IMG/VR virus record: IMGVR_UViG_3300035507_000051
Location: 34,311 to 98,310 of that record
Source: a virus
Taxonomy: Duplodnaviria > Caudoviricetes
Direction: 5' to 3' (one strand)
Length of the DNA stretch: 64,000 nt
Shown: positions 1 through 64,000 of the stretch, in pieces
Layout of the letters: each line of letters begins with the position of its first letter
How positions within the stretch are numbered: position 1 is the first letter of the stretch
Position numbers and translations under genes: made by a program
The notes under the pieces: generated by a model
The model's database searches: none
Told to the model about the DNA's origin: nothing
What the model saw: the letters and a program-made list of their open reading frames with translations, nothing else

Positions 1-2697
1 CCTAATAGTACAGACTACTACTTGGGCTCATCACAATATTTAGGTGTATTTCCTGAATATAGAAATGGAGAAGTTATTACTTACTATGACTACACTAGAG
101 GTAATAATAACACTCTGGCGGAATTTCAATATAAAACATCAGACTTATTCTACATTGATTGGGGAGTAATAACTGTTGATTCTCCCGATATTAGATTTAA
201 CGAGCAAATATCTTTAGTAGATATGGATGACGTTAAAGCTAGAATAGTAGGTTATGTAGATATTCAAGGGAATGCAGCTAGTTATAATATAGAGATAGAG
301 GGTACTACAGAGCCTGCAGAAAAGTATAAAGCAAATGCGCTAATGTCTGCAGTTCCTCTTGGTAATAAAACTACTGTAACTAGCTCTTATTTATCTGGAA
401 GTATTACATCAGGCAACAGAGGAGCTATACTACTTAATGCTCCATTGTGGTTAGATGGTATATCAGATAGGGGAGAATAGGGCTATGATTAGTATATAGC
501 ACAATGGTATGTATTTCCTTGGCATAGGAGTGGATCTTTAAATAATTGCTCATCTACTAATATGAACAATATTGAAGGAGCAGCTAAACCCTCTGTATTA
601 AAAAAGAAAATTATAGCAAATGCTAGATTTGGATATAACACCTCATATGATATAGCTAAAAAAGATTTAAGTATTACAGATACTAAAATATTTTTACAAA
701 CTAGTGATGCTTAGTTAACTAGATTTACTGATGGTAGTTTATACAGAAATAATATAGACATAATACTACCTGCATCAGGACTAACTGCATTTAAAGCTTT
801 TGGATTAATGCAATCTACTACTACAACTGATGGAGATAAGATTATGACAGTTACTCCATATTATGGAAAGTAGATAGGGGATTCCCCTTCATTCAACAAA
901 GATACAGATCCAGTAGAAGCTAATACTGCTAATTTGTTAGGCTGCTTTTTTAACTTTTCTACTACTACAACTAATGCTAAATTTTTATATTATGATCTTT
1001 TGCATGATAGTGTAGGTAATGGGAATTCCTACCATGTTAGTTCAGATCCAATACCTATGTAGTTTAAAACAGGCAGTAATTGTATACTAAAGCTAAATTC
1101 TAGTTTAGATTATAATCAACTAAAAAATTCTGACAATAGTAAATTTATTTATGAGATTTCAAATGGCAGGTGGCTACCTATAGTAGAAGTTTATAGAGAG
1201 GTGTCTAATAAATTTGGAGGAACTTCAGATGATGCTATTTAGCAGAATGCGTGGTTAGTAGCTGGTAATCCAGTACTATTAACTGATGATAGTCTAAATA
1301 TATTTTGGGATAGAGGAGATACTTATTTTTAGAGATATGACTGCTTGAAGACGATGCCTTATAGTGATAGTTCAGTTAATAACATTATTGAGATACTATC
1401 ATTTTTTTGTGAAACTAGAATTAACATTGATGGTAGATATGATACTAATAGAGGATTACAAGACAATACTAATGTTAGTTCTACAAATTTTAATCTACTA
1501 AATGATATTTATTCTTAGAAAGACAATTACTTTGAGTATTATATAGCAGACTATGATTTAACTCAAATTAATTCTTATCCTAATTAGATTATATGGTCTA
1601 ATACAAAAGTAGCTGGAGATACAGTAGATGCTTGGACTAATATAACTTTACTAAATAGTTTAGATTTAGATGGAAGTAAAGGTACTGTCAATGCTATAAA
1701 GAATTTTAATGGATAGCTTTATACTTTCTAGGATTCAGGCATCGCAATGCTTGGATACAATCAAAATGCTATGGTTAACTCCCAAGATGGTGTTCCAATT
1801 GAAATAGCTAACTCTGGGAAGGTCACAGGTTCAATATACATTAGTAGTAATCAGGGCTGTATTAATAAATGGACTATTACTGACATAGGTGAGGGATTGA
1901 CCTTTGTAGATTCTCTAAATAGGACTTTCAATTTGTTTAATGGTAAAGCTATATAGGATCTTGGAGAAAAAGCAAATTTTAGAGCCTGGATTAAAGCTAA
2001 TTGTGGAAGTTTAGATTCTTGGAATCCTGTATGGAAAAATATTAATCCCAATACTTTAACTGTATTGCATGATAAACAGGCTGGAGAACTATTACTAGTA
2101 AATAAAGACAATGCAGTTGCATATAGTTTAGGTCTTCTTAAATTTACTTCATTTTATAGCTATGAGGCTTGCCCTTGGTTTATCAATAGTAGAGAAACGC
2201 CCATACTTTTACAGCATTTAGATAGCAGATACTGGGGTATGTGGAAACCTAGAGCCGGAGAATATAACAAGTTCTTCAATTCTATTAAACCTTATACTAT
2301 TGAATTTATTATGAATGATGCCTCTTTATTTGATGTGTATAAAATGTTTTCTACTTTAGAAATCAGAGATACTGTATTAGCTTCTCAAGAGGATACTTAT
2401 GAAACAAGTCCTAATAAAATTAGCATACAAGATGATTTTTCCTTTGATACTATTCAAACTTATAATAGTTACTAGGATTCTGGTAAGTAGAAGTTATCTT
2501 TCTTAAGAAACAAGCCTTCAAATTTAAAAGCTAAATTTAGAACTTGGAGAATTCAAATACCTAGAAATAAAAATAAAGGAGTTGGTAGAACCAGTGATAG
2601 AATGAAAGATCACTATTTAACAGTAAAACTATCTCATGATAATCAAACTACAAAAGGAGTAAAAATTCATGATATAGTAGCATCATACTATACTTAA
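1..2697 (+). CDS. Tail stabilisation/muzzle protein (P22 gp10-like, crAss-type), 5' partial, TAG read-through
   Basis: ORF fragments 22-480, 1747-1956 and 2065-2475 are all in frame +1 and end at TAG; the gene ends at TAA 2695-2697. Motifs RYDCLKT, CETRINIDGRYD and KFRTWRIQIPR..DRM resemble crAss-like tail stabilisation proteins. Confidence 0.75.
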
Positions 2698-2702
2698 TTA
2701 TT

Positions 2703-2739
2703 AAAGGTAAGCAATATATTTGCTTACCTTTTATTTTTT
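2703..2739 (+). terminator. Rho-independent terminator
   Basis: AAAGGTAAGCAA-TATAT-TTGCTTACCTTT hairpin plus T-tract just after the TAA at 2697. Confidence 0.8.
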
Positions 2740-2749
2740 GACTTAAAGT

Positions 2750-2781
2750 GTTGATAGTTTCGCTGATTTTTACTATCTTTG
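2750..2781 (+). promoter_or_regulatory. Bacteroidota sigma-A-type promoter (-33/-7)
   Basis: GTTG (2750-2753), 20-nt spacer, TATCTTTG (2774-2781) matching TAnnTTTG, ahead of ATG 2809. Confidence 0.7.
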
Positions 2782-2808
2782 TGCTTAAATAATTAATACA
2801 GTATTAAT

Positions 2809-5106
2809 ATGAGAAAAAATGGAATAACAATTGTTAATCCTTGGAATAAAGATGCAATAAACTAGCATTATTATGGAATTACTCCAGATAATGTAAATCA
2901 ATATGATTTGGGTGGTGCTTTGCAATTGGCTTAGACTGGCACTTAGCAACTAGCAGATGGAGTCAAGGAATTAAATAATATAGGAGATAAATCCAAATAG
3001 TTAAATAATTAGATACAAAGTTCTAATATATCAGCAACTCAAGCTTCTAGCACTGCAGATTTATTAGCAGAATACAATGCCTATAACCCTTTAGCTAAAG
3101 TTACTTGGAAAGACTTTACAAATAAAGGAGGTATTGGAAGCACATTAACAGACATGGTAGGTAATGGAGTTTAGGGAGCTATGAGTGGAAGCTCTATGGG
3201 ACCAATTGGAGCAATTGGAGGTGCAGGAATAGGTTTAGCTACTGGATTATTTACTAATCTAGCAGCTAAAGCTAAAGCTAAAAGAGAAGCAAAGGCTGCT
3301 AATATAAAAATAGCAGCAGCTAATATTAACAATTAGAGTATATTAGACAATAAAGCTATAGGTTTAGACAACAGAATGCTCAGACAGGATTTAAATAATT
3401 TTACTGGCTGGGAAGCAGCTTATGGTGGGCCTTTAAATAGAGAATTTGGATTTGGGGGAAATATGCTTACTAATGGGTCTGTTTTTTCTACAGGATTGAC
3501 TTTTATAGATACAGGAGGTACTCATGAACAAAATACTAATGGTGGAGTACCTGCGGGAGTTAATCCACAAGATGGAATCCCTAATTAGGTTGAAGAAGGT
3601 GAGGTTATTTATGATGATTATGTATTTAGTAATAGGCTAAGAGTAGCTAAAGAATTAATGGAAAAATATAAACTAAATCCAGAAAATGGGAAAAATCCAA
3701 CTTATGCATAGGCTATAAGAAAATTATCTAAAGAAATTAGTGAAAGGCCTAATGACCCTATAAGTAAGAATGGATTAGAGGCTATAATTAAAGAATTTGC
3801 CTAGTATCAAGAAGAAAAAAGAGCTAAGTAGTAGCAAAAGAAACAACAGTAGCAACAACAACAATATTAGGATCAAGTATTGCTACAACAAATGCAATAG
3901 GCTTAGATGCAATAGGCATAGGAATAGTAGCAATCCCAATTTGTAAATGGTGGATTAGTTAGAAGATTTGATGATGCTGGCTCTTTAGTAGATCCTACTG
4001 AAGGCATCATATATACTCCTGATGAAGGCAATTTACCTGAATTAACCGTGGTTTATACAAGACCCAACACACCTGCTCCAGTGCAAATTTCTGATAGAGG
4101 TCCAATAAATCCGGATACTCCATCTTAGCCTATAGATACTTTTCTAAATTATATTGAGCCATAGACTCCAATTACACCTCTAGTACCTGCTTCTCCAACT
4201 ATAGATCCAAAAGCAAATGCTTTAGAAGTAATAGCAGAAAGAAAAAGTAATCTAGCAGCAGGAAAATAGTATTTTGTTTCAAAGAGAAATCCCTATAAGG
4301 TTCTTACATCTCCTGTAGAATTAGCAACAAAAACTACTACACCAGAAAAGAAGGGAAAAACTTATTAGGATTTTCTTAGATTTGCTCCTGTAGTTAGTCA
4401 AGCGATTTAGGGATTAACAGATGCTTTTGGTTTTACCAATAGGCCTACTTTTAATTTAGGAAAAAGAATACTAGCTGCTAATAATGCAATAAGAGATGTA
4501 GGTACAGAAGCTGTAGGCACTAAACTGGGATATAGGCCTGTAGATTAGTGGGCTGCTATTAATAATTTAAACGCGCAAGCTGCTGCACAAAGGGCTCTTA
4601 TAAGAAACTCGAATAATAGAGTTGGGGCTGCAGGATCCTTATTAGCTGCTGCATACAATTAGAATAAAACTTTAGGAGAACTATATGCTAATATGGAGAA
4701 TGCTAATTGGAGTAGATTAGCTAGTGTAGCTTAGCATAATACAGGAATAGATCAGTCTAATAGACAGGCATTTGATCAAGCTGCTCAATTCAATGCAAAT
4801 TAGGGAGTAAGAAGGGCTGCTAATATGATTACTGCTGCTTAGGCGGATGATGCTGAAGAAACTGCAGCTTATCAAGCAATAGCTAATAATAGAACTAATT
4901 TAGCTAATACTTTAGGAGCTATAGGTAAAGAAAGACTTGAAAGAGGTATGCTAAAAGCTCTAATTAAATCTGGATATGCAGGAACTCCTAACCAGGCTTT
5001 AATAGCTGCATTAGCTAGATATGGTATTAATGTAGGATAGCTTACTACTGGAGCTAAAAATGGTGGTAAACTTAATAGAAAAAAGAAAAAAGGATTGACT
5101 TATTGA
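2809..5106 (+). CDS. Virion cargo/ejection protein (765 aa, TAG=Gln)
   Basis: Frame +1 from ATG 2809 to TGA 5104-5106 with TAG interruptions. Contains a glycine zipper (GAMSGSSMGPIGAIGGAGIGLATG), the crAss cargo-type motif GGTHEQNTNGGV..Q(TAG)VEEGEVIYDDYVFSNRL, and a poly-Q tract. Confidence 0.75.
3829..3939 (+). repeat. Poly-glutamine coding tract mixing CAA, CAG and TAG
   Basis: TAG TAG CAA AAG AAA CAA CAG TAG CAA CAA CAA CAA TAT TAG ... CAA TAG GCT TAG ATG CAA TAG GCA TAG GAA TAG TAG CAA TCC CAA in frame. Confidence 0.85.
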
Positions 5107-5107
5107 T

Positions 5108-6961
5108 ATGGCAAGGATTATACAAAATAATGCACAGTTTAATCCATTCAGTTTTGATGAAATGCTTAAACCAGTAGCTTTATATGGAGAAGCATACAGA
5201 AGTCAAGAAGATGCTTTAGCTGAACTAGAAAATAAATCAGCTGTATGGGATGGATTATTAGATAAAATTAAAGATGCTAAAACTTACAAAAAAGTAAAGA
5301 AATATATAGATGGTATAAAAGCAGCATCAAGTGATTTATCTACAAATGGTTTATCTGTAGGTACTAGAAAAGCCCTACTAAATTTAAAATCTTAGTATGG
5401 TTAGGAGATTGCTCCTATTGATGTCCTATATAAGAAAAGAGCTGAAATTGAATCTGACCAAAGAAAGATGGAAGCTGCAAATCCAACTATAAGATTCAGA
5501 AGAAAAGCTGCAGAAACTAGTTTAGACGATATGTACAATAATCCTACATTAGATTTTGGTGCTAATTTTTCTGGACAAATGCTGCAGGATGATGTGTATA
5601 AAGCAGTAGCTTCTATCAAAACTGCAATGCTTAGAGGAGATAAATTGCAGAGTATTGGATTACCTTTTTAGTATCAATAGAGGTTAGATAAAGGAGCTAC
5701 TCCAGATGAAGTATTTACTGCAATGTTCCAATAGGCCTAGCAAGGAGATCCTAGCACAGTGAAATTTCTACGTTCTATAGTGTAGAATGAGGTAGCTTCT
5801 TCTGGAGTACTAGACTGGAATGATCCTAGTGCAGTTAATTATGCATATACTTGGGCTAATAAAGGTCTTATGGGTGCTATAGGTGAATCTGAAATGAAAT
5901 ACTTTACTGATCAATACAGTATGCAAGAAGCTTTAGCACAGAATGAGTGGAATAAAAAATAGCAAGAAGCTAATGCTGAAGCACAAAGACTGAATGGTAA
6001 TATACCTCTTAATTTTGATGATTTAGTTTCACCATTAGAGGGAGAAAGAGTGCCTGTAGAAATACGAGATTATGAAAATCTACAAAAATTAGGATATGGT
6101 TATGATCCATCTAAGAATAAAAAAGCTGGCTATGTAAGAATAGATGTGGGACCAGCATCAAGAAACAGAGATGCTGCTGGTGGTGACTACAGAAATCAAA
6201 GTATAGATGTTAACTTTTTCTCTAAGGATGGTTTACTTCTATCTAAAAAAAGCGTAATGAGTTAGACTAAAAATACTTAGTATAAGGAGGCTATTGCTAG
6301 AAAATATGATGAGTTTAAGAAGTGGACTGAAAAACACATTACTCCAGTTAATGGCCATTATCCTATGTCTGCTTATAAAAAGTATTACGATGGTCTATAT
6401 GCTAATAAAGTAGAAGGAAGTAAAATGCTTTCTATGGTACAATTAAGATTAGATAAAGATACAATAACAAATATAATTCTGAGTAATGCTCAAAAGACTG
6501 TAAATGGAGGCATTACAGGAATAATGGAAGTAAAAGATTGGAATTCTGATGGATCTATGGAAACAAAAGGTCGCGTTAAATTAAAAACTTTGCAAAATGA
6601 ACTTTCAAAAGAAGATGTTCAACCTTTGCTATATGTCCCAGGAACTGCAGCTACTAGAGGAGTAATTGTAAAGCTAGGTAAAAAGACATATTTAATTCCA
6701 CAAAATGTACTAGGAAGTATTGGAGCTGAAGCTTTTAATATTGATGTTCCCATGCTACAAACTGCATATCAAACTAAGCAAGATTTAATTAGTAGGTATG
6801 GCGAAGATGCTTATTATAAATCTCCTGAAGGACAAAAGCTAGAAGCCACCATTGATTAGGCGGGAGCTGCTTATGTAAGATCTATTACAAATGCACTAGC
6901 TTTTGAATATAAATTAAATCCTTATCAATTAAATACAACAACTGAAAATTCTTTATAGTAA
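5108..6961 (+). CDS. Putative virion cargo protein (617 aa, TAG=Gln)
   Basis: ORFs 5108, 5468, 6050 and 6365 share frame +2 and end at TAG. The gene ends TAG-TAA at 6956-6961, overlapping the next ATG (TAATG). N-terminus FNPFSFDEMLKPV is typical of crAss cargo genes. Confidence 0.7.
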
Positions 6962-9900
6962 TGGCAACTAAAAAAGATATAACTCAGACTGGACCTAAAG
7001 CCCTTAGAGGTATCAGGAATCCAGACCTATATAATCAACAAAGTTTAGGATTGTCCCAAGAACAACTAGACAATCTTCAAAATTTAAATTATAGAGCTAC
7101 TAATAGAAATTTTGAAGTTACACATGGCCATGTTGGATATACAGGTCTTAATAAACCTACTTTCTATGCTCCAGGGATTAACAAGGATGTAGATTATGGA
7201 AGCTCGTCTTATGATAAAGATATTTTAATTAATCCAACTTAGTAGGATGTGCAAGATTATAGGTTTTCAGAACAATCTGGATTAACTCAAGCTCTTAATG
7301 GTGTCTTAAAAGGAACTTTACTTGCAGGTACTACTTTTGTAAATGGTACTGTAGGGTTAGGTATAGGATTAATGCAAGGAATTGCTAATACTATAGATGG
7401 TGATAAAACTACGTCTTTTTGGCAAGGTTTGTGGAATAATCCTATAAATGCTCTTATGACTGAAGTAAATAATAAAGCAGAAGAGGTACTTCCTAATTAT
7501 AGAAGCACAGCATAGAGTGAAGGTCCTTGGTGGGCATGGGATAATTTAACTTCAGCAAATTTCATATTTGATTCATTTGTTAAAAATATGGGATTTACTA
7601 TAGGTGCAGTGTATAGTGGAGGTATCTATACTAAAGCTATTGACGCTGTAGCTAAATTGATAGGTACTGGTAGGATGGGTGCAGCTACTGCAGAAACTAT
7701 AGCAGCTGGAGAAAAAGCTATGGAATCTGCTAGAGCAACTAAAGCTGCTAAAGCCACACTAGGTGCTTTATTAAGTGCCCATGCAGAAGCTACTACAGAA
7801 GCATACAACACCTACACAGATGGTCTAAAATTAGAGGATTAGAAAATTCAAAATAGATTTAATGAAGATTATAGAAAAATTGTTCATGAATTTGAATAGG
7901 CTGGTGGTAAATTTGATTAGAATGGGTATCCAGATCCTAATTCAAATCCTGAAGCTTTTCAAAGAATGCAACAGCAAACTTCATTGGTCAATACTAGAGT
8001 ACAACTAGCTAGAGAAGAAGCTGATTCTAGAATGAGATAGGCTGCCACTATGGATGGTATTTTAAATATCCCTATTCTATGGGTAGATAATTTATTCATG
8101 ATGGGTAAATATTATGCTGGAGGATGGAAAGCTGCTAGAAATGCTAATAAGACTGTAACTAGAGCAACTAAAGAAGCTATGAAAGATGCTAAAGCTGCAG
8201 CTGCTGCTGGTGATATGTCTAAATTAGAAAAACTAAATGAAATTGTAGCTAAAGCAGAAAAAACAGCATATAAAGGACTAACTGCAGAAGAGAGAGCTCT
8301 AGTAGAAGAAGTTCATCCTAGAATGTTAGGTAAAGTGGGAGGAGCTACTAAAAAAGCTCTTACTCCATTTGTTAGAGAAGGTAATGAAGAAATGTCTTAG
8401 GGTGCTGCTTCTCAGGCTAGTATTTACCGCTATGGATTAACAGATGATTAGATTGACAGAATATTTGATGGTAGATAGGATCCTGATGCATAGTTAGAAG
8501 TAAAGGGGTTGCTAGAGTCATTGGTTTATGGTATTGGTGAATTTTATGGAGATCCATAGAATTGGCAAGAGGGTTTCATAGGAGGTTTAACTGGTCTATT
8601 AGGTGTACCTACTTTTGGTAAAAGAGCTAATTCTACAGACCAAACTTACTTAGGTAGAAGTAAATGGATTGGTCTAACTGGAGGTGCTGTATCTGAAGTT
8701 AAAAATTATTTAAAAGAAAGATCAGAACAAGATGCTGATGCTGTTAGAGCTACAGAGGTTCTTAGAAAAGGAAATCTAACTGAAGATCTTAAGCATTTAG
8801 TAGCTCAAACTAAATTTACTAAAGATTAGGAATTTGCTGTTATCCATGATGATGAAAAGGAGTATAAGGATGCTAGAACTGCTGCTATTTTTGAATAGAT
8901 AGCCTATTTAAGAAAAGTAGGAAGAATGGATCTTTTAGAATCTCTCATGAATCAAATGGAAGGATTTACTGAAGAAGATGCTTAGACTATTTTAGATTTA
9001 GCTACTAAAGAAGTTTCTGTAACTGCACCTAATATTCAAGAAAAAGTAAACTAGAAAAAACAGTTAGAATAGGAATTAGAGTAGCTTTTACAATAGAAAG
9101 CTGAAGTAGATAGCTATGGAGCCACTTAGAGAGAATAGCTCCTAATTAATGCGTAGGATGCAGCTAATGAAGATTTAGGAAGTCCTGAAGATAATCGTAT
9201 GGCTTTTGAAATGCTTAGGTAGTTTAATCAGGCAATTAAACAAAAGCAGGACTAGATTGATATTTTAGATTCTGAAATAAGAGAAGCTAAGGCCACTACA
9301 ATATCTCCATATGTGCATTGGGAAGATGGATCAATGTTTTCTAATGAAGAAATTTTACAAGACTTAAATAAAAGAGTTAAAAATGTAAAGAAGATTATTG
9401 ATACTATAAATTTAGCTCAAGACTAGATTGATGAAGCTACTTCAGAAGTATTAACAGATGAACAACTAAATACTCTTACTTGGTATCATGTAATGATGAA
9501 TGATTGGGTTGAAAGATCTGAAGGTATTACTACATAGTGGTAGTCATTAATTTAGAAAATAGTTGATGATCCCCAATTAAAAGCTATACTTGATGCTGCA
9601 GAAGCTGTAGAAGATATACTTAAAGAATCTGGATTAGATTTCAATAGTAATGAGATAAAGTTAGGAGGCAGATTTGATGCTAGTTTAACTTAGGCTAAAC
9701 AATATAAAAAACTACTGGACAATTTAATACAGGCTTTAAATACTGGAGGTATGACAGTAGCTTATCTTTTGACTAGTGAAGATAAGGTTAAAGGTACTGA
9801 TTTAAAAGCAGGTGAATTAATTATGAAGCAATTATAGGCTGTATTAAATACAAATGAATCTATAACTGCAGATGTAAAAGAGAATTTTAATAAAGCCCTA

Positions 9901-12900
9901 CTCGACTTACAAGCAATGGGTAAAAGCCATAGAAGGTATAATGAATTGCTTGATGAGTATCTTAAAAATCCAGAAAAAATTGATGAAGCTCATGCTGCCA
10001 GTACTAAAAAAGCTGAAGAGCAAGCAACTAATAAGAAAAGAGCGGGCATACTACAAAATATAAATTGGGAACAGCCTATTGGTAAAATAGCTAAATAGCT
10101 AGCAGAAAATGCAAATTCTATTCAAGATGCTGGAGGGTTTGACGAGCTTATTAAGGAACTATCTCCTGAAGAGTAGGCTATTGCTGAACAAGTACAAAAA
10201 GCTTTAATGACTTTAGATGCTGTAAATGACCTTATAGATAAATCTTAGCTTACCTAGGAACACGCCAATATTCTAAGAAAACTATTGGATAGGTCAATAG
10301 AGGATCTTGAAGATCCAGAAAATTTGCTAGTAGATTTGCTAGAGCGCTTGAATGATGGTGGAGTCGATGATATAATAGATGACACAGTTCCTGAAGATGC
10401 TGGCATGGATGAAGCTCAGATGATAAAAGATGCTGCAATTTTGGCTATAAATGACTTCTTAGAAGATAACCTAGATGAAATAGTATCTGCTGTAGATGAG
10501 GCAGAAAAAGCTGAATAGAGAAGACAAGAAGAAGAAGAAAAAAGAATGCAAGAAGAAGCAGAAGCATTAGAGAATAAAGAAAAGAGTGAAAATGAGGATT
10601 TGGAGGAACCTGAAGAAAAAGATCCTGCAGATATAGATGATACTATACCTGAAGATGAATCTGAAGATGAGCTTTCTGATCCAATTGAAGACACTACCTA
10701 GGAAATTAAAATTAGAAATAGGTAGGACACTGGACCACAACAAGGCTAGAATTGGGCTAAAGATAGTAGAAGAAGACAAATAAGTTAGTACTATTTACAT
10801 GGAGAAGATAAGCAAGAGCTTCCTGATTATTATGAATAGCATCCAGAATACATACCTAAAGGAGTAGATAAAGAAGCTTTTTTAAAGTATGTAAAGGCCG
10901 TTCATAAATACCTTACTAATAAAGGGGCATATACTTATATTAGTGGAGTAAATTCAGAATATGCACTTAAAGTAGGAGATGATATTGAATTTATTACAGA
11001 TAAAGAGTTAAATGCAGAGGCTGGAGTTACTGTAATTCTAATGTAGGTTACTAATAAAGACGAGTAGAAGCAAATTATTGGCTCTTTAGCTACTTCTTTA
11101 GATTTTCAAACTCAAGACAGGGAAAATGGTAAGACGTTAGCAGAAAAATTTCCAGGAGATAAAGCTTTATATGATGCTCTCGTTAGAGAATTACTAGATA
11201 AAGAAAGTGGAACTGCATCTACTATAACTACTAAAGTAGAAGCACTAAAAGGCGGGTATCCTTCTTTTAGTAAAAATAATAATTCTGTAGCTTCTGTATT
11301 TGGAGATAACCCAATACCAATAGCAATAGTAAAAAAGACCTCTGTAGCTAAATCATCAAATGTTCATGATGATGCTTGGCAATTAGTAGGCAGTAAACCA
11401 GGGCAAGTTTATGTTTATATAGAATCTAATAATGGCATACAAGTTCCTTTATTATGTACCAGCACTGCTTTGAGAGATTTAAGTGAGGATGATTGGTACA
11501 TATAGCAAACCTTAAATGCAGTATTAGCTCTTAAAGATACTGCGCAGTTAGGTAGATTAAAAATGAACTTATTAAAATGGTTGCCATTTTTAAAAAATTT
11601 ACACATCAATATAATTCCAAAAGAAAATAATGTTAAATAGATATTATTTTCTTGGGGCAGTAATGCTGAAGGTAAAAACACTAATTAGTATAGTATCACT
11701 TTAGAAGATGATGGTTCAATTCCTGAATATAAAGCTTTATACTTTATTAAATTTTTAGCTAGAACTAAAATTGAAACTTCTAAAAAAGATAGAGGTGGAA
11801 ATCCTGTTCAAATGTATCCAACTACTAGTGTAGATAGGCTCCGTCTTGATGATGCTGAATATGTAAAAAATATTTCTAGATATATTAAAGTAAATATTAC
11901 TGAAAACACTCCCCATACTATTAATGACTGGTTTACATATGAAGCTACATCATATTAGACAGATAATCAGGCTCATAATAATCCAAATCCAGTAGTTCCT
12001 ACAAATGGAGCTAGAAGAGCTAATCATAAAGTAGATACTCCAGATGGAGAAGTAGAAGTATCTCCTGCAGGTACTGTAAATGATAGTGAAGGTAAACCTT
12101 TAGATGAAGACAAAGAAGCTGCTGCTAGAGAATTCATTAATGACGATTCTACTGAAGTACCAGAAGATTTAGATAATGATGATGATAATGATGCAGAATT
12201 AAGTCCTATAGCTACTAAAAGAAGAACTAAAGGTAGTCTCAACTTAGTAAATATCTTTAGAAGAAGTAGAACTAATAGAACTGGTAAACATCTACTAACA
12301 ACTGATACCTAGGATAATGTAACTGATGAAGAAACTTTAGCTAGTGATGAAGAAAAACTTAGAAAGATGTTTCCTAAATTGGCTGAATAGGGAAGGATAG
12401 TATTAGTGGATGGGCTTATTTCTATAATTGATAATGCAGGAAATCCTAAATAGGCTTATGGTTTATTTAGAAATGGAGTTTTATATATAAGTAAACAAAG
12501 CCCTGCAGGAACTGCCTATCATGAGGCTTTTCACTATGTAATAGATACTTTGTTAAAACAAACAGAAAAAGCTATTTTGTTTAAAGAAGCTACTGAATTG
12601 TTTGGCAATCTAGAAGAACTAGAGTTAGAGGAAAAATTAGCAGAGTCATTCAGAGAATTTATGAATGGTATGCAAGATCCTTCTATTAAAGGTAGATTAA
12701 AATCAATTTGGTAGAATTTAAAACATATAGTTAAATCAATTACTGGTAGAGAATCTTATATGGATAATCTATTTTGGCAAATGTATAGAAATAAAATAGG
12801 TAAAAGGCAAGAAACTCAAGATAATCAAAATACTTATAAAGAAGAATTACTAAAATATAAGCAAGAAAAGCTTAAATATGATAATTTAGATTAGGAAACT

Positions 12901-12990
12901 CAATAGTATATTCAAAAAAGGGGTTTCTCAAAAGTCAATTTTGATGACTTAAGTATAGAACAAAAGGAAAACGTACTTTAGTGTATGTGA
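6961..12990 (+). CDS. Giant cargo/ejection protein with zincin metalloprotease domain (2009 aa, TAG=Gln)
   Basis: Fragments 6961, 7249, 7588, 8050, 9916 and 10285 are in frame +1; stop TGA 12988-12990. Hydrophobic Gly-rich N-terminal segments; TAYHEAFHYV (HExxH at 12520-12534) followed by EEKLAESF. Confidence 0.75.
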
Positions 12991-12996
12991 GTAGAC

Positions 12997-13038
12997 AAAA
13001 AAAAATAAAGGGTAGTACAGTTAATGTACTACCCTTTT
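12997..13038. terminator. Bidirectional terminator between convergent cargo genes
   Basis: AAAGGGTAGTACA-GTTAA-TGTACTACCCTTT with an A-tract on the left and a T-tract on the right. Confidence 0.85.
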
Positions 13039-13043
13039 GTTGT

Positions 13044-16000
13044 TTACTTACTTAAACTTTCATAATATGTTTCCATTTTTTCAGGATGTGCTACCTTTAT
13101 AAAGTTACTTCTCCATGAAGGAACTTCCAATAATGCTTTATATGCAGTACTATGCCCCTTGTATGGCCCACTCTTGATTTCATCCATCCATCTAAATGGA
13201 TTAAGAACTCTTGTTAAATTTACCGTATCTTCAATTACTGAAGTATTTGCTATTGGGCTTTTTAAAATATTAATCATTTCTGTAGGCATTTGAGTACCTA
13301 TAGTCAGAGCTCCTAATTCAGTTCTTTCTCTAAGCATAAGAGCTCTTAGCATTCTTTCTGCCCAACTTCTATCTTTCTTTTTAGATTTATCCATACATAC
13401 ACATAAAATACTAATAGTTAAAAACTATGTTATTTCAGCCAAAGCTCTTTTTATATTAGCTTTTTCATAATCTTCTAGTTGATTCCAATTCCAAAGCAAT
13501 CTTTTTTGACCATCCTCAGTTTCTTGTCTTAAACCTAATAAAAATTTAAATGTAGTTCTGTAGTATCCTTCAAAGTCAGTATCAGCTTCCATACTATGCA
13601 TTTTAGCTCCAAATCTGTATCTAAATTGACTAGGTATCCAATCTCTATACTACATTATAAATCTACCCCACAAATGACGTCTAGCAGCAATAGAGTCTTC
13701 ATCATTATATATACCAAATAGATGCTGATTAACATATCTAATTTTAGCTTCAAATTTAGTTAAATCTTCTTCAGTGAATTCACTACCATCTTCTTTAGTT
13801 ATTCCTTCTTTAAGCACTAATTTATTGCCTAAATCAGGATCATTCTCTTTTATAGGTTTAACTTCTAAAGCATCCCATAGAGATATTGCATTTCCATTAA
13901 CATCCTTTAGTTTATATCTTAAAGACATAGCTATAGCTGTTCTGTTATATAACCAGAAGTCTCCAGCATCTTGCCCTAAAAACTGAATTCTGGGGCCAAA
14001 TAATCTTCCTAGGATAGTTTTATTAATGAAATCCTTATTCTTAATATGCTTTCTAAAATCCTATTTAACATTAAATTTCTGATCAAACAAAGCTAATTTA
14101 CTGTGCATAGTCCTAGAACCTATGTCTCCTACATAAGAAGTTAGAGCAGCAAAGAAATGTTTATCAGCGGATGCTAATTCTCTAGCATTAAACCATTGTC
14201 CTGCAGCTGCTTCTATATTCTACATACCTATACCAGTTAAAGCATTTGCTGCATTTGCTAGTGCATTAAAACCAAGCTATACAGCACTACCTACTTTTAG
14301 CAATAAACCAGCAGCTTTATTTATATCTACTGAAGTATTTTCTGTTACTTTTATTTCCCCGTTATCTACTAAATATTTTTCATATACTTTAGATTCAAAA
14401 AAGTCGTTGAGTAAATTTCCAAAATTACTTTCTTTAGGATCTATAAGACCTTCAGTAGTGTTTGTTCTATCTCCAGCATTGTTACGCCCCACTAATTTTC
14501 TATTACCTTTAGTTTTAGCAATTTTTCTTTTATTCATTACCCAATGTCTTCCAATCTCTAATGGAGTACAAATATCAGACATAGCTGAGTAGTTATAAGC
14601 CATATCAGCATAAGCTATAAGACTTCCTATTACATCATGTGTTAACTGTGAAGTATCTTTACTTTTTACATAATATATAGGTAGCTAAAACACTTCTTCT
14701 GTATCTTGCATACCTACTAATCCATGGTATTGATTGGTATCATCAAAACTTCTAATAAAAGAGGCTTTAGCACCATCTATAATACCCTTAATATTTCCCT
14801 ATTTTATAAGATCTTTAGCTCTTTCTATTGCTGATTTTCTTATTCTAATAGTATTAGTAAGTGTGGTGGTACCTTCAGGTAATAGTAAGTCTAATTGCTC
14901 TTTTAGCTCCATCCATTTATCATAGAACTCTTGCTATATGGTAGTTAAACTAGAATATCTTGAAGGGTATACTTCATGGTTAGGAATCTAAGTTCTTTTT
15001 CCATTAATAACTATGTATTCTGTATTATCCTTTATCCACTTACTTAAAGCTTGAATTTTAGCTTTATATTCCTTACTACCAATCTAAGGATGAGCTCCAT
15101 ACTAATTCTTTAATTCTTGCTCTTTCTATTTATATGCTTTATCATATGCACTTCTATCATAGGAGTAATCTTTCTTATCTATAATAAGTTTGTTAATGTA
15201 TCTTTCATTTCCTTCTTCAAACATAAAATCATAGTTTTTAATGCCTCTCTTTTCATATTCTAAACCTAGAGCAATAATCTACTATGACATATCTATAGTT
15301 TTTAACCTCTGCTGAGTTTTAGCTGCTTTAACAACCTTATCAAAAGACTGCAGTAGTGTGTCTGGATTATCAGCTACACTAGTAAAAAATTTTTGCATAA
15401 AATTCACATCTTTTCCTGCAGTAGCTATCATTTCTTTAGCAGATATAACTTTTAATCCCCCCTTACCATCTTGAATTTTTACAGTATCTCCTACAAATTT
15501 TGTTAAAAATGTAGTAAAAGAATCTAGTGCTTTTTTATAAAATGCGGAATTTAATTCTTGATAAATTGTATTAGTAGTAGACAAAGCATTTAGAATAAAT
15601 TCTTTTGAATTACCTAGGCCATTAGTTGGGTCATGAGCTAATTTTGAGTATGACACATTAGGTCCAATTTCTTCTAGGTCTATTAAATCTTCTAAAAATG
15701 GATTAGCTCCTCTAAATTCTACTCCATCTTTTATTAACTAGTTACCTTCTTTACCATTGTACTTCTCATGCTTAATATTACTTACAGTATATACAGCAGT
15801 TCCAGTATTAGTACCTTTAGGTGCAGGATAATTTACCTTTATAGGAATAATTTTAAGACTTTTAATTTCTATACCATACTTATCTTCTAAAAATTTTTTA
15901 TACAAAGATACCTATCTTGCATATTTATCTTGCTTCTCATCATCAATTTCTCCTCTATGAGTTTTCATATCATAGATGTACCAATTGCCATCTTCATCAT

Positions 16001-18011
16001 ATCCTAATAAGTCTAGAGTGCCTGCTACTCTTACTGTATGAACATGCCCTTTGCCATCAGTAGTATCTACAGTACCTTCAATAGTTACATCTCTAGCAAT
16101 AAGAGTAATTCCATCTCCCTCTATGTCATTTTTTAATTTATTAAGCTAGTATACAAATGCATTTAGGTGTTTTCTATCTACATTAGGATATACTACATCA
16201 AGCTCTTCTCCTTCAACTTTCCAAGTATCGCTATCAGAATCATAAGTAATTCTTCCTTGCATAAAATCTCTTACTAATTCATCTATTCCTGTACCTATAT
16301 TAGTTGATGGTGTTACATAAGGATTTTTGGGATCAAAATTTTTACCTTCAAAATAGGCCTAAATTACTTGAGTAGTTCTCATATATTTAGCACCAGTTTT
16401 GATGTTTATATAATAAGTACCATCGTCAGATAATTTAATTTCTTCCGAGTGCTAAACTATTATATCTGCAATCTATTTTGCAGTTAGGTTTTTAGTATCT
16501 ACTGTAGTTGTGGATTCTAAAGTTCTATAATCTTTTAGTACATCTTCAGAATCTTCTATTCTCATAAATTTTTGGCTTAGAATTACATCGTCTGACATAA
16601 ATTCTTCACCTAAAACATCATATAATTCATTAATTGTAACTCCCCAATTTTTTAAAGCCAAAAGAGCATTCTTAAGAGTAGAAAATTTATCAGATAGTTC
16701 AAGTTCATCTAAGTGCTCTAAAGAGGTAAATAACTATTTGACATCAGCTTGAGCTACATCTAGTAAATCAGAAATTGCTAACATAGTTTCTTCTTTTGAT
16801 AAAGCCACATTAATGTCACTTGTTAGCTAAATTGCCCTCTTTTTTATGTCATATCTCTCTTTTCCATCTTTAGTGTTTTCCCCAAGAGCAGACTACTTAT
16901 GCATTCTAGCAGCAGCATCTCTCACTACTTTAGCTTGGTCTTTAGCTTTTCCTACTAGTGCAAAAAATCTAGCTTCTCTTTTTGCTCTTTCTATATCTTC
17001 TTTTTTAATCTCTTGCTTTTCTGTAATAATATCTTTAGCCAGCACAGATAAGCCTCTTTTAATACTATCTATATTGTCCTAGTAATATGCTGGATTTAAT
17101 CCCTTAAATAAATTTTTAATATAATTTTTAGCTCTAGTAAATATGGGAACTTTAGTATTCTAAGTGTTCATCTAGTTTCTTATCTCAGAATTAAGTTCAT
17201 TCTAAAGCATATGGCCTACAGCTTCTTCAGCAATTAGGGCAGTATCTCCCTAATAAACTTCATAGTAATCATCATACTTATCTCCAAGAATTTCTCTAGC
17301 AGCCTATTCATTTTTTAGATAATTATATGCTCTTTGTACTACGGGCCTTTCTATATATATTCTAGTTAGCAAATGTGCAAATTCTTCAGAAAATGCTTCT
17401 ACACCTTCCATATTATCAGCCAATCTTATTAAGCTAGTAAATTCATTAGCTACAGATTTAGCATGATTAAAATTAGTTTCACCTACAATTCCAGCAGCAG
17501 TTTCTATAGAAGATAAATGAGTTACAGTAACTCCAACTTTACCTAGTATCTTAGATATAGTCTCATTTAACTGATGAATGGCTTTCTAACTATTTGCAAT
17601 TTCTTGATTAGCTTCAGTGTTAGGAACTAATCTTATTGTTAAATTTTTATCCTCGGTATAATCTACTATAGCTATATAGTCATTTTCTTTTTTCTCATTC
17701 ATTTCCATTGCCTCATTTACAAGAATTCCTACATTCTCAATGGTATTCGGCAATTGTTTCATAGTTTTATTAGCCTACTCAAGTATAGTAGATTCTCCTA
17801 TAGCTTTTCTTACAATAGGCAACTTCATTAAACTATTATAAGTAGGGACTCCCTCACTATCTAAAGTGAGGGAATCCTTATAATCGTTTATGAAAGCATC
17901 TGTTACTATTTTATTAAAGATTCTAGATGCAGTAGCATAACCAAAGTTCTTTTTTAACTATTGAAATGTACTTGCACCTCTCTTTGGAATAAATACACAA
18001 GATTTTCCCAT
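13044..18011 (-). CDS. Giant cargo protein with PD-(D/E)xK nuclease and degenerate zincin domains (1655 aa, TAG=Gln)
   Basis: ATG 18011 (MGKSCVFIP); fragments 16661, 15656, 14603, 13928 and 13394 are in the same frame; TAA at 13044. Motifs VAGTLDLLGYDEDGNWYIYDMKT..KYAR(TAG)VSLY and FSEEFAHLL..EEAVG. Confidence 0.75.
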
Positions 18012-18028
18012 AATTTTTAGTTTTTATT

Positions 18029-21000
18029 TTATCTTTTTGGTGGACATAATTTAGTATCTTTATCTTCAGTATCTGGATATTCATCAAGATCTTCTTTTTT
18101 CTCATTAGGAGTATCATCTTCATCTATATCTAGATCTTCAGAATCAGGAGTTTCATCAAAATCTTCTTCTATATTTAATGAATTCTATGCTTCTATAGCT
18201 TCTAAAGCTTCAGCATCTTCTTCTAGTGAATCAGGATCTTCATCTTGAGGATCTTTTAATAGGTCAGGATCACCTAAGTCTGGTTCTGAATCTTCAGGAA
18301 TATTTTCAATTTCTCTCTCATCTTCTAGATCTTTAGGTGCAGTTTCATCAATATCTCCATCTTCTTGAGGTACTCCTCTTTCAAGATCATCACCTTCAGT
18401 TTCTGTGGGATCTTCAAGATCTCCTTCATCTTCTGGAGACTCTTTTTTAGATTTGTCTGAATCTTTATCTTTTTTAACTTCCTTAATGTCACCAAAAGTT
18501 CCTCTTTTAGCTAATTCAGTCCAGTCAATTTCATTATAATTTTTATTCATATTGTAATACGGAATATTAGTAGTATTATAATTACATTTCTCATAAATAC
18601 CCTTATCACTTACTTTTATCCAAAGAGAATTATTTGCTCTTACAAAAGTAGGTAAAACATCAAGCCCTTCAACACTTCCTTGAACTGCTTCTTTGCCATC
18701 TGTAGTCAAATTTAGTTTACCATCTGCTATTACATATAATTTTTGTTTACTATTCAAAAATGTAGTATACTGTGGATGATTAAGTAAGAATTGACACACA
18801 AAATTATAAATATTAAAATCACCATTTTGTAATTTGGCATTACCTTCCTTTAATGAGTCTACAAATCCAGGCAACTGATTAAAGAAAGCTGTAGTAAAGA
18901 AAGTGCCAAAGTTATTGTGACTAAATGCAAGTCCACTGTTGTAATAGCTGTACATAAAAAGATCTCTAATTAAATCTACAATTTCAGGATCTGGAGATTG
19001 CAATAAACTCTCAATATCTTTAACATAGTGCATTCTGTCTTTATTGCTAATTTTACCAACATTTTGCATGAATATACCAATGTTTTCACTTTGAGTAATC
19101 TTTCTAAGTAAGGTATATTTATCTTTTAATTCAGGGTGTGCTTTCATAAAAGAGTAATATTTCATAGGAAAATCATGAATGTAGTAATTTCTTTTATAAA
19201 TCATACTATCTTCAGTATTTTCACCAGAATCTCCAAATTCAGAATAATAGGACAATAAAGCTTGAGTTAATTCATTGCATATTGTTCTAAGAACCAAAGT
19301 GTCTCCTTTACCAGTATATCTATAATGAGTTTGATTTCTAAGTACTTTAATTACATTATGACTAGAATCATTTGTAGTTAGTGCATTTAAATTAGGAAAA
19401 AATCTAGCACTTAAAGTAAGTGCACTTTTAATACCTAAAGTATAGGCAGCTTGTAGTCTGGGTATAGGAGCTTTCAGTATTCTATATCTAAGAGCCTCCT
19501 TACTCATTAAAGTAGCATCCAAAGTTATATCTACAATCTTATCAAGACCTTGTACAGGACTATCTTCTTCTTTAGCATCTGCCATAAAGTCCTGTGCTCC
19601 AAAATACTGTCGAATAACCTCTGGCAAACTAACTTCCAATGCTCCGTTAGTAGAATCAGATCTAGAAACTTTAGATACACTATTCAAAGATTTAGAAAGT
19701 GCTATAATATTTTGAAAAAATACAGCATATTGTGCAGCAAATTGCTGATTATGAGATTTTTTCATTTCCTCTTCAAAAGCTTCTTTATCAGTTCTCATTA
19801 AAGAAACTAGTTCTGCTAATTTGTTAGTGCTAATATTATAACTAGATGCAGCGTATACATTGCCATTATTTAATTTTAAATCTTCAAGTACAAGTTTACT
19901 ATATTCATAAAAATCTTCACTAGTATTTATTAAACCAATAGTTTGAGGATCTAATCCCATTCTAGCAAGTAAACCTATTCTAGTTGCAGTTTTTATATTA
20001 GCACCTATATCACCTAAACAAGGATCTTTACCATTATCTGGAGATGCTGCTTGGAATTCAGCAAGAATTCTACCAATTCTTTCTCCTGATATTATAGAGT
20101 TTTGAAGATCCAAATTTTTAAGTACTATTCCATCAATTTGTACTTGAAATGCAGGATGTATTCCTATATTAGCAAATTGCAATTTATAGTGATTAGATGA
20201 ATTTACTGCAAACATACCAATGAGTGCATTTCCATCCATAAGATTTCTTTGCAAATCAATAGCATCAATTACATCTAGAGGATCTACAGGACTGGCATAT
20301 TTATCATAGAATTCTTCTAGGAATTTAGTATTATCACCTTTCTCATCTGCTCCTATGGAATTTAATGTTGTAAACAAACCATATTTATCAATATCATCTG
20401 CATATTGTTTTTTAAATTCTTTTAAAGCTTTAGGGTTATGCATAATTCTTTGCTGTCTTGAAGCTTGTCTAACTCTATCAAAATTACCGGGTTGCATCAT
20501 TAGTTTAGAACCAGGTCTGCTTGTTAATGTATTCCAAATAACATCAATAAGCATGTTATTTCTAGTTGAAATTCTTTCATTTCTTTTTAATGCTTCCTGT
20601 TTAGATATTTCATCAGTAGTTAAATCATTACCTTCATCATCTACAATCTTAGGTTTAAGAGTATCATACTTAGGAATATCATATTTTATGGATTTACTAG
20701 CGCCTCTAACTGCTAAGAATTCACTAAAGTCTGGATTAAACTTTTCTAGTTTCCTAATATCTTCATCTGTATATCCTTGCTTTCTGTTTCTATAAAGTAT
20801 TCTCCAAAGGATATTGATTTCAGATTTAGTGAGACTAGTCTCTGCTTCTTCCTCTGATAATGCAGCTTCTTGTTCTTTCATGTAAGTTTTAAAGTCTTTA
20901 CCAATCCATCTTTCAAATTCACTAAACAGCGCAGGTTTATAAGTAAATCTTTTAAATTCTCTTACCATTAAGAATAGTTTATCAATGTCAAAGTCAGTAC

Positions 21001-24000
21001 CTGACATTGTAATAATATCAGAAGGTAGCATAATAGAGGTACCAGCAACTACAGGCATAAATCCTACAATTCTAATAGGCATTATGGAGTATTTATCCTC
21101 AGTAGGAATTCTATATCCAATTACCTGAAGTAGCTTTTCAGCTTCTTTCTCACCAAAAGCAGCTTCCATTTTCTTAAAATTAATAGTTTGATATCCTTCT
21201 GGTGTAGTTTCTAAGAAATCTGCATACATTTCTTTACAATATGCTGGAAGATAAGCTTCAATGTACTTTACACCATCAGACATATCTTTACCATTATTAT
21301 AAACAACATGCAGATTATCAGATAATCCAAAATTAGATACAAGCACTGAATTTCCTCCTTTTATTTTCTGCCTTTGTATTGCATTTTTGAATGTAGAAAA
21401 TATAAGAGCTTCAATTTTATTGCTTAAGTTAGGGCTATTAAATGGAAGCATAAATCCAGTACCTTCTTTATTGATTTGTAAAGCTTGTCTTACATCTTCT
21501 CCATATTGTGGATTTCCTTCCATCTTGGTAAATAGCATTTTTTGTAATGAATGAATATCTTGGAATTCATTACTTACTGCACTATAAGCATCGATAAGAT
21601 TATCAACTATAAGAGTATTATAAAACTGAACAGCTTCTTCTCTATTTAAAGTGGTAGGCTTACCATTTAATTCTAAAGTCATTGTAAAGTTTTCAGGAAG
21701 GTCAGCCATAATAATATTCTTAAGCTGAGATCCAAAAATAGCTTCTGCATCAATAAGATGATCATCAGAAGGCTGCACAATCATGTAAGAACTTAATGGA
21801 AATTCTTTAAACATGATACTATTTTCACCCCCTTTAGCTGCATATTGCTGCTCTAAGGATGCAACTACTTCTTCTTTAGTCTTGTAAGCATATTCATTTT
21901 TCTTTTCATTAAAATATTCTTGAGATATTTTTCCATTTTCTAATGCTTGAACTAATTTTCCTATATATTCTTTGTAAGTCTTAATATTTGTATCTCCTAA
22001 AATTTCTACTTTTCCTTCTTTTAAAGCCTTTTCAAATCTACTCTTGTTATAGTTTAAATCAAAAGGTGAATTGAATCCTACTTTAACTACACTATGAAAG
22101 TGTACTGCATCAACTCCATGATCTTCCATAAACTGCTGTAGGCCGAGCAACTTAGGGGATTTATTTAATGCAGTATTTAACATAGAAAATAGTGCAGATA
22201 GCATGTATTCTGAGTTTTTGTGCTGTGTAGTTACTTTTTCCATTCTACCATTAGTAGATACAGCTTCAAAACCATAGAAAAATGGTTTAATTGGATTCCA
22301 CAATGCAAGAAAATCAGCAGCGGTTATAGTTCCTCTTTTGATATTTCTATAAGCATCTTCCATGCTATCAGTCCACTTACCACCTCTAGCTATAAAGATT
22401 TTTCTAAAAGAATCTAAAGATCTAAAAGACTGACCATCAGTACTACAGATTTTTTTGTAAGCTTCCAAAGTACCTCTAATCATACTTTTATCAAACTCAG
22501 TTATATCATCAGAATCCATAAGAAGATTCTTTAAAGATTCAAAAGAATTAGATATGACATCTTCATCTTCTAAATACATAACCTTTTCTATAAGATCTCC
22601 AATGATATTTCCTTGTTCATCTGTTTCTTTAGCAAACAATCTTTCTCCGCAAGCATATGCTTGCTTATTTCTCTTAATATAATCTTGATAACTTTTGTAA
22701 TAAGCTAAGTCACCTCCAATTAATTGTTGAATACTAGCTTGTGCAAGTGCATTATTGTAATAGTACTCAGTTAAATATTCATCAACTTTTTGAAGTTTAT
22801 ATTCAGTCTCTTTCTCATTGACTTCCTCATTATTTTCTTCATCTTGCTCTTCAGTTAGATTTTCTTCAGTTGAGAATAGCTCTTCATTCTTAGCAGCTTG
22901 TTGTGCCATTCTGCCATAGATTTCTAATTTATCTTCAGAAGATAATTTTTCTAGCATTCTAGCAGTTTGCTCTTCTAAATGGTCTTGTAGTATTTTCTTG
23001 AGCTCTTTGTCTCTTCTTTCTTTAAATTCAGTAGGAGACTCATTGCCTTGCATCTTACAAGCTTCTAAAACTATTTCTGCTTTAGTTTTACCATCTACAG
23101 TTTCAGAATTTAACCAAGGAAAATATGTAAATGTGGCTCCTTTACTTCTTTTGTCATTGTAGTTTTCAATTTCTACTTGATTTTCTTTTTTATTCTTGAC
23201 ATCATTAATTCTATCAACTTCTTGAAGTAGATTCTTTACCAGTCTATTAAGAATTTCTCCTTTGTAATTATTTCCAGTAAATCTTCTACCTTTTAGCATT
23301 ACTATAGCATCAACATCAGAGAAAGAAGGGCATGCATAATATCCATAATGATTACCATAAGTGTCATCATTAGCAGCCATATACGCATGGAATCTGCCAA
23401 CCAATTGCATCTTAGCATCTACATTTTGTACACTATTTTTATCCTCACTTCCCATAAAGCTCAGCATATTTACATAAGCAAAGCTTTTTCTAAATGCATA
23501 GTCATTAGTTGAGTCATCCCAATCTTCTAGCCATGAATTTGCCCATCCTATAGGTTCTCCTTTTGCATTTCTTTCTCTAAAGAAGTCAAAATTACCATAG
23601 TTTTTTGCAATCCATTCATTAGCATATTCTAAGTTATCAGTATTTTTTACAATATCTACTAAATCTGAAATAAAATCAGGAGCAGTATAAGTAGCTCTAG
23701 TAACTCCATTATGTCTAAAAGTCATAGTTACATATCCTTCAGAGGCTAAAGTAAGAGCTCCAGCCATAGCTAAATAAGCTCCCTGGAAATCAGCAAGAAG
23801 GTTACTGCCTTTACCGTATGTTACATTTCCTGTTTGATTTACAATGATACTAATGCAGTTTAATATAGTGACTAATTTTTTTATTTGATCATTAGATATA
23901 AGTGTAGCAATATCATCAAGCCCTTTTACTTCTTCTAGGGATTCTTCATCTATATTAGCAAAATCACCAAACAATGAATCTAAATTCATACTGTTAGTAT

Positions 24001-26470
24001 CTACACCTACATCATTAAGTAACCTTTCTAGACTTAATCTACCGAACTTTTTATCAAAGTGGTCATCTAAGCCCATAAGTAGATCCATTACTTTTTTAAT
24101 TTCTGCTACAGTAGCTGTGCCATTAAGGTAAGAATTTAATCTATTTATACACCACCCAAAAGGTTGTCTATTATAAAGTTTAAAATGAATTCTTTTTCTT
24201 CTTTGTGCTGCAGTTTCATTTGCAGGTATTAAAGTCTTATCATCTTCAGCATACGCGGCATTAAACCATTGGTCTAGTTTTGCTAAATGTCTTAAATCAG
24301 CCTGGCCTGTAGCATCATATATAGAATCAATTCCTAATACTAATTTACCTTCATAGTTTGCTTTAACATTAGCTAGCAAATCTGCACTAGAGGTACCTCT
24401 ATTTAAATATTTTAGTAAACCTCTTTCACTAATCATAGCACTTGGTACTTGAGCTCTTCTCATAGTAGAATAAAACTCACTTCTAGTATTTGGATCCCAA
24501 GCTTGAGGATTCTCTGGATTATAAACTAGAATATCCCTAAGATCGTATAACCAAGGATATTTTTCTATAGTTTTATCCAAAGTTTCAACAAACTGGTCTT
24601 CATTTTTCATAGAAGAAAATTCATCAAGCAGAATTCTATATGCAGTTAAAGCATCCATTCTAACTTTACCTCCAAGATCATCAAACACATAATGCATAGG
24701 ATTTTTATAATCTCTTTTAAAAAGAGAACCTAAAAGAGTTTTTATGTTAATAGATAAAGTTTTTGCTGGATCTAGTAGTTTATACTTAACCATATACCCT
24801 TCCCTATTAGCATTAGGCTGATCCTCTCCATTATTTTCTGTATTTTCGTCTTCAGAGGCAATAACAGGCACTGTATCAAAGCTTAATTTAAGATTTTCGT
24901 TAAATTGAATCTCCCAAGCAGCCTCTTGACACAAAGCTACATATACATCAGGTTGCATCATTTGACTATAAGCTTCTACTAAGTGCTGTGCTCTAACTTT
25001 AGCTGCCTCTTTACCTCTTTTTGTCCACTTTATGATTTCACCATCTGCTTCATCAGTAAAAACTTGTACATATACTTTTTTTACTCCATCAGTATAGTCA
25101 TTTCTACATTGTATTTCTTGAATAAAATCAGCACCTTCTTCAGTCTCTGGACTCATTAAAGTTTTTACTAATCTATTCATACCTTCTTGAGTTTTGCAAT
25201 CTTCAACAGTATCAATAAATCTTTTTTGAATTCTATTAAAAATAGCTTCTCCTAAAGGTTTTCCTTCATACTTAAATGCACCTAAAGCGTAAACCCTTTG
25301 TGCTGCTTTATCTCCTCTGGTTAATCCCCTATAATGAGCTTCTTCTACTGCATTTCTATCTTTTAAATTAGTATAATACTCTCTAAGATCCTCTAGCTCA
25401 TAATCAAGTTCTCTAGAGAAAGCTGAACTAATGTAGTGCTCTCTAGCTAATCTTTGCTCAATGTCAGGAAATACTTTAGAAAGTAGAGAGAAATCTTCAG
25501 TGTCTATAACTATTGGATTTAAATTAGGCCTTTTTGCATTTAAACTATCCAGTAGTTCTTTCTGCTTAGCTTCAGCCTTTTTTATAGCTGCTTCTTTTCT
25601 GGCTATAGTTTTAACGTTTTTAGCTCTTTTATTTAACTTTTGGATTTTAATATCTACTCCTCCATCTTTATTTGGGGAATACTGAGCTTGTATGCCCAAT
25701 TGTTTATCTAGCATATCTAACAAGGCATCTGCAAATCTTTGTGGAAGATGCACATTTGGATCTGTAATAATTTCAGGAAATTGAATTTTAGTATATTTAT
25801 TATTAAGCAAAAGCTGTTGTATTCTTGCAATAGCTCTTTTATTTGCTTCTATAAATATTTCTAAATCTTCATCAGTATCTTCAAAATTATCAACCTCCTG
25901 CTTAAAAGTACCATTTACATTCTGATGATTTTTACTTAATACAAGACCAATTACATTCTTATTTAGATTTTTATTGCTATCAGCTATAAGAAATAGTCCA
26001 TATCTTTTATCATTAGTAGATAATGTAGTACCATCTTTTACCTTAATAGTATCGCCAAGCTTTTCACCTGTAACTGCATTATCCGCTTGTAAACTGTAAC
26101 CAGTTACAAATATAGTGTTAGGTGAAGTTCTTGGAGATCCTTTACTAGCTGTTCCTATACTAAATGTAGCATCTCCTAATTTGGTATTTTCTAAAGCTGC
26201 TTTAACTTCTGCCTTTGCTACTCTTGCTTTTGATATAGCTGAATTAATTAGATGTAAATCACCTTGTCTTGCTTTTTTCATAATGGCTTCTTGTGTTAGG
26301 TTGGTATCTGTCATTATACTAGTTATAACTGCCAATACTTCTTCAGAAGTAAGTCCTTTAGTTTCTGTTCTAGCCTATACAGCACCTAGAACTTTTCTCC
26401 TAAAGGCTAACTATTCGTTAATTTCCTTTGTAGTATTTTTATTTACTACTGCACATTTTTTACTATTCAT
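18029..26470 (-). CDS. Virion-encapsidated single-chain DNA-dependent RNA polymerase (2813 aa with TAG read-through)
   Basis: GYRIPTEDKYS and SGTDFDIDKLF (DFDID at 20981-20995) are catalytic motifs of crAss-like RNAP. The 2716-aa ORF extends in frame to ATG 26470 through TAGs at 26413 and 26377, and to TAA 18029 through a TAG at 18187. Confidence 0.9.
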
Positions 26471-26500
26471 ATAAAATAATTTATACGTTTATAATTTATT

Positions 26501-26537
26501 TACTGCAAAGTTAAGAATTTTTATTAATATAAACAAG
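26501..26537 (-). promoter_or_regulatory. Bacteroidota sigma-A-type promoter for the RNAP gene
   Basis: Minus strand CTTG, 20-nt spacer, TAACTTTGCAGTA (26513-26501); the same 13-mer occurs at 62999-63011 on +. Confidence 0.7.
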
Positions 26538-26599
26538 CTTATAACAGTAAAAATTTATAAAGCAAATTAAAACTGTGAGTATTGTATTAGCAAATGAAT

Positions 26600-26647
26600 A
26601 AAAAAAAATATACCAACAAGAAGATAATATTTCTCCTTGTTGGTATT
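26600..26647 (-). terminator. Terminator ending the early/replication arm
   Basis: ATACCAACAAG...CTTGTTGGTAT inverted repeat followed on the minus strand by a T9 tract. Confidence 0.75.
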
Positions 26648-26656
26648 AATTATATT

Positions 26657-27091
26657 TTAACCATTATGACATAATATTTTTACTATACCTAAATGATTAA
26701 GACTTTTATCTACATATTTAGAACTATCTAACATTCCTTTAAGAAAATAGCAAAAATCCTGACAATACTCATAATCTTTGATGTCTTCTCTATGGCCTTC
26801 TATTTGACTTATTAAATCTACAATAGATTCACTATCTCTTAGTGAAGCTTTTGCTATTTCTAGACTACTAATATATTTAGTAACTCTAGTAATTTCATCA
26901 TTAAGATAACCAATAATATTAGATAGATCTGCTTGAGTCAATTCATAATAATCTTTCTCAGTTTGGTAGAGAGGTATTCCTGAAATTTCCTCGTTAAAGG
27001 TAGAGTATATTTCAGTGCTTCTAGAAAAGGCATTTAAATATACTTTATCACCTTTATTAGTCTCTGCATAAAAATGTATATAGCTACTCAT
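26657..27091 (-). CDS. Hypothetical protein
   Basis: 144-aa ORF packed in the minus-strand operon. Confidence 0.7.
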   Translation of the reverse strand: MSSYIHFYAETNKGDKVYLNAFSRSTEIYSTFNEEISGIPLYQTEKDYYELTQADLSNIIGYLNDEITRVTKYISSLEIAKASLRDSESIVDLISQIEGHREDIKDYEYCQDFCYFLKGMLDSSKYVDKSLNHLGIVKILCHNG

Positions 27092-27092
27092 A

Positions 27093-27467
27093 TCAATTAT
27101 GCCCTGCTTCTAATACAGGTAAGCCAGTTTCAGTAGGAATATAAATTATCTTATCAGCTTGATTAAGATTCTGCTGTCTTACCCACAAATACTGAATATA
27201 AGTTGGAGTTATAGCTCCATTCTCAATACTAATAGCTTCTGCTGCACCTTTAGCTCTTTCTACTTCTGCTTGTGCATTAAGTTTTTCAGCTTCAAGATTA
27301 GCTTTAGCTTCTTCAATTTTAATTTTCCTATTCTGTTCAGCCTTAGCAAATTCAGCTTTACCTGCCATCTCTTGTGACCAGACATTATAAATAGGAACAC
27401 CAATACAGCCAATCGCAATAGCTGCCAATACACATACAATAGTAATAATAATGTCTTTTGTTTTCAT
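27093..27467 (-). CDS. Membrane-anchored SPFH/stomatin-like small protein
   Basis: N-terminal TM helix, AEAE-type coiled coil, C-terminal YIQYLW..IIYIPTE.GLP. Confidence 0.6.
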   Translation of the reverse strand: MKTKDIIITIVCVLAAIAIGCIGVPIYNVWSQEMAGKAEFAKAEQNRKIKIEEAKANLEAEKLNAQAEVERAKGAAEAISIENGAITPTYIQYLWVRQQNLNQADKIIYIPTETGLPVLEAGHN

Positions 27468-28447
27468 ATTAATTTATTTTCTTTAAATTGTTCTTTTAAT
27501 TTATCAGCTAGCATCATTATATCAGGATGAGCATTTGGAGAACATCTTAAATTAAAGAAGGCTTTCCAATCACTCACAAATCCTGTATATACAACTTCAG
27601 TAGCTGTACATAAAGTAAGAGCCTCTCTAGCTTCTTCAGGTTTACAGCCTTCTGCTAGCATCTTCATATATTGAAATTCACTATAGCACCAAGTTTTAAT
27701 TAAAGATTCTTCAGCAGATGAAAAACCTTCAGTTTGCTTAATATCATATTTATTAACTAACTCCCAATCATAACTATTACCTTCTATCATATGATTACAC
27801 TTAGAAGGTATAGTACATTGAATTTCATTATTGAATTTATCCTTACTATAATTACAATACCTTGTACTCTGTTCACTAGGACTAAAATACTGAGAATCCT
27901 CTTCGGATGTTTTACAAAGGTCTCTATGTCTATTCCACTCTCTTGATACTGAAATAGGACATTTAACTCTTACAGTAACTCTTTTTTGATGATACTCTGT
28001 AGGATCACAAAGATATTGTAAATCCCCTAACCTGTTATTTTCTAATAGTACTCTGTAGTTTGTAGTTATATAATAACAAGTTTTACCCTGATTATTGGAT
28101 TTATAATTAGGAGCTAAGCCTACACCATAACCTGACTCTACCTTATATACTACTGAAAAAGGGTTTTTATTATAGAAGTCTGCTATAGTTTCATACTCCT
28201 CTAAGTTCTGTATAGGAGTAATAAGAAGTAAATATACAGTACCATGCTCTGCTACAGACTGATGTTTATAAACATTAACTATTTTATCTACAAAGTCTTT
28301 AGCTGTTAAAGAGTTACCATTTTCATCATATTTAATGAGACATTCAGACTTATAGCAAGTTCTTGCTGCAAGTTCTATTTGCTCATAAATACCTTGTATA
28401 CCTTCCTTTTGAGGTATGATTTCTACTGATGATTTAATTAACTTCAT
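27464..28447 (-). CDS. thyX: FAD-dependent thymidylate synthase
   Basis: AARTCYKS, HQSVAEH, SREWNRHR, SEQSTRYCNY and FFNLR..AHPDI motifs. Confidence 0.92.
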   Translation of the reverse strand: MKLIKSSVEIIPQKEGIQGIYEQIELAARTCYKSECLIKYDENGNSLTAKDFVDKIVNVYKHQSVAEHGTVYLLLITPIQNLEEYETIADFYNKNPFSVVYKVESGYGVGLAPNYKSNNQGKTCYYITTNYRVLLENNRLGDLQYLCDPTEYHQKRVTVRVKCPISVSREWNRHRDLCKTSEEDSQYFSPSEQSTRYCNYSKDKFNNEIQCTIPSKCNHMIEGNSYDWELVNKYDIKQTEGFSSAEESLIKTWCYSEFQYMKMLAEGCKPEEAREALTLCTATEVVYTGFVSDWKAFFNLRCSPNAHPDIMMLADKLKEQFKENKLI

Positions 28448-28622
28448 CTCTAATTTTCTTTAATAAAGTACGTATTTTAGAGTATAGTAGCATTAGCTCT
28501 TTATGTTCTTGCTTAGTATATTCCATCTTACGTTTGCTTGTTATATCTATATATTTAGATACTTTATTAGTAAGATAGATTAATTTCGCTCTATGAACAT
28601 TGTACTTAAGCTTACTTTTCAT
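28434..28622 (-). CDS. Hypothetical basic protein
   Basis: 62-aa ORF overlapping the thyX start. Confidence 0.55.
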   Translation of the reverse strand: MKSKLKYNVHRAKLIYLTNKVSKYIDITSKRKMEYTKQEHKELMLLYSKIRTLLKKIRDEVN

Positions 28623-28633
28623 AGTAGTAAAAA

Positions 28634-28813
28634 TTACAGCTTAAATATTTTATCAACCATTTCTTCATTACACCATAGTTGTAATACATTTATACTACTA
28701 TAAATACATAGACCTAATCCTGCCTTGAAATTATCTACGCATACCATGTAAGAACCTACAGCTATAACTGCTATATGGATTAGGGTTAAAATTATTATAA
28801 GTTTCCAGCTCAT
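28634..28813 (-). CDS. Small membrane protein (59 aa, not in ORF track)
   Basis: ATGA overlap with the thioredoxin stop; MSWKLIIILTLIHIAVIAVGSY.. with two hydrophobic segments. Confidence 0.5.
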   Translation of the reverse strand: MSWKLIIILTLIHIAVIAVGSYMVCVDNFKAGLGLCIYSSINVLQLWCNEEMVDKIFKL

Positions 28814-29052
28814 TTTGTTAATTCTTTTAGTCTATCTAATGGAGTAATGCCAGGCAATTTAGTAGCTACATTGTTATCATCTAATATAACTAGAGTAGGA
28901 ATAGATCTAATTTTATATTCATCAAGTAAATCAGCATTAGCATCATCATTAATATCTACATTTACTATATCTACTCCTTCTAGTTCTTCTAGAATTCTGC
29001 CTTGCTGTTTACAAGGACCGCAAGTCTGTGAATAAAATTTAAGTATTTTCAT
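28810..29052 (-). CDS. Thioredoxin/glutaredoxin-like protein
   Basis: FYSQTCGPCK active site and IRSIPTL cis-Pro motif. Confidence 0.9.
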   Translation of the reverse strand: MKILKFYSQTCGPCKQQGRILEELEGVDIVNVDINDDANADLLDEYKIRSIPTLVILDDNNVATKLPGITPLDRLKELTK

Positions 29053-29053
29053 C

Positions 29054-29242
29054 TTAAGTTAAATGGAATTGAATATTTATACTTGGAGTAACCATCCAAA
29101 TACAGTAATCTGAATCTAATTTACATTCTTTTTTAATGAAATCTTCTACATTGTCTAAAAGGTGTGGAATACTATAAATATGAACATCTCCTGTATTCAT
29201 ATCTCCTACTAATAGTGCATATTTATCTGTGCTAGTATTCAT
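29054..29242 (-). CDS. Hypothetical protein
   Basis: 62-aa ORF overlapping the upstream hicA-like stop. Confidence 0.55.
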   Translation of the reverse strand: MNTSTDKYALLVGDMNTGDVHIYSIPHLLDNVEDFIKKECKLDSDYCIWMVTPSINIQFHLT

Positions 29243-29421
29243 ATTTTTAAATTATTTTCTTTAATTAATCTTCTTGCAATTACACACTCAAGATGAAAAG
29301 GAATACTTATATGTTTTCCTTGTTCATTATAATAGATAGAATGGCTACTTTTTGTTCTAGCATACTTGTAGCCATTCTTTTCTACTATTTTAATGAACTC
29401 TCTATGAGTGTATTGTTTCAT
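29239..29421 (-). CDS. hicA: HicA-family mRNA interferase-like protein
   Basis: 60 aa with the HicA dsRBD-fold pattern REFIKIVEKNGY..R.KSSH.IY....HISIPFH; catalytic His retained. Confidence 0.7.
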   Translation of the reverse strand: MKQYTHREFIKIVEKNGYKYARTKSSHSIYYNEQGKHISIPFHLECVIARRLIKENNLKI

Positions 29422-29585
29422 TTATTTATAGCATCATTACCATAATGTGTTTTATTAGTAGTAATCCGTTTAGTAGTTCCACAATTAGGACAAACAATAT
29501 TAGTAATTCTATACCCACCTTCTTCTGTAGTAGTGGCTTGGTATTTAACTACTCTTCTACAGTAATCACAAAATCTTAATGTCAT
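29418..29585 (-). CDS. Small zinc-ribbon protein (55 aa, not in ORF track)
   Basis: MTLRFCDYC...VCPNCG with two CxxC pairs; ATGA overlaps on both sides. Confidence 0.6.
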   Translation of the reverse strand: MTLRFCDYCRRVVKYQATTTEEGGYRITNIVCPNCGTTKRITTNKTHYGNDAINK

Positions 29586-30010
29586 TTTTGAAGCATTTTA
29601 ATCTTATCTTTAATATAGAATATTGCTTTTCTAAGATCTTCAATCTGCTTATCAGTGTCAGATATTCCATCTTCAGTTTTATGTCCTGCTCTTAGAAGAT
29701 ACTTAATTGCATTTCCAGTATTAAAGTCAAGATGCCTAGTAATATCAAGAACTTCAATACCACATTTCTCTTTAAGCCAAGTGTAGTGACTAGGGTGGTT
29801 AACTCTATCAGGCTTAGCTACATAAGAGACTGCTTTGAATGAATATGGGGAAAGTACATCAGCAGAAAATGTAGTATTCTTAGTTAAATTAGTTAGAGTA
29901 TTATCTCCTGTTTTTTCAATAATGTCACCTTCAGAGGCTACACTATCTCCATTAAGAAAAGTTTCTCTAATACAAATAAACTTAGCAGTTTTCATTACTT
30001 TGTTGCACAT
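29582..30010 (-). CDS. DUF3310-domain protein
   Basis: VNHPSHY..IEVLDI..FNTGNAIKYL.RAG.K..EDLRKAIFY. Confidence 0.8.
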   Translation of the reverse strand: MCNKVMKTAKFICIRETFLNGDSVASEGDIIEKTGDNTLTNLTKNTTFSADVLSPYSFKAVSYVAKPDRVNHPSHYTWLKEKCGIEVLDITRHLDFNTGNAIKYLLRAGHKTEDGISDTDKQIEDLRKAIFYIKDKIKMLQK

Positions 30011-30159
30011 ATCAATTGCTTTAAATTATCTACAGATACTACATAAGTTTGATCACCATCAGTTATAATAGCTTCTGTAGGTTCAACCTTATTAGGATGC
30101 TTGATATATTCAAGCACCCTATATAAAGTTTCAGAGTTTTTATCAAAATAAAATTCCAT
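29995..30159 (-). CDS. Hypothetical protein
   Basis: Likely start ATG 30159 (MEFYFDK) just after the polA stop; the longer track ORF overlaps polA. Confidence 0.5.
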   Translation of the reverse strand: MEFYFDKNSETLYRVLEYIKHPNKVEPTEAIITDGDQTYVVSVDNLKQLICATK

Positions 30160-30163
30160 ATTA

Positions 30164-30770
30164 TTAATGTATCCAGTGAGATCCTTCAGAAGCTTCTGCA
30201 GGTATAGGTAAGCTCTTACAAAATATTCTTGTAGTTTCTTCCATAATATCTTCAAGTATTTTAGCAATGCCTAAATTCTTAGGATATTCTACACATATTT
30301 CATCATGTACAAAATTAACAATCTTTACTTTATCAAAGTATCCATTATTAATAATATAATCAAATAGTTTTTTACCTGCTACCTTTAGACAAATAGCTCC
30401 AGTTCCTTGTGTCACAGAATTTAATGCTTTTCTGTCCCACTTAGAACCTACTCTGGCATGATGAGCTACCTTCTTACAAACTTCATCATTAGTTCCTTTA
30501 TGATTTATTCTATAATCATTCCAAAATTCTTGAGTAAAACTCTTTTGTTCTTCAATCCATTTATCCCAATCCCACCAATAAGTTTTATGGCCTGTTATAG
30601 GATTAAGGACTATGTATCCGTGAGTTCTAACAAACTTAGAGCCTTTCTTCTTAAATTCTGCAATACCATTAAAACCATTTATATAAGCATTAGCAAAGTT
30701 TGTAGCTTCTTCAATGCTACATCCCATACTATTTCTAATAGCTTCAGCTGAACCTCCAAATTGTTGTGAG
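30164..30770 (-). CDS. polA: DNA polymerase family A, exon 2
   Basis: After splicing, motif B reads RSKAKPVEFSQQFGG; also NSVTQGTGA and motif C FVHDEI. Exons total 2103 nt = 700 aa plus stop. Confidence 0.9.
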
Positions 30771-31653
30771 CAATTATTTATTAAATTTATTTTTTAATCC
30801 AAGTATGATACTTTCTTTTTGTTCAACACTTAGAGTATTAATTAAATTATCAGAGAACTGTGTAAGTGGCTCTGTTCTAAACATTTGTTCTAAAATAAAT
30901 CTAGCAAATGCAGCTTCCTCTTGACTATTGTAACAAGGGGAATGATATTGTTTATTATATACTCTAAAATATGCAGACCATTTATTAATAGACTTATGAT
31001 ATTGAATACCTTTAATATCAAATCTATTATAACCTCTTTTATTACTTTGATTTAAAGAATTATCAGCAAATCTAAGATTGCTTTTTCTATTATCTGTAAT
31101 ATCTAAGTTTATATGATCTACTTGTTGTCCGTCTTTAGCATTAGTAATTAACCTATGTAGGTAATGTATTTTAGCTCCGTAAGAAGCATAGCCTTTAATA
31201 GTTCTCCATTTATACTTTGATACTACAGGATAATCATCTACATCTATTTTATAAGTTGCAGCAATATTACCATTAACATCATAAGTATCAAATTCAACTA
31301 CATCATTACCTATAAATCTAAATTCATTAGCATCAAATTTAGTTCTAGGATTGTTATCTAACACTTTTCCATACTTTTGTAACTGATGGTGGTGCTTTTT
31401 ACAGTATTTAGTAGAATGTTTTCCACTAATAATACGACCACATATAATACAATATTTTTCAGTCATCTTTATAAATTTATAAACTAAATAATTAAGGGCT
31501 GTTCCTTAACCATATAACAACCTACAATTGTTGTTACTTAGGCTCATATTAGCAGTCTCTAGGGAGGTAAATAATTACCACCACGGCGTTTAGCTATTCA
31601 CCGTAATTTATGATTTTACATATAAGTTTCCTTATAAGGAGTCCTCACTACTT
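30771..31653 (-). mobile_element. Group I intron in polA carrying an HNH homing endonuclease
   Basis: Exon ends GGAGTT and pairs with IGS GACTCC (U-G wobble at the splice site); GTGAG pairs with 3' exon CTCAC (P10); intron ends in G; R/S-like AGAGACTG and AAGGAACAGCCC; removal restores the frame inside motif B. Confidence 0.88.
30774..31466 (-). CDS. Intron-encoded HNH endonuclease with AP2-like C-terminus
   Basis: YLHRLI...VDHINLDITDNRKSNLR; N-terminal CxxC..YC.KH; C-terminal KW.A....EEAA. Confidence 0.9.
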   Translation of the reverse strand: MTEKYCIICGRIISGKHSTKYCKKHHHQLQKYGKVLDNNPRTKFDANEFRFIGNDVVEFDTYDVNGNIAATYKIDVDDYPVVSKYKWRTIKGYASYGAKIHYLHRLITNAKDGQQVDHINLDITDNRKSNLRFADNSLNQSNKRGYNRFDIKGIQYHKSINKWSAYFRVYNKQYHSPCYNSQEEAAFARFILEQMFRTEPLTQFSDNLINTLSVEQKESIILGLKNKFNK

Positions 31654-33149
31654 AACTCCACTGGTTTAGCTTTACTTCTTAACTCTGGGTATAACTTTTT
31701 AATGTCTTTTATAGGAACATCTTTAAGTTCAGGAAATATCATTTTTGCTACCAAAGAGTGCATATCTCCACTACCATGAAGAAATTCGTCAATCATAGCT
31801 TTTTCTTGGTATATGTCTGCTCCAAGTCTACTTTCTATAGCACTCCAGTCACAAGAACAAAAATAATTCCCTTCTTCACAAATAAAACTACTTCTAGTAA
31901 GCTTATCTGCAGGTAAAGTTTGAATATTAGGATAGCCACATTTCTTAGTAGAATCTTTAGTTTCTAAAGGAAAACCTTTAAGTTTAGCTAAATCAGGATT
32001 AATTCTAATATTATCATCATCTTCACCATACCCACAAGCTACTCTACCTGTGTCAGCTGCTATCTGCTTAAATGAAGTATGTATTCTACCTGTAATAGGA
32101 TTTATAGCATTAAGGTAGGTAATACCATAAGTAGATACAACTTTGTAAGCTTCAGAATATTCAATATAAAGTTTAAGGAATTCATCATTAACTCCTTTTT
32201 GTTTCTTTAAAGCCTTTAAATCTACTGAATCTTTAACTTGTTTAGTTTGTTTATCTACAGTTAAAGTATTAAATCCTAACGACTTAATAAACTCTAATAC
32301 AGGTTGCTTTTTAGTTTTTACTCCAGGTTTACCCCATGCAAAAGCACATTTAGGTGTTTCATCTCTACCTTCAAATAAGTCTCCTTGTAGGTCAATATAA
32401 ACAAACTTAGGATTATTAGTCTTTATAACAAAATCTTCAAGTTGCTTAATAACTTTATTAAGTCTATCTTCATCTTGTTGCATTTTAGCAGACCAAAGTT
32501 TTTCATCAAGCTTTATACCACACCAAGAACAGTAGGCTAGTACAGGTACAAAGTCACATTCAACTTTAGCTGCTTTAAGACAGTCCTTTTGTTTACACTC
32601 ATTTACTTGAGACCACATTATATCCTCAAGATACTTAACATCATTAGCAGCATAAATAATAACTGATGAATCAAGACCTCTCCATCTAATTTGACCTCTT
32701 ACAGTCTTATCAAGATAAACACCAAGTCTTCTTTCAGCTATTGCAGCTAATGACATTGCAGGGCCACCTAATGATGGGCCTGGATAACCTAAATAAAGCA
32801 CTTGCTCTACAATCATAGTATCATAGACATTTCTACATACTATCCCTTTAGAGTACAAAAATTGTAGGTCAAAATATAAATTCTGACCTACAATAAGTGT
32901 ATTTTCTAAAAATTCTTTATATATAGTTATGTCTATTGTAGAACAATCAACTACTATTTGAATATCTGCTTTTTTATTACCTAATTGTAAGCACAGTATA
33001 GGAGTTATTCTAGCATCTATGCCTTGAGTTTCAGTATCAAGTTGTACTATATCCCAGTTATTTATATATCTAAGAGATTCAGTTACTGAAATTATTTTAT
33101 ATAAATCGCTAGGAAATAGCTCTTGATTCTTTGTTACTACATATATCAT
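31654..33149 (-). CDS. polA: DNA polymerase family A, exon 1 (3'-5' exonuclease and polymerase motif A)
   Basis: QLDTETQG, GQNLYFD and YAANDV exonuclease motifs; TGRIH, PNIQTLP, CDWSAIESR, GDMHS. Confidence 0.92.
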
Positions 33150-33169
33150 AACTAGATTGTAGTTCCTAC

Positions 33170-33661
33170 TTATTTACCATAAGCTATTAGTTTATCAAAA
33201 TCTAACACATACTTATACTTCTGCATAAAAGAATTGCCAATAATACCATGTACAGTAATACCAGTTTCTTTCTTAATTGCTGTAAAAGTATCATCTAAAG
33301 AAGGGGTTACACACAGGTTAATTACATACTGAGTATCATTATAACCAAGTGCAGCAGATATTACATGAGTAATAGAACACTCACCTCCAATACCTGAAGT
33401 TTCTCCTTTAGCTTCAGAGATTGTGCCTTTAATATATTCAGCAGCTTTACCACAAATATGTGAATAATTACTGCCAGTATCTAACAAGAAATTAAATTTT
33501 CTATGTCCTTGATAAAAAGTTACAACAGGCAACTCTGCTAAATCCATAGCTTCCTTAAAGGACATTATTTTCTTTTTACTTTTAAATTTATTTTCAACAC
33601 AACTGGCAATAATAGCCAATATAATAACTAGTATTAAAACTACTATAATTTGTAAAATCAT
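33170..33661 (-). CDS. Membrane-anchored retropepsin-like aspartyl protease
   Basis: N-terminal TM helix; FLLDTGS and GIIGNSF motifs. Confidence 0.8.
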   Translation of the reverse strand: MILQIIVVLILVIILAIIASCVENKFKSKKKIMSFKEAMDLAELPVVTFYQGHRKFNFLLDTGSNYSHICGKAAEYIKGTISEAKGETSGIGGECSITHVISAALGYNDTQYVINLCVTPSLDDTFTAIKKETGITVHGIIGNSFMQKYKYVLDFDKLIAYGK

Positions 33662-33679
33662 TTTTATTCATTTTTCCTA

Positions 33680-34216
33680 TTATCTTGTGCCAGTACTACC
33701 AAAACCATTTCTATTGTCATTGCTCATAATAGATACTTCTTCAAGTTTAATACCTGAGCAGAGTAGCCACTTAAGTTTTTGCCAGAATGTAGCTTTTTGA
33801 GAAGGCTGAATTCTAAATTGACATATTCTATCATTAGATTGAATAAGTGCATCTCTAATAGCTATTACATTAAATTTCCATTCATCTTGCTCTCCACAAT
33901 AGCTATTATCAATTATGCCTGAACAAGCTTTAATTACACCAAACTTAGTAGTAAGACAACTCCTACCTGTAAGTACAGCTTCAAATCCATTAGGTAATTC
34001 CATAGCTACACCAAGAGGAATAAGTGCAGATTGGAATTTTACATCTCTATGTCTGCAAATATGACCATCTTTTATTTCCTTCTTTAATACATCAGCTTGA
34101 GGTGCCTTAAGCTGTACTGTAATTCTAGATCTAAGATCTACCCAATCTCCTTTGTCAATAACTTTAGGGAAATCTATTCTATCATCAAATCTTTTAATTC
34201 TAATCTTCAGTTTCAT
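33680..34216 (-). CDS. dut: dUTPase (trimeric)
   Basis: GDWVDL, GRS, GIIDNSYCG, DRICQ and RNGFGSTG motifs. Confidence 0.92.
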   Translation of the reverse strand: MKLKIRIKRFDDRIDFPKVIDKGDWVDLRSRITVQLKAPQADVLKKEIKDGHICRHRDVKFQSALIPLGVAMELPNGFEAVLTGRSCLTTKFGVIKACSGIIDNSYCGEQDEWKFNVIAIRDALIQSNDRICQFRIQPSQKATFWQKLKWLLCSGIKLEEVSIMSNDNRNGFGSTGTR

Positions 34217-34697
34217 ACTTATTCCAAAATTTATAAGTTAAATCTACAAGTTTATTAACTCCTGAACTAAGGTGTGCTATCATATAGAATCTTTGATTAG
34301 TAGTTTTACTAGTAAGTGGACCATATTCTGAGTCATACGCTCCTAGTTTAATATAATCAAATGCATCTAAATGATATTGAATGTAAGTAGGCAAAACTCC
34401 TCTACCAGAATACCAACATACTTTCAATTCAGGATATTCTTCTTTAATATAAGTAGCTAGTTGTTTTATATCTGCAGGGTCTGCATCCCCTCCCATGAAA
34501 GAAATACAGGAAATGCCACTATTAGCTTCTACTAAATTCTTTAATACTTCAATAGTTAAAGGAGTGCCAATGTTCTCAGCTAAGTGAGAACTATGGCAAC
34601 CTTTGCAGTGGCAGGGACAATTACTTATATTTATAGCTAAAGTTATTTCATCAGGTACCTCTGAAAAAGTTACCATAGTTTCCACATATTTAGACAT
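34200..34697 (-). CDS. nrdG: Anaerobic ribonucleotide reductase activase
   Basis: Radical-SAM CPCHCKGC, MGGD, DYIKLG and TTNQRFY motifs; adjacent to nrdD. Confidence 0.92.
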   Translation of the reverse strand: MSKYVETMVTFSEVPDEITLAINISNCPCHCKGCHSSHLAENIGTPLTIEVLKNLVEANSGISCISFMGGDADPADIKQLATYIKEEYPELKVCWYSGRGVLPTYIQYHLDAFDYIKLGAYDSEYGPLTSKTTNQRFYMIAHLSSGVNKLVDLTYKFWNKYETED

Positions 34698-34707
34698 ATA
34701 ATCTATT

Positions 34708-34995
34708 TTATTTTACTTTTGAATAAATTCTATGTTTCTGTTCTTCTTGTCTTTCGTTAGACCAGCTATTTACGCAAGTAAGGTATCCAATAATTCTAGT
34801 CCAATATTTAATTCTATCAGACTTACATTTAGGGCATTCCTTAATTGGAGCATTAACTACATGACCACATTTATCACATTCACTCATAGGAATATTAAAT
34901 GTAAAGTAGTTAGTACCATTTTCTCTAGCTACATCTAAAATCTTAAGATACTGCTCTTTACTTAAATGAGCATCTAAGTTGACATGTGCTGCTTG
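34708..34995 (-). CDS. nrdD: Anaerobic ribonucleotide reductase, exon 2 (not in ORF track)
   Basis: QAAHVNLDAHL...CDKC..CPKC..TRIIGYL (glycyl-radical loop); TAA at 34708. Confidence 0.9.
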   Translation of the reverse strand, partial: QAAHVNLDAHLSKEQYLKILDVARENGTNYFTFNIPMSECDKCGHVVNAPIKECPKCKSDRIKYWTRIIGYLTCVNSWSNERQEEQKHRIYSKVK

Positions 34996-35941
34996 CTTAT
35001 AATACCCGATTTTTAAATCTATTTATAAAATCAACTTCTATAACTTTCTTTTGTTCTTTTGACAGTTTATTCATAAAAGAAGTATCATAGTTAGTTTTAA
35101 ATGGTAATAATTGTAACATCAAATATCTATAGTACATAGCTTCTTCTTCTGTTTTATAGTACTTAGATATATATCTTTTACTGTTATATCCCAAAGTTGC
35201 TGCATATCCTTTAATTTCATTTTTTCCATTATAAGTATATACTTGCTTTTGTATACCTTTAGTAGATAATTTATTAAGATTTTGAATAGTCATATTTGCA
35301 GGCCTTAAATTATCCTCTCTGTTATCTAGAGTATTTCCATTTATATGGTCTACAGTTAATTGTCCAGGGCAAATTAACTGATGAACTTTAACTTTAGTTC
35401 CTCTATTAACAGTGCATACTGCATAATCTATATTGCCTCTTTTATGATTTCTAATATAAATCTTATATTTAAGTACTATAGGTATATTCTTTGTATCTAT
35501 AATAACTTCTTTTTGTAGCTTATTTCCATATTTATCATATACTGAAATATAAGTTACATCTCCTTCAGTTCTATATTCATTAGGATCATACAGACTTCTT
35601 GGATTATTATCTAGCACTTTTCCAAATCTTAGTACTTGATAGTAATGCTTGTCACAATACCCATTTTTATGAGTGTCTGTATGAAGTTTTCCACATATAG
35701 GACAAATTCTTTTTATTTTCTCTTTCATATTTGTTGATTTTGGGTTTTGACTATACCTTCATCCTTAAAATAAGGATGCTCATTGGTAGTCGATGGGGGC
35801 TTATATTTAAAATATCTATCCCTGCTGATTGTCCAATTCTTAAGATTCTTACACTTTGGTACTTAAGACTCTAAGGAGGTTCCAGCATATTCTGAGTTTA
35901 TTGTAACTATATTACTATAGTTAGGAGGCCAAGCAATGTAA
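34996..35941 (-). mobile_element. Group I intron in nrdD carrying an HNH homing endonuclease
   Basis: Exon GGAGGT pairs with IGS GCCTCC (U-G); TGCTTG pairs with 3' exon CAAGCA (P10); core elements ATGCTGGAA (P), AATCAGCAGG (Q), TCGACTA (R), AAGGTATAGTC (S); terminal G at 34996; in-frame join TDGG|QAAH. Confidence 0.92.
34997..35728 (-). CDS. Intron-encoded HNH endonuclease
   Basis: VHQLI...VDHINGNTLDNREDNLR; N-terminal CPICG..YCDKH. Confidence 0.9.
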   Translation of the reverse strand: MKEKIKRICPICGKLHTDTHKNGYCDKHYYQVLRFGKVLDNNPRSLYDPNEYRTEGDVTYISVYDKYGNKLQKEVIIDTKNIPIVLKYKIYIRNHKRGNIDYAVCTVNRGTKVKVHQLICPGQLTVDHINGNTLDNREDNLRPANMTIQNLNKLSTKGIQKQVYTYNGKNEIKGYAATLGYNSKRYISKYYKTEEEAMYYRYLMLQLLPFKTNYDTSFMNKLSKEQKKVIEVDFINRFKNRVL

Positions 35942-37807
35942 ACCTCCATCAGTAAACTCTGATATTTCCTTACCATGAAGTTTCAGTTTATCTAATACTG
36001 AAGTATCATCCCACGGATTATAGAAATAACAGTTATACAAATTTTGATCTGCGGGCACTTTATAACCTTCTGCTTTATCCCAGTTGTACAATTTTACCGC
36101 AAGATTCTCGCCAGGCACTGCTTCGCTGTTAAATAAGAAAGGCCTTTTCTTATCATGAATAGAGTGAAGTTTATTCTGTTCTTTAATAGTACCTAAAATA
36201 AATGCAAGGAATTCTTTGTATTCCTTATTATTACTTACTTTAAGTCCCAAGAACTGAGCAGCTTCACCATAGCCTAATACACCAATAGTGCTATATAATT
36301 TATTCATATAGATATAGCCCGCATTTGATGCAGCAAGCATACCTCTATCTTCAAGATCATATAGCATAGTTTTATAAGCAATATGATATTTATATACTCT
36401 ATTCAATATACCAATAAAGTATTTTAAGAATCCTTCTTTATCTAAGTCTTCCCAAGATACATCAGCTCCTTTACAATAATCTTGTACTATTCTATTAATA
36501 TTAAGAGTAATAACATTAACAGAACCTGTCATAACACCAGTCATACCTGTAGTAGAACTAAAGGTATTATCTGATATTTCATTGAGCACTCTACAGCAAG
36601 ATGCTAATGATGTAGGATTATCACTATTATAGCAGAAGAAACTACCACCTTTAGCCCATTCTTCAGCAGTTAATTCTTTATACTCTTTATCTATATAATC
36701 ATTTTTGTCATATACAAGAGCATTAGTAGATACTGGGAATGTCAAAGGCTTAATAAGCCTAAGTTCTCTATGAAGTTTCATAAACATTCTTTGCAGAGTG
36801 TCTATAGCCTTCCATTCAGGTTGAGTACCATCAGGATAGTAGTAATCTCCAAATAATGATTTGAAGTACTCCTTATCATAGTATGAAATATTAGTAAATG
36901 GTGAGTTATAACTTCTGTTACCAGCAGGTTGATTTACACCATAAATAAATTGTTTCATACCTTTTCTGATAAAGTAGGATAAAGTATGATTTTCTTTAAG
37001 ACCTACAGTTATAACATCATCTAAATGATTATACCAATCACTACCAAATTCAGCTATAACACAATAATTCAAGGAAATAAAGTAATCACCTAAAGCTACT
37101 GCGCCTTTAACCTGTGATGAAAGAAGGAATACCAAATTAGTTACTTGTCCACTAAATGATTGAATATCATTAGGAGGATTAGGAGTAACACCATCAATAT
37201 TACCTACACCATCAAGTAAAAGTGGGTAAGTAGTAGCAGCCATACAATAAGGCTTTACTACTGGAGATGAAGCTTCATCATGAACATAGATAATATGGTG
37301 ATTTAAATCTTGCTCATACCTTTCAGCTACTTCAGGGAAAAGCTCATTGAGCTTATCCTTCATTCTTTGTCTTTGAATGATTCTATTAGTAGTTTTATAA
37401 ACTTCACCTTCAAGGTTAGCAACATTCTTCATAGAAACATTAGAATTAGCATCAGTTTCTGATGATGAAGCTGCATTGTCAGTAGATTCACTATATTTAT
37501 TCATATAGTCAATCCTGTCTCTAATAAATCTAGCTTGCTTATGCTTTTCTCTATAAAGTATAAAAGCTTTAGCTACAGAGTATGGAGCCATATCCATAAG
37601 GACTCTCTCCACATTATCTTGAATTTCTTCAACTGAAACTACATCAGTATCTTTATCATACTTACTAAGTTCAATCTTTAATTCATGAATTACTTCCTCT
37701 GCTCTAACTCTACTTATACCTTGAGATGCATATGCTTTACTAACAGCAATTGCAATCTTTGAAAAATCAAAGGGTACTGTACTTTTATCACGTTTAATTA
37801 CTTTCAT
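35942..37807 (-). CDS. nrdD: Anaerobic (class III) ribonucleotide reductase, exon 1
   Basis: N-terminal ATP cone (VIKRD..FDFSKI), IYVHD, PYC, TFPV, SCCR and EAVPGE motifs. Confidence 0.93.
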
Positions 37808-38853
37808 AAATTGTTATTTATCCAGTCTATTAAATTATTTGGTGCAGTTTCTGTAATACCATTAGGGTATTTAGGTTTATTAGTTAGATAATCATTAAGG
37901 ACTTCTCCTAAAGCAACAGGATCTTGTAGTACAATATCCTGATTTTTACCTACGTAAAGAGCATCTGTAGCTTTAGTATAAGGAAACTTCCATGATAGTG
38001 GAGCACAACTCTTCCTATTTACTACAATAAACTCATAGTCATTTAAAGTGTAATCTTTAAATATAGGATCTTTATCCATATTATATCTAATAATTCTCCA
38101 ATATAATCTTGCTTGAATGTCGTACTTCCATTCAATAAAGCTTTTAAAGAAATCCCATTCAGGTTTTCCACTAGTTTTAAGATCAATTGGTGTAACTTCT
38201 TTATTAGTATGATCCACTTTGATTAAGTCAGCCATGCATCTAAAATCAATATTATTAAATGTAGCTTTAAATTTCAATTGATATAGATGCTCTTCATCTT
38301 TCCACGGATTACAAGTAAAATACTCTTTAGTAGCATCACTTTCTTTTAATGCACGTACAGCTTTTAGTACATCATTATAAGTTTGTGTGTCAAGAATAGT
38401 TTTATCTTTAGCTAAATAAAGAAGTTTGTAATATTCTGAGCATTTTTCTTTAATGACTTTAGCTCTAGTTTCAGGTCTCCAATTCAGTTGATACCCTTGA
38501 ATTTCAGTTTCTCTAATAATATCTTTATCAGAAATAGCTTCTAGTGTAGTACTAATAGTGCTGTATTTTCCAAATAGTGCTTTTACTATAGCTATTAATG
38601 TACTAGATATACTAGGAAATTCTGCTACTATAAACCTGTCATTAAACTCATCTTCTCCACCAGTAATAATACTATCAACAGCAGAGCCAAAAGTCAAACT
38701 AGGAGTTTCAATTTTATCAAATAGGTGATCTAGCTCATTAAATCCAGTTTTAGCAAATCTAGCTAAAGTAGAATACGACAAAGCTTTATCTGCTCTATAA
38801 GTAGATTCAGGAACATCCCAGCTTATTTCTTTAAATGATTTAATAATACTCAT
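37804..38853 (-). CDS. PD-(D/E)xK exonuclease (RecE/DUF3799-like)
   Basis: LSYS, FGSAVD, RCMADLI, IDLKTS and YDIQARLY; likely start at MSIIKSF. Confidence 0.8.
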   Translation of the reverse strand: MSIIKSFKEISWDVPESTYRADKALSYSTLARFAKTGFNELDHLFDKIETPSLTFGSAVDSIITGGEDEFNDRFIVAEFPSISSTLIAIVKALFGKYSTISTTLEAISDKDIIRETEIQGYQLNWRPETRAKVIKEKCSEYYKLLYLAKDKTILDTQTYNDVLKAVRALKESDATKEYFTCNPWKDEEHLYQLKFKATFNNIDFRCMADLIKVDHTNKEVTPIDLKTSGKPEWDFFKSFIEWKYDIQARLYWRIIRYNMDKDPIFKDYTLNDYEFIVVNRKSCAPLSWKFPYTKATDALYVGKNQDIVLQDPVALGEVLNDYLTNKPKYPNGITETAPNNLIDWINNNL

Positions 38854-39124
38854 AACTTTCTTCATCAAATACATCATCAGGCTCAATCATACCTTTATAT
38901 TCAGTGATTAATCCTGACAGTTCTATAATTCCATCCAGATCTAAGTTTATATATTTTTCATTAGGTTCCTCTTTTTGCTGATTTTCCCTAATTAAATAAA
39001 TATTTGAATTAACTATCTCTAGTAAAGAATTAAAGTCTCTGTTTTTTAAGAACTTCTTACAAAGTTCATAATCTTTAGATGGGAGGAGAGGTAGCATTTT
39101 CTCCATCTTGCTGATTAAGTCCAT
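38840..39124 (-). CDS. Hypothetical protein
   Basis: 94-aa ORF in the operon. Confidence 0.6.
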   Translation of the reverse strand: MDLISKMEKMLPLLPSKDYELCKKFLKNRDFNSLLEIVNSNIYLIRENQQKEEPNEKYINLDLDGIIELSGLITEYKGMIEPDDVFDEESYEYY

Positions 39125-39554
39125 AGTGTTTGATGATTTTTATTGCTTCAAGTAATTGCTTTTGAGTATAAGCCTCAATAAATAAAACTTTAGTATTAAA
39201 GTTCTCTAGTAAATGCCTAAATAACTTTCTTTTTATAGGATATACATCATTCTGTCTACCTTTAGCTTCAATTATGACTAGTAAATCATTATACATAAAT
39301 GTAAAATCTGGTGTATAAGTGATTGGTCTTAGTTTAGTTGAATCTAACTTAAGTAATCTAGTTTTAGTATCCTTAGTATAAAAAGGAACTTTTACTCTTT
39401 TACCAGGAATTAAAGTATAAGTTTTATTCTCATATTGAGGATTAAATCCAGCTTGGGTTAGGATTCTATAGAATCCTAACTCTAGCTTAGACTTAAAGGT
39501 TACGCCTTCATATTCAACTACTTTAGCATTTTTAACCTTCTTATTTTCCATCAA
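39075..39554 (-). CDS. Endonuclease I/DUF1064-like Holliday junction resolvase
   Basis: FKSKLE..YE..ITYTPDF..IIEAKG motifs. Confidence 0.75.
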   Translation of the reverse strand: MMENKKVKNAKVVEYEGVTFKSKLELGFYRILTQAGFNPQYENKTYTLIPGKRVKVPFYTKDTKTRLLKLDSTKLRPITYTPDFTFMYNDLLVIIEAKGRQNDVYPIKRKLFRHLLENFNTKVLFIEAYTQKQLLEAIKIIKHYGLNQQDGENATSPPI

Positions 39555-40060
39555 TGTTTACTTGAAAACATTGCTTTCAGAGGGCCTCTAAGAATTTTAC
39601 ATGCCAATTTAGCATCTTCTAGAGTTCTAAAAGCTGCAAAATTTCTAAAGTTCTTAACTTTGGCCTTATTAATTTCAATAATACGACCATCAAGAGTGGA
39701 GATTACAAATATCCTAGGACTATTTTCAATATGATCCTCGTACTTCTTATCTAGCTCAATAGCTATCTCTTTAAGTACAATAGTGAACGCTGCTGCATTA
39801 TTAATAGCAGAAATACTATTCAACCAACCTGTGGTTTTTTCTAAAGACCAACCTTTCTTAGCAGCTACAAGAGCAATAGGATTAAGTACTTGAGGAATCT
39901 CATCCATAGCTTTTTCTGCAGACTTGCTTACTTTTCTAATTTTAATAGGAATGCTAGGATTCTTAATAAGTATAGATTCCATCATTTCAATAAACTCTCT
40001 AGGAGTAAGTTCAACACATTTTACACACATAGTAAAATTAAATTTAAAATTATGATTCAT
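39551..40060 (-). CDS. Hypothetical protein
   Basis: 169-aa ORF overlapping both neighbours. Confidence 0.65.
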   Translation of the reverse strand: MNHNFKFNFTMCVKCVELTPREFIEMMESILIKNPSIPIKIRKVSKSAEKAMDEIPQVLNPIALVAAKKGWSLEKTTGWLNSISAINNAAAFTIVLKEIAIELDKKYEDHIENSPRIFVISTLDGRIIEINKAKVKNFRNFAAFRTLEDAKLACKILRGPLKAMFSSKH

Positions 40061-40724
40061 GATACCATTCTATTTCAGTATCATACAATTTATGTAGTAT
40101 TTCATTGATCTCTGGAAATACTTTTATTAAAGCACTATCCTTACCCCCACAGTAATAAGGGTTAGGTGCTTGAATAATGTAATTTCCTCTAGATTCAATG
40201 TAGGGTAGTAGAGTTTTAACTTCTGCTCCAAATAAAACATAGATTATTCCAGTTTCTCTATGTGATAATTGAGCTAAAAATGAACTAATAAACCTTCTCC
40301 ATATATTAGTATGAGATCTAGCATATCCAGCATAGCAAGTTAAAGAAGCATTAAGCATTAATATACCTTGACTTGCCCAATCTTCTAAGGTATTATCAAA
40401 GTCTATTTTATTATGGGGCACTCCATAGTTTATGCAAGCTTCTTTAAGATTTGCTAAAGCTGTAGGTATATTAGCTTCACCAACATCAGCCCAAGTACCA
40501 AAGGGAATCCCAGTAGCCATACCCTTTTTTATGTATGGCTCTGGGCCTATCATAACTACTTTACAGTCTTCATAAGGGCAAACTCTAAATGCCCTAAATA
40601 TATCATGAGTGTTAGGGCATATAAAATCTGCTTTTATTTGACTTATTTTATGTAAAGCAGTAGCTAAAAATTCTACATTAATAAATTTATACCAACCTCC
40701 AAAATAATTAGCTGCATTCATCAA
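40050..40724 (-). CDS. Uracil-DNA glycosylase family-1 fold protein with altered catalytic motifs
   Basis: IFRAF..KVVMIGPEPY (canonical GQDPY), WASQGILMLN, SH..W, QAPNPY (canonical HPSP). Confidence 0.8.
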   Translation of the reverse strand: MMNAANYFGGWYKFINVEFLATALHKISQIKADFICPNTHDIFRAFRVCPYEDCKVVMIGPEPYIKKGMATGIPFGTWADVGEANIPTALANLKEACINYGVPHNKIDFDNTLEDWASQGILMLNASLTCYAGYARSHTNIWRRFISSFLAQLSHRETGIIYVLFGAEVKTLLPYIESRGNYIIQAPNPYYCGGKDSALIKVFPEINEILHKLYDTEIEWYHES

Positions 40725-41994
40725 AGAGTATGTCTTCTAAGTAAGTATCTTTACCACAGTAATCCTCATTCCAAGTTTGTAGTATTACTGCAGTTTCTAA
40801 TTTAACTAACTGATCCATAATCCACTGAAAAACATCAGAAGAATTATAGACTGCGCTTAGTATATTCACTAGAGACACTCTATCGCCAATAAATCTACCT
40901 CTAATATCCATCCAGCTAGCATCAGGATGGTGTTTATCCCACATAATAGCATATTTAAGAACTGCATTTAGTATATATAACCAAAGCAAAATCTTATTAA
41001 AGTTATAAGTAGGTCTAAGGAATCTAAATTCTACAGTCTTTGGGCCTTTATAGCATAACATGTTAATAAAGTTAAGACTAGCATATCTAGATTTAATATT
41101 CCACTTAGCTCTTTTTTCTATGTCATTAGGGTGAGGTTGATACAGACTACCTAAATAAGGTATCCCTATTAAGTCATAGTACATATCTTCAAAGTTAGAG
41201 TAGTCTCTGACAAATTTACAGTAGTCTTTACCATTCTTTTTATACTTTGCAGTATTAAAGGTAAATGAAGGAACATACTTATCACAGAGTAACCTCTCTA
41301 CTGCATACCATAATTCATTTAGGATAAATATAACTTTAGGATTTACAGGAAATCCACCTAAATGAATATGCAAAGCACATTCTTTATTAAAGAATGTGTA
41401 CTTTTTAAGGGTTTCTATTTGCTGTTTAAGTAAATTAAGACCTTTATTACCTTTAAGTACTACAGTAGAGTATTCAAGTCCACTAATAGAGCCATCTCTA
41501 AGAGGAATTAAACCATCTCTAAAGCAGATTTCTTGAGGTATGTAGCCCATAGAAGTTTCAAACTCTAATCCAAAAGTAAAATCAAGATAATTTGATAATT
41601 TATATACATCATTATGTAAAACTTCTTGTTTACCTTTAAATAGATCTGCATTATCTGCAGCCTCATAGTTTCTATTAAAACTATAAGGGAATTCTCCTTG
41701 GCCCATTAGATGTATCTCCTTATAAAGAGAATAGTCATCCATGTCCTTAGCTCTAATGTAAGCACCTATTCTATTAGAATACACTAAATCTTTGCAAACT
41801 TCTTTAGAAATTGCTATAGTAGGTTGCATTTTTAGTCTTGCGTCTCTAACACCAACAAGGATATTGTTTTTATAGTCTCTAGGAAAACAGCCATACTCAA
41901 TATACCTGTTATCCATATAAACTATACCTCTTTGTAAATCTTCAGAAGTATTATCCCATGCCCCTGTAGCTTCATTAAAAACTGTAAAACTCAT
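40708..41994 (-). CDS. Putative amidoligase (COOH-NH2 ligase, Amidoligase_2-like)
   Basis: FGLEFET, DGS..GLEY, CALHIHL, RYASLN and KTVEFR motifs. Confidence 0.8.
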   Translation of the reverse strand: MSFTVFNEATGAWDNTSEDLQRGIVYMDNRYIEYGCFPRDYKNNILVGVRDARLKMQPTIAISKEVCKDLVYSNRIGAYIRAKDMDDYSLYKEIHLMGQGEFPYSFNRNYEAADNADLFKGKQEVLHNDVYKLSNYLDFTFGLEFETSMGYIPQEICFRDGLIPLRDGSISGLEYSTVVLKGNKGLNLLKQQIETLKKYTFFNKECALHIHLGGFPVNPKVIFILNELWYAVERLLCDKYVPSFTFNTAKYKKNGKDYCKFVRDYSNFEDMYYDLIGIPYLGSLYQPHPNDIEKRAKWNIKSRYASLNFINMLCYKGPKTVEFRFLRPTYNFNKILLWLYILNAVLKYAIMWDKHHPDASWMDIRGRFIGDRVSLVNILSAVYNSSDVFQWIMDQLVKLETAVILQTWNEDYCGKDTYLEDILFDECS

Positions 41995-43340
41995 TTTGCG
42001 TTAGCTTTATTAATTGCTTCTTTATTTACTACAAAGTCCTTATGCTCAGCAAGCAATTTAAATCCTGCATTATAGGGAACTCCTTCTATAGTATTAATTA
42101 GTTTCCCTTGTTTAATTATTAAAGACTGAGAAGTAAAAGGAATATTAACTACACCATTAAATACTTCTGCCATATGAGGTTTAGTTGCTTTCATCCAATT
42201 GCCCTTACTTCCTATAGTATAAGGCAATGGGCCTAAATAGTGAACTAATTCAGGCAGCATATCCATCAGATAAATAGGAGTGCATTTTAGTTCATTCATA
42301 AAGTCTATTAAATAGTAATAGCACTGAGCATTATATAATAGAACTCCTCTCCAGAACCAACATTGCACTGCACCACCTTTACCAGACCAAGTGACATCAC
42401 CTAATTTATTCAGGTAATAGCTACCATGACATTTTTGGCCATTAATAGAATAAGTACCATCGTCATCATACTCAACAGCATCAGTGAAATACTGAGTATC
42501 CCATGCAGCATCCCAGAATTCATCTTTTCCAAAGTATAAATTACTCGCAGAATTGATATAAGTCTGTCCTCCTTTATATACAGTATATGCTGCAGGTTTA
42601 GATTGATAGCATTTAGAGCGATCATACTTTTCTATAATGTAAAGTTCTCCATCCTTTAATTCACATAAAGCATTAGAAATTACAGTAAGAGCTTCTCTAT
42701 TAGGTCTAAGAGCTTCTAAGTAAGTATATAGAGAAGAGAATATAAATTCTCCTTTGCTATAACTTACAAATAAAGGCCGTTCTGCAGAAGGCTTGTCACT
42801 ATTAGAAGTTAATTTAGATTCGCCTTTAAAAAACATTATTGTAGGAGTTTTAGTTCTATAGTCTACTATTACAAAGACTCCTGCTCCCATATACTCTCCT
42901 AATGCATCATATCCTTTATGATAGAATATTCTAGCCATGACTTGAGAATCAGTCATACCCTTAATATCTATATCAGGAATATATTTAGCAGCAAGTTCTT
43001 CGTAATTATTAATAGTACCATTATGCATAAGTACAAACTTAATGTCATTTCCTTCTTTAATAACTACAGGTTGAGCATTAGCTTCATTTACTGCTCCAAC
43101 AGAAGCTTTTCTACAATGTCCTAGTGCTATAGTAGCATGAGTAGTTTGTGCAAGAAGTTTACTGTCTTTCCAGAAATTAGTGTATAACTTCTTTTTATCT
43201 ACACCATATTCTACTTTACCATCAATGAAGATACCACAAGAATCTCCACCTCTAGAATCATTTTCAATGCCTAAAACATTAAATGTTGCTTTATCTAATT
43301 TCTTAGGCTTAGGAGTAATTATACCAAAAATTCCACACAT
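41991..43340 (-). CDS. Class II (Ntn) glutamine amidotransferase
   Basis: MCGIFG N-terminal Cys, RGGDSCG, GHCRKAS, NAQP, HNGTI and TDS motifs. Confidence 0.88.
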   Translation of the reverse strand: MCGIFGIITPKPKKLDKATFNVLGIENDSRGGDSCGIFIDGKVEYGVDKKKLYTNFWKDSKLLAQTTHATIALGHCRKASVGAVNEANAQPVVIKEGNDIKFVLMHNGTINNYEELAAKYIPDIDIKGMTDSQVMARIFYHKGYDALGEYMGAGVFVIVDYRTKTPTIMFFKGESKLTSNSDKPSAERPLFVSYSKGEFIFSSLYTYLEALRPNREALTVISNALCELKDGELYIIEKYDRSKCYQSKPAAYTVYKGGQTYINSASNLYFGKDEFWDAAWDTQYFTDAVEYDDDGTYSINGQKCHGSYYLNKLGDVTWSGKGGAVQCWFWRGVLLYNAQCYYYLIDFMNELKCTPIYLMDMLPELVHYLGPLPYTIGSKGNWMKATKPHMAEVFNGVVNIPFTSQSLIIKQGKLINTIEGVPYNAGFKLLAEHKDFVVNKEAINKANAK

Positions 43341-43342
43341 AA

Positions 43343-44134
43343 TTAAATAATACCGTAATCATTACAAATTTTCTTTGCTAAAGTAGCATCACTATTGTTA
43401 ATTGCTTTAATAACCATTTCTTCAGGGGGTAAAGAAAGATCTTCTTCATAAGCATCAATTGCTTTCATTACTCCTTTCCAAATCCATTTAAGCAATTCAT
43501 CTTTGCTAAGGAAGTAGCTAGAAAGTACTCTATATTCTAATCCATAAGGAGTTAATCTAAAGCAACCTGCTTTACCATAAAGAGATCTTCTTTTAGTATC
43601 ATTATCTTTTAACACTGAAGGAAGACCTAAGAACATGTCTAGATACTTAATTAGCATTAGTGAGGTGTCTACATTATTGTTTTCATAACCTATATGAATA
43701 TGAAAACCCGCACTTCTAAGATTAGTAGATTCACCTTTAGGCTTAGGATTAGCACTTTGAGTATAAGCATTATAGTCTACACTACAGCCAAAGAGTTTAG
43801 CTTTATCACTTTGCAGTTGATCTTCATCTACTGTCATAGAGGCTTTACACAAAATACCTAAATCAGGATTCTTTGCTTGTACAAATTTCCTAATATAATC
43901 TTTCATGTAATTAATACATTTTACAAAATCCTGTTCTGATTTTACTGGCGGAATATTAAATTCTGCTAGAATATTATCAATCTCAAGCCCAAAACCTTTA
44001 GGCATGTCTGCAGATCTATAAGGATTTCCTTTTTCACCAGGGATTAAACCAATTGAAGATACTACTTTATTAGTCTTGGTGTTGATAATAAAGAGCTCAG
44101 GATCAGCTCCTACAGTAAGATTTCTAATTGTCAT
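43343..44134 (-). CDS. phiEco32-type COOH-NH2 ligase
   Basis: VGADPE, DNILAEFN, FGC..DYNAY, RSAGFHIH, RR.LYGKAG.FR and YGLEYRVLS motifs. Confidence 0.85.
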   Translation of the reverse strand: MTIRNLTVGADPELFIINTKTNKVVSSIGLIPGEKGNPYRSADMPKGFGLEIDNILAEFNIPPVKSEQDFVKCINYMKDYIRKFVQAKNPDLGILCKASMTVDEDQLQSDKAKLFGCSVDYNAYTQSANPKPKGESTNLRSAGFHIHIGYENNNVDTSLMLIKYLDMFLGLPSVLKDNDTKRRSLYGKAGCFRLTPYGLEYRVLSSYFLSKDELLKWIWKGVMKAIDAYEEDLSLPPEEMVIKAINNSDATLAKKICNDYGII

Positions 44135-44772
44135 TTCTTTATTTCTTGTAATAAGTTATTAATCAAATCATTAAGCATAGCAATAACAGGTGCTTCTTTT
44201 CTCATGTATTCAGGATGGCCTTGAATAGCAAGTGCTTGGGGTTTACCCTTTACATGATAATGTACAATTTCAGGTTCACCATAAGCATACATATTACCAG
44301 CATCAATACCATCTCCTTCCCAGTAACTATTACTTAAATTATTATGAGATTTGTAAAGCACAGTATAGTCATTACTAGAAAGATCATAAGGGTACTGCAT
44401 CTGATGGTGAGTTGATGTAATCTCATAAATAAACTCACCATTAGAGATAGGATGAGTACCTGCTATTGCATGACCTTTGCAGTCTTGTACAAGTTTACCT
44501 CCATTCATTACACAAAGAAATTGAGAACCTCTACAAATACCTAAAGCAAGTTGATTAGGTTTAATCTTATTGTATTGCCCTTTTTCATACTTGTCTCTCA
44601 TAGGGCTATTATAAGTGGATCTATGAGGTTTAGCTTTATACAATGATGGAGTGACATCTTCACCACCAGTGAACAACACAATATCTGCTTTTTTAATGTC
44701 ATCAACTAATTCAGCACCTTCTATAAAAGAGGCATATACGGTGTCACCACCTACTACGTATACTTTTTTCAT
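44131..44772 (-). CDS. Class I glutamine amidotransferase (peptidase C26-like)
   Basis: GGEDV.P.LY, GICRGSQ, HHQ and QGHPE (Cys-His-Glu triad). Confidence 0.88.
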   Translation of the reverse strand: MKKVYVVGGDTVYASFIEGAELVDDIKKADIVLFTGGEDVTPSLYKAKPHRSTYNSPMRDKYEKGQYNKIKPNQLALGICRGSQFLCVMNGGKLVQDCKGHAIAGTHPISNGEFIYEITSTHHQMQYPYDLSSNDYTVLYKSHNNLSNSYWEGDGIDAGNMYAYGEPEIVHYHVKGKPQALAIQGHPEYMRKEAPVIAMLNDLINNLLQEIKK

Positions 44773-45548
44773 TAGTAAATATTGCTTTTTAAAATCTTGT
44801 AATTGTATTTATAATAATCTAATCGCTCTTGATAATCTTTATCTGATTTCCAGAAATCTAAATCAACAATCTGCATTACATCAGTTATGGATTTAAATGG
44901 GCTATTATCTCTAGTATCTCTTTCTATATATGCAAATATATAATTAAGGGAATTTTGTTTACCATCTATGGCATATTTATTTAATGCCTTTTTAAGCTCT
45001 TTATTAGTTTTTAATTTTTTAAAAGTAGAAGTAGAACCTATAGCATGGATATTTACACCATAGCCATAGTATTTACATGTAGCTCCTACTATATTGAATA
45101 AGTTTATAGCAGATACCCATTTAAATTCAGGTTCTCTAGTAAGTCTAGCTACATCAAGTAAATAGACATTAAAAGGAAATTCATAAAGGTATCTTACCCA
45201 AGTTAAGATATATTTATGATAGAATAAATGAGCTTTTACATGAAGTTTAAGAATAAATATATCTTTTTTTTCTGCAAGTCTGTAGTTAAAATTAACTACC
45301 TTTTTAAGAGCTCTAAGATGTGCAACTATACCTTTTCTATCAGTAAGAATTGCATTATTTTTCTTTTCTACTATTACTGGTTTGCCATACTTAAAAAGAT
45401 GAATAGTGTATGTATTATTGTGCACTATGTCACTTCTATGAAATATGTCACCAAAACAATAGTAATGCTGTTTAGGTAAAGGTACTTTACAATCTCCTGT
45501 AGATGAGTATTTTGTATAGTAATTTAGAAAATTAAATACCTTGTTCAT
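44772..45548 (-). CDS. Hypothetical protein within the amidoligase cluster
   Basis: 258-aa ORF overlapping both neighbours. Confidence 0.7.
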   Translation of the reverse strand: MNKVFNFLNYYTKYSSTGDCKVPLPKQHYYCFGDIFHRSDIVHNNTYTIHLFKYGKPVIVEKKNNAILTDRKGIVAHLRALKKVVNFNYRLAEKKDIFILKLHVKAHLFYHKYILTWVRYLYEFPFNVYLLDVARLTREPEFKWVSAINLFNIVGATCKYYGYGVNIHAIGSTSTFKKLKTNKELKKALNKYAIDGKQNSLNYIFAYIERDTRDNSPFKSITDVMQIVDLDFWKSDKDYQERLDYYKYNYKILKSNIY

Positions 45549-46311
45549 TTATCATCTTGATTAAAATATTCTTGTATTTTTGAATTCCTTCTTCTCCTAA
45601 AGCAGGGGCACTATTACTTTCAAGAATAATGTATTTAGGACTCTTATGATTAGAACTTTGTACTTTAACATCAAATGCTGCTATATCTAGTCCAATAGCT
45701 TTTAATGCATCCATACAACTAGCCACTATGTCATCCCAATTTGTAGGCCTATCAAATAAGTCACTATCTTTTAATGCCCATATGCAGTTATCAGCATGTC
45801 TATGCCATCTAACTTCTGCATCATTTTTTAGCATTTTCCTACAAGCATAAAAGCAACCTTCTCTAGTTACATGAATTCTATATTCTCTAGTGTATGTATA
45901 GAATTTTTCAAATACATATTCTTCTAAATTATGTGTTTTAGACCATTCAATAATTTCTTCTTCATTATTAAATAGGTAAATGCCATAACCTTTACTAGAA
46001 TTGTATTTCTTAGCTATTACTGACTTATACTGCCTCTTAAACTCTAAAATTTCATCTAATTTATTACTAGTAATCCATTCAGCAGTAGGTATATTAGATA
46101 AACTAAATACCTTTTTCATAGTCCGCTTATCTTCAGATATTAAACATCCCTGAATACTATTAATAACTATAGGATTGGGATCTTTGGTAATCTTAGATGT
46201 TAAAGTAGTGCTTCCTAATCTAAGTATAGTAGTTCTAGGTACCTCTATTTCTCTAAGAGGAGCACATGAAACATTCCTAGACCTAACTATTAAGAATTTT
46301 TTCTTTTCCAT
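45532..46311 (-). CDS. ATP-grasp ligase (RimK/glutathione synthetase-like)
   Basis: DK..M, K..SSKGYGI, EKF..REYRIHV, AAFDV and ILESNSAP motifs. Confidence 0.82.
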   Translation of the reverse strand: MEKKKFLIVRSRNVSCAPLREIEVPRTTILRLGSTTLTSKITKDPNPIVINSIQGCLISEDKRTMKKVFSLSNIPTAEWITSNKLDEILEFKRQYKSVIAKKYNSSKGYGIYLFNNEEEIIEWSKTHNLEEYVFEKFYTYTREYRIHVTREGCFYACRKMLKNDAEVRWHRHADNCIWALKDSDLFDRPTNWDDIVASCMDALKAIGLDIAAFDVKVQSSNHKSPKYIILESNSAPALGEEGIQKYKNILIKMINEQGI

Positions 46312-46323
46312 ATGAAGCTAGTT

Positions 46324-46352
46324 AATGGGTGATAGTAAAACTACCACCCATT
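46324..46352. promoter_or_regulatory. Intergenic hairpin ahead of the amidoligase cluster
   Basis: AATGGGTGGTAGT-TTT-ACTATCACCCATT on the minus strand, with no clear U-tract. Confidence 0.45.
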
Positions 46353-46358
46353 TTAATA

Positions 46359-46571
46359 TTACAGATTTTTAAGAGCGGTATATACCATCTTAGCTAATTC
46401 TTCATGAGGTTTCATGAAATACTTCTGAAGGTCATTAGGATAATGTTTGTAGAGAATTTTAGCAATTTCTCTTAGTTCTTTGTAAGTAAGTAAAGAACAT
46501 TTGTTTGCAGAAAGATTAACAAACTGGGGGAATCTGTTAATCAGCTTAGTGAAAAGTTTACCAAATTTCAT
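46359..46571 (-). CDS. Hypothetical protein
   Basis: 70-aa ORF. Confidence 0.6.
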   Translation of the reverse strand: MKFGKLFTKLINRFPQFVNLSANKCSLLTYKELREIAKILYKHYPNDLQKYFMKPHEELAKMVYTALKNL

Positions 46572-46589
46572 TGTTTTGGATATTAGTAG

Positions 46590-47573
46590 TTAAACAAATA
46601 ATGGAAGTATTATTTTTAAAAAAGCTTCTCTTCCTTTAGCTTTATAAAGGTCACTTATATCTTTTCCTTCATTAAATTGAGGTATAACTATGTTAGTAAA
46701 ACCAGTAGATTCAGCTAAAGATTTACCATCTTTTAATCCAGCTTCATCGTTATCTAGAAGTATGTATATCTTAGTAAATCTTCTTTTAAGTTCATTAATA
46801 GCAGTATTACTAATAGGATAACCTTCTCCTTGAATAGCTAGTGCTGGAATACCTGTATTAGCCCATAGACATAAAGCATCTTTTAGTGAAGAACAGATAC
46901 ATATCTTATTCCCATTATTAGGTACTTTAGTCCATAGGCTTATTACTGATTTATCATGCTTATTAGTCCACTTAAATCCATTCTTATTGAAGGGTTGATA
47001 GATTTTCAGTGTAACCTTATTTTCTTTATGCTCTACATAGGCATAGGCATATTTATCTGCCCCAAATATATATTCTCTATCCTTCTTTACTACAATTTTA
47101 TGGGATATAGGATACACTTCAGCGTATTTAAGCCATTTTATAGGAATACCATAAGAAGCCCAATACTCTATATCATGTTTTTCCCAATTTCTAACCTTAC
47201 ATTTAATATCAATACAGCTAGTGCCAACTTTATTGATATTGGTATTTATCTTTTTCACGCTAATATTTGATTGGTTATTGTTGGAAAGGTCATTATATAT
47301 TTTAACTAAAGTATCTTCATAGCTTACATTCCATATTTTCTTAAGTAAAGTGAGCAATCTTCCTCCTTCTTTAGTAGAAAAATCAATATAATTAACTTCT
47401 ACTCCATTAGGAGAATAAATACCCATAGAAGGATGATTATCCTGTCTTAAAGGACTATTAATTATACTAGGAATTGTAGTTATTCCCAGATAATGAGCAG
47501 CTATATCTGCTTCTGTAATTCTATCTAGAATGTCTTGTAAGCATATTGAAGATTTTCCTGGGGCAAATGCCAT
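46590..47573 (-). CDS. DNA primase (TOPRIM)
   Basis: SPLRQDNHPS N-terminal domain; SSLKDAL, QGE, LDNDEAG and KDISD motifs. Confidence 0.85.
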   Translation of the reverse strand: MAFAPGKSSICLQDILDRITEADIAAHYLGITTIPSIINSPLRQDNHPSMGIYSPNGVEVNYIDFSTKEGGRLLTLLKKIWNVSYEDTLVKIYNDLSNNNQSNISVKKINTNINKVGTSCIDIKCKVRNWEKHDIEYWASYGIPIKWLKYAEVYPISHKIVVKKDREYIFGADKYAYAYVEHKENKVTLKIYQPFNKNGFKWTNKHDKSVISLWTKVPNNGNKICICSSLKDALCLWANTGIPALAIQGEGYPISNTAINELKRRFTKIYILLDNDEAGLKDGKSLAESTGFTNIVIPQFNEGKDISDLYKAKGREAFLKIILPLFV

Positions 47574-47579
47574 GACTAA

Positions 47580-48512
47580 TTATACTTTAAACCAGGGATT
47601 GTTAGTGGTAGCATTTTCTGCAGGCATACCAAATGGCAGATCAGAATCAGGTGCAGTTTGGAAGTTAGTTGCTGCTACTGAATATACTTTAAAGTCACAT
47701 ACTTCAAAGTCAGTAGTAGAGAAAGCACCATTGTTCTTAGCACTCCTAACTTCAGCATCAAGCTTATTGTAATTAGTTTCTCGGTTCTTCAAGAACATTC
47801 TGTCAAAGAATGATTGGAACATCTTACCATCATCCTTCTTTCTAACACCAAAGAGAACTTTTACAAAGTTATCAGGTTGGAATGCAATCACATCCTTGAT
47901 TTCTGTGAAATCACCACTAAAGAGTTTGTCAATATTGTCAAATCTAGCGATGCTAAGATCTGCATCTTTCTTCAAGTGCCAGGCACCATTAACATACTCA
48001 TGAGCATCAGGAATGTTCAGATAAGCTTTGATAAAGTCAGTAAGGGCAATTTCACCATTATATGCAGGTCGGTAGTTAGTACCAATCTTCAAAGGCTTAC
48101 CTTCTTTACTCATAAGTTGAGTGTGATTGTTACACTCATCCTTAGTAGCCCAACCAGAGTTACCATATTCATCAATTACTTGAACTTTAGAGCCATCTCT
48201 GTTAAATCTATATTCTTTCTTAAGGAAGAAAGACATAGAAATCGGTGAAATGTCCTTGCCAATCTTCTCAGGGTTGGGTTTAACCAAGAAGGTAACTCTA
48301 GCATAAGCCACTTTTTCACCATTAGCTTCTTGAGTACCTACATATTCAGATTCATTTTCAAGTTTAGTACCATAAATTTCTTCTAGTTCTGCCTTAGTAG
48401 GATTAATTTTCACAATAGATACAGGGGCAACACCAATGTATCTTTCAATAGAAGGGCCTTCAGTTGATTCTACACCCTTGCCAAATGCCATAAAGATTTT
48501 ACTTTTATTCAT
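47580..48512 (-). CDS. Putative single-stranded DNA-binding protein (crAss-type)
   Basis: Lies between primase and recombination ATPase; DSDLPF near the C-terminus; codon usage suggests high expression. Confidence 0.55.
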   Translation of the reverse strand: MNKSKIFMAFGKGVESTEGPSIERYIGVAPVSIVKINPTKAELEEIYGTKLENESEYVGTQEANGEKVAYARVTFLVKPNPEKIGKDISPISMSFFLKKEYRFNRDGSKVQVIDEYGNSGWATKDECNNHTQLMSKEGKPLKIGTNYRPAYNGEIALTDFIKAYLNIPDAHEYVNGAWHLKKDADLSIARFDNIDKLFSGDFTEIKDVIAFQPDNFVKVLFGVRKKDDGKMFQSFFDRMFLKNRETNYNKLDAEVRSAKNNGAFSTTDFEVCDFKVYSVAATNFQTAPDSDLPFGMPAENATTNNPWFKV

Positions 48513-48523
48513 GTCTTATTTAA

Positions 48524-48898
48524 TTAATAATTAGTGGGATTAAATGGAGCTTCATTAGGTAAAGTTTCTACTTCTTCAACTTTAGCTTGATCATCAAGTA
48601 CTCTAGTTTGATCTATGTCAAAATCTACACCTGCAGGAACTTCAGGAGGAGTAATAGTATCAGAATACTTAAATACCCATTTACCATCTACTCTATCCAT
48701 AATTTCCTCTACACCAAAACCTTGAGTAATTACTCTAGTGCCAGTGTCCAAAGCTCTAATTTGAGTATTGAGGTCTTCTATTTCTGCACCAAGTTGATTA
48801 AAAGTCTCAATTAATTTGTTTCTTTTGGTAATAAATCTACCAATAGTAGCTGCATTTCTTTTAATAGCAGCTAATTCAAATTTACTAAAAGTTTTCAT
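48524..48898 (-). CDS. Hypothetical coiled-coil protein
   Basis: 124-aa ORF. Confidence 0.65.
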   Translation of the reverse strand: MKTFSKFELAAIKRNAATIGRFITKRNKLIETFNQLGAEIEDLNTQIRALDTGTRVITQGFGVEEIMDRVDGKWVFKYSDTITPPEVPAGVDFDIDQTRVLDDQAKVEEVETLPNEAPFNPTNY

Positions 48899-48906
48899 TT
48901 TCCTTG

Positions 48907-49587
48907 TTAGTTATAATACTCATTCATAGCACTAACTACTATTCCTAAATCATTAGGAATAAAGTCATCTACAAACATATCTGCTGGTGTTTTAGCAGGA
49001 ATTTCAACTACACCATCTTTAAATCTGTGAGTATAAAATCCATAAGATGCATTTCCTTTGTCATCATACCTAATACCACTATAAAGTACCATAGGTACCA
49101 CTTCTATAGGATTATATTGAGTGTCAAGCAATTTACCTATAGTAGCTACTTTATAACCAGTAACAGTATTGTCTGACATCTCATCTTCACTATGAAGAAG
49201 GAAAAATACATTTACATCTTCTCTCATTTGTTCGCAGACAGAGATAATTTGTTGAAAATGTTGAGCTAACTCAGTGTACTTTCCATATCCTGCTTCTTTA
49301 GCTCTCTGGAAGTACTCTTTTCTCATAATATAAATAGCATCATCTATGACAATGTTCTTTATATGAGTAGCTGCTTTATCACAAGCTTTGAGTAAATCAA
49401 TAGCTTGAATATAATTATCTACTCTAAAAAGATTTTTCTTCTCTGAGTTATACAAAGAATTACTTCCTTTAAAGGGCAATCTCTTGCCAAGTACATTAAC
49501 AATCATAGTATCATCAGGATTTAACCCCTTAATGCTACTAGATTTACCTGTACCAGATTTTCCTAAGATTATGCAGCAATTTGCCAT
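48907..49587 (-). CDS. AAA ATPase (Sak4/AAA_24-like recombination protein)
   Basis: Walker A GKSGTGKS, Walker B IVIDD, LLHSE and AKTP; likely start MANCC at 49587. Confidence 0.8.
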   Translation of the reverse strand: MANCCIILGKSGTGKSSSIKGLNPDDTMIVNVLGKRLPFKGSNSLYNSEKKNLFRVDNYIQAIDLLKACDKAATHIKNIVIDDAIYIMRKEYFQRAKEAGYGKYTELAQHFQQIISVCEQMREDVNVFFLLHSEDEMSDNTVTGYKVATIGKLLDTQYNPIEVVPMVLYSGIRYDDKGNASYGFYTHRFKDGVVEIPAKTPADMFVDDFIPNDLGIVVSAMNEYYN

Positions 49588-50755
49588 AATTAGAATTAAT
49601 TGGTTTAAATTTTTGTTTAGTATAAGCAATAAATGTAGTATTTATTCTTTTTCTAGATGCAACTAAATAGTCATAGATTGTATTTAATGCTTGTTTTTCT
49701 TCAGGTCTAGGTAATTCTTTAAAGAAATTAACTGCACCATCAAAATACAGAGCTACTAATCCTCCTGGACTACCACCTCTATTTACAAGTATCTCTAAGA
49801 ATCTAACATTATCTTTTAGTTTAGTAATATCATACTGCATATATTCAGGTAATTCATATTTAAAAGGGCTAAATAAACCTAAAGCCACATTACAATCTCT
49901 AGCTGTATATTTACTATCAGCTAGATTAGCAATAGTAGGCCTTACTTTATTTGACCTAATAGCATCTAAAGATTCTCCTTCAAATGCTTGTTGTTGAATT
50001 ACTACTGGACTATACCCATATCTATTCCTAAGAAGAACAAAGTATTCACTAAGTTTATCTATAGATTGCTTAAGAGACATTCCTCTTTCAGCTGAAGTTA
50101 AACTCACATGATCATAAAAGATAATTCTATATTCATCTGGGTCATCTTGTATATAATGGTCAAATGCATCTATTTCTCTAGTTTGCCCAGTGAATTCATC
50201 TTTAATCTTTTGTTTTCTTTTAAATACTGTTCCATGTTCTTCTGCATATCTTTTACACTCATTATAAACACCTGTAGGATTAGTAGATGCAGAAAACACT
50301 ATATGTTCTTCAAAGAAATCTATAATTTTTGAGTATTCTTCACTATCTAATAGCTCTAAATACTTATCATCTATTGGCTTATCATTTCTACTACTCTTGA
50401 GGTCTTTAGGAGCTATTCTAATTGCACCAGCAGATTTTGTATATAATAAATAAGACATAAATCTTGTCATTATATCATCTGGAGTTTCTTCTAGTGGATA
50501 ATAGAATATCCTTATCCTTAGTTGCTCAGGATGTTGATAAGCATAAAGCAAAGTATGAAACACAAATACAAAAGATGCAAATTGAGTTTTTGCACCTTTA
50601 GTACTTGAAGTTATCACATAATACTTAGCTTGTTCTAGACCTATAAAATCATCGCTAAATCTAATAAATGGTGAAGGTACGCTATTTATTCCACCATCTA
50701 TTAGTTTTTGTTTTCTCTTTCTAAGTCCTTCTAATACTCTACTTCTAAGATTCAT
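49544..50755 (-). CDS. Replicative helicase, DnaB/SF4-like
   Basis: Degenerate P-loop STKGAKT, YYPLEE, IFYDHVS, VIQQQ, LADSK..ARD and NRGG motifs. Confidence 0.75.
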   Translation of the reverse strand: MNLRSRVLEGLRKRKQKLIDGGINSVPSPFIRFSDDFIGLEQAKYYVITSSTKGAKTQFASFVFVFHTLLYAYQHPEQLRIRIFYYPLEETPDDIMTRFMSYLLYTKSAGAIRIAPKDLKSSRNDKPIDDKYLELLDSEEYSKIIDFFEEHIVFSASTNPTGVYNECKRYAEEHGTVFKRKQKIKDEFTGQTREIDAFDHYIQDDPDEYRIIFYDHVSLTSAERGMSLKQSIDKLSEYFVLLRNRYGYSPVVIQQQAFEGESLDAIRSNKVRPTIANLADSKYTARDCNVALGLFSPFKYELPEYMQYDITKLKDNVRFLEILVNRGGSPGGLVALYFDGAVNFFKELPRPEEKQALNTIYDYLVASRKRINTTFIAYTKQKFKPINSNYGKLLHNLRKIWYR

Positions 50756-51345
50756 GCTAAGTCAGTAGTCCAGTTATTATTTTGGAAATCTCCTGCTTCT
50801 GGATTCTCTAGATAAGTCATAAATTCTGATTCTATTTCTACATCTCCATTATTATTTGTTGGAGTTTTAAGCAAGAAATATTTAAGTAGTTTCATATATT
50901 TATAGTCCCCATTAAAAGAAGAGACATAGCTTTTAGTTGCTGTTATTGCCTCTTCTTCTGTAAATCTACAATTATATTTTACTACTAGATTTTTTAACTT
51001 TCTAGCTATTTCTGCAGTACTACCTCTCCAATTATAAAGAGTTCCTGGTTTGTTGCCTTTAGGATAAAGTTCTCTAAGTTTGTTTGCAACTTTAGTATAA
51101 AACTCTTCTTTAAATTGTCTAGAATCTGCAGAATCTGTTATAATATTAGTAAGAGTTTCCATGTTGGCTCTGCTTATCCTAAAGTCTCCTGGGTGTCCTT
51201 CTACATCTTCCATCCACATTTTTCTTTTTAGAGATTGGATAGTAGGTTGTATTTTACCTCCTCTAGCAAGAAATATTAAAAGAATACACTCTTCGAGAGT
51301 CAAGTCATACTTTTCTATTAATTCAGGATCTATAATAAATTTCAT
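50752..51345 (-). CDS. Putative replication initiator/helicase loader
   Basis: HTH-like N-terminus and LRELYP motif; directly upstream of the DnaB-like gene. Confidence 0.4.
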   Translation of the reverse strand: MKFIIDPELIEKYDLTLEECILLIFLARGGKIQPTIQSLKRKMWMEDVEGHPGDFRISRANMETLTNIITDSADSRQFKEEFYTKVANKLRELYPKGNKPGTLYNWRGSTAEIARKLKNLVVKYNCRFTEEEAITATKSYVSSFNGDYKYMKLLKYFLLKTPTNNNGDVEIESEFMTYLENPEAGDFQNNNWTTDLA

Positions 51346-52523
51346 AAACTAATTTCATTAATGTTATTAATTACTTTTATTAAATCTGGATTATAGTCTT
51401 TAATCATCTCGTTGACTATTTCCTCTTCTCTAGTTCTCACATAATAAGGAATTATTAAAACAGGTTTAGGATGTCTAAGTAGTCTACCTAATTTTTGCTT
51501 TATTAAGATAGTAGAACTATTAAGAACTGCATATATTCCAATTCTGCAATTAAGAAGATTAATTCCTTCATTTAGCATATTACATGAAGTAATATGGTTT
51601 ATTTTACCTGCATTGAAGTCTTGAAGTAGTTGGTCAGATAGTTTATTCTTACTATTGATGCAAAACCTACCAAGAGCTTCAGTGTGCATAATACTATTAC
51701 AGAAGGTTAGAGTTCTATAATTCTTAAATTTCCTAAGTATATCTCTAATATAATCAGTCTTCCAATTACTAAGAATTTTTAATCTATCTCCACATTTATG
51801 AAGATACATATTTCTTAATGCAGGATTTGGATTTTTATTACATTTACCCTTAAGCCATTCAATTTTACTATCTAAATCACATAAATACTGCCTTTTAGTG
51901 CATATTACTTCTACTTTAATGTCTTTTCTACGGATATAATTCCATCTATCTTTCCAAGTAGTAGTAACTTTATTTATTAGTTTAGGATTATATACTAAAA
52001 GTTCAGTAGGTTTAGTGTTATCTAGTTCAATAGGAATTAGGAAAACTTTAGGATCAGGTAGAACTCCCTCATCCATAGCTTGTCTAATAGTTCTTTTGTA
52101 GAAACCTAGATTAGTAAATGTATTATTTAATAAGTCTTTACATTTGTTGCCTACTGTTGCTGATAGTAGTATAGAACTTTCAGCGCAAATATCCTTAATA
52201 TACTCTGCACATTTAGATGTAATATGGTGAGCTTCGTCATATACTACAGCTGCCCATTTTCCCTTACATTTATGTAAAGATCTATAGGTAACTAAAGTAA
52301 ATTTAATTTGATTATTAGGCCACCATTTACGAACTTCCTGCATAAAGTTAGCTTTTAGAACTATTCTAGGTACAACTACTAGTACTTTATCTCCCTTTTT
52401 ACATCTAGATTTGAGTAATTCAAGAGCAACTGCAGTTTTACCATGTCCAGTAGGGAGTTCTATGAGTAAGTTTCTATTAGATATTCCTAGAATGGCTTCT
52501 TTTACAGCTTCTCTTGTACTCAT
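51342..52523 (-). CDS. Superfamily 2 (DEAH) helicase
   Basis: LPTGHGKT, YDEAHH, SAT, LNEGINL and QKLGRLLR motifs. Confidence 0.9.
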   Translation of the reverse strand: MSTREAVKEAILGISNRNLLIELPTGHGKTAVALELLKSRCKKGDKVLVVVPRIVLKANFMQEVRKWWPNNQIKFTLVTYRSLHKCKGKWAAVVYDEAHHITSKCAEYIKDICAESSILLSATVGNKCKDLLNNTFTNLGFYKRTIRQAMDEGVLPDPKVFLIPIELDNTKPTELLVYNPKLINKVTTTWKDRWNYIRRKDIKVEVICTKRQYLCDLDSKIEWLKGKCNKNPNPALRNMYLHKCGDRLKILSNWKTDYIRDILRKFKNYRTLTFCNSIMHTEALGRFCINSKNKLSDQLLQDFNAGKINHITSCNMLNEGINLLNCRIGIYAVLNSSTILIKQKLGRLLRHPKPVLIIPYYVRTREEEIVNEMIKDYNPDLIKVINNINEISL

Positions 52524-52924
52524 TTTTCTATTTTCTCTACGTAGTTTGTAATAAAATCAGTGGGATTAAAGTCATCATCTATTGATGCTATAAGCAGTTC
52601 ATCAAGGGCCTCATCTAAATCTAATTTAGGTAGAGTGCTTGTTATTACTGCTTTTTTAACTTTATTAATGGCTTCATCAGTTGGTGTAAATTCTGATAAA
52701 ATGATATTAAGAGGTTTAGCTAGAGCTTCTAATTGAATCTTCATAGCTTTATCTGCCTCTTTCCTAGCATCTCTTTCTTTATATAGCTGTATAATCTTTT
52801 GTACAGTTTCTGAAGGAATGTAATTTTTTAATAGTTCTTCAGTTTTACTTTTTCTATAGGCATCCACTTTCCTGCCTATCATACTGATGATAGCTTTTGC
52901 TTGAGATTTGTTTAATTTTACCAT
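52520..52924 (-). CDS. Hypothetical protein
   Basis: 134-aa helical ORF. Confidence 0.65.
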   Translation of the reverse strand: MVKLNKSQAKAIISMIGRKVDAYRKSKTEELLKNYIPSETVQKIIQLYKERDARKEADKAMKIQLEALAKPLNIILSEFTPTDEAINKVKKAVITSTLPKLDLDEALDELLIASIDDDFNPTDFITNYVEKIEK

Positions 52925-53399
52925 GCTTTTTTACTATTAATTGTAATTTATTAGTATATGTAGGATCAGTAGCATAGGGTAAAGATTCTAAAAAGCTATA
53001 GTAGTTATTGGGTGGTTCATATTTATCTTGTATTACTTTTTTATAAAATAATACAGATTCAATCCAATGATCAAATGTAAAATACTGTTTAGTTCTGCTA
53101 TTATATAAACCAAATAGATTATTTGTCCTACTATAGAGTTTTGATTCTCCCAATTGACTTTCTAGTATAGCTTGTGCATATACTATTTCTGGGTGATGTA
53201 CTTCATAGTATAACAGAGCTTCCCACAATCCCTCTTTAGGAGTTTTACTCATAAATAAAGGCTCTACTATAGTATCTTGTTCTACTATAGCTACTGGATT
53301 TCTATCAGTGACTTTAGGAGGATCACCTGTGCAAGCAATAATTATAATGCTTAGCACTAAAGCTAAAGTGATTTTAGTTTTTAGTTCATAATTTTTCAT
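52854..53399 (-). CDS. Glucosaminidase (GH73-like) with lipoprotein-like signal
   Basis: AQAILES, NNLFGL and YATDP.Y..KL motifs; hydrophobic N-terminus ending IIIAC. Confidence 0.8.
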   Translation of the reverse strand: MKNYELKTKITLALVLSIIIIACTGDPPKVTDRNPVAIVEQDTIVEPLFMSKTPKEGLWEALLYYEVHHPEIVYAQAILESQLGESKLYSRTNNLFGLYNSRTKQYFTFDHWIESVLFYKKVIQDKYEPPNNYYSFLESLPYATDPTYTNKLQLIVKKHGKIKQISSKSYHQYDRQESGCL

Positions 53400-53596
53400 T
53401 TGTTAATAAAGGGTTTTAGATTAATAGTGAATAGCTTTTCATGACCTTCAAATTCACTAGTTTTATAGTTAAAGTAGACTATATAGATGTATTTATCATA
53501 TATAACTATATCTATATTAGGCTTATAAGTTTTATTAATAAACTTACAATATAACCATAATACAACTATAAAGAATAATAGCTTAATGTAAATCAT
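53396..53596 (-). CDS. Small membrane protein
   Basis: 66 aa with an N-terminal hydrophobic helix. Confidence 0.55.
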   Translation of the reverse strand: MIYIKLLFFIVVLWLYCKFINKTYKPNIDIVIYDKYIYIVYFNYKTSEFEGHEKLFTINLKPFINK

Positions 53597-53618
53597 ATTT
53601 AGTTATAAAAGGATAATA

Positions 53619-53652
53619 AAGGTAGTAACAGAAATTAATCTATTACTACCTT
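53619..53652 (-). terminator. Hairpin, probable terminator
   Basis: AAGGTAGTAA...TTACTACCTT inverted repeat after the 53660 stop. Confidence 0.55.
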
Positions 53653-53659
53653 ACTATAT

Positions 53660-54022
53660 TTAGTCCTCTAGTATCTCATAACTAAATGAAATACCTCCCA
53701 AACTTTGAGATATTAGTGAAAGGTGAGCTTCAAGTCTTGCTTTTTTACCCATCTTTGTACACCAAGTGCTGTTAGAGTATTTGCCTCTAACTGAAGGAAG
53801 AGTAGGTCTACCCTCTTTAGAAGTCATATATTCATATGCTTCTTTACAGATGGAGATTACCTGTTTAGCAGTTTTACTAGGTCTAAGTTGAATTGCTTGA
53901 ACCTTAGCTTTTTGCTTTTTAGCAGGTTTAACTACTTCCTCTGAGTCTTTTGAGCACTCCTGCTCGCTTACCATGCCTGCACCTTGTACAAGGATAGTAA
54001 GTCTTACTTTAGATTCTACCAT
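53660..54022 (-). CDS. Hypothetical protein
   Basis: Start trimmed to ATG 54022 because the track ORF runs into tRNA-Leu. Confidence 0.6.
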   Translation of the reverse strand: MVESKVRLTILVQGAGMVSEQECSKDSEEVVKPAKKQKAKVQAIQLRPSKTAKQVISICKEAYEYMTSKEGRPTLPSVRGKYSNSTWCTKMGKKARLEAHLSLISQSLGGISFSYEILED

Positions 54023-54043
54023 ATTATTATAAATAGATATTAG

Positions 54044-54129
54044 TACCTCCAGTGGGACTCGAACCCACATAGCTACAATAGCCAAGAGATTTTAAGTCTC
54101 TCGTGTCTGACCAATTTCACCATGGAGGC
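54044..54129 (-). tRNA. tRNA-Leu(TAA)
   Basis: GCCTCCA/TGGAGGT acceptor, AGAGA-CTTAAAA-TCTCT anticodon arm, long variable arm, GTTCGAGTCC T-arm. Confidence 0.92.
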
Positions 54130-54148
54130 ATATTTAAGGCTTATAGCC

Positions 54149-55261
54149 TTAAATTATATGTTGATAAAGTGTAGGTTTCCAATCAAGATTTAATATCTTA
54201 ATATACCACCTGTCACATCTATCTTCAGTTACTAGAATAGAATCTTCATTTAGAGGTGAAATAATTCTACCATAAGGTCCAAATTCATCACCTACATGCA
54301 GATATGTAGCAGGGCAATTAATAGATACTGTTCTTTGATGAATTTGTACATCTTCCATAGTAACTATTTTACGCTCACCCTTAACAATATCTTCTTTACC
54401 TATAAGTTGATAATCTTTTTCAAAGTCTTTGACACTGTAAGGCTCATTATCTTCATTGAGATCATCACCTGTGATTAGTGAAGTGGCGCAATCATAATGA
54501 TATTTAGCACTTTCTACATTAAAGAACTCTTTCCAATCATCTATAGGTAAATCATGAATGTTCAATTCTTCAACTATAGCTTTAAGTATATCTATTGTAG
54601 ATATAGCTAAAGTATTTATATACTCAATTATGCTAGGTATATAATCTTTATTTTTAAGATTATCTTCAAGATATTCTTTTACAACTTCTATGGAAAGGTT
54701 ATTAAAAGATTTAATGTATCTAATTCTTGAAGGTCTACCTATCATGTTTCTGTTGATAGTAGGTGTGTTTGTAGTTAATAAGAATATCCTTCTATAAGGA
54801 CTATTCATAACTCCATCCATTATAGCTAGAATATCAGTATCTGATTCTTCTTTAGGGAAATTCTTCTCATATTCATCAAATAAGAGAATACAATCACCGT
54901 TAATTTTAGCTATAAATTCAGCTAGTCCATTATAGGGGTTATTAACTATGATTACAGGTAATTCCATTCTATTTGCTAGTATTTTAGCAGTAATAGTTTT
55001 GCCTGTACCTTTAACACCATTTAGAAGTATGCCTAGATTATTTGTAGTTCTATGGAAAGTATCCATTACATGACTAATGAATTTAGATTCAAGACCATAA
55101 ATCTTAAAGTTAAATTCAAAAGTTTCTGCAAATTCTTCTAGGAATAATTCATCATTTCTTCTGTCTTCTTGTAATAAATATACCTTGACAGGCAGAGTGT
55201 CCAATATTTCTATTGAACTATCTGCTTGTCTTAGTATATTACCGTTTTTTATATAAACCAT
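54149..55261 (-). CDS. AAA+ ATPase
   Basis: GVKGTGKT, LLFDEYEK, LTTN and RPSRIRY motifs. Confidence 0.85.
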   Translation of the reverse strand: MVYIKNGNILRQADSSIEILDTLPVKVYLLQEDRRNDELFLEEFAETFEFNFKIYGLESKFISHVMDTFHRTTNNLGILLNGVKGTGKTITAKILANRMELPVIIVNNPYNGLAEFIAKINGDCILLFDEYEKNFPKEESDTDILAIMDGVMNSPYRRIFLLTTNTPTINRNMIGRPSRIRYIKSFNNLSIEVVKEYLEDNLKNKDYIPSIIEYINTLAISTIDILKAIVEELNIHDLPIDDWKEFFNVESAKYHYDCATSLITGDDLNEDNEPYSVKDFEKDYQLIGKEDIVKGERKIVTMEDVQIHQRTVSINCPATYLHVGDEFGPYGRIISPLNEDSILVTEDRCDRWYIKILNLDWKPTLYQHII

Positions 55262-55271
55262 GAACTATTAT

Positions 55272-55445
55272 TTAGTCTATTATAGGTTGTTCTTTAATGT
55301 ATCTATGTATGATAGTTAATTGATATAGAGACTTCATAGTCTCTTTAATATCAGTAGATAACTTATCTAGATACTCTAAATCTTCTTTAATTCTCTCGAT
55401 GTCTAGATTTAATGATTTACATTCTTCTAGAAAGTCTTTATCCAT
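55272..55445 (-). CDS. Small hypothetical protein (57 aa, not in ORF track)
   Basis: MDKDFLEECKSLNLDIERIKEDLEY..; fills the gap ahead of the AAA gene. Confidence 0.5.
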   Translation of the reverse strand: MDKDFLEECKSLNLDIERIKEDLEYLDKLSTDIKETMKSLYQLTIIHRYIKEQPIID

Positions 55446-55469
55446 GTTATTTGTGAATTTAGTTTTAAA

Positions 55470-55512
55470 TAATGACCATGTACATCTATTTCTAGATGTA
55501 CATTAGTCATTA
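55470..55512 (-). promoter_or_regulatory. Long GAAA-tetraloop hairpin
   Basis: TAATGACTAATGTACATCTA-GAAA-TAGATGTACATGGTCATTA. Confidence 0.55.
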
Positions 55513-55548
55513 ATCAACAACATTATATTTATGGAACAAAATCTAACT

Positions 55549-55872
55549 CTAGTCTAAATGTAACCATTTAAGAATCTTCTTAAAGATTCTCTCTGAAATA
55601 GGTTCTGGAGTTACTTTACTATTGGCTTGGCAGTTTTTTCTGTTTGCCAATTTTTGATTCTTAGTGATAAGAATCAAACAAGTGCTACCTATATATTTAG
55701 GTGAGGAGGGATTAGATAGTACATAGTACCATCTATAATGAACTGCATGTTCAGTTCTATTTAACTGAACAGCTAAATCTTTGAAGTTTTGCCGGATGTT
55801 ACCAGCATTTTCTTGCATTTTGGACACCACTACTGAATCTTCATGGTCTGTCCATTTTCTTTTATTGGTCAT
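55549..55872 (-). CDS. Myb/SANT-like HTH protein
   Basis: RKWTDHED...LAVQLNRTEHAVHYRW pattern. Confidence 0.65.
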   Translation of the reverse strand: MTNKRKWTDHEDSVVVSKMQENAGNIRQNFKDLAVQLNRTEHAVHYRWYYVLSNPSSPKYIGSTCLILITKNQKLANRKNCQANSKVTPEPISERIFKKILKWLHLD

Positions 55873-55896
55873 AATAGTTAATTAACTTGTATTTAG

Positions 55897-55968
55897 TACT
55901 CCTAGGTAGAATCGAACTACCATTTAAAGTTTAGGAAACTTTTGTTCTGTCCATTGAACTATAGGAGC
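55897..55968 (-). tRNA. tRNA-Arg(CCT)
   Basis: GCTCCTA/TAGGAGT acceptor, AAAGT-TTCCTAA-ACTTT anticodon arm, GTTCGATT T-loop. Confidence 0.88.
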
Positions 55969-56051
55969 AAATTAACTCCTACCTTCACAGGCAAGAGTTA
56001 GTACATAAACTTAAAACATCTAATATCATCATGAACAGTTTCTATATAGTG

Positions 56052-56124
56052 TCTCCCTTCCCAGACTCGAACTGGGGTTTATGGTTTAGAAGACCATTGT
56101 TACTATCCACTGAACTAAAGGGAG
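56052..56124 (-). tRNA. tRNA-Arg(TCT)
   Basis: CTCCCTT/AAGGGAG acceptor, ATGGT-CTTCTAA-ACCAT anticodon arm, CCCAG-TTCGAGT-CTGGG T-arm. Confidence 0.88.
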
Positions 56125-56129
56125 ATGTG

Positions 56130-56160
56130 CAAAGGTAATAAATTATATTTATACTACAAA
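56130..56160 (-). promoter_or_regulatory. Bacteroidota sigma-A-type promoter for tRNA-Arg genes
   Basis: TTTG, 19-nt spacer, TACCTTTG ending 5 nt before the tRNA 5' end. Confidence 0.65.
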
Positions 56161-56180
56161 GCAATTGTAGTTAAATATAG

Positions 56181-56411
56181 TTAATACCCTAATATATGCT
56201 TATAACGCTCTACTGAATCTATAATATGATCATATATTTCAGTAGGAAGTTTTGCTTCTTTAAGATCTTCTATTGTTTGCTTAATAGAAGTAAATATAGA
56301 ATGATCTTCGGTAAAAGGTTTATCTTCATCTATAAACAAACCTGAATTAAATGCTAAAGTTGCGCATAAATCTATTGCTTCTTTTATTGCTTGAATTTGT
56401 TTTTTATTCAT
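56181..56411 (-). CDS. Hypothetical protein (paralog of 56535-56759)
   Basis: 76 aa; shares the M..K.I.AI..AI...A..A...A..P..I pattern. Confidence 0.65.
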   Translation of the reverse strand: MNKKQIQAIKEAIDLCATLAFNSGLFIDEDKPFTEDHSIFTSIKQTIEDLKEAKLPTEIYDHIIDSVERYKHILGY

Positions 56412-56534
56412 TGTATATGCTAACTAAAAGTTAATATGAAAAACCTCACTACTTTCACAAGCAATGAGGAAAAAAATCAGAAATAACCAACATTATCACA
56501 TGATTACTTGAATCAATTCACTATTATGCTAGAT

Positions 56535-56759
56535 TTATTCAATTCCTTGCATAGTTTTGAATAAACCTAATGTGTGTCTGAATTTGTTAATTATAGTTGC
56601 AGGAATATTAGCATCATTCATCATGTTAACACTGTCTTGAATCTGCTTTTTAATTATTCTTGCATCAATAGTAGCAGGATTACCACTGCTTAATGTATAT
56701 GCTATTACAGCTGCTGTAGCTATAGCATCATTTATTGCTGAAATTTCTTTCTCGGTCAT
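56535..56759 (-). CDS. Hypothetical protein (paralog of 56181-56411)
   Basis: 74 aa; same pattern as its neighbour. Confidence 0.65.
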   Translation of the reverse strand: MTEKEISAINDAIATAAVIAYTLSSGNPATIDARIIKKQIQDSVNMMNDANIPATIINKFRHTLGLFKTMQGIE

Positions 56760-56767
56760 AATTACAA

Positions 56768-57373
56768 CTATTTATAATTATTGTGTTGAGTATATATAGC
56801 ATCAAATATTTCCTTAGCAAAATATTTGCTCATATGTTGTGCTACCTCTTTTGATTTACAGCACAATAATCCCATAGTAGCATCAACATAGCCATAGGTG
56901 CAGCCGAAAGCACTGATACCCCTACCACAGGAACAATAATAATTGCCACCAACTAAGTAGTAAGTAGTACCTTCAATTTCAATTTCACCACAGAGTTCCC
57001 AGTTGTTGCGTTTTGCTGTATTCCTGGCACTATTGTAGTCATTATAGAACCTAATCCAAGGGTAATACACTTCACCACGAACTAATGAAGGTTTATAGTC
57101 TTGGTTTAATGCTTGTCTAATGATGTCAAGTTTGTAGAGAGCTGTAAGATGGTTTTCTATACTAAGATTAAACTCACCAATTGAAAAGAATGAATTGGGA
57201 CTAATTCCTAGAGATGTACAAGCATCTTCAAAGGTTTTGATTCTTTTCCAGTCCTCTGTTTTGAGCTCCTGTTCACTATAGGCTTGTAATGCTACCTCTT
57301 TGAGGTCTGCACTACCACTGTTATACCACTCTTTAGCCTTCTCAAGAGTCAGTGAAATGTGTCTTGTTTCCAT
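56768..57373 (-). CDS. Hypothetical phage protein
   Basis: 201-aa ORF with IKTFEDAC..LG motif. Confidence 0.7.
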   Translation of the reverse strand: METRHISLTLEKAKEWYNSGSADLKEVALQAYSEQELKTEDWKRIKTFEDACTSLGISPNSFFSIGEFNLSIENHLTALYKLDIIRQALNQDYKPSLVRGEVYYPWIRFYNDYNSARNTAKRNNWELCGEIEIEGTTYYLVGGNYYCSCGRGISAFGCTYGYVDATMGLLCCKSKEVAQHMSKYFAKEIFDAIYTQHNNYK

Positions 57374-57407
57374 TATTATTTTGTTGTCTTTATGTTAATT
57401 TAGTTAG

Positions 57408-57454
57408 TGATTCCTCTGGGACTCGAACCCAGACTCTATAGATTAGAAATTTAT
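57408..57454 (-). pseudogene. 3' remnant of tRNA-Arg(TCT) (anticodon arm to acceptor)
   Basis: ATAAA-TTTCTAA-TCTAT AGAGT CTGGG-TTCGAGT-CCCAG AGGAATC A; no D-arm or 5' acceptor strand. Confidence 0.8.
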
Positions 57455-57484
57455 TTTTATTAGATAAAATTATTTAATTATAGT

Positions 57485-57516
57485 ATTGTTAGATAGAAAT
57501 ATTTTTCCTATCTTTG
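57485..57516 (+). promoter_or_regulatory. Bacteroidota sigma-A-type promoter for the free-standing HNH
   Basis: ATTG, 20-nt spacer, TATCTTTG (57509-57516); ATG at 57537. Confidence 0.65.
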
Positions 57517-57536
57517 TACTATAAATAATTATTAAT

Positions 57537-57902
57537 ATGAAAACTAAAATTTGTTCTAAGTGTAAGACAGAGAAGCCTATTAGTGAGTTTTATTCATAGA
57601 AATGGCATAAGTATGAAGTTATGAGTCTTTGTAAGGATTGTTTTAATCATTTGTGTGTAGATAGATGGATTGAAAGAAAGAAGAAATATGTTAGATTATT
57701 GGGAGGAGAATGTGAGCATTGTCATACTAAACTTACAGAGTCTAACTATTCTATCTTTGATTTTCATCATATTGATTCTAGCACAAAAGAGTATAGCTGG
57801 TCTAAACTTAGGCTATTCTCTGATAGTAGAATATTAGAAGAACTATCAAAATGCCAGTTACTATGTGCAAACTGTCATAGACTAGTTCATTCTAATGGTT
57901 AA
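57537..57902 (+). CDS. Free-standing HNH endonuclease (121 aa, one internal TAG)
   Basis: MKTKICSKC...FYS(TAG 57597)KWH..LCKDC zinc finger, then CEHC, FDFHH and LCANCHRLVH. Confidence 0.82.
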
Positions 57903-57905
57903 TAG

Positions 57906-57979
57906 TAGTTCCTCCCAGATTCGAACTGGGACTCAACTGCTTAGAGGGCAGTGGCTTTATCCAATTAAGCTAAGGAACC
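57906..57979 (-). tRNA. tRNA-Arg(TCT) variant with C33 (loop CCTCTAA)
   Basis: GGTTCCT/AGGAACT acceptor, Arg-type D-loop AATTGGATA, ACTGC-CCTCTAA-GCAGT anticodon arm, CCCAG-TTCGAAT-CTGGG T-arm. Confidence 0.8.
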
Positions 57980-58048
57980 AAATTGCTATAGCCTTTTCAC
58001 AAAGACTATAGCTCTTTACTTTTGACTCTAAATTCCGATTTTTGGAAG

Positions 58049-58122
58049 TGCTCCCAATAGGGCTTGAACCTATGACCTGCTGATTATGAGTCAGCTGCTC
58101 TAACCGACTGAGCTATAGGAGC
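58049..58122 (-). tRNA. tRNA(CAT), probably Ile2 (lysidine type) rather than Met
   Basis: GCTCCTA/TGGGAGC acceptor and GCTGA-CTCATAA-TCAGC anticodon arm; the body resembles Ile2 tRNAs. Confidence 0.8.
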
Positions 58123-58203
58123 TTAATAAATAGCACTACTTTCACAAGCAATGCTATTGAGTAACAAAAATCAAATTACATTATGCCTTAAATTATCCAG
58201 CGG

Positions 58204-58278
58204 TAGCCCTAGTAGGAATTGAACCTACATTAACCAATATTATCAGTCTATATTTTCTTTTGAGTGACTAATAGGGCT
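58204..58278 (-). pseudogene. Degenerate tRNA-like element (Ile GAT-like loop)
   Basis: Intact acceptor AGCCCTA/TAGGGCT and T-arm GTAGG-TTCAATT-CCTAC; CTGATAA present, but the D-arm and anticodon stem are irregular. Confidence 0.6.
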
Positions 58279-58585
58279 AAATAAAATAAACAGTATTATC
58301 TTCACAGACTATACTGTTTGTAAGTGAAAAAACGCAATGTTAAAACTATATTCACATACAGTATTTAACCACTAAAAACATGTATAACAGTCTAAAAATC
58401 AACCATTCAAACAAAACAACGTAATTATTCTATTTTGCAATGAGCAATTCATTCAACTATGTAGGTAAAGAGTACTAATTTCTAAGTTTCTATAAAAAAG
58501 AGGCCCAGGAAGCTTAACTATATTCGCATACAATTAAGCTTCTGTACCTCTAATTTTCAACTATGGAAATCATAGTTAAACCTGG

Positions 58586-58945
58586 TCAGTTTAACTCAAA
58601 ACTCTTTATTATTTTGCCATTTTCATCATAGAAAATAGCTTTTTTAGACCTATAAAGTCTAGAGATTTCGGAGGGAGTTGCAAAGAACCAGAAATCTGAA
58701 TATACTAATTCAGTAAATTCTATTCTAGTTTCTTTTTCTTGAAATAGAATAGACCAGTTGTTCATGCAATCTAGATTTCTTTGATTGTCAAATCTCCATA
58801 TTACTAGATGATTAGCATCCTCTAGTTGGATTTCAGATATTTGTTCTTTACATTTCAGTTCTTCAACTATAATGTCAAAGTATCCTTTGATTTTTCTTCC
58901 CATCAAATCATTGATTCTATGGAAATTTTGTAGTATTTCATCCAT
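58586..58945 (-). CDS. Hypothetical early protein
   Basis: 119-aa ORF. Confidence 0.6.
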   Translation of the reverse strand: MDEILQNFHRINDLMGRKIKGYFDIIVEELKCKEQISEIQLEDANHLVIWRFDNQRNLDCMNNWSILFQEKETRIEFTELVYSDFWFFATPSEISRLYRSKKAIFYDENGKIIKSFELN

Positions 58946-59159
58946 AATATATCTTGTTATTTTATGCTTTTTTTTTGTGTTTTACTCCTTAAACTTTACA
59001 CTTTTACTAATTTATCTTCCCACTCTAATAATATTATTAGAAATTCAGTCCACTAATAAGTGTGAGGCCTGTCTCCTCTAAACTTACTGGTTCTTAGATA
59101 AATCATGTAAAGAACTAGGAGTCCTCAACATCTTGGAAAGGGATTTGAGTTTTTAATGG

Positions 59160-59195
59160 TAACTATAGTACCACTTTATAGTGATACTATAGTTA
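59160..59195 (-). terminator. Hairpin after the 59207 gene
   Basis: TAACTATAGTA...TACTATAGTTA inverted repeat. Confidence 0.5.
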
Positions 59196-59206
59196 ATGTC
59201 TAGTTA

Positions 59207-59518
59207 TTACCACAGGGCAATAACTTCACCACCATTGTCAGGCTTATACAGAGTGTATTTGCCATTGGAGTTCAGGCCAACTGCCAGATCATCTTTTTGT
59301 GCGATGATTTCGTTCATTGTCATGCCTTTGGTAGTTCGGGCAAAATGGCAGAAGATCCGTTGACCATCTTCACCAGGGAAGGCGATTGAGTTGAAGGTTT
59401 CTCCTGTTTCTTTGTTGACGTCTTCCCTGAATCTGGGGAGGCCATGCTGCTTGGCAAAAGCTACGAGAGAAACTGATTTTACGATCTTCACGTCATTGTA
59501 GTTGTTGTTTGCTTCCAT
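59207..59518 (-). CDS. Hypothetical early protein with C-ending codon bias
   Basis: 103 aa; rich in AAC/ATC/GCC/TTC codons, unlike its neighbours. Confidence 0.75.
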   Translation of the reverse strand: MEANNNYNDVKIVKSVSLVAFAKQHGLPRFREDVNKETGETFNSIAFPGEDGQRIFCHFARTTKGMTMNEIIAQKDDLAVGLNSNGKYTLYKPDNGGEVIALW

Positions 59519-59575
59519 TGTTTTAAAGTTTTAGGAAAGTTAATAAATTAGTTTGTTAGAAATTTGTTTATTTGT

Positions 59576-59606
59576 TGGGTATAGGTATTAAAAGTACCTA
59601 CACCCA
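59576..59606 (-). terminator. Intergenic hairpin
   Basis: TGGGTGTAGGTAC-TTTTA-ATACCTATACCCA on the minus strand. Confidence 0.45.
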
Positions 59607-59610
59607 TACA

Positions 59611-59973
59611 TTAGCTATTTAGAGCAATGAAGAGTTCTTTGGATATGAATTCTTCTGGAGCTTCCCAGCAAATAGATTTCTCTATTTTTAGGTTTTTTAG
59701 GCAGTGTATTATAGCGTCTTTTGGGTGCTCAAAATTATTTGTTTTTATCCAAAATTCTATAGTACCATATTGTGTATTTGGGTCTATTTCTATCATATTT
59801 TCAGTTTTATTGACTGTAAATTTGATAGTTTGGCCCTTTCTTTTGTTGAACTTAAACCATATTCTGGCTCTATTCCAGTGAGGTTTTATTGTACAAAAGA
59901 CGTTTTCTTCTTGATGTGCTGTGGTACAAAAGAATGTTGTTCCTTTTGACCATATAATCATTCTATTTGGCAT
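59611..59973 (-). CDS. Hypothetical early protein
   Basis: 120-aa ORF. Confidence 0.6.
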   Translation of the reverse strand: MPNRMIIWSKGTTFFCTTAHQEENVFCTIKPHWNRARIWFKFNKRKGQTIKFTVNKTENMIEIDPNTQYGTIEFWIKTNNFEHPKDAIIHCLKNLKIEKSICWEAPEEFISKELFIALNS

Positions 59974-60132
59974 TTATTCTAAATTTAAAAAGGATTCTGT
60001 GTAATCACAGGAATATTTTTCTAATGATTTTTTCTTTATGTCTCTCATTATTAGTGGAGTTATTGCTATTAGTAATATAACAATAATTGCTTTTATAATG
60101 AGTTTTGTTAGTTTGTTGTTTTCTGATTGCAT
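59974..60132 (-). CDS. Small membrane protein
   Basis: Likely start ATG 60132 (MQSENNK); hydrophobic segment IIKAIIVILLIAITPLIM. Confidence 0.5.
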   Translation of the reverse strand: MQSENNKLTKLIIKAIIVILLIAITPLIMRDIKKKSLEKYSCDYTESFLNLE

Positions 60133-60137
60133 AATAT

Positions 60138-60380
60138 CTATGTAGAGTTTCTTTTTGAAAGTTCTGCTGTAAATGCTTCTAGAAATTGAGTTCTCCATTG
60201 ATATTTCTTTATCAAACGAATGCAGCTTTTTATATGATTTGTACTCATATCTTTAATTTTAACTAAATCACCATTTTGGGTTTCCCAAACTTGATTTTCT
60301 AGCATAAACTGCTCAGTTTCTAGATTGGTAAGTACTAGATCTTCTAATCCAAACCAATCTTGCTCTTCTGCCCAACTCAT
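60138..60380 (-). CDS. Hypothetical early protein
   Basis: 80 aa with W.T.NG..VKIKDMSTNHI motif; ends at TAG. Confidence 0.65.
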   Translation of the reverse strand: MSWAEEQDWFGLEDLVLTNLETEQFMLENQVWETQNGDLVKIKDMSTNHIKSCIRLIKKYQWRTQFLEAFTAELSKRNST

Positions 60381-60604
60381 AGTTCTTTAATCATAGATGC
60401 TTTCATCCACTTTTCATAATCTTCGTAGTATTCTTTAGCATACTTCATTGCAGTTTCCATTAATGAAGTTTGCTGAACAAGTGGATATTTTTCTACAACT
60501 TCAGCTACTTGAGTGAGTGAAATACAGCCAAGTGCATACATTTCACTAACATCTTTAATAGGTTTATAGTCCATTAGAATGGATTCTTTAATTTCTTTTT
60601 TCAT
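60377..60604 (-). CDS. Hypothetical early protein
   Basis: 75-aa ORF, ATGA-coupled to the next gene. Confidence 0.6.
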   Translation of the reverse strand: MKKEIKESILMDYKPIKDVSEMYALGCISLTQVAEVVEKYPLVQQTSLMETAMKYAKEYYEDYEKWMKASMIKEL

Positions 60605-60636
60605 AAATGATATTATAGTTTATCTGATTTTGGAAA

Positions 60637-60678
60637 ATACCCAAATCCATACTGAATTAACAGTATAGATTTGAGTAT
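60637..60678 (-). terminator. Intergenic hairpin, probable terminator
   Basis: ATACTCAAATCTATACTG-TTAATT-CAGTATGGATTTGGGTAT followed by TTT on the minus strand. Confidence 0.55.
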
Positions 60679-60704
60679 ATAGATATAGTAACACCCTAAA
60701 ATTA

Positions 60705-61094
60705 CTATTCTTCTACAATCTGCCCTTTAGTGTCAAATTCTTTGTACAGGCGGATTTTGCCTGAAAAGAAATCGCACTCTACCAGAATATCTGACTCCTT
60801 AGCAGAGTACCAAGTTGCAGTACCTGCATCAGCTACTCTAATCATGAATTTAGCAGAAGGAGTTTCTGCATTAATAGGTGTATGTCGATCTTGAATTGCA
60901 TCTAGATCTTTGCACATATTGATGTTGTATCTGCCAAGTAGTATGTAGTAGCCTAGCTCATGTAAGGCAAGAGATAGTATGCTTGAAAGCTTTTGTATAG
61001 AGTTAGCAAAATCTACTCTTATTTCAGCAAACACCTTGCCTCCATTGTAAGTTTCACTATAGGTAAGTAAATGTTCAGGTCTAAGTCTGTTCAT
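60705..61094 (-). CDS. Hypothetical early protein
   Basis: 129-aa ORF ending TAG-TAA. Confidence 0.6.
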   Translation of the reverse strand: MNRLRPEHLLTYSETYNGGKVFAEIRVDFANSIQKLSSILSLALHELGYYILLGRYNINMCKDLDAIQDRHTPINAETPSAKFMIRVADAGTATWYSAKESDILVECDFFSGKIRLYKEFDTKGQIVEE

Positions 61095-61251
61095 AGTTTG
61101 AAGTATTAAATTGTTATAATAAAAATGTCGGTCTATTTCCCGACTGCCAACACTTAGACACTCCTAGTGATTAACCAAGTTTAGTTTATACTCCTATGTC
61201 ATAGAGTTACTGGGAAAATGATATTGGGCTACTTAATTTCACCCAATACCA

Positions 61252-61467
61252 TTAATCCTGATTCCACCAAGCCCCATGCTCTTTAATGTAGTCTTGGTAT
61301 TCATCAGTTTCTTCAAGAACATCAAAGTAGTAGTCCTCATCATAGATGTAAAGACTGTCACAATAGCGTTCATATTCATAATCACGAGGGCTTGCACTTT
61401 TTTCATTGCAAGCGTGTGTAGCAATAAATGGAATTGCTAATACAATGCCTATTATAATATCTTTCAT
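61252..61467 (-). CDS. Small exported/lipoprotein-like protein
   Basis: Hydrophobic signal ending ATHAC, followed by an acidic body. Confidence 0.55.
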   Translation of the reverse strand: MKDIIIGIVLAIPFIATHACNEKSASPRDYEYERYCDSLYIYDEDYYFDVLEETDEYQDYIKEHGAWWNQD

Positions 61468-61589
61468 ATGTTGTGTTTGTTCTTAGCTTTGTATTCTTGA
61501 ACATCGCTAAGTTTGGTAGTCAAGCTACCATCAGCAAGCTGATAGTAAACAGTTACTACCATGCTGTTAATGTTGATTACTGTTTTCAT
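61464..61589 (-). CDS. Small hypothetical protein (41 aa, not in ORF track)
   Basis: ATGA overlaps at both ends; MKTVININSMVVTVYYQLADGSL.. Confidence 0.45.
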   Translation of the reverse strand: MKTVININSMVVTVYYQLADGSLTTKLSDVQEYKAKNKHNI

Positions 61590-61903
61590 AAACCTAGTTC
61601 TTTTTTGATGGTTTCTTGAACATCTTTAGGCAAATATTGTTTATATTCTTTGCCTGTTTTCTTTGAAACTCGCTTGATATAACAAGCAGCTTTCTTTGTA
61701 ATAAAGATAGGATACTTGTTACCTTCTTTGTCCTTCCACTGATACTTTGTTTGAGTATCAGTAGAAGAACTAGTTTGTTCTACTTTAAAGGTATTGCCAT
61801 CACGTTTAACTTCTGCAAAACAGTTAACAGAAGCTATGAACATCATCATAGCAATGATTGCTACAATGATAAAAGGTTTGCTTGTGCTCTTGATTTTGTT
61901 CAT
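61586..61903 (-). CDS. Putative secreted early protein
   Basis: Signal-peptide-like N-terminus; C-terminal YPIFI....CYI.R.SKKTGKEYK.YL. Confidence 0.65.
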   Translation of the reverse strand: MNKIKSTSKPFIIVAIIAMMMFIASVNCFAEVKRDGNTFKVEQTSSSTDTQTKYQWKDKEGNKYPIFITKKAACYIKRVSKKTGKEYKQYLPKDVQETIKKELGL

Positions 61904-62379
61904 TGCAAATCTTGTTATGTGTTAATTGATTACTGTTACTTCCATCACCTTTCTATCATTTGATAGTCTGCTACTTTGGATATGCAGGATGTAGGGTTAA
62001 AGCGCTAGGATTTTATTTTTAGCATATGAAGTAAGTTTGTGCACATCCCACCTAGCTAGGGAAACTTACTTGATATGTCTACAAGTATTCATGACTACTT
62101 GTAAATGCATATATAGCAACATCAGAAGGTATTACATAACCCAGTATATAACCTACAATTCTACTGAGTGCATTCGCGGAAACTCTTATTCCCTCTTGGA
62201 TGCTACAAGTTTAAAGGGTTAATAAATAAGTATAAATAGTTATATAATAGTATATGTATACTATTATTGCAAATAGAGTTTAAATGATGAATAGTGGGGC
62301 ATTGGTGGTTCCCAACCTTTGGGGTCCACAGATTCTCCTAATTATCAATCGTTTAAACTCTCTAGATGTTCCCAATCTC

Positions 62380-62408
62380 AAAAGGACCATTGGTAGTTAC
62401 CAATGGTC
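62380..62408 (-). terminator. Rho-independent terminator after the first early gene
   Basis: Perfect GACCATTGGT..ACCAATGGTC hairpin followed by CTTTT on the minus strand. Confidence 0.65.
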
Positions 62409-62418
62409 TTGTGATCTC

Positions 62419-62730
62419 TTAGAGATCTTGAACCACCAAGACCTCACATTTGTCAGGTCTGATGATACCATAGCGAGGAAATTCCTCGTCAGGGAGGGAC
62501 ACTTCAAGCTCACCGAGCTTAAGCAAGGCCTTCTCTATGTCTTGTGCTGCTCCTTTGGAGAGTACTAGACAGTCCTGCATTTTACCGTCAGGTAATTCCA
62601 CAGGTTTGGGAAGACGGATAAAGGCAATGAGGGTGTCAGTACCTTTGTACTTCTTACCTGTGCATGACTTCTTGGCTGCAACATCTTTGGTGCTAAAGCC
62701 ATTTTCTTGATAGAAAGCTTTGAGGTTCAT
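62419..62730 (-). CDS. First gene of the early arm, hypothetical
   Basis: 103 aa with GC-richer codons, followed by a terminator. Confidence 0.7.
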   Translation of the reverse strand: MNLKAFYQENGFSTKDVAAKKSCTGKKYKGTDTLIAFIRLPKPVELPDGKMQDCLVLSKGAAQDIEKALLKLGELEVSLPDEEFPRYGIIRPDKCEVLVVQDL

Positions 62731-62775
62731 TGTAAGAGATGGATTAAGTGTTAAACTTTTGGAGTGACTAGCCTG

Positions 62776-62816
62776 CTAGGCACCATGGGGGACTCCACCC
62801 CCATGGCGAAGCCTAG
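62776..62816. other. GC-rich hairpin at the early/late divergence point
   Basis: CTAGGC-A-CCATGGGGG-ACTCCA-CCCCCATGG-CGAA-GCCTAG in otherwise AT-rich DNA. Confidence 0.65.
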
Positions 62817-62974
62817 GGAGGGCATGGGTTTCCTATATTACATTCATGATAATCAAAATAAAATTCAAAAAAATCAGGAAAAATTTTAGAAAAAAAAATT
62901 CTAGAAAAATTATAATCCTCATTTACAACTAATTAAGTAAAATACTTTTCCATTTTAATTTTTTCATTAATTTA

Positions 62975-63011
62975 TTTGCATATATAAATTTTTTTATCTA
63001 ACTTTGCAGTA
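62975..63011 (+). promoter_or_regulatory. Bacteroidota sigma-A-type late promoter
   Basis: TTTG (62975-62978), 20-nt spacer, TAACTTTG (62999-63006). Confidence 0.75.
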
Positions 63012-63046
63012 CTGAGAGATACAGTATCAGTAGACATAGCCATTCT

Positions 63047-63290
63047 AATAAGTTGAATGCTTAGGAATGAAGAGCCTAATCTAGGATTGAGAGTCTCCAA
63101 GCCAACATGGGAAAGTAAAGGATACCATCAGTAGGGCAGAGGTAATTGGAGCTAGAGATAATGAAGAGAGAGTACTAATAATATATAAACGCCTCTCAAG
63201 ACTAGATTAGTGTTATACCAGGGGTCTTAATTGGTGAATTGACCCAGGTCTCTTCATGCCTGAGGATTTAATTTGATGAGCTTGTTACTG
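63047..63290 (+). ncRNA. Candidate large structured RNA or late leader
   Basis: Nested long-range helices at 63060-63074/63250-63264, 63076-63084/63202-63210, 63087-63093/63193-63199, 63095-63100/63146-63151 and 63222-63226/63241-63245; no ORF in the track. Confidence 0.55.
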
Positions 63291-63327
63291 AGAGGGGGCA
63301 TAAATATGCTTAATTGTTATTTAAAAT

Positions 63328-64000
63328 ATGTGGAAAGATTTATCAATGTCTGAGAAGGCTAGGTATATTAAGTTAGGTGTTCAAGGTGGTATAAAAGATA
63401 TTGGTACTATCTAGGACACCTATAATAATTATATATAGGGACAGTATGCCTAGTGGAAGTAGAAATTAGGTAATTATTGGGGCTAGGATTTAGACTAGGA
63501 TGACTATGATTACCAGAAGTATTATATGGATAACCCTAGAAGAGCAGAAGATTAGTTAAATGCCATCTTAGGGGGATCTAAATAGCATTTTCCTGATGGT
63601 GGTAAGAGTGGGTCTTATAAGAAAATAAGCCATCCTACTTATCCTGATTTAGGGGAAAAGAGCTGGAGTAATAATGACACTGTTTTTCATTTATCTGATA
63701 GGTAGTTGGAAGATAGTGATCGGGTATTAGATTATTTAGGTGCTGATTTAGATTATAACAATGGAGGTACTAAAGCAGTATATAATGGGGGTTATGTGTT
63801 ACCAGAGTTAACTGTAACTCCTAGGGAATCCTATACTAACATGAAACCTAATCCATATAATACAGGATATGTGTATAGTGATAGGGAGTTTGCTAATGGG
63901 GGTAAAGTGCATAGGTTTGATTTAGGTGGTAATTCAGATCCTATCTATGGCCCATATCAATTAAATGAAGTAATTAAAGTAGGTAATAGCAATACTCCTA
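63328..64000 (+). CDS. Late (probably virion cargo) protein, 3' partial, TAG=Gln
   Basis: ATG 63328 MWKDLSMSEKARYIKLGV..; frame +1 broken by TAGs; HFPD..YK..HPT, LPELTV and FANGG..FDLGG motifs. Confidence 0.7.

Follow-up and report, generated by a model that had tools for sequence, protein, structure and literature searches.

Conserved cysteines at the facing ends of three giant cargo proteins point to an end-to-end tether in crAss-like phages

Among human gut phages, crassviruses are the most abundant. Virions of the cultured crassvirus crAss001 contain the proteins gp47, gp49 and gp50 (PMC10172136), and the proteins of the corresponding cargo block were detected in virions of phi14:2 (bioRxiv 10.1101/2020.03.07.982082). 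In this report, the three proteins are called Z (zincin-type), R (RNA polymerase) and T (with a nuclease domain). They are gp47, gp50 and gp49 in crAss001 and gp078, gp077 and gp076 in the GenBank record of phi14:2, whose polymerase is named 'gp66' in the paper on its structure (PDB 6VR4). Fusion of Z, R and T proteins has been noted earlier (bioRxiv 10.1101/2020.03.07.982082). The cargo is invisible in the cryo-EM maps of crAss001, in which structural disulfides were found in ordered proteins of the tail, the ring and the portal vertex (gp57) (PMC10172136). That study ran reduced as well as non-reduced virion samples, and a link between Z, R and T was neither sought nor mentioned.

Two other systems offer comparisons. 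The ejection operon of N4-like phages (Schitoviridae) encodes a giant virion RNA polymerase and two ejection proteins, and cysteine is strongly suppressed in those that are ejected (PMC11445570). Crassviruses are similar in having a packaged, ejected polymerase with partner proteins and in suppressing cysteine, but the N4-like side has a single chain and no terminal cysteine rule. In interchain-disulfide bacterial toxins such as the clostridial neurotoxins, the bond does its work while the protein translocates and is reduced once it reaches the cytosol. A single disulfide is described as holding the heavy and light chains together (PMC6899712). The likeness is one of principle (one disulfide, two chains) and is offered as an analogy only; the toxins are unrelated proteins with chains derived from a single nicked precursor, and the phage proteins, by contrast, are separate gene products that would be joined head to tail.

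We analyzed a 64,000-nucleotide stretch of a phage genome (hereafter, the window) that contains genes for Z, R and T (Table 1). Their reading frames are open only if TAG encodes Gln (ORF check), homologs without recoding mostly have Gln (67 of 192 cells) in the alignment columns where T has TAG, and the 98,310-bp genome encodes a tRNA with anticodon CTA; recoding of TAG to Gln is supported in this phage. T matches Pfam family PF12705 with 24.5 bits against a curated cut-off of 22, and PHROG exonuclease families match as well. By the Pfam threshold, this domain belongs to the PD-(D/E)XK nuclease superfamily, and its activity is predicted. Pfam and PHROGs assigned no family to Z or R, and phmmer searches of PDB sequences gave no match for any of the three proteins. 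In tblastn searches, R matched IAS virus (34.7% identity, with 83% of the protein covered; E = 0), crAss001 gp50 (2e-98) and the phi14:2 polymerase (7e-11). A profile that includes R (alignment A3) matches PDB 6VR4, the phi14:2 polymerase, at 2e-118, with phi14:2 itself being part of A3. On the basis of a DFDxD motif within one giant chain and of its homology, we classify R as a putative crAss-like virion RNA polymerase of the phi14:2 gp66 type. Z is classified as a cargo protein of the crAss001 gp47 type, with a predicted zincin fold and protease activity. All three proteins are probably packed and injected by this phage; for the polymerase, virion packaging and ejection are known from crAss001 and phi14:2 only. 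They share homology, gene neighborhood and the same four terminal cysteines with crAss001 and phi14:2, but their identity to these relatives is about 26-35%, and TAG is read as Gln only on the side of the window.

Table 1. Features of the cargo block, in window coordinates
Feature	Position	Strand	Description
Z, zincin-type cargo protein (predicted)	6961-12990	+	2009 aa; homolog of crAss001 gp47 and phi14:2 gp078 (homology and synteny)
Z HEAFH motif	12520-12534	+	Residue 1854; zincin-type HExxH near the C-terminus
Z Cys2008 codon TGT	12982-12984	+	Second-last residue
R, putative virion-type RNA polymerase	18029-26470	-	2813 aa
R DFDID putative catalytic motif	20981-20995	-	Residues 1826-1830
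R Cys6 codon	26453-26455	-	N-terminal end, would face Z
R Cys2809 codon	18044-18046	-	Fifth-last residue; C-terminal end, would face T
R acidic C-terminal tail	18032-18490	-	About residues 2661-2813; Cys2809 at tip
T, cargo protein with predicted nuclease domain	13044-18011	-	1655 aa; homolog of crAss001 gp49 and phi14:2 gp076
T predicted PD-(D/E)XK nuclease domain	15870-16124	-	Residues 630-714
T Cys5 codon	17997-17999	-	N-terminal end, would face R

The T start lies 17 nt past the R stop codon. An earlier note on this DNA had described cysteines at the end of Z, at both ends of R and at the start of T, with none at the outer ends (the Z start and the T end), and both the ORFs and the codons agree with this description. 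With TAG read as Gln, Z ends in ..LQCM, R starts with MNSKKC.. and ends in ..KLCPPKR, and T starts with MGKSC.., so that the four cysteines lie 2-6 residues from the facing ends. Z has two cysteines in all (positions 1499 and 2008) and R has 16, including C6 and C2809. The cysteines of T are at positions 5, 1148, 1537 and 1539, and therefore its last 116 residues have none. With 14 internal cysteines in R and three in T, the proteins are not cysteine-free; cysteine contents are 0.10% (Z), 0.24% (T) and 0.57% (R). Given each protein's cysteine count, the chance of finding a cysteine within seven residues of these four ends is 1.8e-7, or 2.7e-6 if any four of the six ends are allowed. Two cargo ORFs upstream in the window have no cysteine. 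In AlphaFold2 (AF2) models, Z Cys2008 comes immediately after the final helix of a small helical module that is predicted with confidence (pLDDT 77-96, last 50 residues), and R residues 1-9, including Cys6, are unstructured (pLDDT <50). As modeled, these ends are accessible, because the tail around R Cys6 has no structure and Z Cys2008 borders a folded module. At the other end of R, Asp and Glu make up 42% of the last 168 residues, a composition from which we consider the C-terminal tail probably disordered.

The earlier note had made its proposal depend on conservation of these cysteines in homologs. We therefore surveyed about 74 non-redundant relatives at 20-50% identity from the Steigviridae (including crAss001, IAS virus and phi14:2), Intestiviridae, Suoliviridae and Crevaviridae, together with Flavobacterium phage Fpv20; Tinaiviridae and Jelitoviridae lay outside this set. 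Alignment-based scans of IMG/VR were used, as scans with single proteins gave near-identical relatives only. In 19 lineages with the Steigviridae-type layout, in which the Z gene is inverted, the cysteine is present at the Z end (19/19), the R start (16/16), the R end (18/18) and the T start (19/19), and it is never present at the outer ends (Z start, 0/19; T end, 0/19). In 55 further loci, cysteines occur on both sides of all 35 Z|R and all 14 R|T boundaries, whereas such cysteines are found in 9-15% of background ORFs in the same loci. None of 10 outer N ends and one of 49 outer C ends carries a cysteine, and the latter count is effectively 0/48, because the sole positive is a misclassified separate R cut by the contig end. 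The R-end cysteine is kept in every surveyed relative with a separate T gene; in cr273_1, it lies 50 residues off the end. T Cys5 is invariant in alignment A1, and its counterpart is present in the 19/19 and 14/14 relatives counted above. In alignments of the C-terminal 250 aa of Z (A4) and the N-terminal 300 aa of R (A5), each of 18 sequences with a mean column identity of 19-25%, the terminal cysteine is the sole invariant column. The four terminal cysteines are thus conserved across the order wherever the genes are separate, far beyond chance.

Cysteine is otherwise depleted tenfold in the cargo block (0.18% versus 1.73% in background ORFs), and the block thereby shows the cysteine suppression of N4-type ejection proteins. 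Often the terminal cysteine is the only one in a protein of 1,300-4,500 residues. In phi14:2, Z has one cysteine (the last residue), R has two (C3 and C2179 of 2180) and T has one (C3). In crAss001, gp47 has one (third from the end), gp49 has one (C5), and gp50 has three (C5, C1334 and the ninth-last residue). Fpv20 gp33 (4419 aa) has a single cysteine, the second-last residue, facing gp34, which starts with MAC. Conserved paired cysteines thus stand on facing chains, as in translocated proteins linked by an interchain disulfide. Lys or Arg directly follows the Z-end cysteine in 54% of cases versus 13% in the background, with no such enrichment at the R start; as a sign of thiol reactivity, this was dropped as too uneven between ends.

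Natural fusions contain the same domains in the same Z-R-T order, but their joints are peptide bonds and the matching cysteines are absent, whereas joints in the window block would be Cys-Cys. Fusions of R and T (p-crAssphage gp44, cr8_1, cr3_1, cr127_1 and about 25 non-redundant IMG/VR loci) retain the cysteines at the end of Z and the start of R, and in this set we found no C-terminal cysteine and no conserved cysteine at the junction. Fusions of Z and R (cr52_1, cr55_1 gp070, cr4_1, cr7_1, Fpv20, L218, L259 and others) keep the R-end and T-start cysteines and have no cysteine at the N-terminus or near the junction, as roughly placed. A Z+R+T fusion of 5,642 aa (L168) has no cysteine at all, nor does a fragment of 3,998 aa (L251). 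L202 has its gene boundary at another position, to which the cysteine pair has moved, and each of its two proteins contains exactly one cysteine. The terminal count is always four, two or zero, matching the number of internal boundaries. The expectation that fused genes should lose these cysteines was therefore borne out precisely, in that each fusion type lacks the pair of its own junction and the triple fusion lacks both. Junctions were located roughly, from the HExxH and DFDxD positions; in attempts at residue-level mapping, phmmer gave one usable match, an HMM of T N-termini found nothing significant, and local alignments of the terminal modules did not rise above noise. In a tree that is partly unresolved, the Z-R state changed at least three times and the R-T state at least twice, so the argument from fusions rests on few independent events. 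Because collinear genomes have their genes, and all fusions their domains, arranged as Z-R-T, the order of the chain proposed earlier agrees with these data, and the fusion pattern and shared order support pairwise links in that order.

The conserved pattern points to an end-to-end tether. We consider it rather probable that two inter-protein links, most likely disulfides formed in the particle, chain the three cargo proteins. One link would join the C-terminal end of Z to the N-terminal end of R, and the other would join the C-terminal end of R to the N-terminal end of T, giving one nearly linear chain of approximately 6,500 residues with the topology of the natural polyproteins of other crAss-like phages. 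We infer that the disulfides would form after packing into the particle, that the chain would hold Z, R and T at 1:1:1 during packaging and allow them to pass through the tail in succession, and that host thiol reductants would release the polymerase by breaking the joints in the cytoplasm.

The facing cysteines might also be joined without a disulfide, by a metal ion between two thiolates or by other thiol chemistry. The pairing evidence is equal for such joints, and the oxidant needed for disulfides is in doubt, because synthesis of the proteins takes place in a reducing cytoplasm and the gut habitat is anoxic. However, each end offers one conserved ligand and no second, because the cysteine alone is invariant (A4 and A5), and two-coordinate Zn or Fe sites are rare and weak. 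Moreover, the structural disulfides of crAss001 virions (PMC10172136) establish that crassvirus particles carry such bonds between subunits, although between ordered tail and portal proteins and not cargo. We regard a joint of this kind as unlikely. The earlier note had allowed for two bridges, either disulfide or metal; the fusions uphold pairing at two junctions, but a single metal site built from all four cysteines is unlikely, given that many genomes keep one pair only.

We give slightly less credence to formation of the link during infection, with ends that are reduced in the capsid becoming oxidized in the host periplasm and locking the ejected proteins to one another while these assemble in the envelope. 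The scarcity of cysteine in ejected phage proteins has been attributed to transit through the oxidizing periplasm (PMC11445570), and the retained cysteines would then be those meant to react there. Yet R must reach the cytoplasm for transcription, and the fusions are permanent covalent chains, made before packaging, that are functional.

It is similarly improbable that each terminal cysteine acts alone at a free chain end, by attaching to another virion part or as a processing or redox signal, with pairing as a by-product. Loss of cysteine at a fused junction, which is no longer a chain end, is expected under this explanation too, and some cargo-type proteins have a terminal cysteine with no obvious partner (p-crAssphage gp47, ..KQSCR; cr8_1 gp90, MTKKC). 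Lone action is, however, difficult to reconcile with outer ends that never carry a cysteine, with a count that follows internal boundaries or with the shifted pair in L202. Because the triple fusion has no terminal cysteine, no outside partner seems needed.

RNA-level or translational coupling as the reason for conserved TGY codons is ruled out by the Steigviridae layout, because there the Z gene is encoded on the opposite strand and at a great distance from the start of R. Chance or gene-calling error is scarcely credible and is refuted by the survey: first-ATG starts are off by 14-28 codons in some relatives, but the corrected starts are uniformly M-x(1-5)-C, and the pattern, with a window-level probability of about 2e-7, recurs throughout the divergent lineages.

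We found no published description of the terminal cysteine rule or of a tether in the literature, and the papers on the crAss001 virion (PMC10172136) and the phi14:2 polymerase (bioRxiv 10.1101/2020.03.07.982082) do not mention these cysteines. A fuller form of the tether, which we put forward tentatively as a real possibility, is a post-translational 'polyprotein' in which redox-cleavable Cys-Cys joints replace peptide bonds. The Z-R-T thread would be packed and pulled through the tail, and host reductants, by cutting it, would set the moment at which the virion RNA polymerase is released and perhaps activated.

How three giant proteins, approximately 700 kDa in total and with masses of 262.5, 276.9 and 154.5 kDa in crAss001, are delivered through the narrow crassvirus tail is a puzzle, and the ejection proteins of crassviruses are still given as unresolved in a 2026 paper. 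If conserved as proposed, the tether would provide a concrete model for ejection order and stoichiometry, for the free fusion and splitting of the Z, R and T genes, and for how a self-inhibited polymerase might be released. It would also be an unusual example of separate gene products joined into a head-to-tail chain by single disulfides.

Read with TAG as Gln, the region contains three giant ORFs, which encode the zincin-type (Z), RNA polymerase (R) and nuclease-domain (T) cargo proteins; under the standard code these ORFs fragment, except for one long ORF over the TAG-free core of the polymerase. The TAG=Gln assumption holds for this 98-kb genome because Gln is the main residue in non-recoded homologs at the positions where T has TAG, and because the genome carries a tRNA with anticodon CTA, located within a cluster of nine tRNA genes. 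We checked the codons of Z, R and T, and the terminal Cys residues of the three proteins are exactly as the earlier note described them. Given the Cys count of each protein, the chance probability of a Cys at most seven residues from each of these four ends is 1.8e-7, or 2.7e-6 when any four of the six ends are allowed.

Features of the window and the associated tRNA gene
Feature	Position	Strand	Details
Cargo-type ORF upstream of Z	2809-5106	+	765 aa; 31 TAG codons; zero Cys
Cargo-type ORF upstream of Z	5108-6961	+	617 aa; 12 TAG codons; zero Cys
Z	6961-12990	+	2009 aa; C-terminus ..VLQCM; 2 Cys (1499, 2008)
T	13044-18011	-	1655 aa; start MGKSC; 4 Cys, the last 117 residues before the C-terminus
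R	18029-26470	-	2813 aa; start MNSKKC; C-terminus ..KLCPPKR; 16 Cys
TAG codons of R	26411-26413, 26375-26377, 18185-18187	-	codons 20, 32, 2762
Thioredoxin	28813-29052	-	80 aa; CGPC motif; Pfam PF00085, E = 3e-11; in TAG-free replication module
Family-A DNA polymerase, two ORFs	30167-33149	-	31635-33149, exonuclease and first part; 30167-30727, last part
HNH endonuclease ORF	30777-31466	-	between the two DNA polymerase ORFs
tRNA, anticodon CTA	genome C1:6121-6193		amber suppressor (ARAGORN label Pyl); outside window

All three proteins are typical components of the crass-like polymerase cargo block; what is new is the rule on terminal Cys. R, which has a DFDID motif, matches the IAS virus (35% identity), crAss001 (gp50) and phi14:2 polymerases, and a profile of its catalytic region matched PDB 6VR4. 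Z is a homolog of crAss001 gp47 with a zincin-type HEAFH motif close to its C-terminal end, and T is a homolog of crAss001 gp49 with a PD-(D/E)XK domain that scores over the Pfam cut-off. In crAss001, all three counterparts are present in the particle and were placed in the capsid cargo zone, where cryo-EM did not resolve them (PMC10172136).

The four Cys are all kept in four IMG/VR relatives with 44-48% identity, none of which is recoded, and also in IAS virus and crAss001; in crAss001, the terminal Cys is the only one in gp49 (1349 aa) and likewise in gp47 (2341 aa), and gp50 contains three Cys. Scanning by alignment yielded 80 loci that share the Steigviridae arrangement. Among their 19 non-redundant lineages, Cys is present at the T start (19/19), R end (18/18), R start (16/16) and Z end (19/19), and at neither outer end (0/19 for both the Z start and the T end). 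In marine phi14:2, the 5,398 residues of Z, R and T include four Cys: the last residue of Z, C3 and C2179 of R, and C3 of T. Cys is the sole invariant column in alignments of the C-terminal 250 aa of Z and of the N-terminal 300 aa of R.

The earlier note proposed a head-to-tail chain, and a survey of homologs that included fused genes and covered Steigviridae, Intestiviridae, Suoliviridae, Crevaviridae and Flavobacterium phage Fpv20 agrees with it: facing-end Cys are kept at boundaries and missing at fused junctions. In a tally of 55 non-redundant loci, Cys stands on both sides of all 35 Z-R and all 14 R-T boundaries. Some R starts seemingly lacked Cys, but these were first-ATG artefacts, with the true M-S-C start 14-28 codons downstream. 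Outer N ends have none (0/10), and outer C ends were scored once in 49, effectively 0/48, as the sole case (L167) is a separate R truncated at the edge of its contig and wrongly counted as a fusion. Comparable Cys occur in 9-15% of other ORFs of the same loci, and Cys frequency is 0.18% in the block versus 1.73% in the background.

Gene order is collinear (Z, R, T) in phi14:2, Intestiviridae, Suoliviridae and Crevaviridae, and Z is inverted only in the group of crAss001, IAS virus and this phage; across architectures, Cys positions track gene boundaries. Where R and T form one protein (p-crAssphage gp44, cr8_1, cr3_1, cr127_1 and about 25 non-redundant IMG/VR loci), Z retains a Cys among its last four residues; the fusion opens with M-x(1-5)-C and lacks both a C-terminal Cys and a conserved Cys near the junction. 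Z+R fusions (cr52_1, cr55_1, cr4_1, cr7_1, Flavobacterium phage Fpv20 and several IMG/VR loci) lack an N-terminal Cys and any Cys within hundreds of residues of the junction, which, as in all fused proteins, was placed only roughly; they carry Cys at the C-terminal end, and the separate T opens with Cys. Cys is absent from a complete Z+R+T fusion (5,642 residues) and from a 3,998-residue fragment of a second such fusion. In one locus (L202), whose boundary lies elsewhere in the block, the Cys pair is found at that boundary and supplies the only Cys of each protein. According to a quick maximum-likelihood tree built from 64 polymerase cores, the Z-R state changed at least three times and the R-T state at least twice, so the fusion argument draws on a handful of independent events, not dozens.

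Several side observations concern these genes. In six loci (L010, L013, L028, L041, L070 and L073) the polymerase ORF is broken by an insert of about 0.8 kb, and its halves, unlike true gene boundaries, have no additional Cys at the break; this agrees better with a self-splicing insert than with a split gene. Two IAS-like Z homologs (L002 and L009 in the Z C-terminal alignment) have lost HExxH, with IRHYN and TRAYN instead, and keep the C-terminal Cys; the rule is therefore independent of an intact zincin site. TAG accounts for 3 of the 113 Gln codons (3%) in the polymerase gene, versus 31-48% in neighbouring late genes. These three TAGs flank the TAG-free core and gate both Cys-bearing ends, a placement with a chance probability of about 2.7e-5. 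Two crAss001-like relatives that are recoded (L050, L073) contain 26-27 TAGs in Z and none in R or T; one TAG of L073 falls in an ORF flank that is non-coding. Like the 617-aa ORF of the window, its counterparts crAss001 gp46 and IAS gp059 have zero Cys. Some other cargo-type proteins have a lone terminal Cys and no evident partner, such as p-crAssphage gp47 (L083 4976-7549, 857 aa), whose only Cys is second from the end (..KQSCR), and cr8_1 gp90 (L085 2460-6008), which starts MTKKC. The window thioredoxin probably serves nucleotide reduction; p-crAssphage and cr8_1 also encode thioredoxins.

The Cys is the second-last residue of Z in 30 of 35 lineages, residue 3 of R in 24 of 35 and residue 5 of T in 12 of 14. 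Because it lies so close to the ends, stubs past the joints would extend for only a few residues, and the joined chain would remain nearly linear. In AF2 models of the ends, built on alignments of 18 sequences, Z Cys2008 directly follows the final helix of a small helical module that is modelled with confidence (the last 50 residues have pLDDT 77-96), and R Cys6 lies within an unstructured nine-residue tail preceding the first helix. In the window, R finishes in an acidic tail of roughly 150 residues, which carries the R-end Cys at its tip.

Terminal Cys number 4, 2 or 0, tracking the number of internal boundaries. Because of this rule, the Cys-free outer ends and the triple fusion without any Cys, the simplest reading of these sequences is that the Cys would have one job, the pairwise joining of pieces in the order Z-R-T. 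Weak points of this reading are that R and T carry internal Cys in this phage, and that the R-end Cys of cr273_1 gp35 (L089 6741-24125) lies within a low-complexity tail, 50 residues from the C-terminus, the largest offset seen. Each end has one conserved thiol and lacks another conserved ligand, which favours a disulfide over a metal site, and structural disulfides are known in crAss001 particles (PMC10172136). A weak point here is the anoxic habitat, as a disulfide would need an oxidant; the joint might be real but of another kind, or might be made only during infection. Alternatively, each end might play its own independent role, a reading less simple than joining in view of the 4, 2 or 0 rule. 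A single four-Cys site is excluded, as some genomes retain only two of the Cys.

The terminal Cys rule is not mentioned in the crAss001 atlas (PMC10172136) or in the phi14:2 polymerase preprint, in which the enzyme was handled in DTT (bioRxiv 10.1101/2020.03.07.982082), nor did we find it in N4 and DEV ejection papers or through full-text literature searches. Ejected proteins of N4-like phages avoid Cys, which was ascribed to passage through the oxidising periplasm (PMC11445570). Crass-like cargo shares this avoidance, except at the joints. The nearest working analogy to the proposed joint is the lone disulfide that holds the chains of bacterial A-B toxins together. We propose that the link would form inside the particle, would secure 1:1:1 co-packaging and sequential threading of Z, R and T, and would be cut through reduction in the cytoplasm.

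What the first reader, a model, noticed from the sequence alone, without database searches (positions are those of the whole stretch)
18029..26470. Virion RNAP gene is TAG-free except at both ends: possible genetic-code-switched isoforms
Seen: neighbouring late genes give no ORF-track fragment longer than 164 aa. The RNAP gene instead runs 2729 codons (26374-18188) with many CAA/CAG Gln and no TAG. Its only TAGs are codons 20 and 32 (26413, 26377) and one at 18187, 52 codons before the TAA. In the standard code an internal start (TTG 26335, or ATG 26314 with A at -3) gives a roughly 2710-aa enzyme with all catalytic motifs, stopping at 18187. Only under TAG=Gln are the N-terminal MNSKKC extension and the acidic C-terminal ..KLCPPKR tail added. 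Inference: recoding switches between a cytoplasmic early RNAP and a Cys-tagged form destined for packaging. Alternatively the N-terminal TAGs are a lock and the body was recently exchanged with a standard-code relative.
Basis: partly seen in the sequence, partly recalled or inferred. Interest (0 to 1): 0.85.

Follow-up and report, generated by a model that had tools for sequence, protein, structure and literature searches.

The report
Split-coded virion RNA polymerase gene
In this gut crAss-like phage and ten relatives, the giant virion RNA polymerase gene uses the reassigned codon TAG (glutamine) only in its two flexible ends and never in its 2,400-codon folded body, so the phage's genetic-code switch most likely decides when, and with which ends, the enzyme is made.

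Summary
The ORF at 26470-18029 (-) is a gp66-type virion RNA polymerase of 2813 aa. Its only in-frame TAGs are codons 20, 32 and 2762.

Ten relatives (43-86% aa identity) show the same ends-only pattern at mostly different positions. Pooled TAG/Gln is 22/49 in the N leader, 3/936 in the body and 23/67 in the C tail. Late neighbours run at 22-62%.

Both ends are real coding sequence. One Cys near each terminus is invariant in 28 homologues. AlphaFold models show the TAG-permitting zones as a helical leader (1-94) and a disordered acidic tail, both outside the folded body.

Body exchange with a standard-code phage is not supported. A sister clade (L172, L173) has TAG all through its polymerase, so the constraint is lineage-specific.

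The gene has a host-type promoter, like the suppressor tRNA and the late operons. It is therefore not an early gene.

Best reading (0.45): the body is translated while TAG still terminates. Tail-less, and probably leader-less, enzyme comes first; the full-length form with Cys at both ends follows the switch. No product was observed.

Earlier scan notes on other crAss-like genomes had reported the terminal cysteines, but not this codon pattern.

The parts
26610..26646 (-). Intrinsic terminator (15-bp stem, then T9) that closes the TAG-free early/replication operon just upstream of the polymerase gene
   Evidence: fold -20.3 kcal/mol, z = -6.7. An equivalent hairpin plus T run is present in all 11 genomes.
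26506..26553 (-). Promoter region. A conserved 21-nt block (26553-26533, unique in the genome) ends in the -33 TTG. After 20 nt comes the -7 element TAACTTTG (26513-26506), 43 nt before ATG1. This is the Bacteroidetes host-sigma type.
   Evidence: TAnnTTTG lies 43-52 nt before ATG1 in all 11 genomes. The same promoter type precedes the suppressor tRNA, the tRNA arrays, and the portal, capsid and late operons.
18029..26470 (-). Full-length virion RNA polymerase ORF, 2813 aa, readable only with TAG=Gln (P0001)
   Evidence: A profile of 28 homologues hits phi14:2 gp66 (PDB 6VR4) at E = 1.4e-24.
26189..26470 (-). N-terminal leader, residues 1-94. It has a disordered tip with invariant Cys6 (26455-26453), four helices and a flexible linker. 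It holds TAG codons 20 (26413-26411) and 32 (26377-26375).
   Evidence: In the clade, TAG/Gln in this zone is 22/49.
26279..26335 (-). Candidate internal (re)initiation codons after the last N-terminal TAG: TTG 26335 (codon 46), ATG 26314 (codon 53) and ATG 26281 (codon 64)
   Evidence: This is inference only. In eight relatives a conserved ATG85 follows every N-terminal TAG and sits in a peak of synonymous-site conservation.
18455..26206 (-). TAG-free body, codons 89-2672, containing all folded domains. These include the DUF7831-like alpha/beta domain and the catalytic DFDID (20995-20981).
   Evidence: 0 TAG in 106 Gln codons here, and 3/936 over 11 genomes, all three in L089 before codon 265. 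In six close relatives, 39 of 50 all-Gln columns vary CAA/CAG and none ever holds TAG.
18032..18454 (-). C-terminal tail, codons 2673-2813. It is acidic and disordered, with one helix that spans TAG codon 2762 (18187-18185), the conserved end motif D-x-x-K-[LMVI]-C, and invariant Cys2809 (18046-18044). The TAA stop is at 18031-18029.
   Evidence: In the clade, TAG/Gln in this zone is 23/67.
13044..18011 (-). Downstream 1655-aa PD-(D/E)XK protein, probably co-transcribed. It starts 17 nt after the polymerase stop, begins MGKSC, and has 32 TAG in 67 Gln codons. It serves as the internal control for the late-gene TAG rate.

Best explanation
The polymerase gene is split-coded. Its folded body (about codons 89-2672) is kept free of TAG by purifying selection, as early genes are. 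Its two appendages are a helical N-leader with a Cys at the tip and a disordered acidic C-tail ending in a Cys motif. Both appendages use TAG=Gln at the late-gene rate.

Selection of this kind exists only if ribosomes read the body while host release factor still stops at TAG. The mRNA comes from a host-type promoter, the same kind that drives the phage's own suppressor tRNA(CUA). Translation therefore begins before suppression is complete.

In that phase only enzyme ending at TAG 2762 (tail-less) can be finished. Chains begun at ATG 26470 abort at codon 20 or 32. Any body made then must come from (re)initiation at a later start codon (TTG 26335, ATG 26314 or ATG 26281).

Once the suppressor dominates, the same mRNA yields the 2813-aa form with both Cys-bearing ends. 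I infer that this is the form fitted for incorporation into the virion with the other giant cargo proteins.

Shown: the codon pattern, its conservation, the selection, the reality of both ends, the promoter and terminator, and the suppressor tRNA.
Inferred: the timing, the internal start, the existence of two products and the role of the ends.
For: - Ends-only TAG occurs in 11 genomes with 25 distinct TAG columns. None lies between residues 264 and 2672.
- TAG turns over fast in the ends of six close relatives (6 of 6 all-Gln columns). It is never seen in 50 body columns that are saturated for CAA/CAG change; Fisher p = 3e-8.
- Avoidance is specific to the coding frame.
- N-zone TAGs lower the yield from ATG1 as much as a body TAG would, yet they are tolerated. 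The cost of a body TAG is therefore something else (argument).
- The ends are conserved, with invariant C6 and C2809. They coincide with appendages outside the fold.
- Early genes that end in TAG have a back-up stop 0-13 codons later. The polymerase has 51 codons here and up to 124 in relatives.
- Host-type promoters precede both the polymerase gene and the suppressor tRNA.
- On a rooted tree the ends-only state is most simply ancestral and old.
- Synonymous-site conservation peaks at ATG1 and again around the conserved ATG85.
Against: - No product, start site or timing was observed.
- There is no conserved internal promoter.
- The candidate internal starts are not conserved across the clade. 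L089 carries TAGs up to codon 264, and L088 has no N-terminal TAG.
- The sister clade L172/L173 manages with a fully recoded polymerase, so a pre-switch body is not a general need.
- TAG frequencies in the ends equal the neutral late-gene rate, so nothing shows that the end TAGs are positively selected.
- The peak of synonymous-site conservation near ATG85 is modest and lies in an A-rich Lys-codon run.
Confidence: 0.45

Rival explanations
1. Gate only, with no internal-start isoform. The polymerase is made solely from ATG 26470. The few N-terminal TAGs abort translation cheaply until suppressor tRNA is available. The low TAG count lets the enzyme appear earlier than the TAG-rich cargo, tail and lysis proteins, so TAG load acts as a graded timer. 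Body TAGs are purged because long truncated polymerase fragments are harmful. Tail-less by-products are harmless, so tail TAGs drift neutrally.
For: - There is a single conserved promoter, and synonymous-site conservation is strongest at ATG1.
- N-terminal TAG positions thin out with distance (7 to 88, then 147, 229 and 264 in L089) rather than ending at one fixed start.
- TAG load varies by gene class among the late genes: the capsid protein and its upstream neighbour have none.
- TAG frequency in the ends is neutral-like.
Against: - It needs a harm from truncation that is specific to the polymerase. The co-transcribed 1655-aa and the 2009-aa cargo proteins carry 32 and 53 evenly spread TAGs.
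- L172 and L173 tolerate 58-85 TAGs in the same enzyme.
- It must assume that loss of the conserved C-terminal Cys motif does no harm.
Confidence: 0.35
2. Historical accident: the body was recently acquired from, or is repeatedly homogenised with, a standard-code relative, while the ends stayed resident.
For: The body has the codon character of the neighbouring TAG-free block.
Against: - The pattern is shared by lineages only 43-52% identical, with lineage-specific end TAGs.
- The body is saturated for CAA/CAG change yet has no TAG.
- Identities of the polymerase and the downstream gene are concordant in every pair.
- No close standard-code donor exists among 170 loci.
Confidence: 0.03
3. Annotation artefact: the true gene is the table-11 ORF (26335 or 26314 to 18185), and the flanking open stretches are non-coding.
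For: Database gene callers produced exactly this truncated protein (P0002, 2709 aa).
Against: - Both extensions align with homologues over their whole length.
- M1, C6 and C2809 are invariant in 28 sequences.
- TAG columns align with CAA/CAG in relatives.
- A conserved promoter lies 43-52 nt before ATG1.
Confidence: 0.01

Closest known systems
TAG-to-Gln (code 15) recoding of late genes in crAss-like phages (Ivanova 2014; Yutin 2021, PMC7886860; Borges 2021, 10.1101/2021.08.26.457843; Peters 2022, PMC9523058)
   Same: A phage-encoded suppressor tRNA(CUA), a TAG-free replication block, TAG-rich structural genes, and the idea that recoding times late expression.
   Different: There the unit of coding is the gene or gene block. 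Here the border between the two code domains runs inside one ORF, twice, and coincides with the edges of the folded protein. I found no mention of this in the papers I read.
'Dual-coded' genes and code-dependent 'isoforms' of Pfennig et al. (Mgcod, 10.1101/2022.06.29.495998)
   Same: [quoted passage not shown]
   Different: Their isoforms differ by small extensions (stops under 30 nt apart) that they regard as functionally irrelevant. Here the code-dependent parts are 45-52 codons at the start and 51 at the end (up to 124 in relatives), and each carries an invariant Cys.
Virion RNA polymerase gp66 of Cellulophaga phage phi14:2 (PDB 6VR4) and the polymerase-associated cargo proteins gp47/gp49/gp50 of crAss001 (PMC10172136)
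   Same: Homologous enzyme with the DFDID catalytic motif. It sits beside giant cargo genes, and the gene is driven by a host-type promoter (middle class in phi14:2).
   Different: phi14:2 and crAss001 use the standard code, so no code-dependent ends arise. Packaging of this protein is inferred from homology only.
Programmed stop-codon read-through that yields a minor extended virion protein (Q-beta A1; retroviral Gag-Pol) - recalled from general knowledge, not tested
   Same: One ORF, a conditional stop, and a longer form needed in the particle.
   Different: Those use constant low-level leakage by host tRNAs. Here read-through would be switched on in time by a dedicated phage tRNA, and it also acts at the N-terminus.

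Membership tests
crAss-like virion RNA polymerase (phi14:2 gp66 family, two-barrel RNAP) | DxDxD metal-binding motif (DFDID) | tested here: met
   GTDFDIDK lies at residues 1824-1831. Residues D1826-D1830 are invariant in 28 homologues.
crAss-like virion RNA polymerase (phi14:2 gp66 family, two-barrel RNAP) | Sequence homology to the solved gp66 enzyme | tested here: met
   The profile of A1 against PDB hits 6VR4 at E = 1.4e-24, with matched stretches in the same order and the motif region included. A single-sequence search found nothing.
crAss-like virion RNA polymerase (phi14:2 gp66 family, two-barrel RNAP) | Position in the transcription/cargo block beside giant proteins, after the replication module | tested here: met
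crAss-like virion RNA polymerase (phi14:2 gp66 family, two-barrel RNAP) | Protein present in virions and injected | not testable with these tools
   Peters 2022 detected the homologue of another code-15 crAss-like phage in particle-enriched samples, with 2 peptides. There is nothing for this phage.
Code-15 (TAG=Gln) late-gene recoding system | Phage-encoded suppressor tRNA with anticodon CUA | tested here: met
   Genome 6121-6193 (+), outside the window. It has its own TTTG-N20-TACCTTTG promoter.
Code-15 (TAG=Gln) late-gene recoding system | In-frame TAGs in late genes that align with Gln codons in homologues | tested here: met
   One search gives the per-gene counts. In one search, 13 of 25 TAG columns align with CAA/CAG.
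Code-15 (TAG=Gln) late-gene recoding system | TAG-free early/replication block | tested here: met
   TAG-terminated early genes have back-up stops within 13 codons.
Dual-coded gene sensu Mgcod | The two code readings give near-identical proteins (ends within about 30 nt) | tested here: not met
   The readings differ by 135-156 nt at the 5' end and 156 nt at the 3' end.
Programmed read-through isoform pair | Both the short and the long product are made | not testable with these tools
   No expression data were available.

The most novel reading that the evidence does not exclude
The genetic-code switch is used as a protein-isoform switch. One mRNA first gives a free core polymerase without leader, tail or terminal cysteines, which works inside the infected cell. 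After the suppressor tRNA takes over, the same mRNA gives a full-length enzyme whose Cys-bearing ends commit it to the cargo chain and the virion. A sister clade has given up the first product.
Probability: 0.3. Interest if true: 0.85.

Novelty: new variant of a known kind. Interest (0 to 1): 0.72.

Why it matters
Recoding in gut phages is thought to time late genes, but the evidence so far is gene-by-gene correlation. Here selection has drawn the code border inside a single ORF. It has held that border through divergence to 43% identity and relaxed it in one sister clade.

This works as a natural experiment. It shows that the phage's messages are translated while TAG still terminates, and that one protein is needed, or tolerated, without its ends.

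It gives direct, cheap tests using peptides across Q20, Q32 and Q2762 and start-site mapping. It names a contrast, ends-only versus fully recoded sisters, that could reveal what sets the timing of the switch.

It also warns annotators: both code-11 and code-15 gene calls of this enzyme exist in the databases, as P0002 and its truncated relatives.

Tried and rejected
- Megablast of the gene against GenBank phages found nothing. A single-protein scan of IMG/VR found nothing.
- Pfam, PHROGs and a PDB phmmer search with the single sequence found nothing. Only the 28-sequence profile reached gp66.
- My first survey flagged many 'late-recoded genomes with a TAG-free polymerase'. Inspection showed that the flag came from spurious out-of-frame ORFs and that these loci use the standard code. 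I withdrew that claim.
- About ten standard-code loci show an in-frame TAG junction between the polymerase and the next ORF. I judged this compatible with chance and did not pursue it.
- I searched for an internal promoter (TAnnTTTG) in the first 400 nt and found none conserved.
- I considered whether TAG is kept out of the body because decoding disturbs folding. I rejected this because folded late proteins (portal, terminase) carry many TAGs.
- I considered waste of translation as the cost of body TAGs. I rejected this because equally long neighbours tolerate 32-53 TAGs.
- The Peters 2022 supplements hold only 2 polymerase peptides from another phage and none at the ends.
- Not available: sequencing-run search, and whole records behind the ENA/Logan loci. 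I therefore could not compare the place of the suppressor tRNA between ends-only and fully recoded genomes.
Full report
**What the window is.** The window is bases 34311-98310 of a single 98,310-bp contig with about 31% G+C. Its ends repeat the same roughly 90 bases, so the genome is probably complete and circular or terminally redundant.

Read with TAG as a sense codon it has the layout of a crAss-like phage:
- a minus-strand replication block (window about 26657-55000) without in-frame TAG;
- then the polymerase gene;
- then a 1655-aa PD-(D/E)XK protein;
- and a plus-strand block with terminase, portal and capsid genes, in which TAG makes up 30-80% of glutamine codons in most genes.

A tRNA with anticodon CUA lies at genome 6121-6193, outside the window.

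**The observation.** The ORF 26470-18029 (-) has 2813 codons, with TAG only at codons 20, 32 and 2762. The table-11 ORF runs from TTG 26335 to 18185.

The protein is a virion-type RNA polymerase. It carries the motif GTDFDIDK, and a profile of 28 homologues matches the solved phi14:2 gp66 enzyme (6VR4) at E = 1.4e-24.

TAG/(TAG+CAA+CAG) is 0.03, against 0.48 in the probably co-transcribed downstream gene. The deficit is confined to the coding frame. Other long late genes carry TAG evenly from start to end.

**Both ends are real.** Full-length homologues begin M-G-x-x-C and end D-x-x-K-[LMVI]-C. In a 28-sequence alignment at 36-52% identity, M1, C6 and C2809 are invariant. The reading that takes the table-11 ORF as the whole gene is therefore wrong. 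Database gene calls of this protein and of several relatives are cut at both ends for exactly this reason.

**Relatives.** I fetched the DNA of twelve relatives with the same gene order. Ten of them, 43-86% identical in protein, repeat the pattern:

| Genome | N-terminal TAG codons | C-terminal TAG codons | ORF length |
|---|---|---|---|
| L001 | 7, 14 | 2661, 2705 | 2728 |
| L002 | 7, 68 | 2663, 2666 | 2732 |
| L082 | 7, 14 | 2683 | 2746 |
| L083 | 15, 59 | 2718 | 2832 |
| L084 | 7, 14, 32, 58 | 2676, 2697, 2735 | 2743 |
| L085 | 7, 59 | 2688, 2720, 2728, 2734 | 2757 |
| L086 | 7, 14 | 2661, 2699, 2702 | 2727 |
| L087 | 14, 79 | 2605, 2686 | 2708 |
| L088 | none | 2661 | 2785 |
| L089 | 58, 86, 147, 229, 264 | 2734, 2746, 2753 | 2782 |

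In a codon alignment there are 25 distinct TAG columns, and 13 of them align with CAA or CAG in other genomes. None lies between window residues 264 and 2672. Pooled TAG/Gln is 22/49 in the N zone, 3/936 in the body and 23/67 in the C zone. The ends thus run at the late-gene rate, 22-62% in the downstream gene.

**Selection, not lack of time.** Among six close relatives (71-86% identity), all 6 end-zone columns that are Gln in every genome carry TAG in at least one genome, and 5 of these are polymorphic. Of the 50 such body columns, 39 vary between CAA and CAG and none carries TAG; Fisher p = 3e-8. Identities of the polymerase and of the downstream gene are concordant in every pair, and no close standard-code donor exists among 170 loci. 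Body exchange is therefore not supported.

**Anatomy.** AlphaFold models built on the 11-genome alignments show the following:
- Residues 1-10 are disordered and include Cys6.
- Residues 11-94 form four helices, joined by a low-confidence linker to a well-predicted alpha/beta domain at 100-278, which matches DUF7831 in 9 of 11 members.
- At the other end, the last folded domain stops at the invariant Arg-Gly (2656-2657).
- About 70 disordered acidic residues follow, then one helix that spans codon 2762, then the Cys tip.

The TAG-permitting zones are therefore exactly the two appendages outside the folded body.

**Transcription context.** A strong intrinsic terminator follows the last early gene (26646-26610). 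A Bacteroidetes-type promoter (TTG, 20 nt, TAACTTTG) then lies 43 nt before ATG 26470. The same arrangement occurs in all 11 genomes.

The same promoter type directly precedes the suppressor tRNA, the tRNA arrays, and the portal, capsid and late operons. It is absent from the intergenic regions of the early block. This matches phi14:2, where injected gp66 transcribes early genes, the host polymerase transcribes middle and late genes, and the polymerase gene itself is of the middle class (10.1101/2020.03.07.982082).

So the gene is not early. Its mRNA includes ATG1, and I found no conserved internal promoter. The downstream gene starts 9-25 nt after the polymerase stop in all genomes, with M-G-x-x-C.

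**The exception.** Two syntenic sister phages, L172 and L173 (45% and 43% identity), have TAG-free early genes but 85 and 58 TAGs spread through the polymerase. On a tree rooted with seven more distant homologues, the window's lineage branches first. The remainder then splits into this fully recoded clade and the other ten ends-only genomes. The ends-only state is thus most simply ancestral and was lost once (quick IQ-TREE search, with the node placing the window outside at 89% SH-aLRT). More distant recoded crAss-like phages also have TAG throughout the enzyme (L029, L080, L129). The constraint is therefore real but lineage-specific.

**Reasoning to a mechanism.** A TAG anywhere lowers the full-length yield from ATG1 equally. 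N-zone TAGs are tolerated at the neutral rate, so loss of yield is not what is selected against in the body. Two possibilities remain:
- (a) A product whose translation does not pass the N-zone TAGs and ends at the first tail TAG. This would be a core isoform from internal (re)initiation.
- (b) Harm done specifically by long truncated polymerase fragments.

Both require that the message is translated while TAG still terminates. Both also imply that tail-less enzyme is made and tolerated.

Points in favour of (a):
- The co-transcribed neighbour and the fully recoded sister enzymes tolerate many TAGs.
- In several genomes the last N-zone TAG is followed within 4-17 codons by a conserved ATG.
- Synonymous-site conservation peaks at ATG1 and again near ATG85.

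Points in favour of (b):
- There is a single promoter.
- No internal start is conserved across the clade.
- L089 carries TAGs up to codon 264.

I put (a) at 0.45 and (b) at 0.35. No product was observed.

**What is known.** Late-gene recoding and its proposed timing role are published (PMC7886860; 10.1101/2021.08.26.457843; PMC9523058). So is the notion of dual-coded genes with small code-dependent 'isoforms' (10.1101/2022.06.29.495998). In the papers I read I found no description of a code border inside an ORF or of the ends-only pattern of the polymerase.

Earlier notes of this scan on other crAss-like genomes proposed that the terminal cysteines of the giant cargo proteins tether them end to end. 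Here I confirmed only that the two cysteines are invariant and that the next gene begins MGKSC. The polymerase is not otherwise free of cysteine; it has 12-17 in all. If the tether idea holds, it would explain why the ends are needed only late.

Noticed in passing
window 18011-17997 (start of the 1655-aa gene) and 12990 (end of the 2009-aa gene): The downstream cargo protein begins MGKSC, the same N-terminal motif as the polymerase family (M-G-x-x-C), in all 11 genomes. The convergent 2009-aa protein ends ...L-Q(TAG)-C-M. Earlier scan notes propose an end-to-end cysteine tether.
   Followed up: partly
genome 6077-6193 (outside the window; locus L170): The suppressor tRNA(CUA) has its own host-type promoter (TTTG, 20 nt, TACCTTTG) ending 13 nt before the tRNA, separate from the promoter of the main tRNA array at 5095.
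   Followed up: partly
genome 22563-25092 and 28680-31818 (loci L171:2563-5092 and L171:8680-11818): The major capsid protein, the 378-aa acidic gene before it and three other structural genes have no TAG at all inside the otherwise TAG-rich late block. TAG load therefore differs by gene within the late class.
   Followed up: partly
window 34194-34202, 52845-52856, 56762-56770, 60702-60707: Early-block genes that stop at TAG have a second stop (TAA/TGA) 0-13 codons downstream, so the code switch lengthens them only trivially.
   Followed up: yes
window 26553-26533: A 21-nt block (TTTTTACTGTTATAAGCTTGT) upstream of the polymerase promoter is unique in the genome and nearly identical in nine relatives. 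It could be an operator or an extended -33 element specific to this operon.
   Followed up: partly
loci L172:10001-18769 and L173:10001-18460: A sister clade with the same gene order and TAG-free early genes has TAG at 45-59% of the polymerase's Gln codons. This is a natural contrast to the ends-only clade.
   Followed up: partly
loci L037, L045, L046, L058-L061, L063, L071, L112: In standard-code relatives the polymerase ORF is followed in frame, across a single TAG and no other stop, by the next ORF of about 1300 aa. The number seen is about what chance would give.
   Followed up: no
locus L083:18322-18336: The downstream cargo gene of L083 has TAG as its second codon (M-Q(TAG)-K-A-C) where the other genomes have Gly.
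   Followed up: no
window 63875-64000 and genome 1-90: The contig's two ends repeat the same sequence. The giant first late gene (window 63328 onward) therefore continues into genome 34-5046, and the genome is probably complete.
   Followed up: no

Follow-up and report, generated by a model that had tools for sequence, protein, structure and literature searches.

The gene-free stretch at the head of the plus-strand arm of this crAss-like phage genome is a real, strongly conserved folded RNA, and covariation among its homologues is the decisive evidence for this. The RNA family spans more than 85 crAss-like gut phage sequences and is uncatalogued, within the catalogues and literature searched. 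crAss-like phages are the most abundant human gut viruses, and the control of their late transcription and the purpose of their tRNA arrays are poorly understood; here a large RNA with unusually strong comparative support is found at the exact start of the late/tRNA arm. Two cultured phage-host pairs carry it, K. tikkala with B. cellulosilyticus WH2 and crAss001, whose version is a divergent branch, with B. intestinalis, so the question of its role is now testable. The reading we favour, with somewhat less than even confidence, is that the RNA acts in cis, as a structured leader or switch for the late arm.

The window analysed (64 kb) is the final part of a complete crAss-like phage genome of 98,310 bp, the closest named relatives of which are Kehishuvirus tikkala, bajarodcaudo virus 1 and Mahstovirus cr106_1. 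The coding strand switches at 62731–63327, where the minus-strand genes stop (at 62730) and the next plus-strand ORF begins (at 63328). From the promoter to this ATG there is no ORF longer than 42 aa under table 11 or with TAG read as Q, and the five tRNAs found by ARAGORN in the window all lie away from the RNA. The RNA extends over approximately 63010–63300 on the plus strand, with a conserved core at 63058–63265, and heads a plus-strand arm of about 47 kb and 34 or more genes. The corresponding plus-strand half of crAss001 is the late module, which is on at 30–60 min and for which the host polymerase is thought to be required, while the minus-strand genes adjoining it are early (PMC8375218). 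A GC-rich perfect hairpin (CCATGGGGG-ACTCC-ACCCCCATGG, 62776–62816) lies where the genes of the two strands diverge, shortly before the first minus-strand gene.

The ORF from 63328 is open only if TAG is a sense codon, and nine TAGs occur in the part that is within the window. The termini of the genome (1–127 and 98184–98310) repeat one another over about 127 bp, so the ORF leaving the window resumes at the start of the record. Joined in this way (window 63328–64000 and L043 1–5046), it becomes a giant ORF coding for about 1,900 aa and containing 57 TAG codons in frame; searches of Pfam and PHROG gave no match to it. The RNA precedes this ORF and the tRNA array follows it, and the suppressor tRNA(CTA) on which it depends is encoded further downstream (L043 6121–6193). 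The features of the locus, and the other full-consensus promoter sites that precede RNA genes in this genome, are as follows:

62975–63006, plus strand: promoter (full consensus), with −33 TTTG (62975–78) in the extended box TTTGCATAT and −7 box TAACTTTG (62999–63006)
63008–63014, plus strand: predicted transcription start, from the breakpoint of tikkala/crAss001 identity
63011–63031, plus strand: P0 hairpin (ACUGA/UCAGU) of the long-form subfamily
63047–54 / 63279–86, plus strand: outermost helix, AAUAAGUU/AGCUUGUU, from sequence complementarity
63060–74 / 63250–64, plus strand: P1, CUUAGG-A-AUGAAGAG/CUCUUCAU-G-CCUGAG, from covariation
63076–84 / 63202–10, plus strand: P2, CUAAUCUAG/CUAGAUUAG, 93–95% of cells paired and covariation in all pairs
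63087–93 / 63193–99, plus strand: P3, UUGAGAG/CUCUCAA, six of six pairs covary
63095–100 / 63146–51, plus strand: P4, CUCCAA/UUGGAG, 96.7% paired, 12–38 double changes per pair
63101–03 / 63135–37, plus strand: P4a, GCC/GGC, part of the core domain 63095–63151
63107–10 / 63125–28, plus strand: P5, AUGG/CCAU, 99.1% paired, with a conserved 14-nt loop
63139 and 63192, plus strand: tertiary Watson-Crick pair G63139:C63192, from mutual information (GC 28, CG 25, other 2)
63152–63192, plus strand: joining strand J4/3, about 40 nt, nearly invariant (CUAGAGAUAA .. AAGAG .. ACUAAUAAUAUAUAAACG), from invariant columns
63160–63169, plus strand: internal AAUGAAGAG(A), pseudoknot partner of 63249–56, with compensating variants
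63217–63249, plus strand: P6 hairpin (ACC/GGU, GGGUC/GACCC, AAUU/AAUU), 95.3% paired, eight of eight pairs covary
63222–26 / 63241–45, plus strand: GGGUC/GACCC helix of P6, from covariation
63247–63264, plus strand: invariant GGUCUCUU and the outer P1 3′ strand, from nearly invariant columns
63265–63327, plus strand: 3′ trailer to the start codon, holding ACUGAGAG (63287–94), an exact copy of 63011–18
About 56130–56160, minus strand: full-consensus promoter site
L043 5071–5102 and 6076–6107: full-consensus promoter sites

The overall architecture is a rod of P1, P2 and P3 capped by P4, P4a and P5, from which a strand of about 40 nt leads back to P3, with one or two P6 hairpins between the 3′ strands of P2 and P1. 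All six nested helices listed in the earlier note were located in the sequence where that note had placed them, and five of the six are backed by compensating changes in 61 distinct relatives; the outermost is specific to the lineage of this genome and lies outside the covariation support. The region also folds better than shuffled controls, the plus strand giving −88.9 kcal/mol (z = −3.4, none of 100 shuffles as stable). Covariation, which the earlier note had proposed as a check, was computed on an alignment of 62 sequences (61 distinct) and also on a 39-sequence version: 90.1% of cells were paired, against 30–48% when the 3′ partners were slid by 1–3 columns. Both-side changes were seen at 46 of 48 pairs, and the observed values were reached by none of 500 shuffles (61 distinct sequences). 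In P1 all eight inner pairs have both-side changes, on an alignment fitted to P1. A covariance model was needed because RNAalifold on plain MAFFT alignments gave only the well-aligned helices; P4 and P5 are also recovered in that way, with no structure fitting. G-U pairs are frequent and alternate with G-C (e.g., UG in 30 versus GC in 28 at one pair), indicating that the plus strand is the RNA.

Several details outside the main helices are likewise conserved or covary. Positions 63113, 63115 and 63122 of the P5 loop covary by mutual information as (A,G,A) or (G,A,G), a three-way non-canonical set, and the P6 region holds two hairpins in some relatives. Members with the extra 5′ hairpin P0 form a long-form subfamily that includes this genome, and in 13 of them the P0 stem covaries (CUAG/CUAG, GUAA/UUAC, CAAG/CUUG). 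The motif that is present both as the P0 5′ strand and as a copy about 35 nt before the start codon changes in step across lineages, being CUAGGA twice, GUAAGA twice or UCAAGG twice.

Comparison with known RNA classes gave no assignment. At the gathering score of Rfam 15 the RNA is unmatched, only tRNAs elsewhere in the window passing, and with E values up to 10 (1.3-kb and 300-nt slices) the only matches are chance ones to snoRNA and miRNA models, at 12–20 bits. The earlier note had seen no core motifs of tRNA, tmRNA, RNase P or group I introns here, and this was upheld: ARAGORN found none at the RNA and no Rfam models matched. No description of the RNA was found in the literature searched; an anonymous prior listing among the supplementary candidates of PMC8040213 is possible. 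With no match in Rfam or the literature, strong covariation and a position at the head of the plus-strand arm, the original description as an undescribed phage ncRNA or late-operon leader stands.

Two known classes were considered in particular and rejected. RNase P RNA has words in common with this RNA (GGAAAGU, AGGGCAG, GGUAA), but neither RF00010 nor RF00011 matches at E 10, the words common with a Bacteroides RNase P RNA are at chance level (E 0.3–5) and in the wrong order, and GGAAAG occupies a local hairpin loop, the stem of which covaries, with no long-range P4 (CR-I/CR-V). For a group I intron there is no RF00028 match at E 10 and no upstream exon; there is no room for a 5′ exon because the RNA starts a few nucleotides after the promoter. 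It is therefore scarcely credible that the element is a degenerate known ribozyme (RNase P RNA or a group I intron), to which the superficial words GGAAAGU, AGAGGUAA and AUAAACGCCUCUC would point, or a chance or DNA-level element; no Rfam model matches at E 10, the RNase P words are at chance level, an upstream exon is impossible, and the strand-specific G-U covariation rules out an element acting at the DNA level only.

A blastn search showed conservation of the central part in three named phages, none of which has an annotation there. Two independent degenerate patterns, one of the P5/J core and the other of the long joining strand J4/3, retrieved 39 and 97 IMG/VR stretches, nearly all on contigs of 90–106 kb. 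A covariance model (R1), built from 12 relatives with the structure set by hand, gave exactly one match per locus in 39 plus 47 phage loci, the first 39 scoring 61–225 bits, and a single copy in this genome (window 63058–63265). Across 185,579 prokaryote species genomes there were 119 pattern matches, and among the 80 loci listed of these only two to four are real, all on 2–9 kb contigs of MAGs; the RNA therefore belongs to phages, and the bacterial matches are most likely mis-binned phage fragments. In seven loci (L044, L063, L066, L073, L079, L084 and L087) the R1 match is split in two parts, indicating a large insertion inside the RNA. One of these, L066, is carried by an IMG/VR contig of 282,124 bp, compared with the usual 90–106 kb.

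Every homologue is preceded by the sequence TTG(C/G)ATATGTCA-N13-TAnnTTTGC, which we take to be the Bacteroidota −33/−7 consensus with an extended, partly palindromic −33 region. In relatives this region is extended to TTTGCATATGTCA, also partly palindromic, and could be the binding site of a regulator. The full consensus (TTTG-N17–21-TAnnTTTG) occurs at only 10 sites in the 98-kb genome, four of which directly precede RNA genes, namely the structured RNA, the tRNA array, the amber-suppressor tRNA and tRNA-Arg. A host-type promoter of full consensus is thus present where the earlier note had placed a late promoter, while the term late follows from synteny only, and tRNA genes use the same type. 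The host RNA polymerase probably transcribes the RNA from this promoter. The sequences of tikkala and crAss001 match with 100% identity as far as TTTGCACCA and diverge wholly from the next base on, and on this basis the 5′ end of the RNA is provisionally placed there; P1 begins 3–50 nt past the −7 box across homologues. No terminator-like site was found between the RNA and ATG 63328, and in most loci no promoter was found between the RNA and the next ORF.

The 3′ strand of P1 has two possible partners. Its invariant CUCUU, within the GGUCUCUU segment, is complementary both to the 5′ strand, forming P1, and to the internal AAGAG of the joining strand, forming a pseudoknot; in this genome the same 9-mer serves as both purine strands (63066–74 and 63160–68). 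The pairings that compete are 63067–74 with 63250–57 for P1 and 63162–69 with 63249–56 for the pseudoknot. On an alignment unfitted to the pseudoknot, its five core pairs form in 66–97% of sequences, and A-U is replaced by G-C in six sequences at each of two positions. Where the 3′ strand is altered, compensations are found in the internal strand (AAGGG/CCCUU, AAGCA/UGCUU, GGGAG/CUCCC, GAGGGG/UCCCUC, AGGAGAG/CUCUCCU and AGAGGU/ACCUCU). Compensations are present in P1 also, on the alignment fitted to P1. Pairing of the 5′ strand is confined, in several divergent members, to those parts of the 3′ strand that flank the pseudoknot target, so the two helices may alternate or be partly simultaneous. 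Since both P1 and the pseudoknot covary, the competing pairings suggest a switch, in which the two would alternate.

These observations are the main reason for preferring a leader or switch, together with the fixed promoter-proximal position and the lack of a terminator behind the RNA. The RNA begins at the predicted transcription start, the arm behind it is the late module in crAss001, and each genome has a single copy; leaders that bind a ligand or factor have this same build, in which junction nucleotides are conserved and peripheral helices covary. From the observed RNA, fold, promoter, position and competing pairings we infer the following scheme. A self-contained structured module of about 210–300 nt would be the first product of the plus-strand arm, ahead of the giant ORF, the tRNA array with its amber suppressor and the structural genes. 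The invariant 3′ CUCUU would either close P1 with the 5′ strand or form the pseudoknot with the internal AAGAG, and a bound factor (a phage or host protein, a tRNA or a small molecule) would select which pairing forms. The choice of pairing would then set whether transcription, or the transcript, continues into the late arm, an output of read-through or licensing. Against a leader, the downstream gene differs widely among phages, which is unusual for a gene-specific regulator, and no expression platform or terminator was found after the RNA. The tRNA array and the suppressor tRNA have promoters of their own, of the same type, and would therefore be independent of it.

Among the 46 loci with at least 3 kb of downstream sequence, same-strand tRNAs follow the RNA in 41, within 2 kb in 31 of them, with a mean of 10.1 tRNAs per locus downstream against 1.4 upstream; no opposite-strand tRNA was found downstream of the RNA (79 of 79 loci). 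Of 13 loci inspected, 12 have a separate promoter, of the extended type seen before the RNA, in front of the first tRNA. The interval from the RNA to that promoter holds, depending on the phage, a HExxH protein, a PI-PLC-like protein, tiny ORFs, nothing substantial or, in this genome, the giant recoded ORF. In the tikkala type (L001 4185–4270), the RNA is followed by a hairpin with CUCCU in its loop and then by AGGAGGGAGGGAUAAC, and a mini-ORF of five codons (MSNFK) stops 8 nt short of the gp3 start. Some of the phage tRNAs reported by ARAGORN have odd anticodon loops, two of four bases (cctt and attc) and one of two bases (tc) (L004 1894–1969; L020 11414–11491; L009 8074–8146), and these could be frameshift-suppressor-like or artefacts.

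This context bears on a rival explanation to which we give real, if clearly less than even, weight: that this is the gene of a stable structured RNA working in trans, be it an RNA-protein scaffold, an assembly of RNA only or a ribozyme. It would be a smaller analogue of ROOL and GOLLD, produced along with the phage tRNAs from the same class of strong promoter, and its target would be translation, tRNA biology or host defence. This reading is suggested by a promoter of the tRNA type, downstream genes that are unrelated, and the exchange of alleles. The extended promoter is the same as that of the tRNA arrays, the long P1 holds the two ends of the molecule together, a trait of many stable RNAs, and the 40-nt strand and the loops are extremely conserved in more than 85 phage sequences despite the unrelated proteins encoded downstream. 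Divergent alleles are also swapped between close phages with identical flanks, the allele tracking the host species, and ROOL and GOLLD too are phage RNAs near tRNA islands (10.1101/2024.12.08.627333). Free-standing RNA genes tend to move, however, whereas this RNA is invariably at the start of the arm; it has no terminator behind it and no consistent partner protein, TROVE being present in 13 of 40 genomes and a reverse transcriptase being absent from this one.

Returning to a role in cis, the promoter-proximal position might also be explained by processive antitermination, a role offered in the earlier note. An element like HK022 put or Bacillus EAR would modify the host polymerase where the roughly 47-kb arm begins, allowing it to read through tRNA genes and terminators, which overlaps with the leader reading. 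The element directly follows the first promoter of an arm that runs over 34 or more genes, and the plus strand of the genome has few other consensus promoters. The RNA is, however, far larger and more complex than put or EAR, there are promoters without the element closer to the structural genes, and no terminators to suppress were identified, so that we regard this explanation as improbable.

An R1 search of crAss001 detected nothing, and its leader (MH675552 660–1000, about 330 nt, unannotated) folds, taken alone, no better than shuffles (z = 0.19). The idea that the RNA is missing from crAss001, its leader being an unrelated cassette, was dropped when hybrid members showed homology: three with low R1 scores (L057, L046 and L072) carry, inside the R1 match, a 58-nt block that is 79–85% identical to crAss001 843–901. 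When aligned, the R1 and crAss001 types are colinear, with P3, the P4 stem, GAAAAGGUUGAGG.UAAA, GGGAU and AACCGCC/AAACGCC in common, and the crAss001 leader has the same locus, promoter and P3/P4 architecture as the R1 RNA. The conserved blocks of the crAss001 leader are common to cr128_1 and the hybrid members. Since hybrids bridge the two types and the alignment is colinear, the R1 and crAss001 RNAs are branches of one superfamily, between which, to judge from the hybrid sequences, domains have been swapped. The P4–P5 domain of crAss001 differs from that of the R1 RNA, and the crAss001/cr128_1 type is without the 26-nt AAGAG..ACUAAUAAUAUAU segment; as this branch does not have the internal AAGAG, the proposed switch is not universal in the superfamily.

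Comparison of tikkala with crAss001 (L001 3860–4420 and L102 560–1150) shows 104 nt of 100% identity up to the start of the RNA, sequence that cannot be aligned across the RNA, and about 75–85% identity in gp3. The crAss001 allele is present in 25 of 25 B. intestinalis isolates of PhiCrAssBcn and an R1-type allele in the B. cellulosilyticus phage tikkala, and it looks as if alleles of the RNA have been exchanged between phages of two Bacteroides host species. The leader reading can be widened to propose that in Crassvirales of the Asinivirinae type a new class of large leader RNA times or licenses the late arm as a whole (tRNAs, suppressor tRNA, virion genes), by a P1/pseudoknot switch that responds to a phage or host factor, and that close relatives among these phages pass its divergent alleles to one another on moving between Bacteroides host species; in this full form we consider it possible but rather unlikely.

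crAss001 also encodes, in the neighbouring early operon, a TROVE/Ro60-like protein (gp96, an early gene), and genes for such proteins are present in 13 of 40 RNA-bearing genomes (L003, L006, L013–L015, L023, L034, L039, L045–L047, L057 and L061). A Y-RNA-like partner of a Ro60/TROVE protein would fit these neighbours, the presence of a TROVE protein in the host genus (the B. thetaiotaomicron control genome matched) and an end-to-end stem carrying invariant sequence. A TROVE gene is, however, absent from this genome, from its nearest relatives and from two thirds of carriers, and the RNA shows no Rfam Y-RNA match at E 10 and no tRNA-like T-arm, making a Y RNA very unlikely.

Of the roles suggested in the earlier note, one related to recoding is unlikely. 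Kehishuvirus tikkala has no stop-codon reassignment (PMC10028833) and yet carries the RNA, which is therefore not tied to the recoding of TAG. For a role in packaging no support was found. Further candidates were set aside. The duplicated 9-mer raised the possibility of a reverse-transcriptase template, but there is no RVT_1 match in the complete genome, and hence no adjacent reverse transcriptase of the kind that goes with retron, DRT or UG27 ncRNAs. The UG27 ncRNA adjoins its own reverse transcriptase and is described as three stem-loops (PMC9226505), unlike this RNA. An anti-Shine-Dalgarno decoy was rejected because SD-like motifs are not enriched before the phage genes (10% versus 7% in the control on the plus strand, 4% versus 4% on the minus strand).

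Among known systems, riboswitch aptamers and T-box leaders are similar in their location at the transcript 5′ end, the closing P1, the conserved junctions, the covarying arms and a 3′ strand with two partners. In the RNA described here the alternative partner of the P1 3′ strand is located inside the RNA and there is no terminator-like site; it differs from those classes in having no Rfam match, no recognisable expression platform and downstream genes without a functional theme. HK022 put, Bacillus EAR and the lambda PR′-6S leader are likewise RNA elements made first from the promoter of a long transcript. They are of 70–190 nt, with simple hairpins and proven roles in antitermination or termination; any such role of the present RNA is conjectural. 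The stable RNAs of phage T4 (species 1 and 2) are small phage RNAs, of function not known, that are encoded with tRNA genes; their place is within the T4 tRNA cluster or at its end, and they are processed from tRNA precursors, unlike the RNA here. ROOL (RF03087) and GOLLD (RF01998) are structured RNAs of phages and prophages, also near tRNA islands and with many covarying helices and pseudoknots (10.1101/2024.12.08.627333). At about 580 and 800 nt they are longer than the 210–300 nt found here, and there is no sequence or model match between them and this RNA, which is distinguished by the Bacteroidota hosts of its phages and its fixed place behind the first promoter of the arm. After ROOL and GOLLD, the family represents a third, smaller and Bacteroidota-specific case of phage RNAs that accompany tRNA islands.
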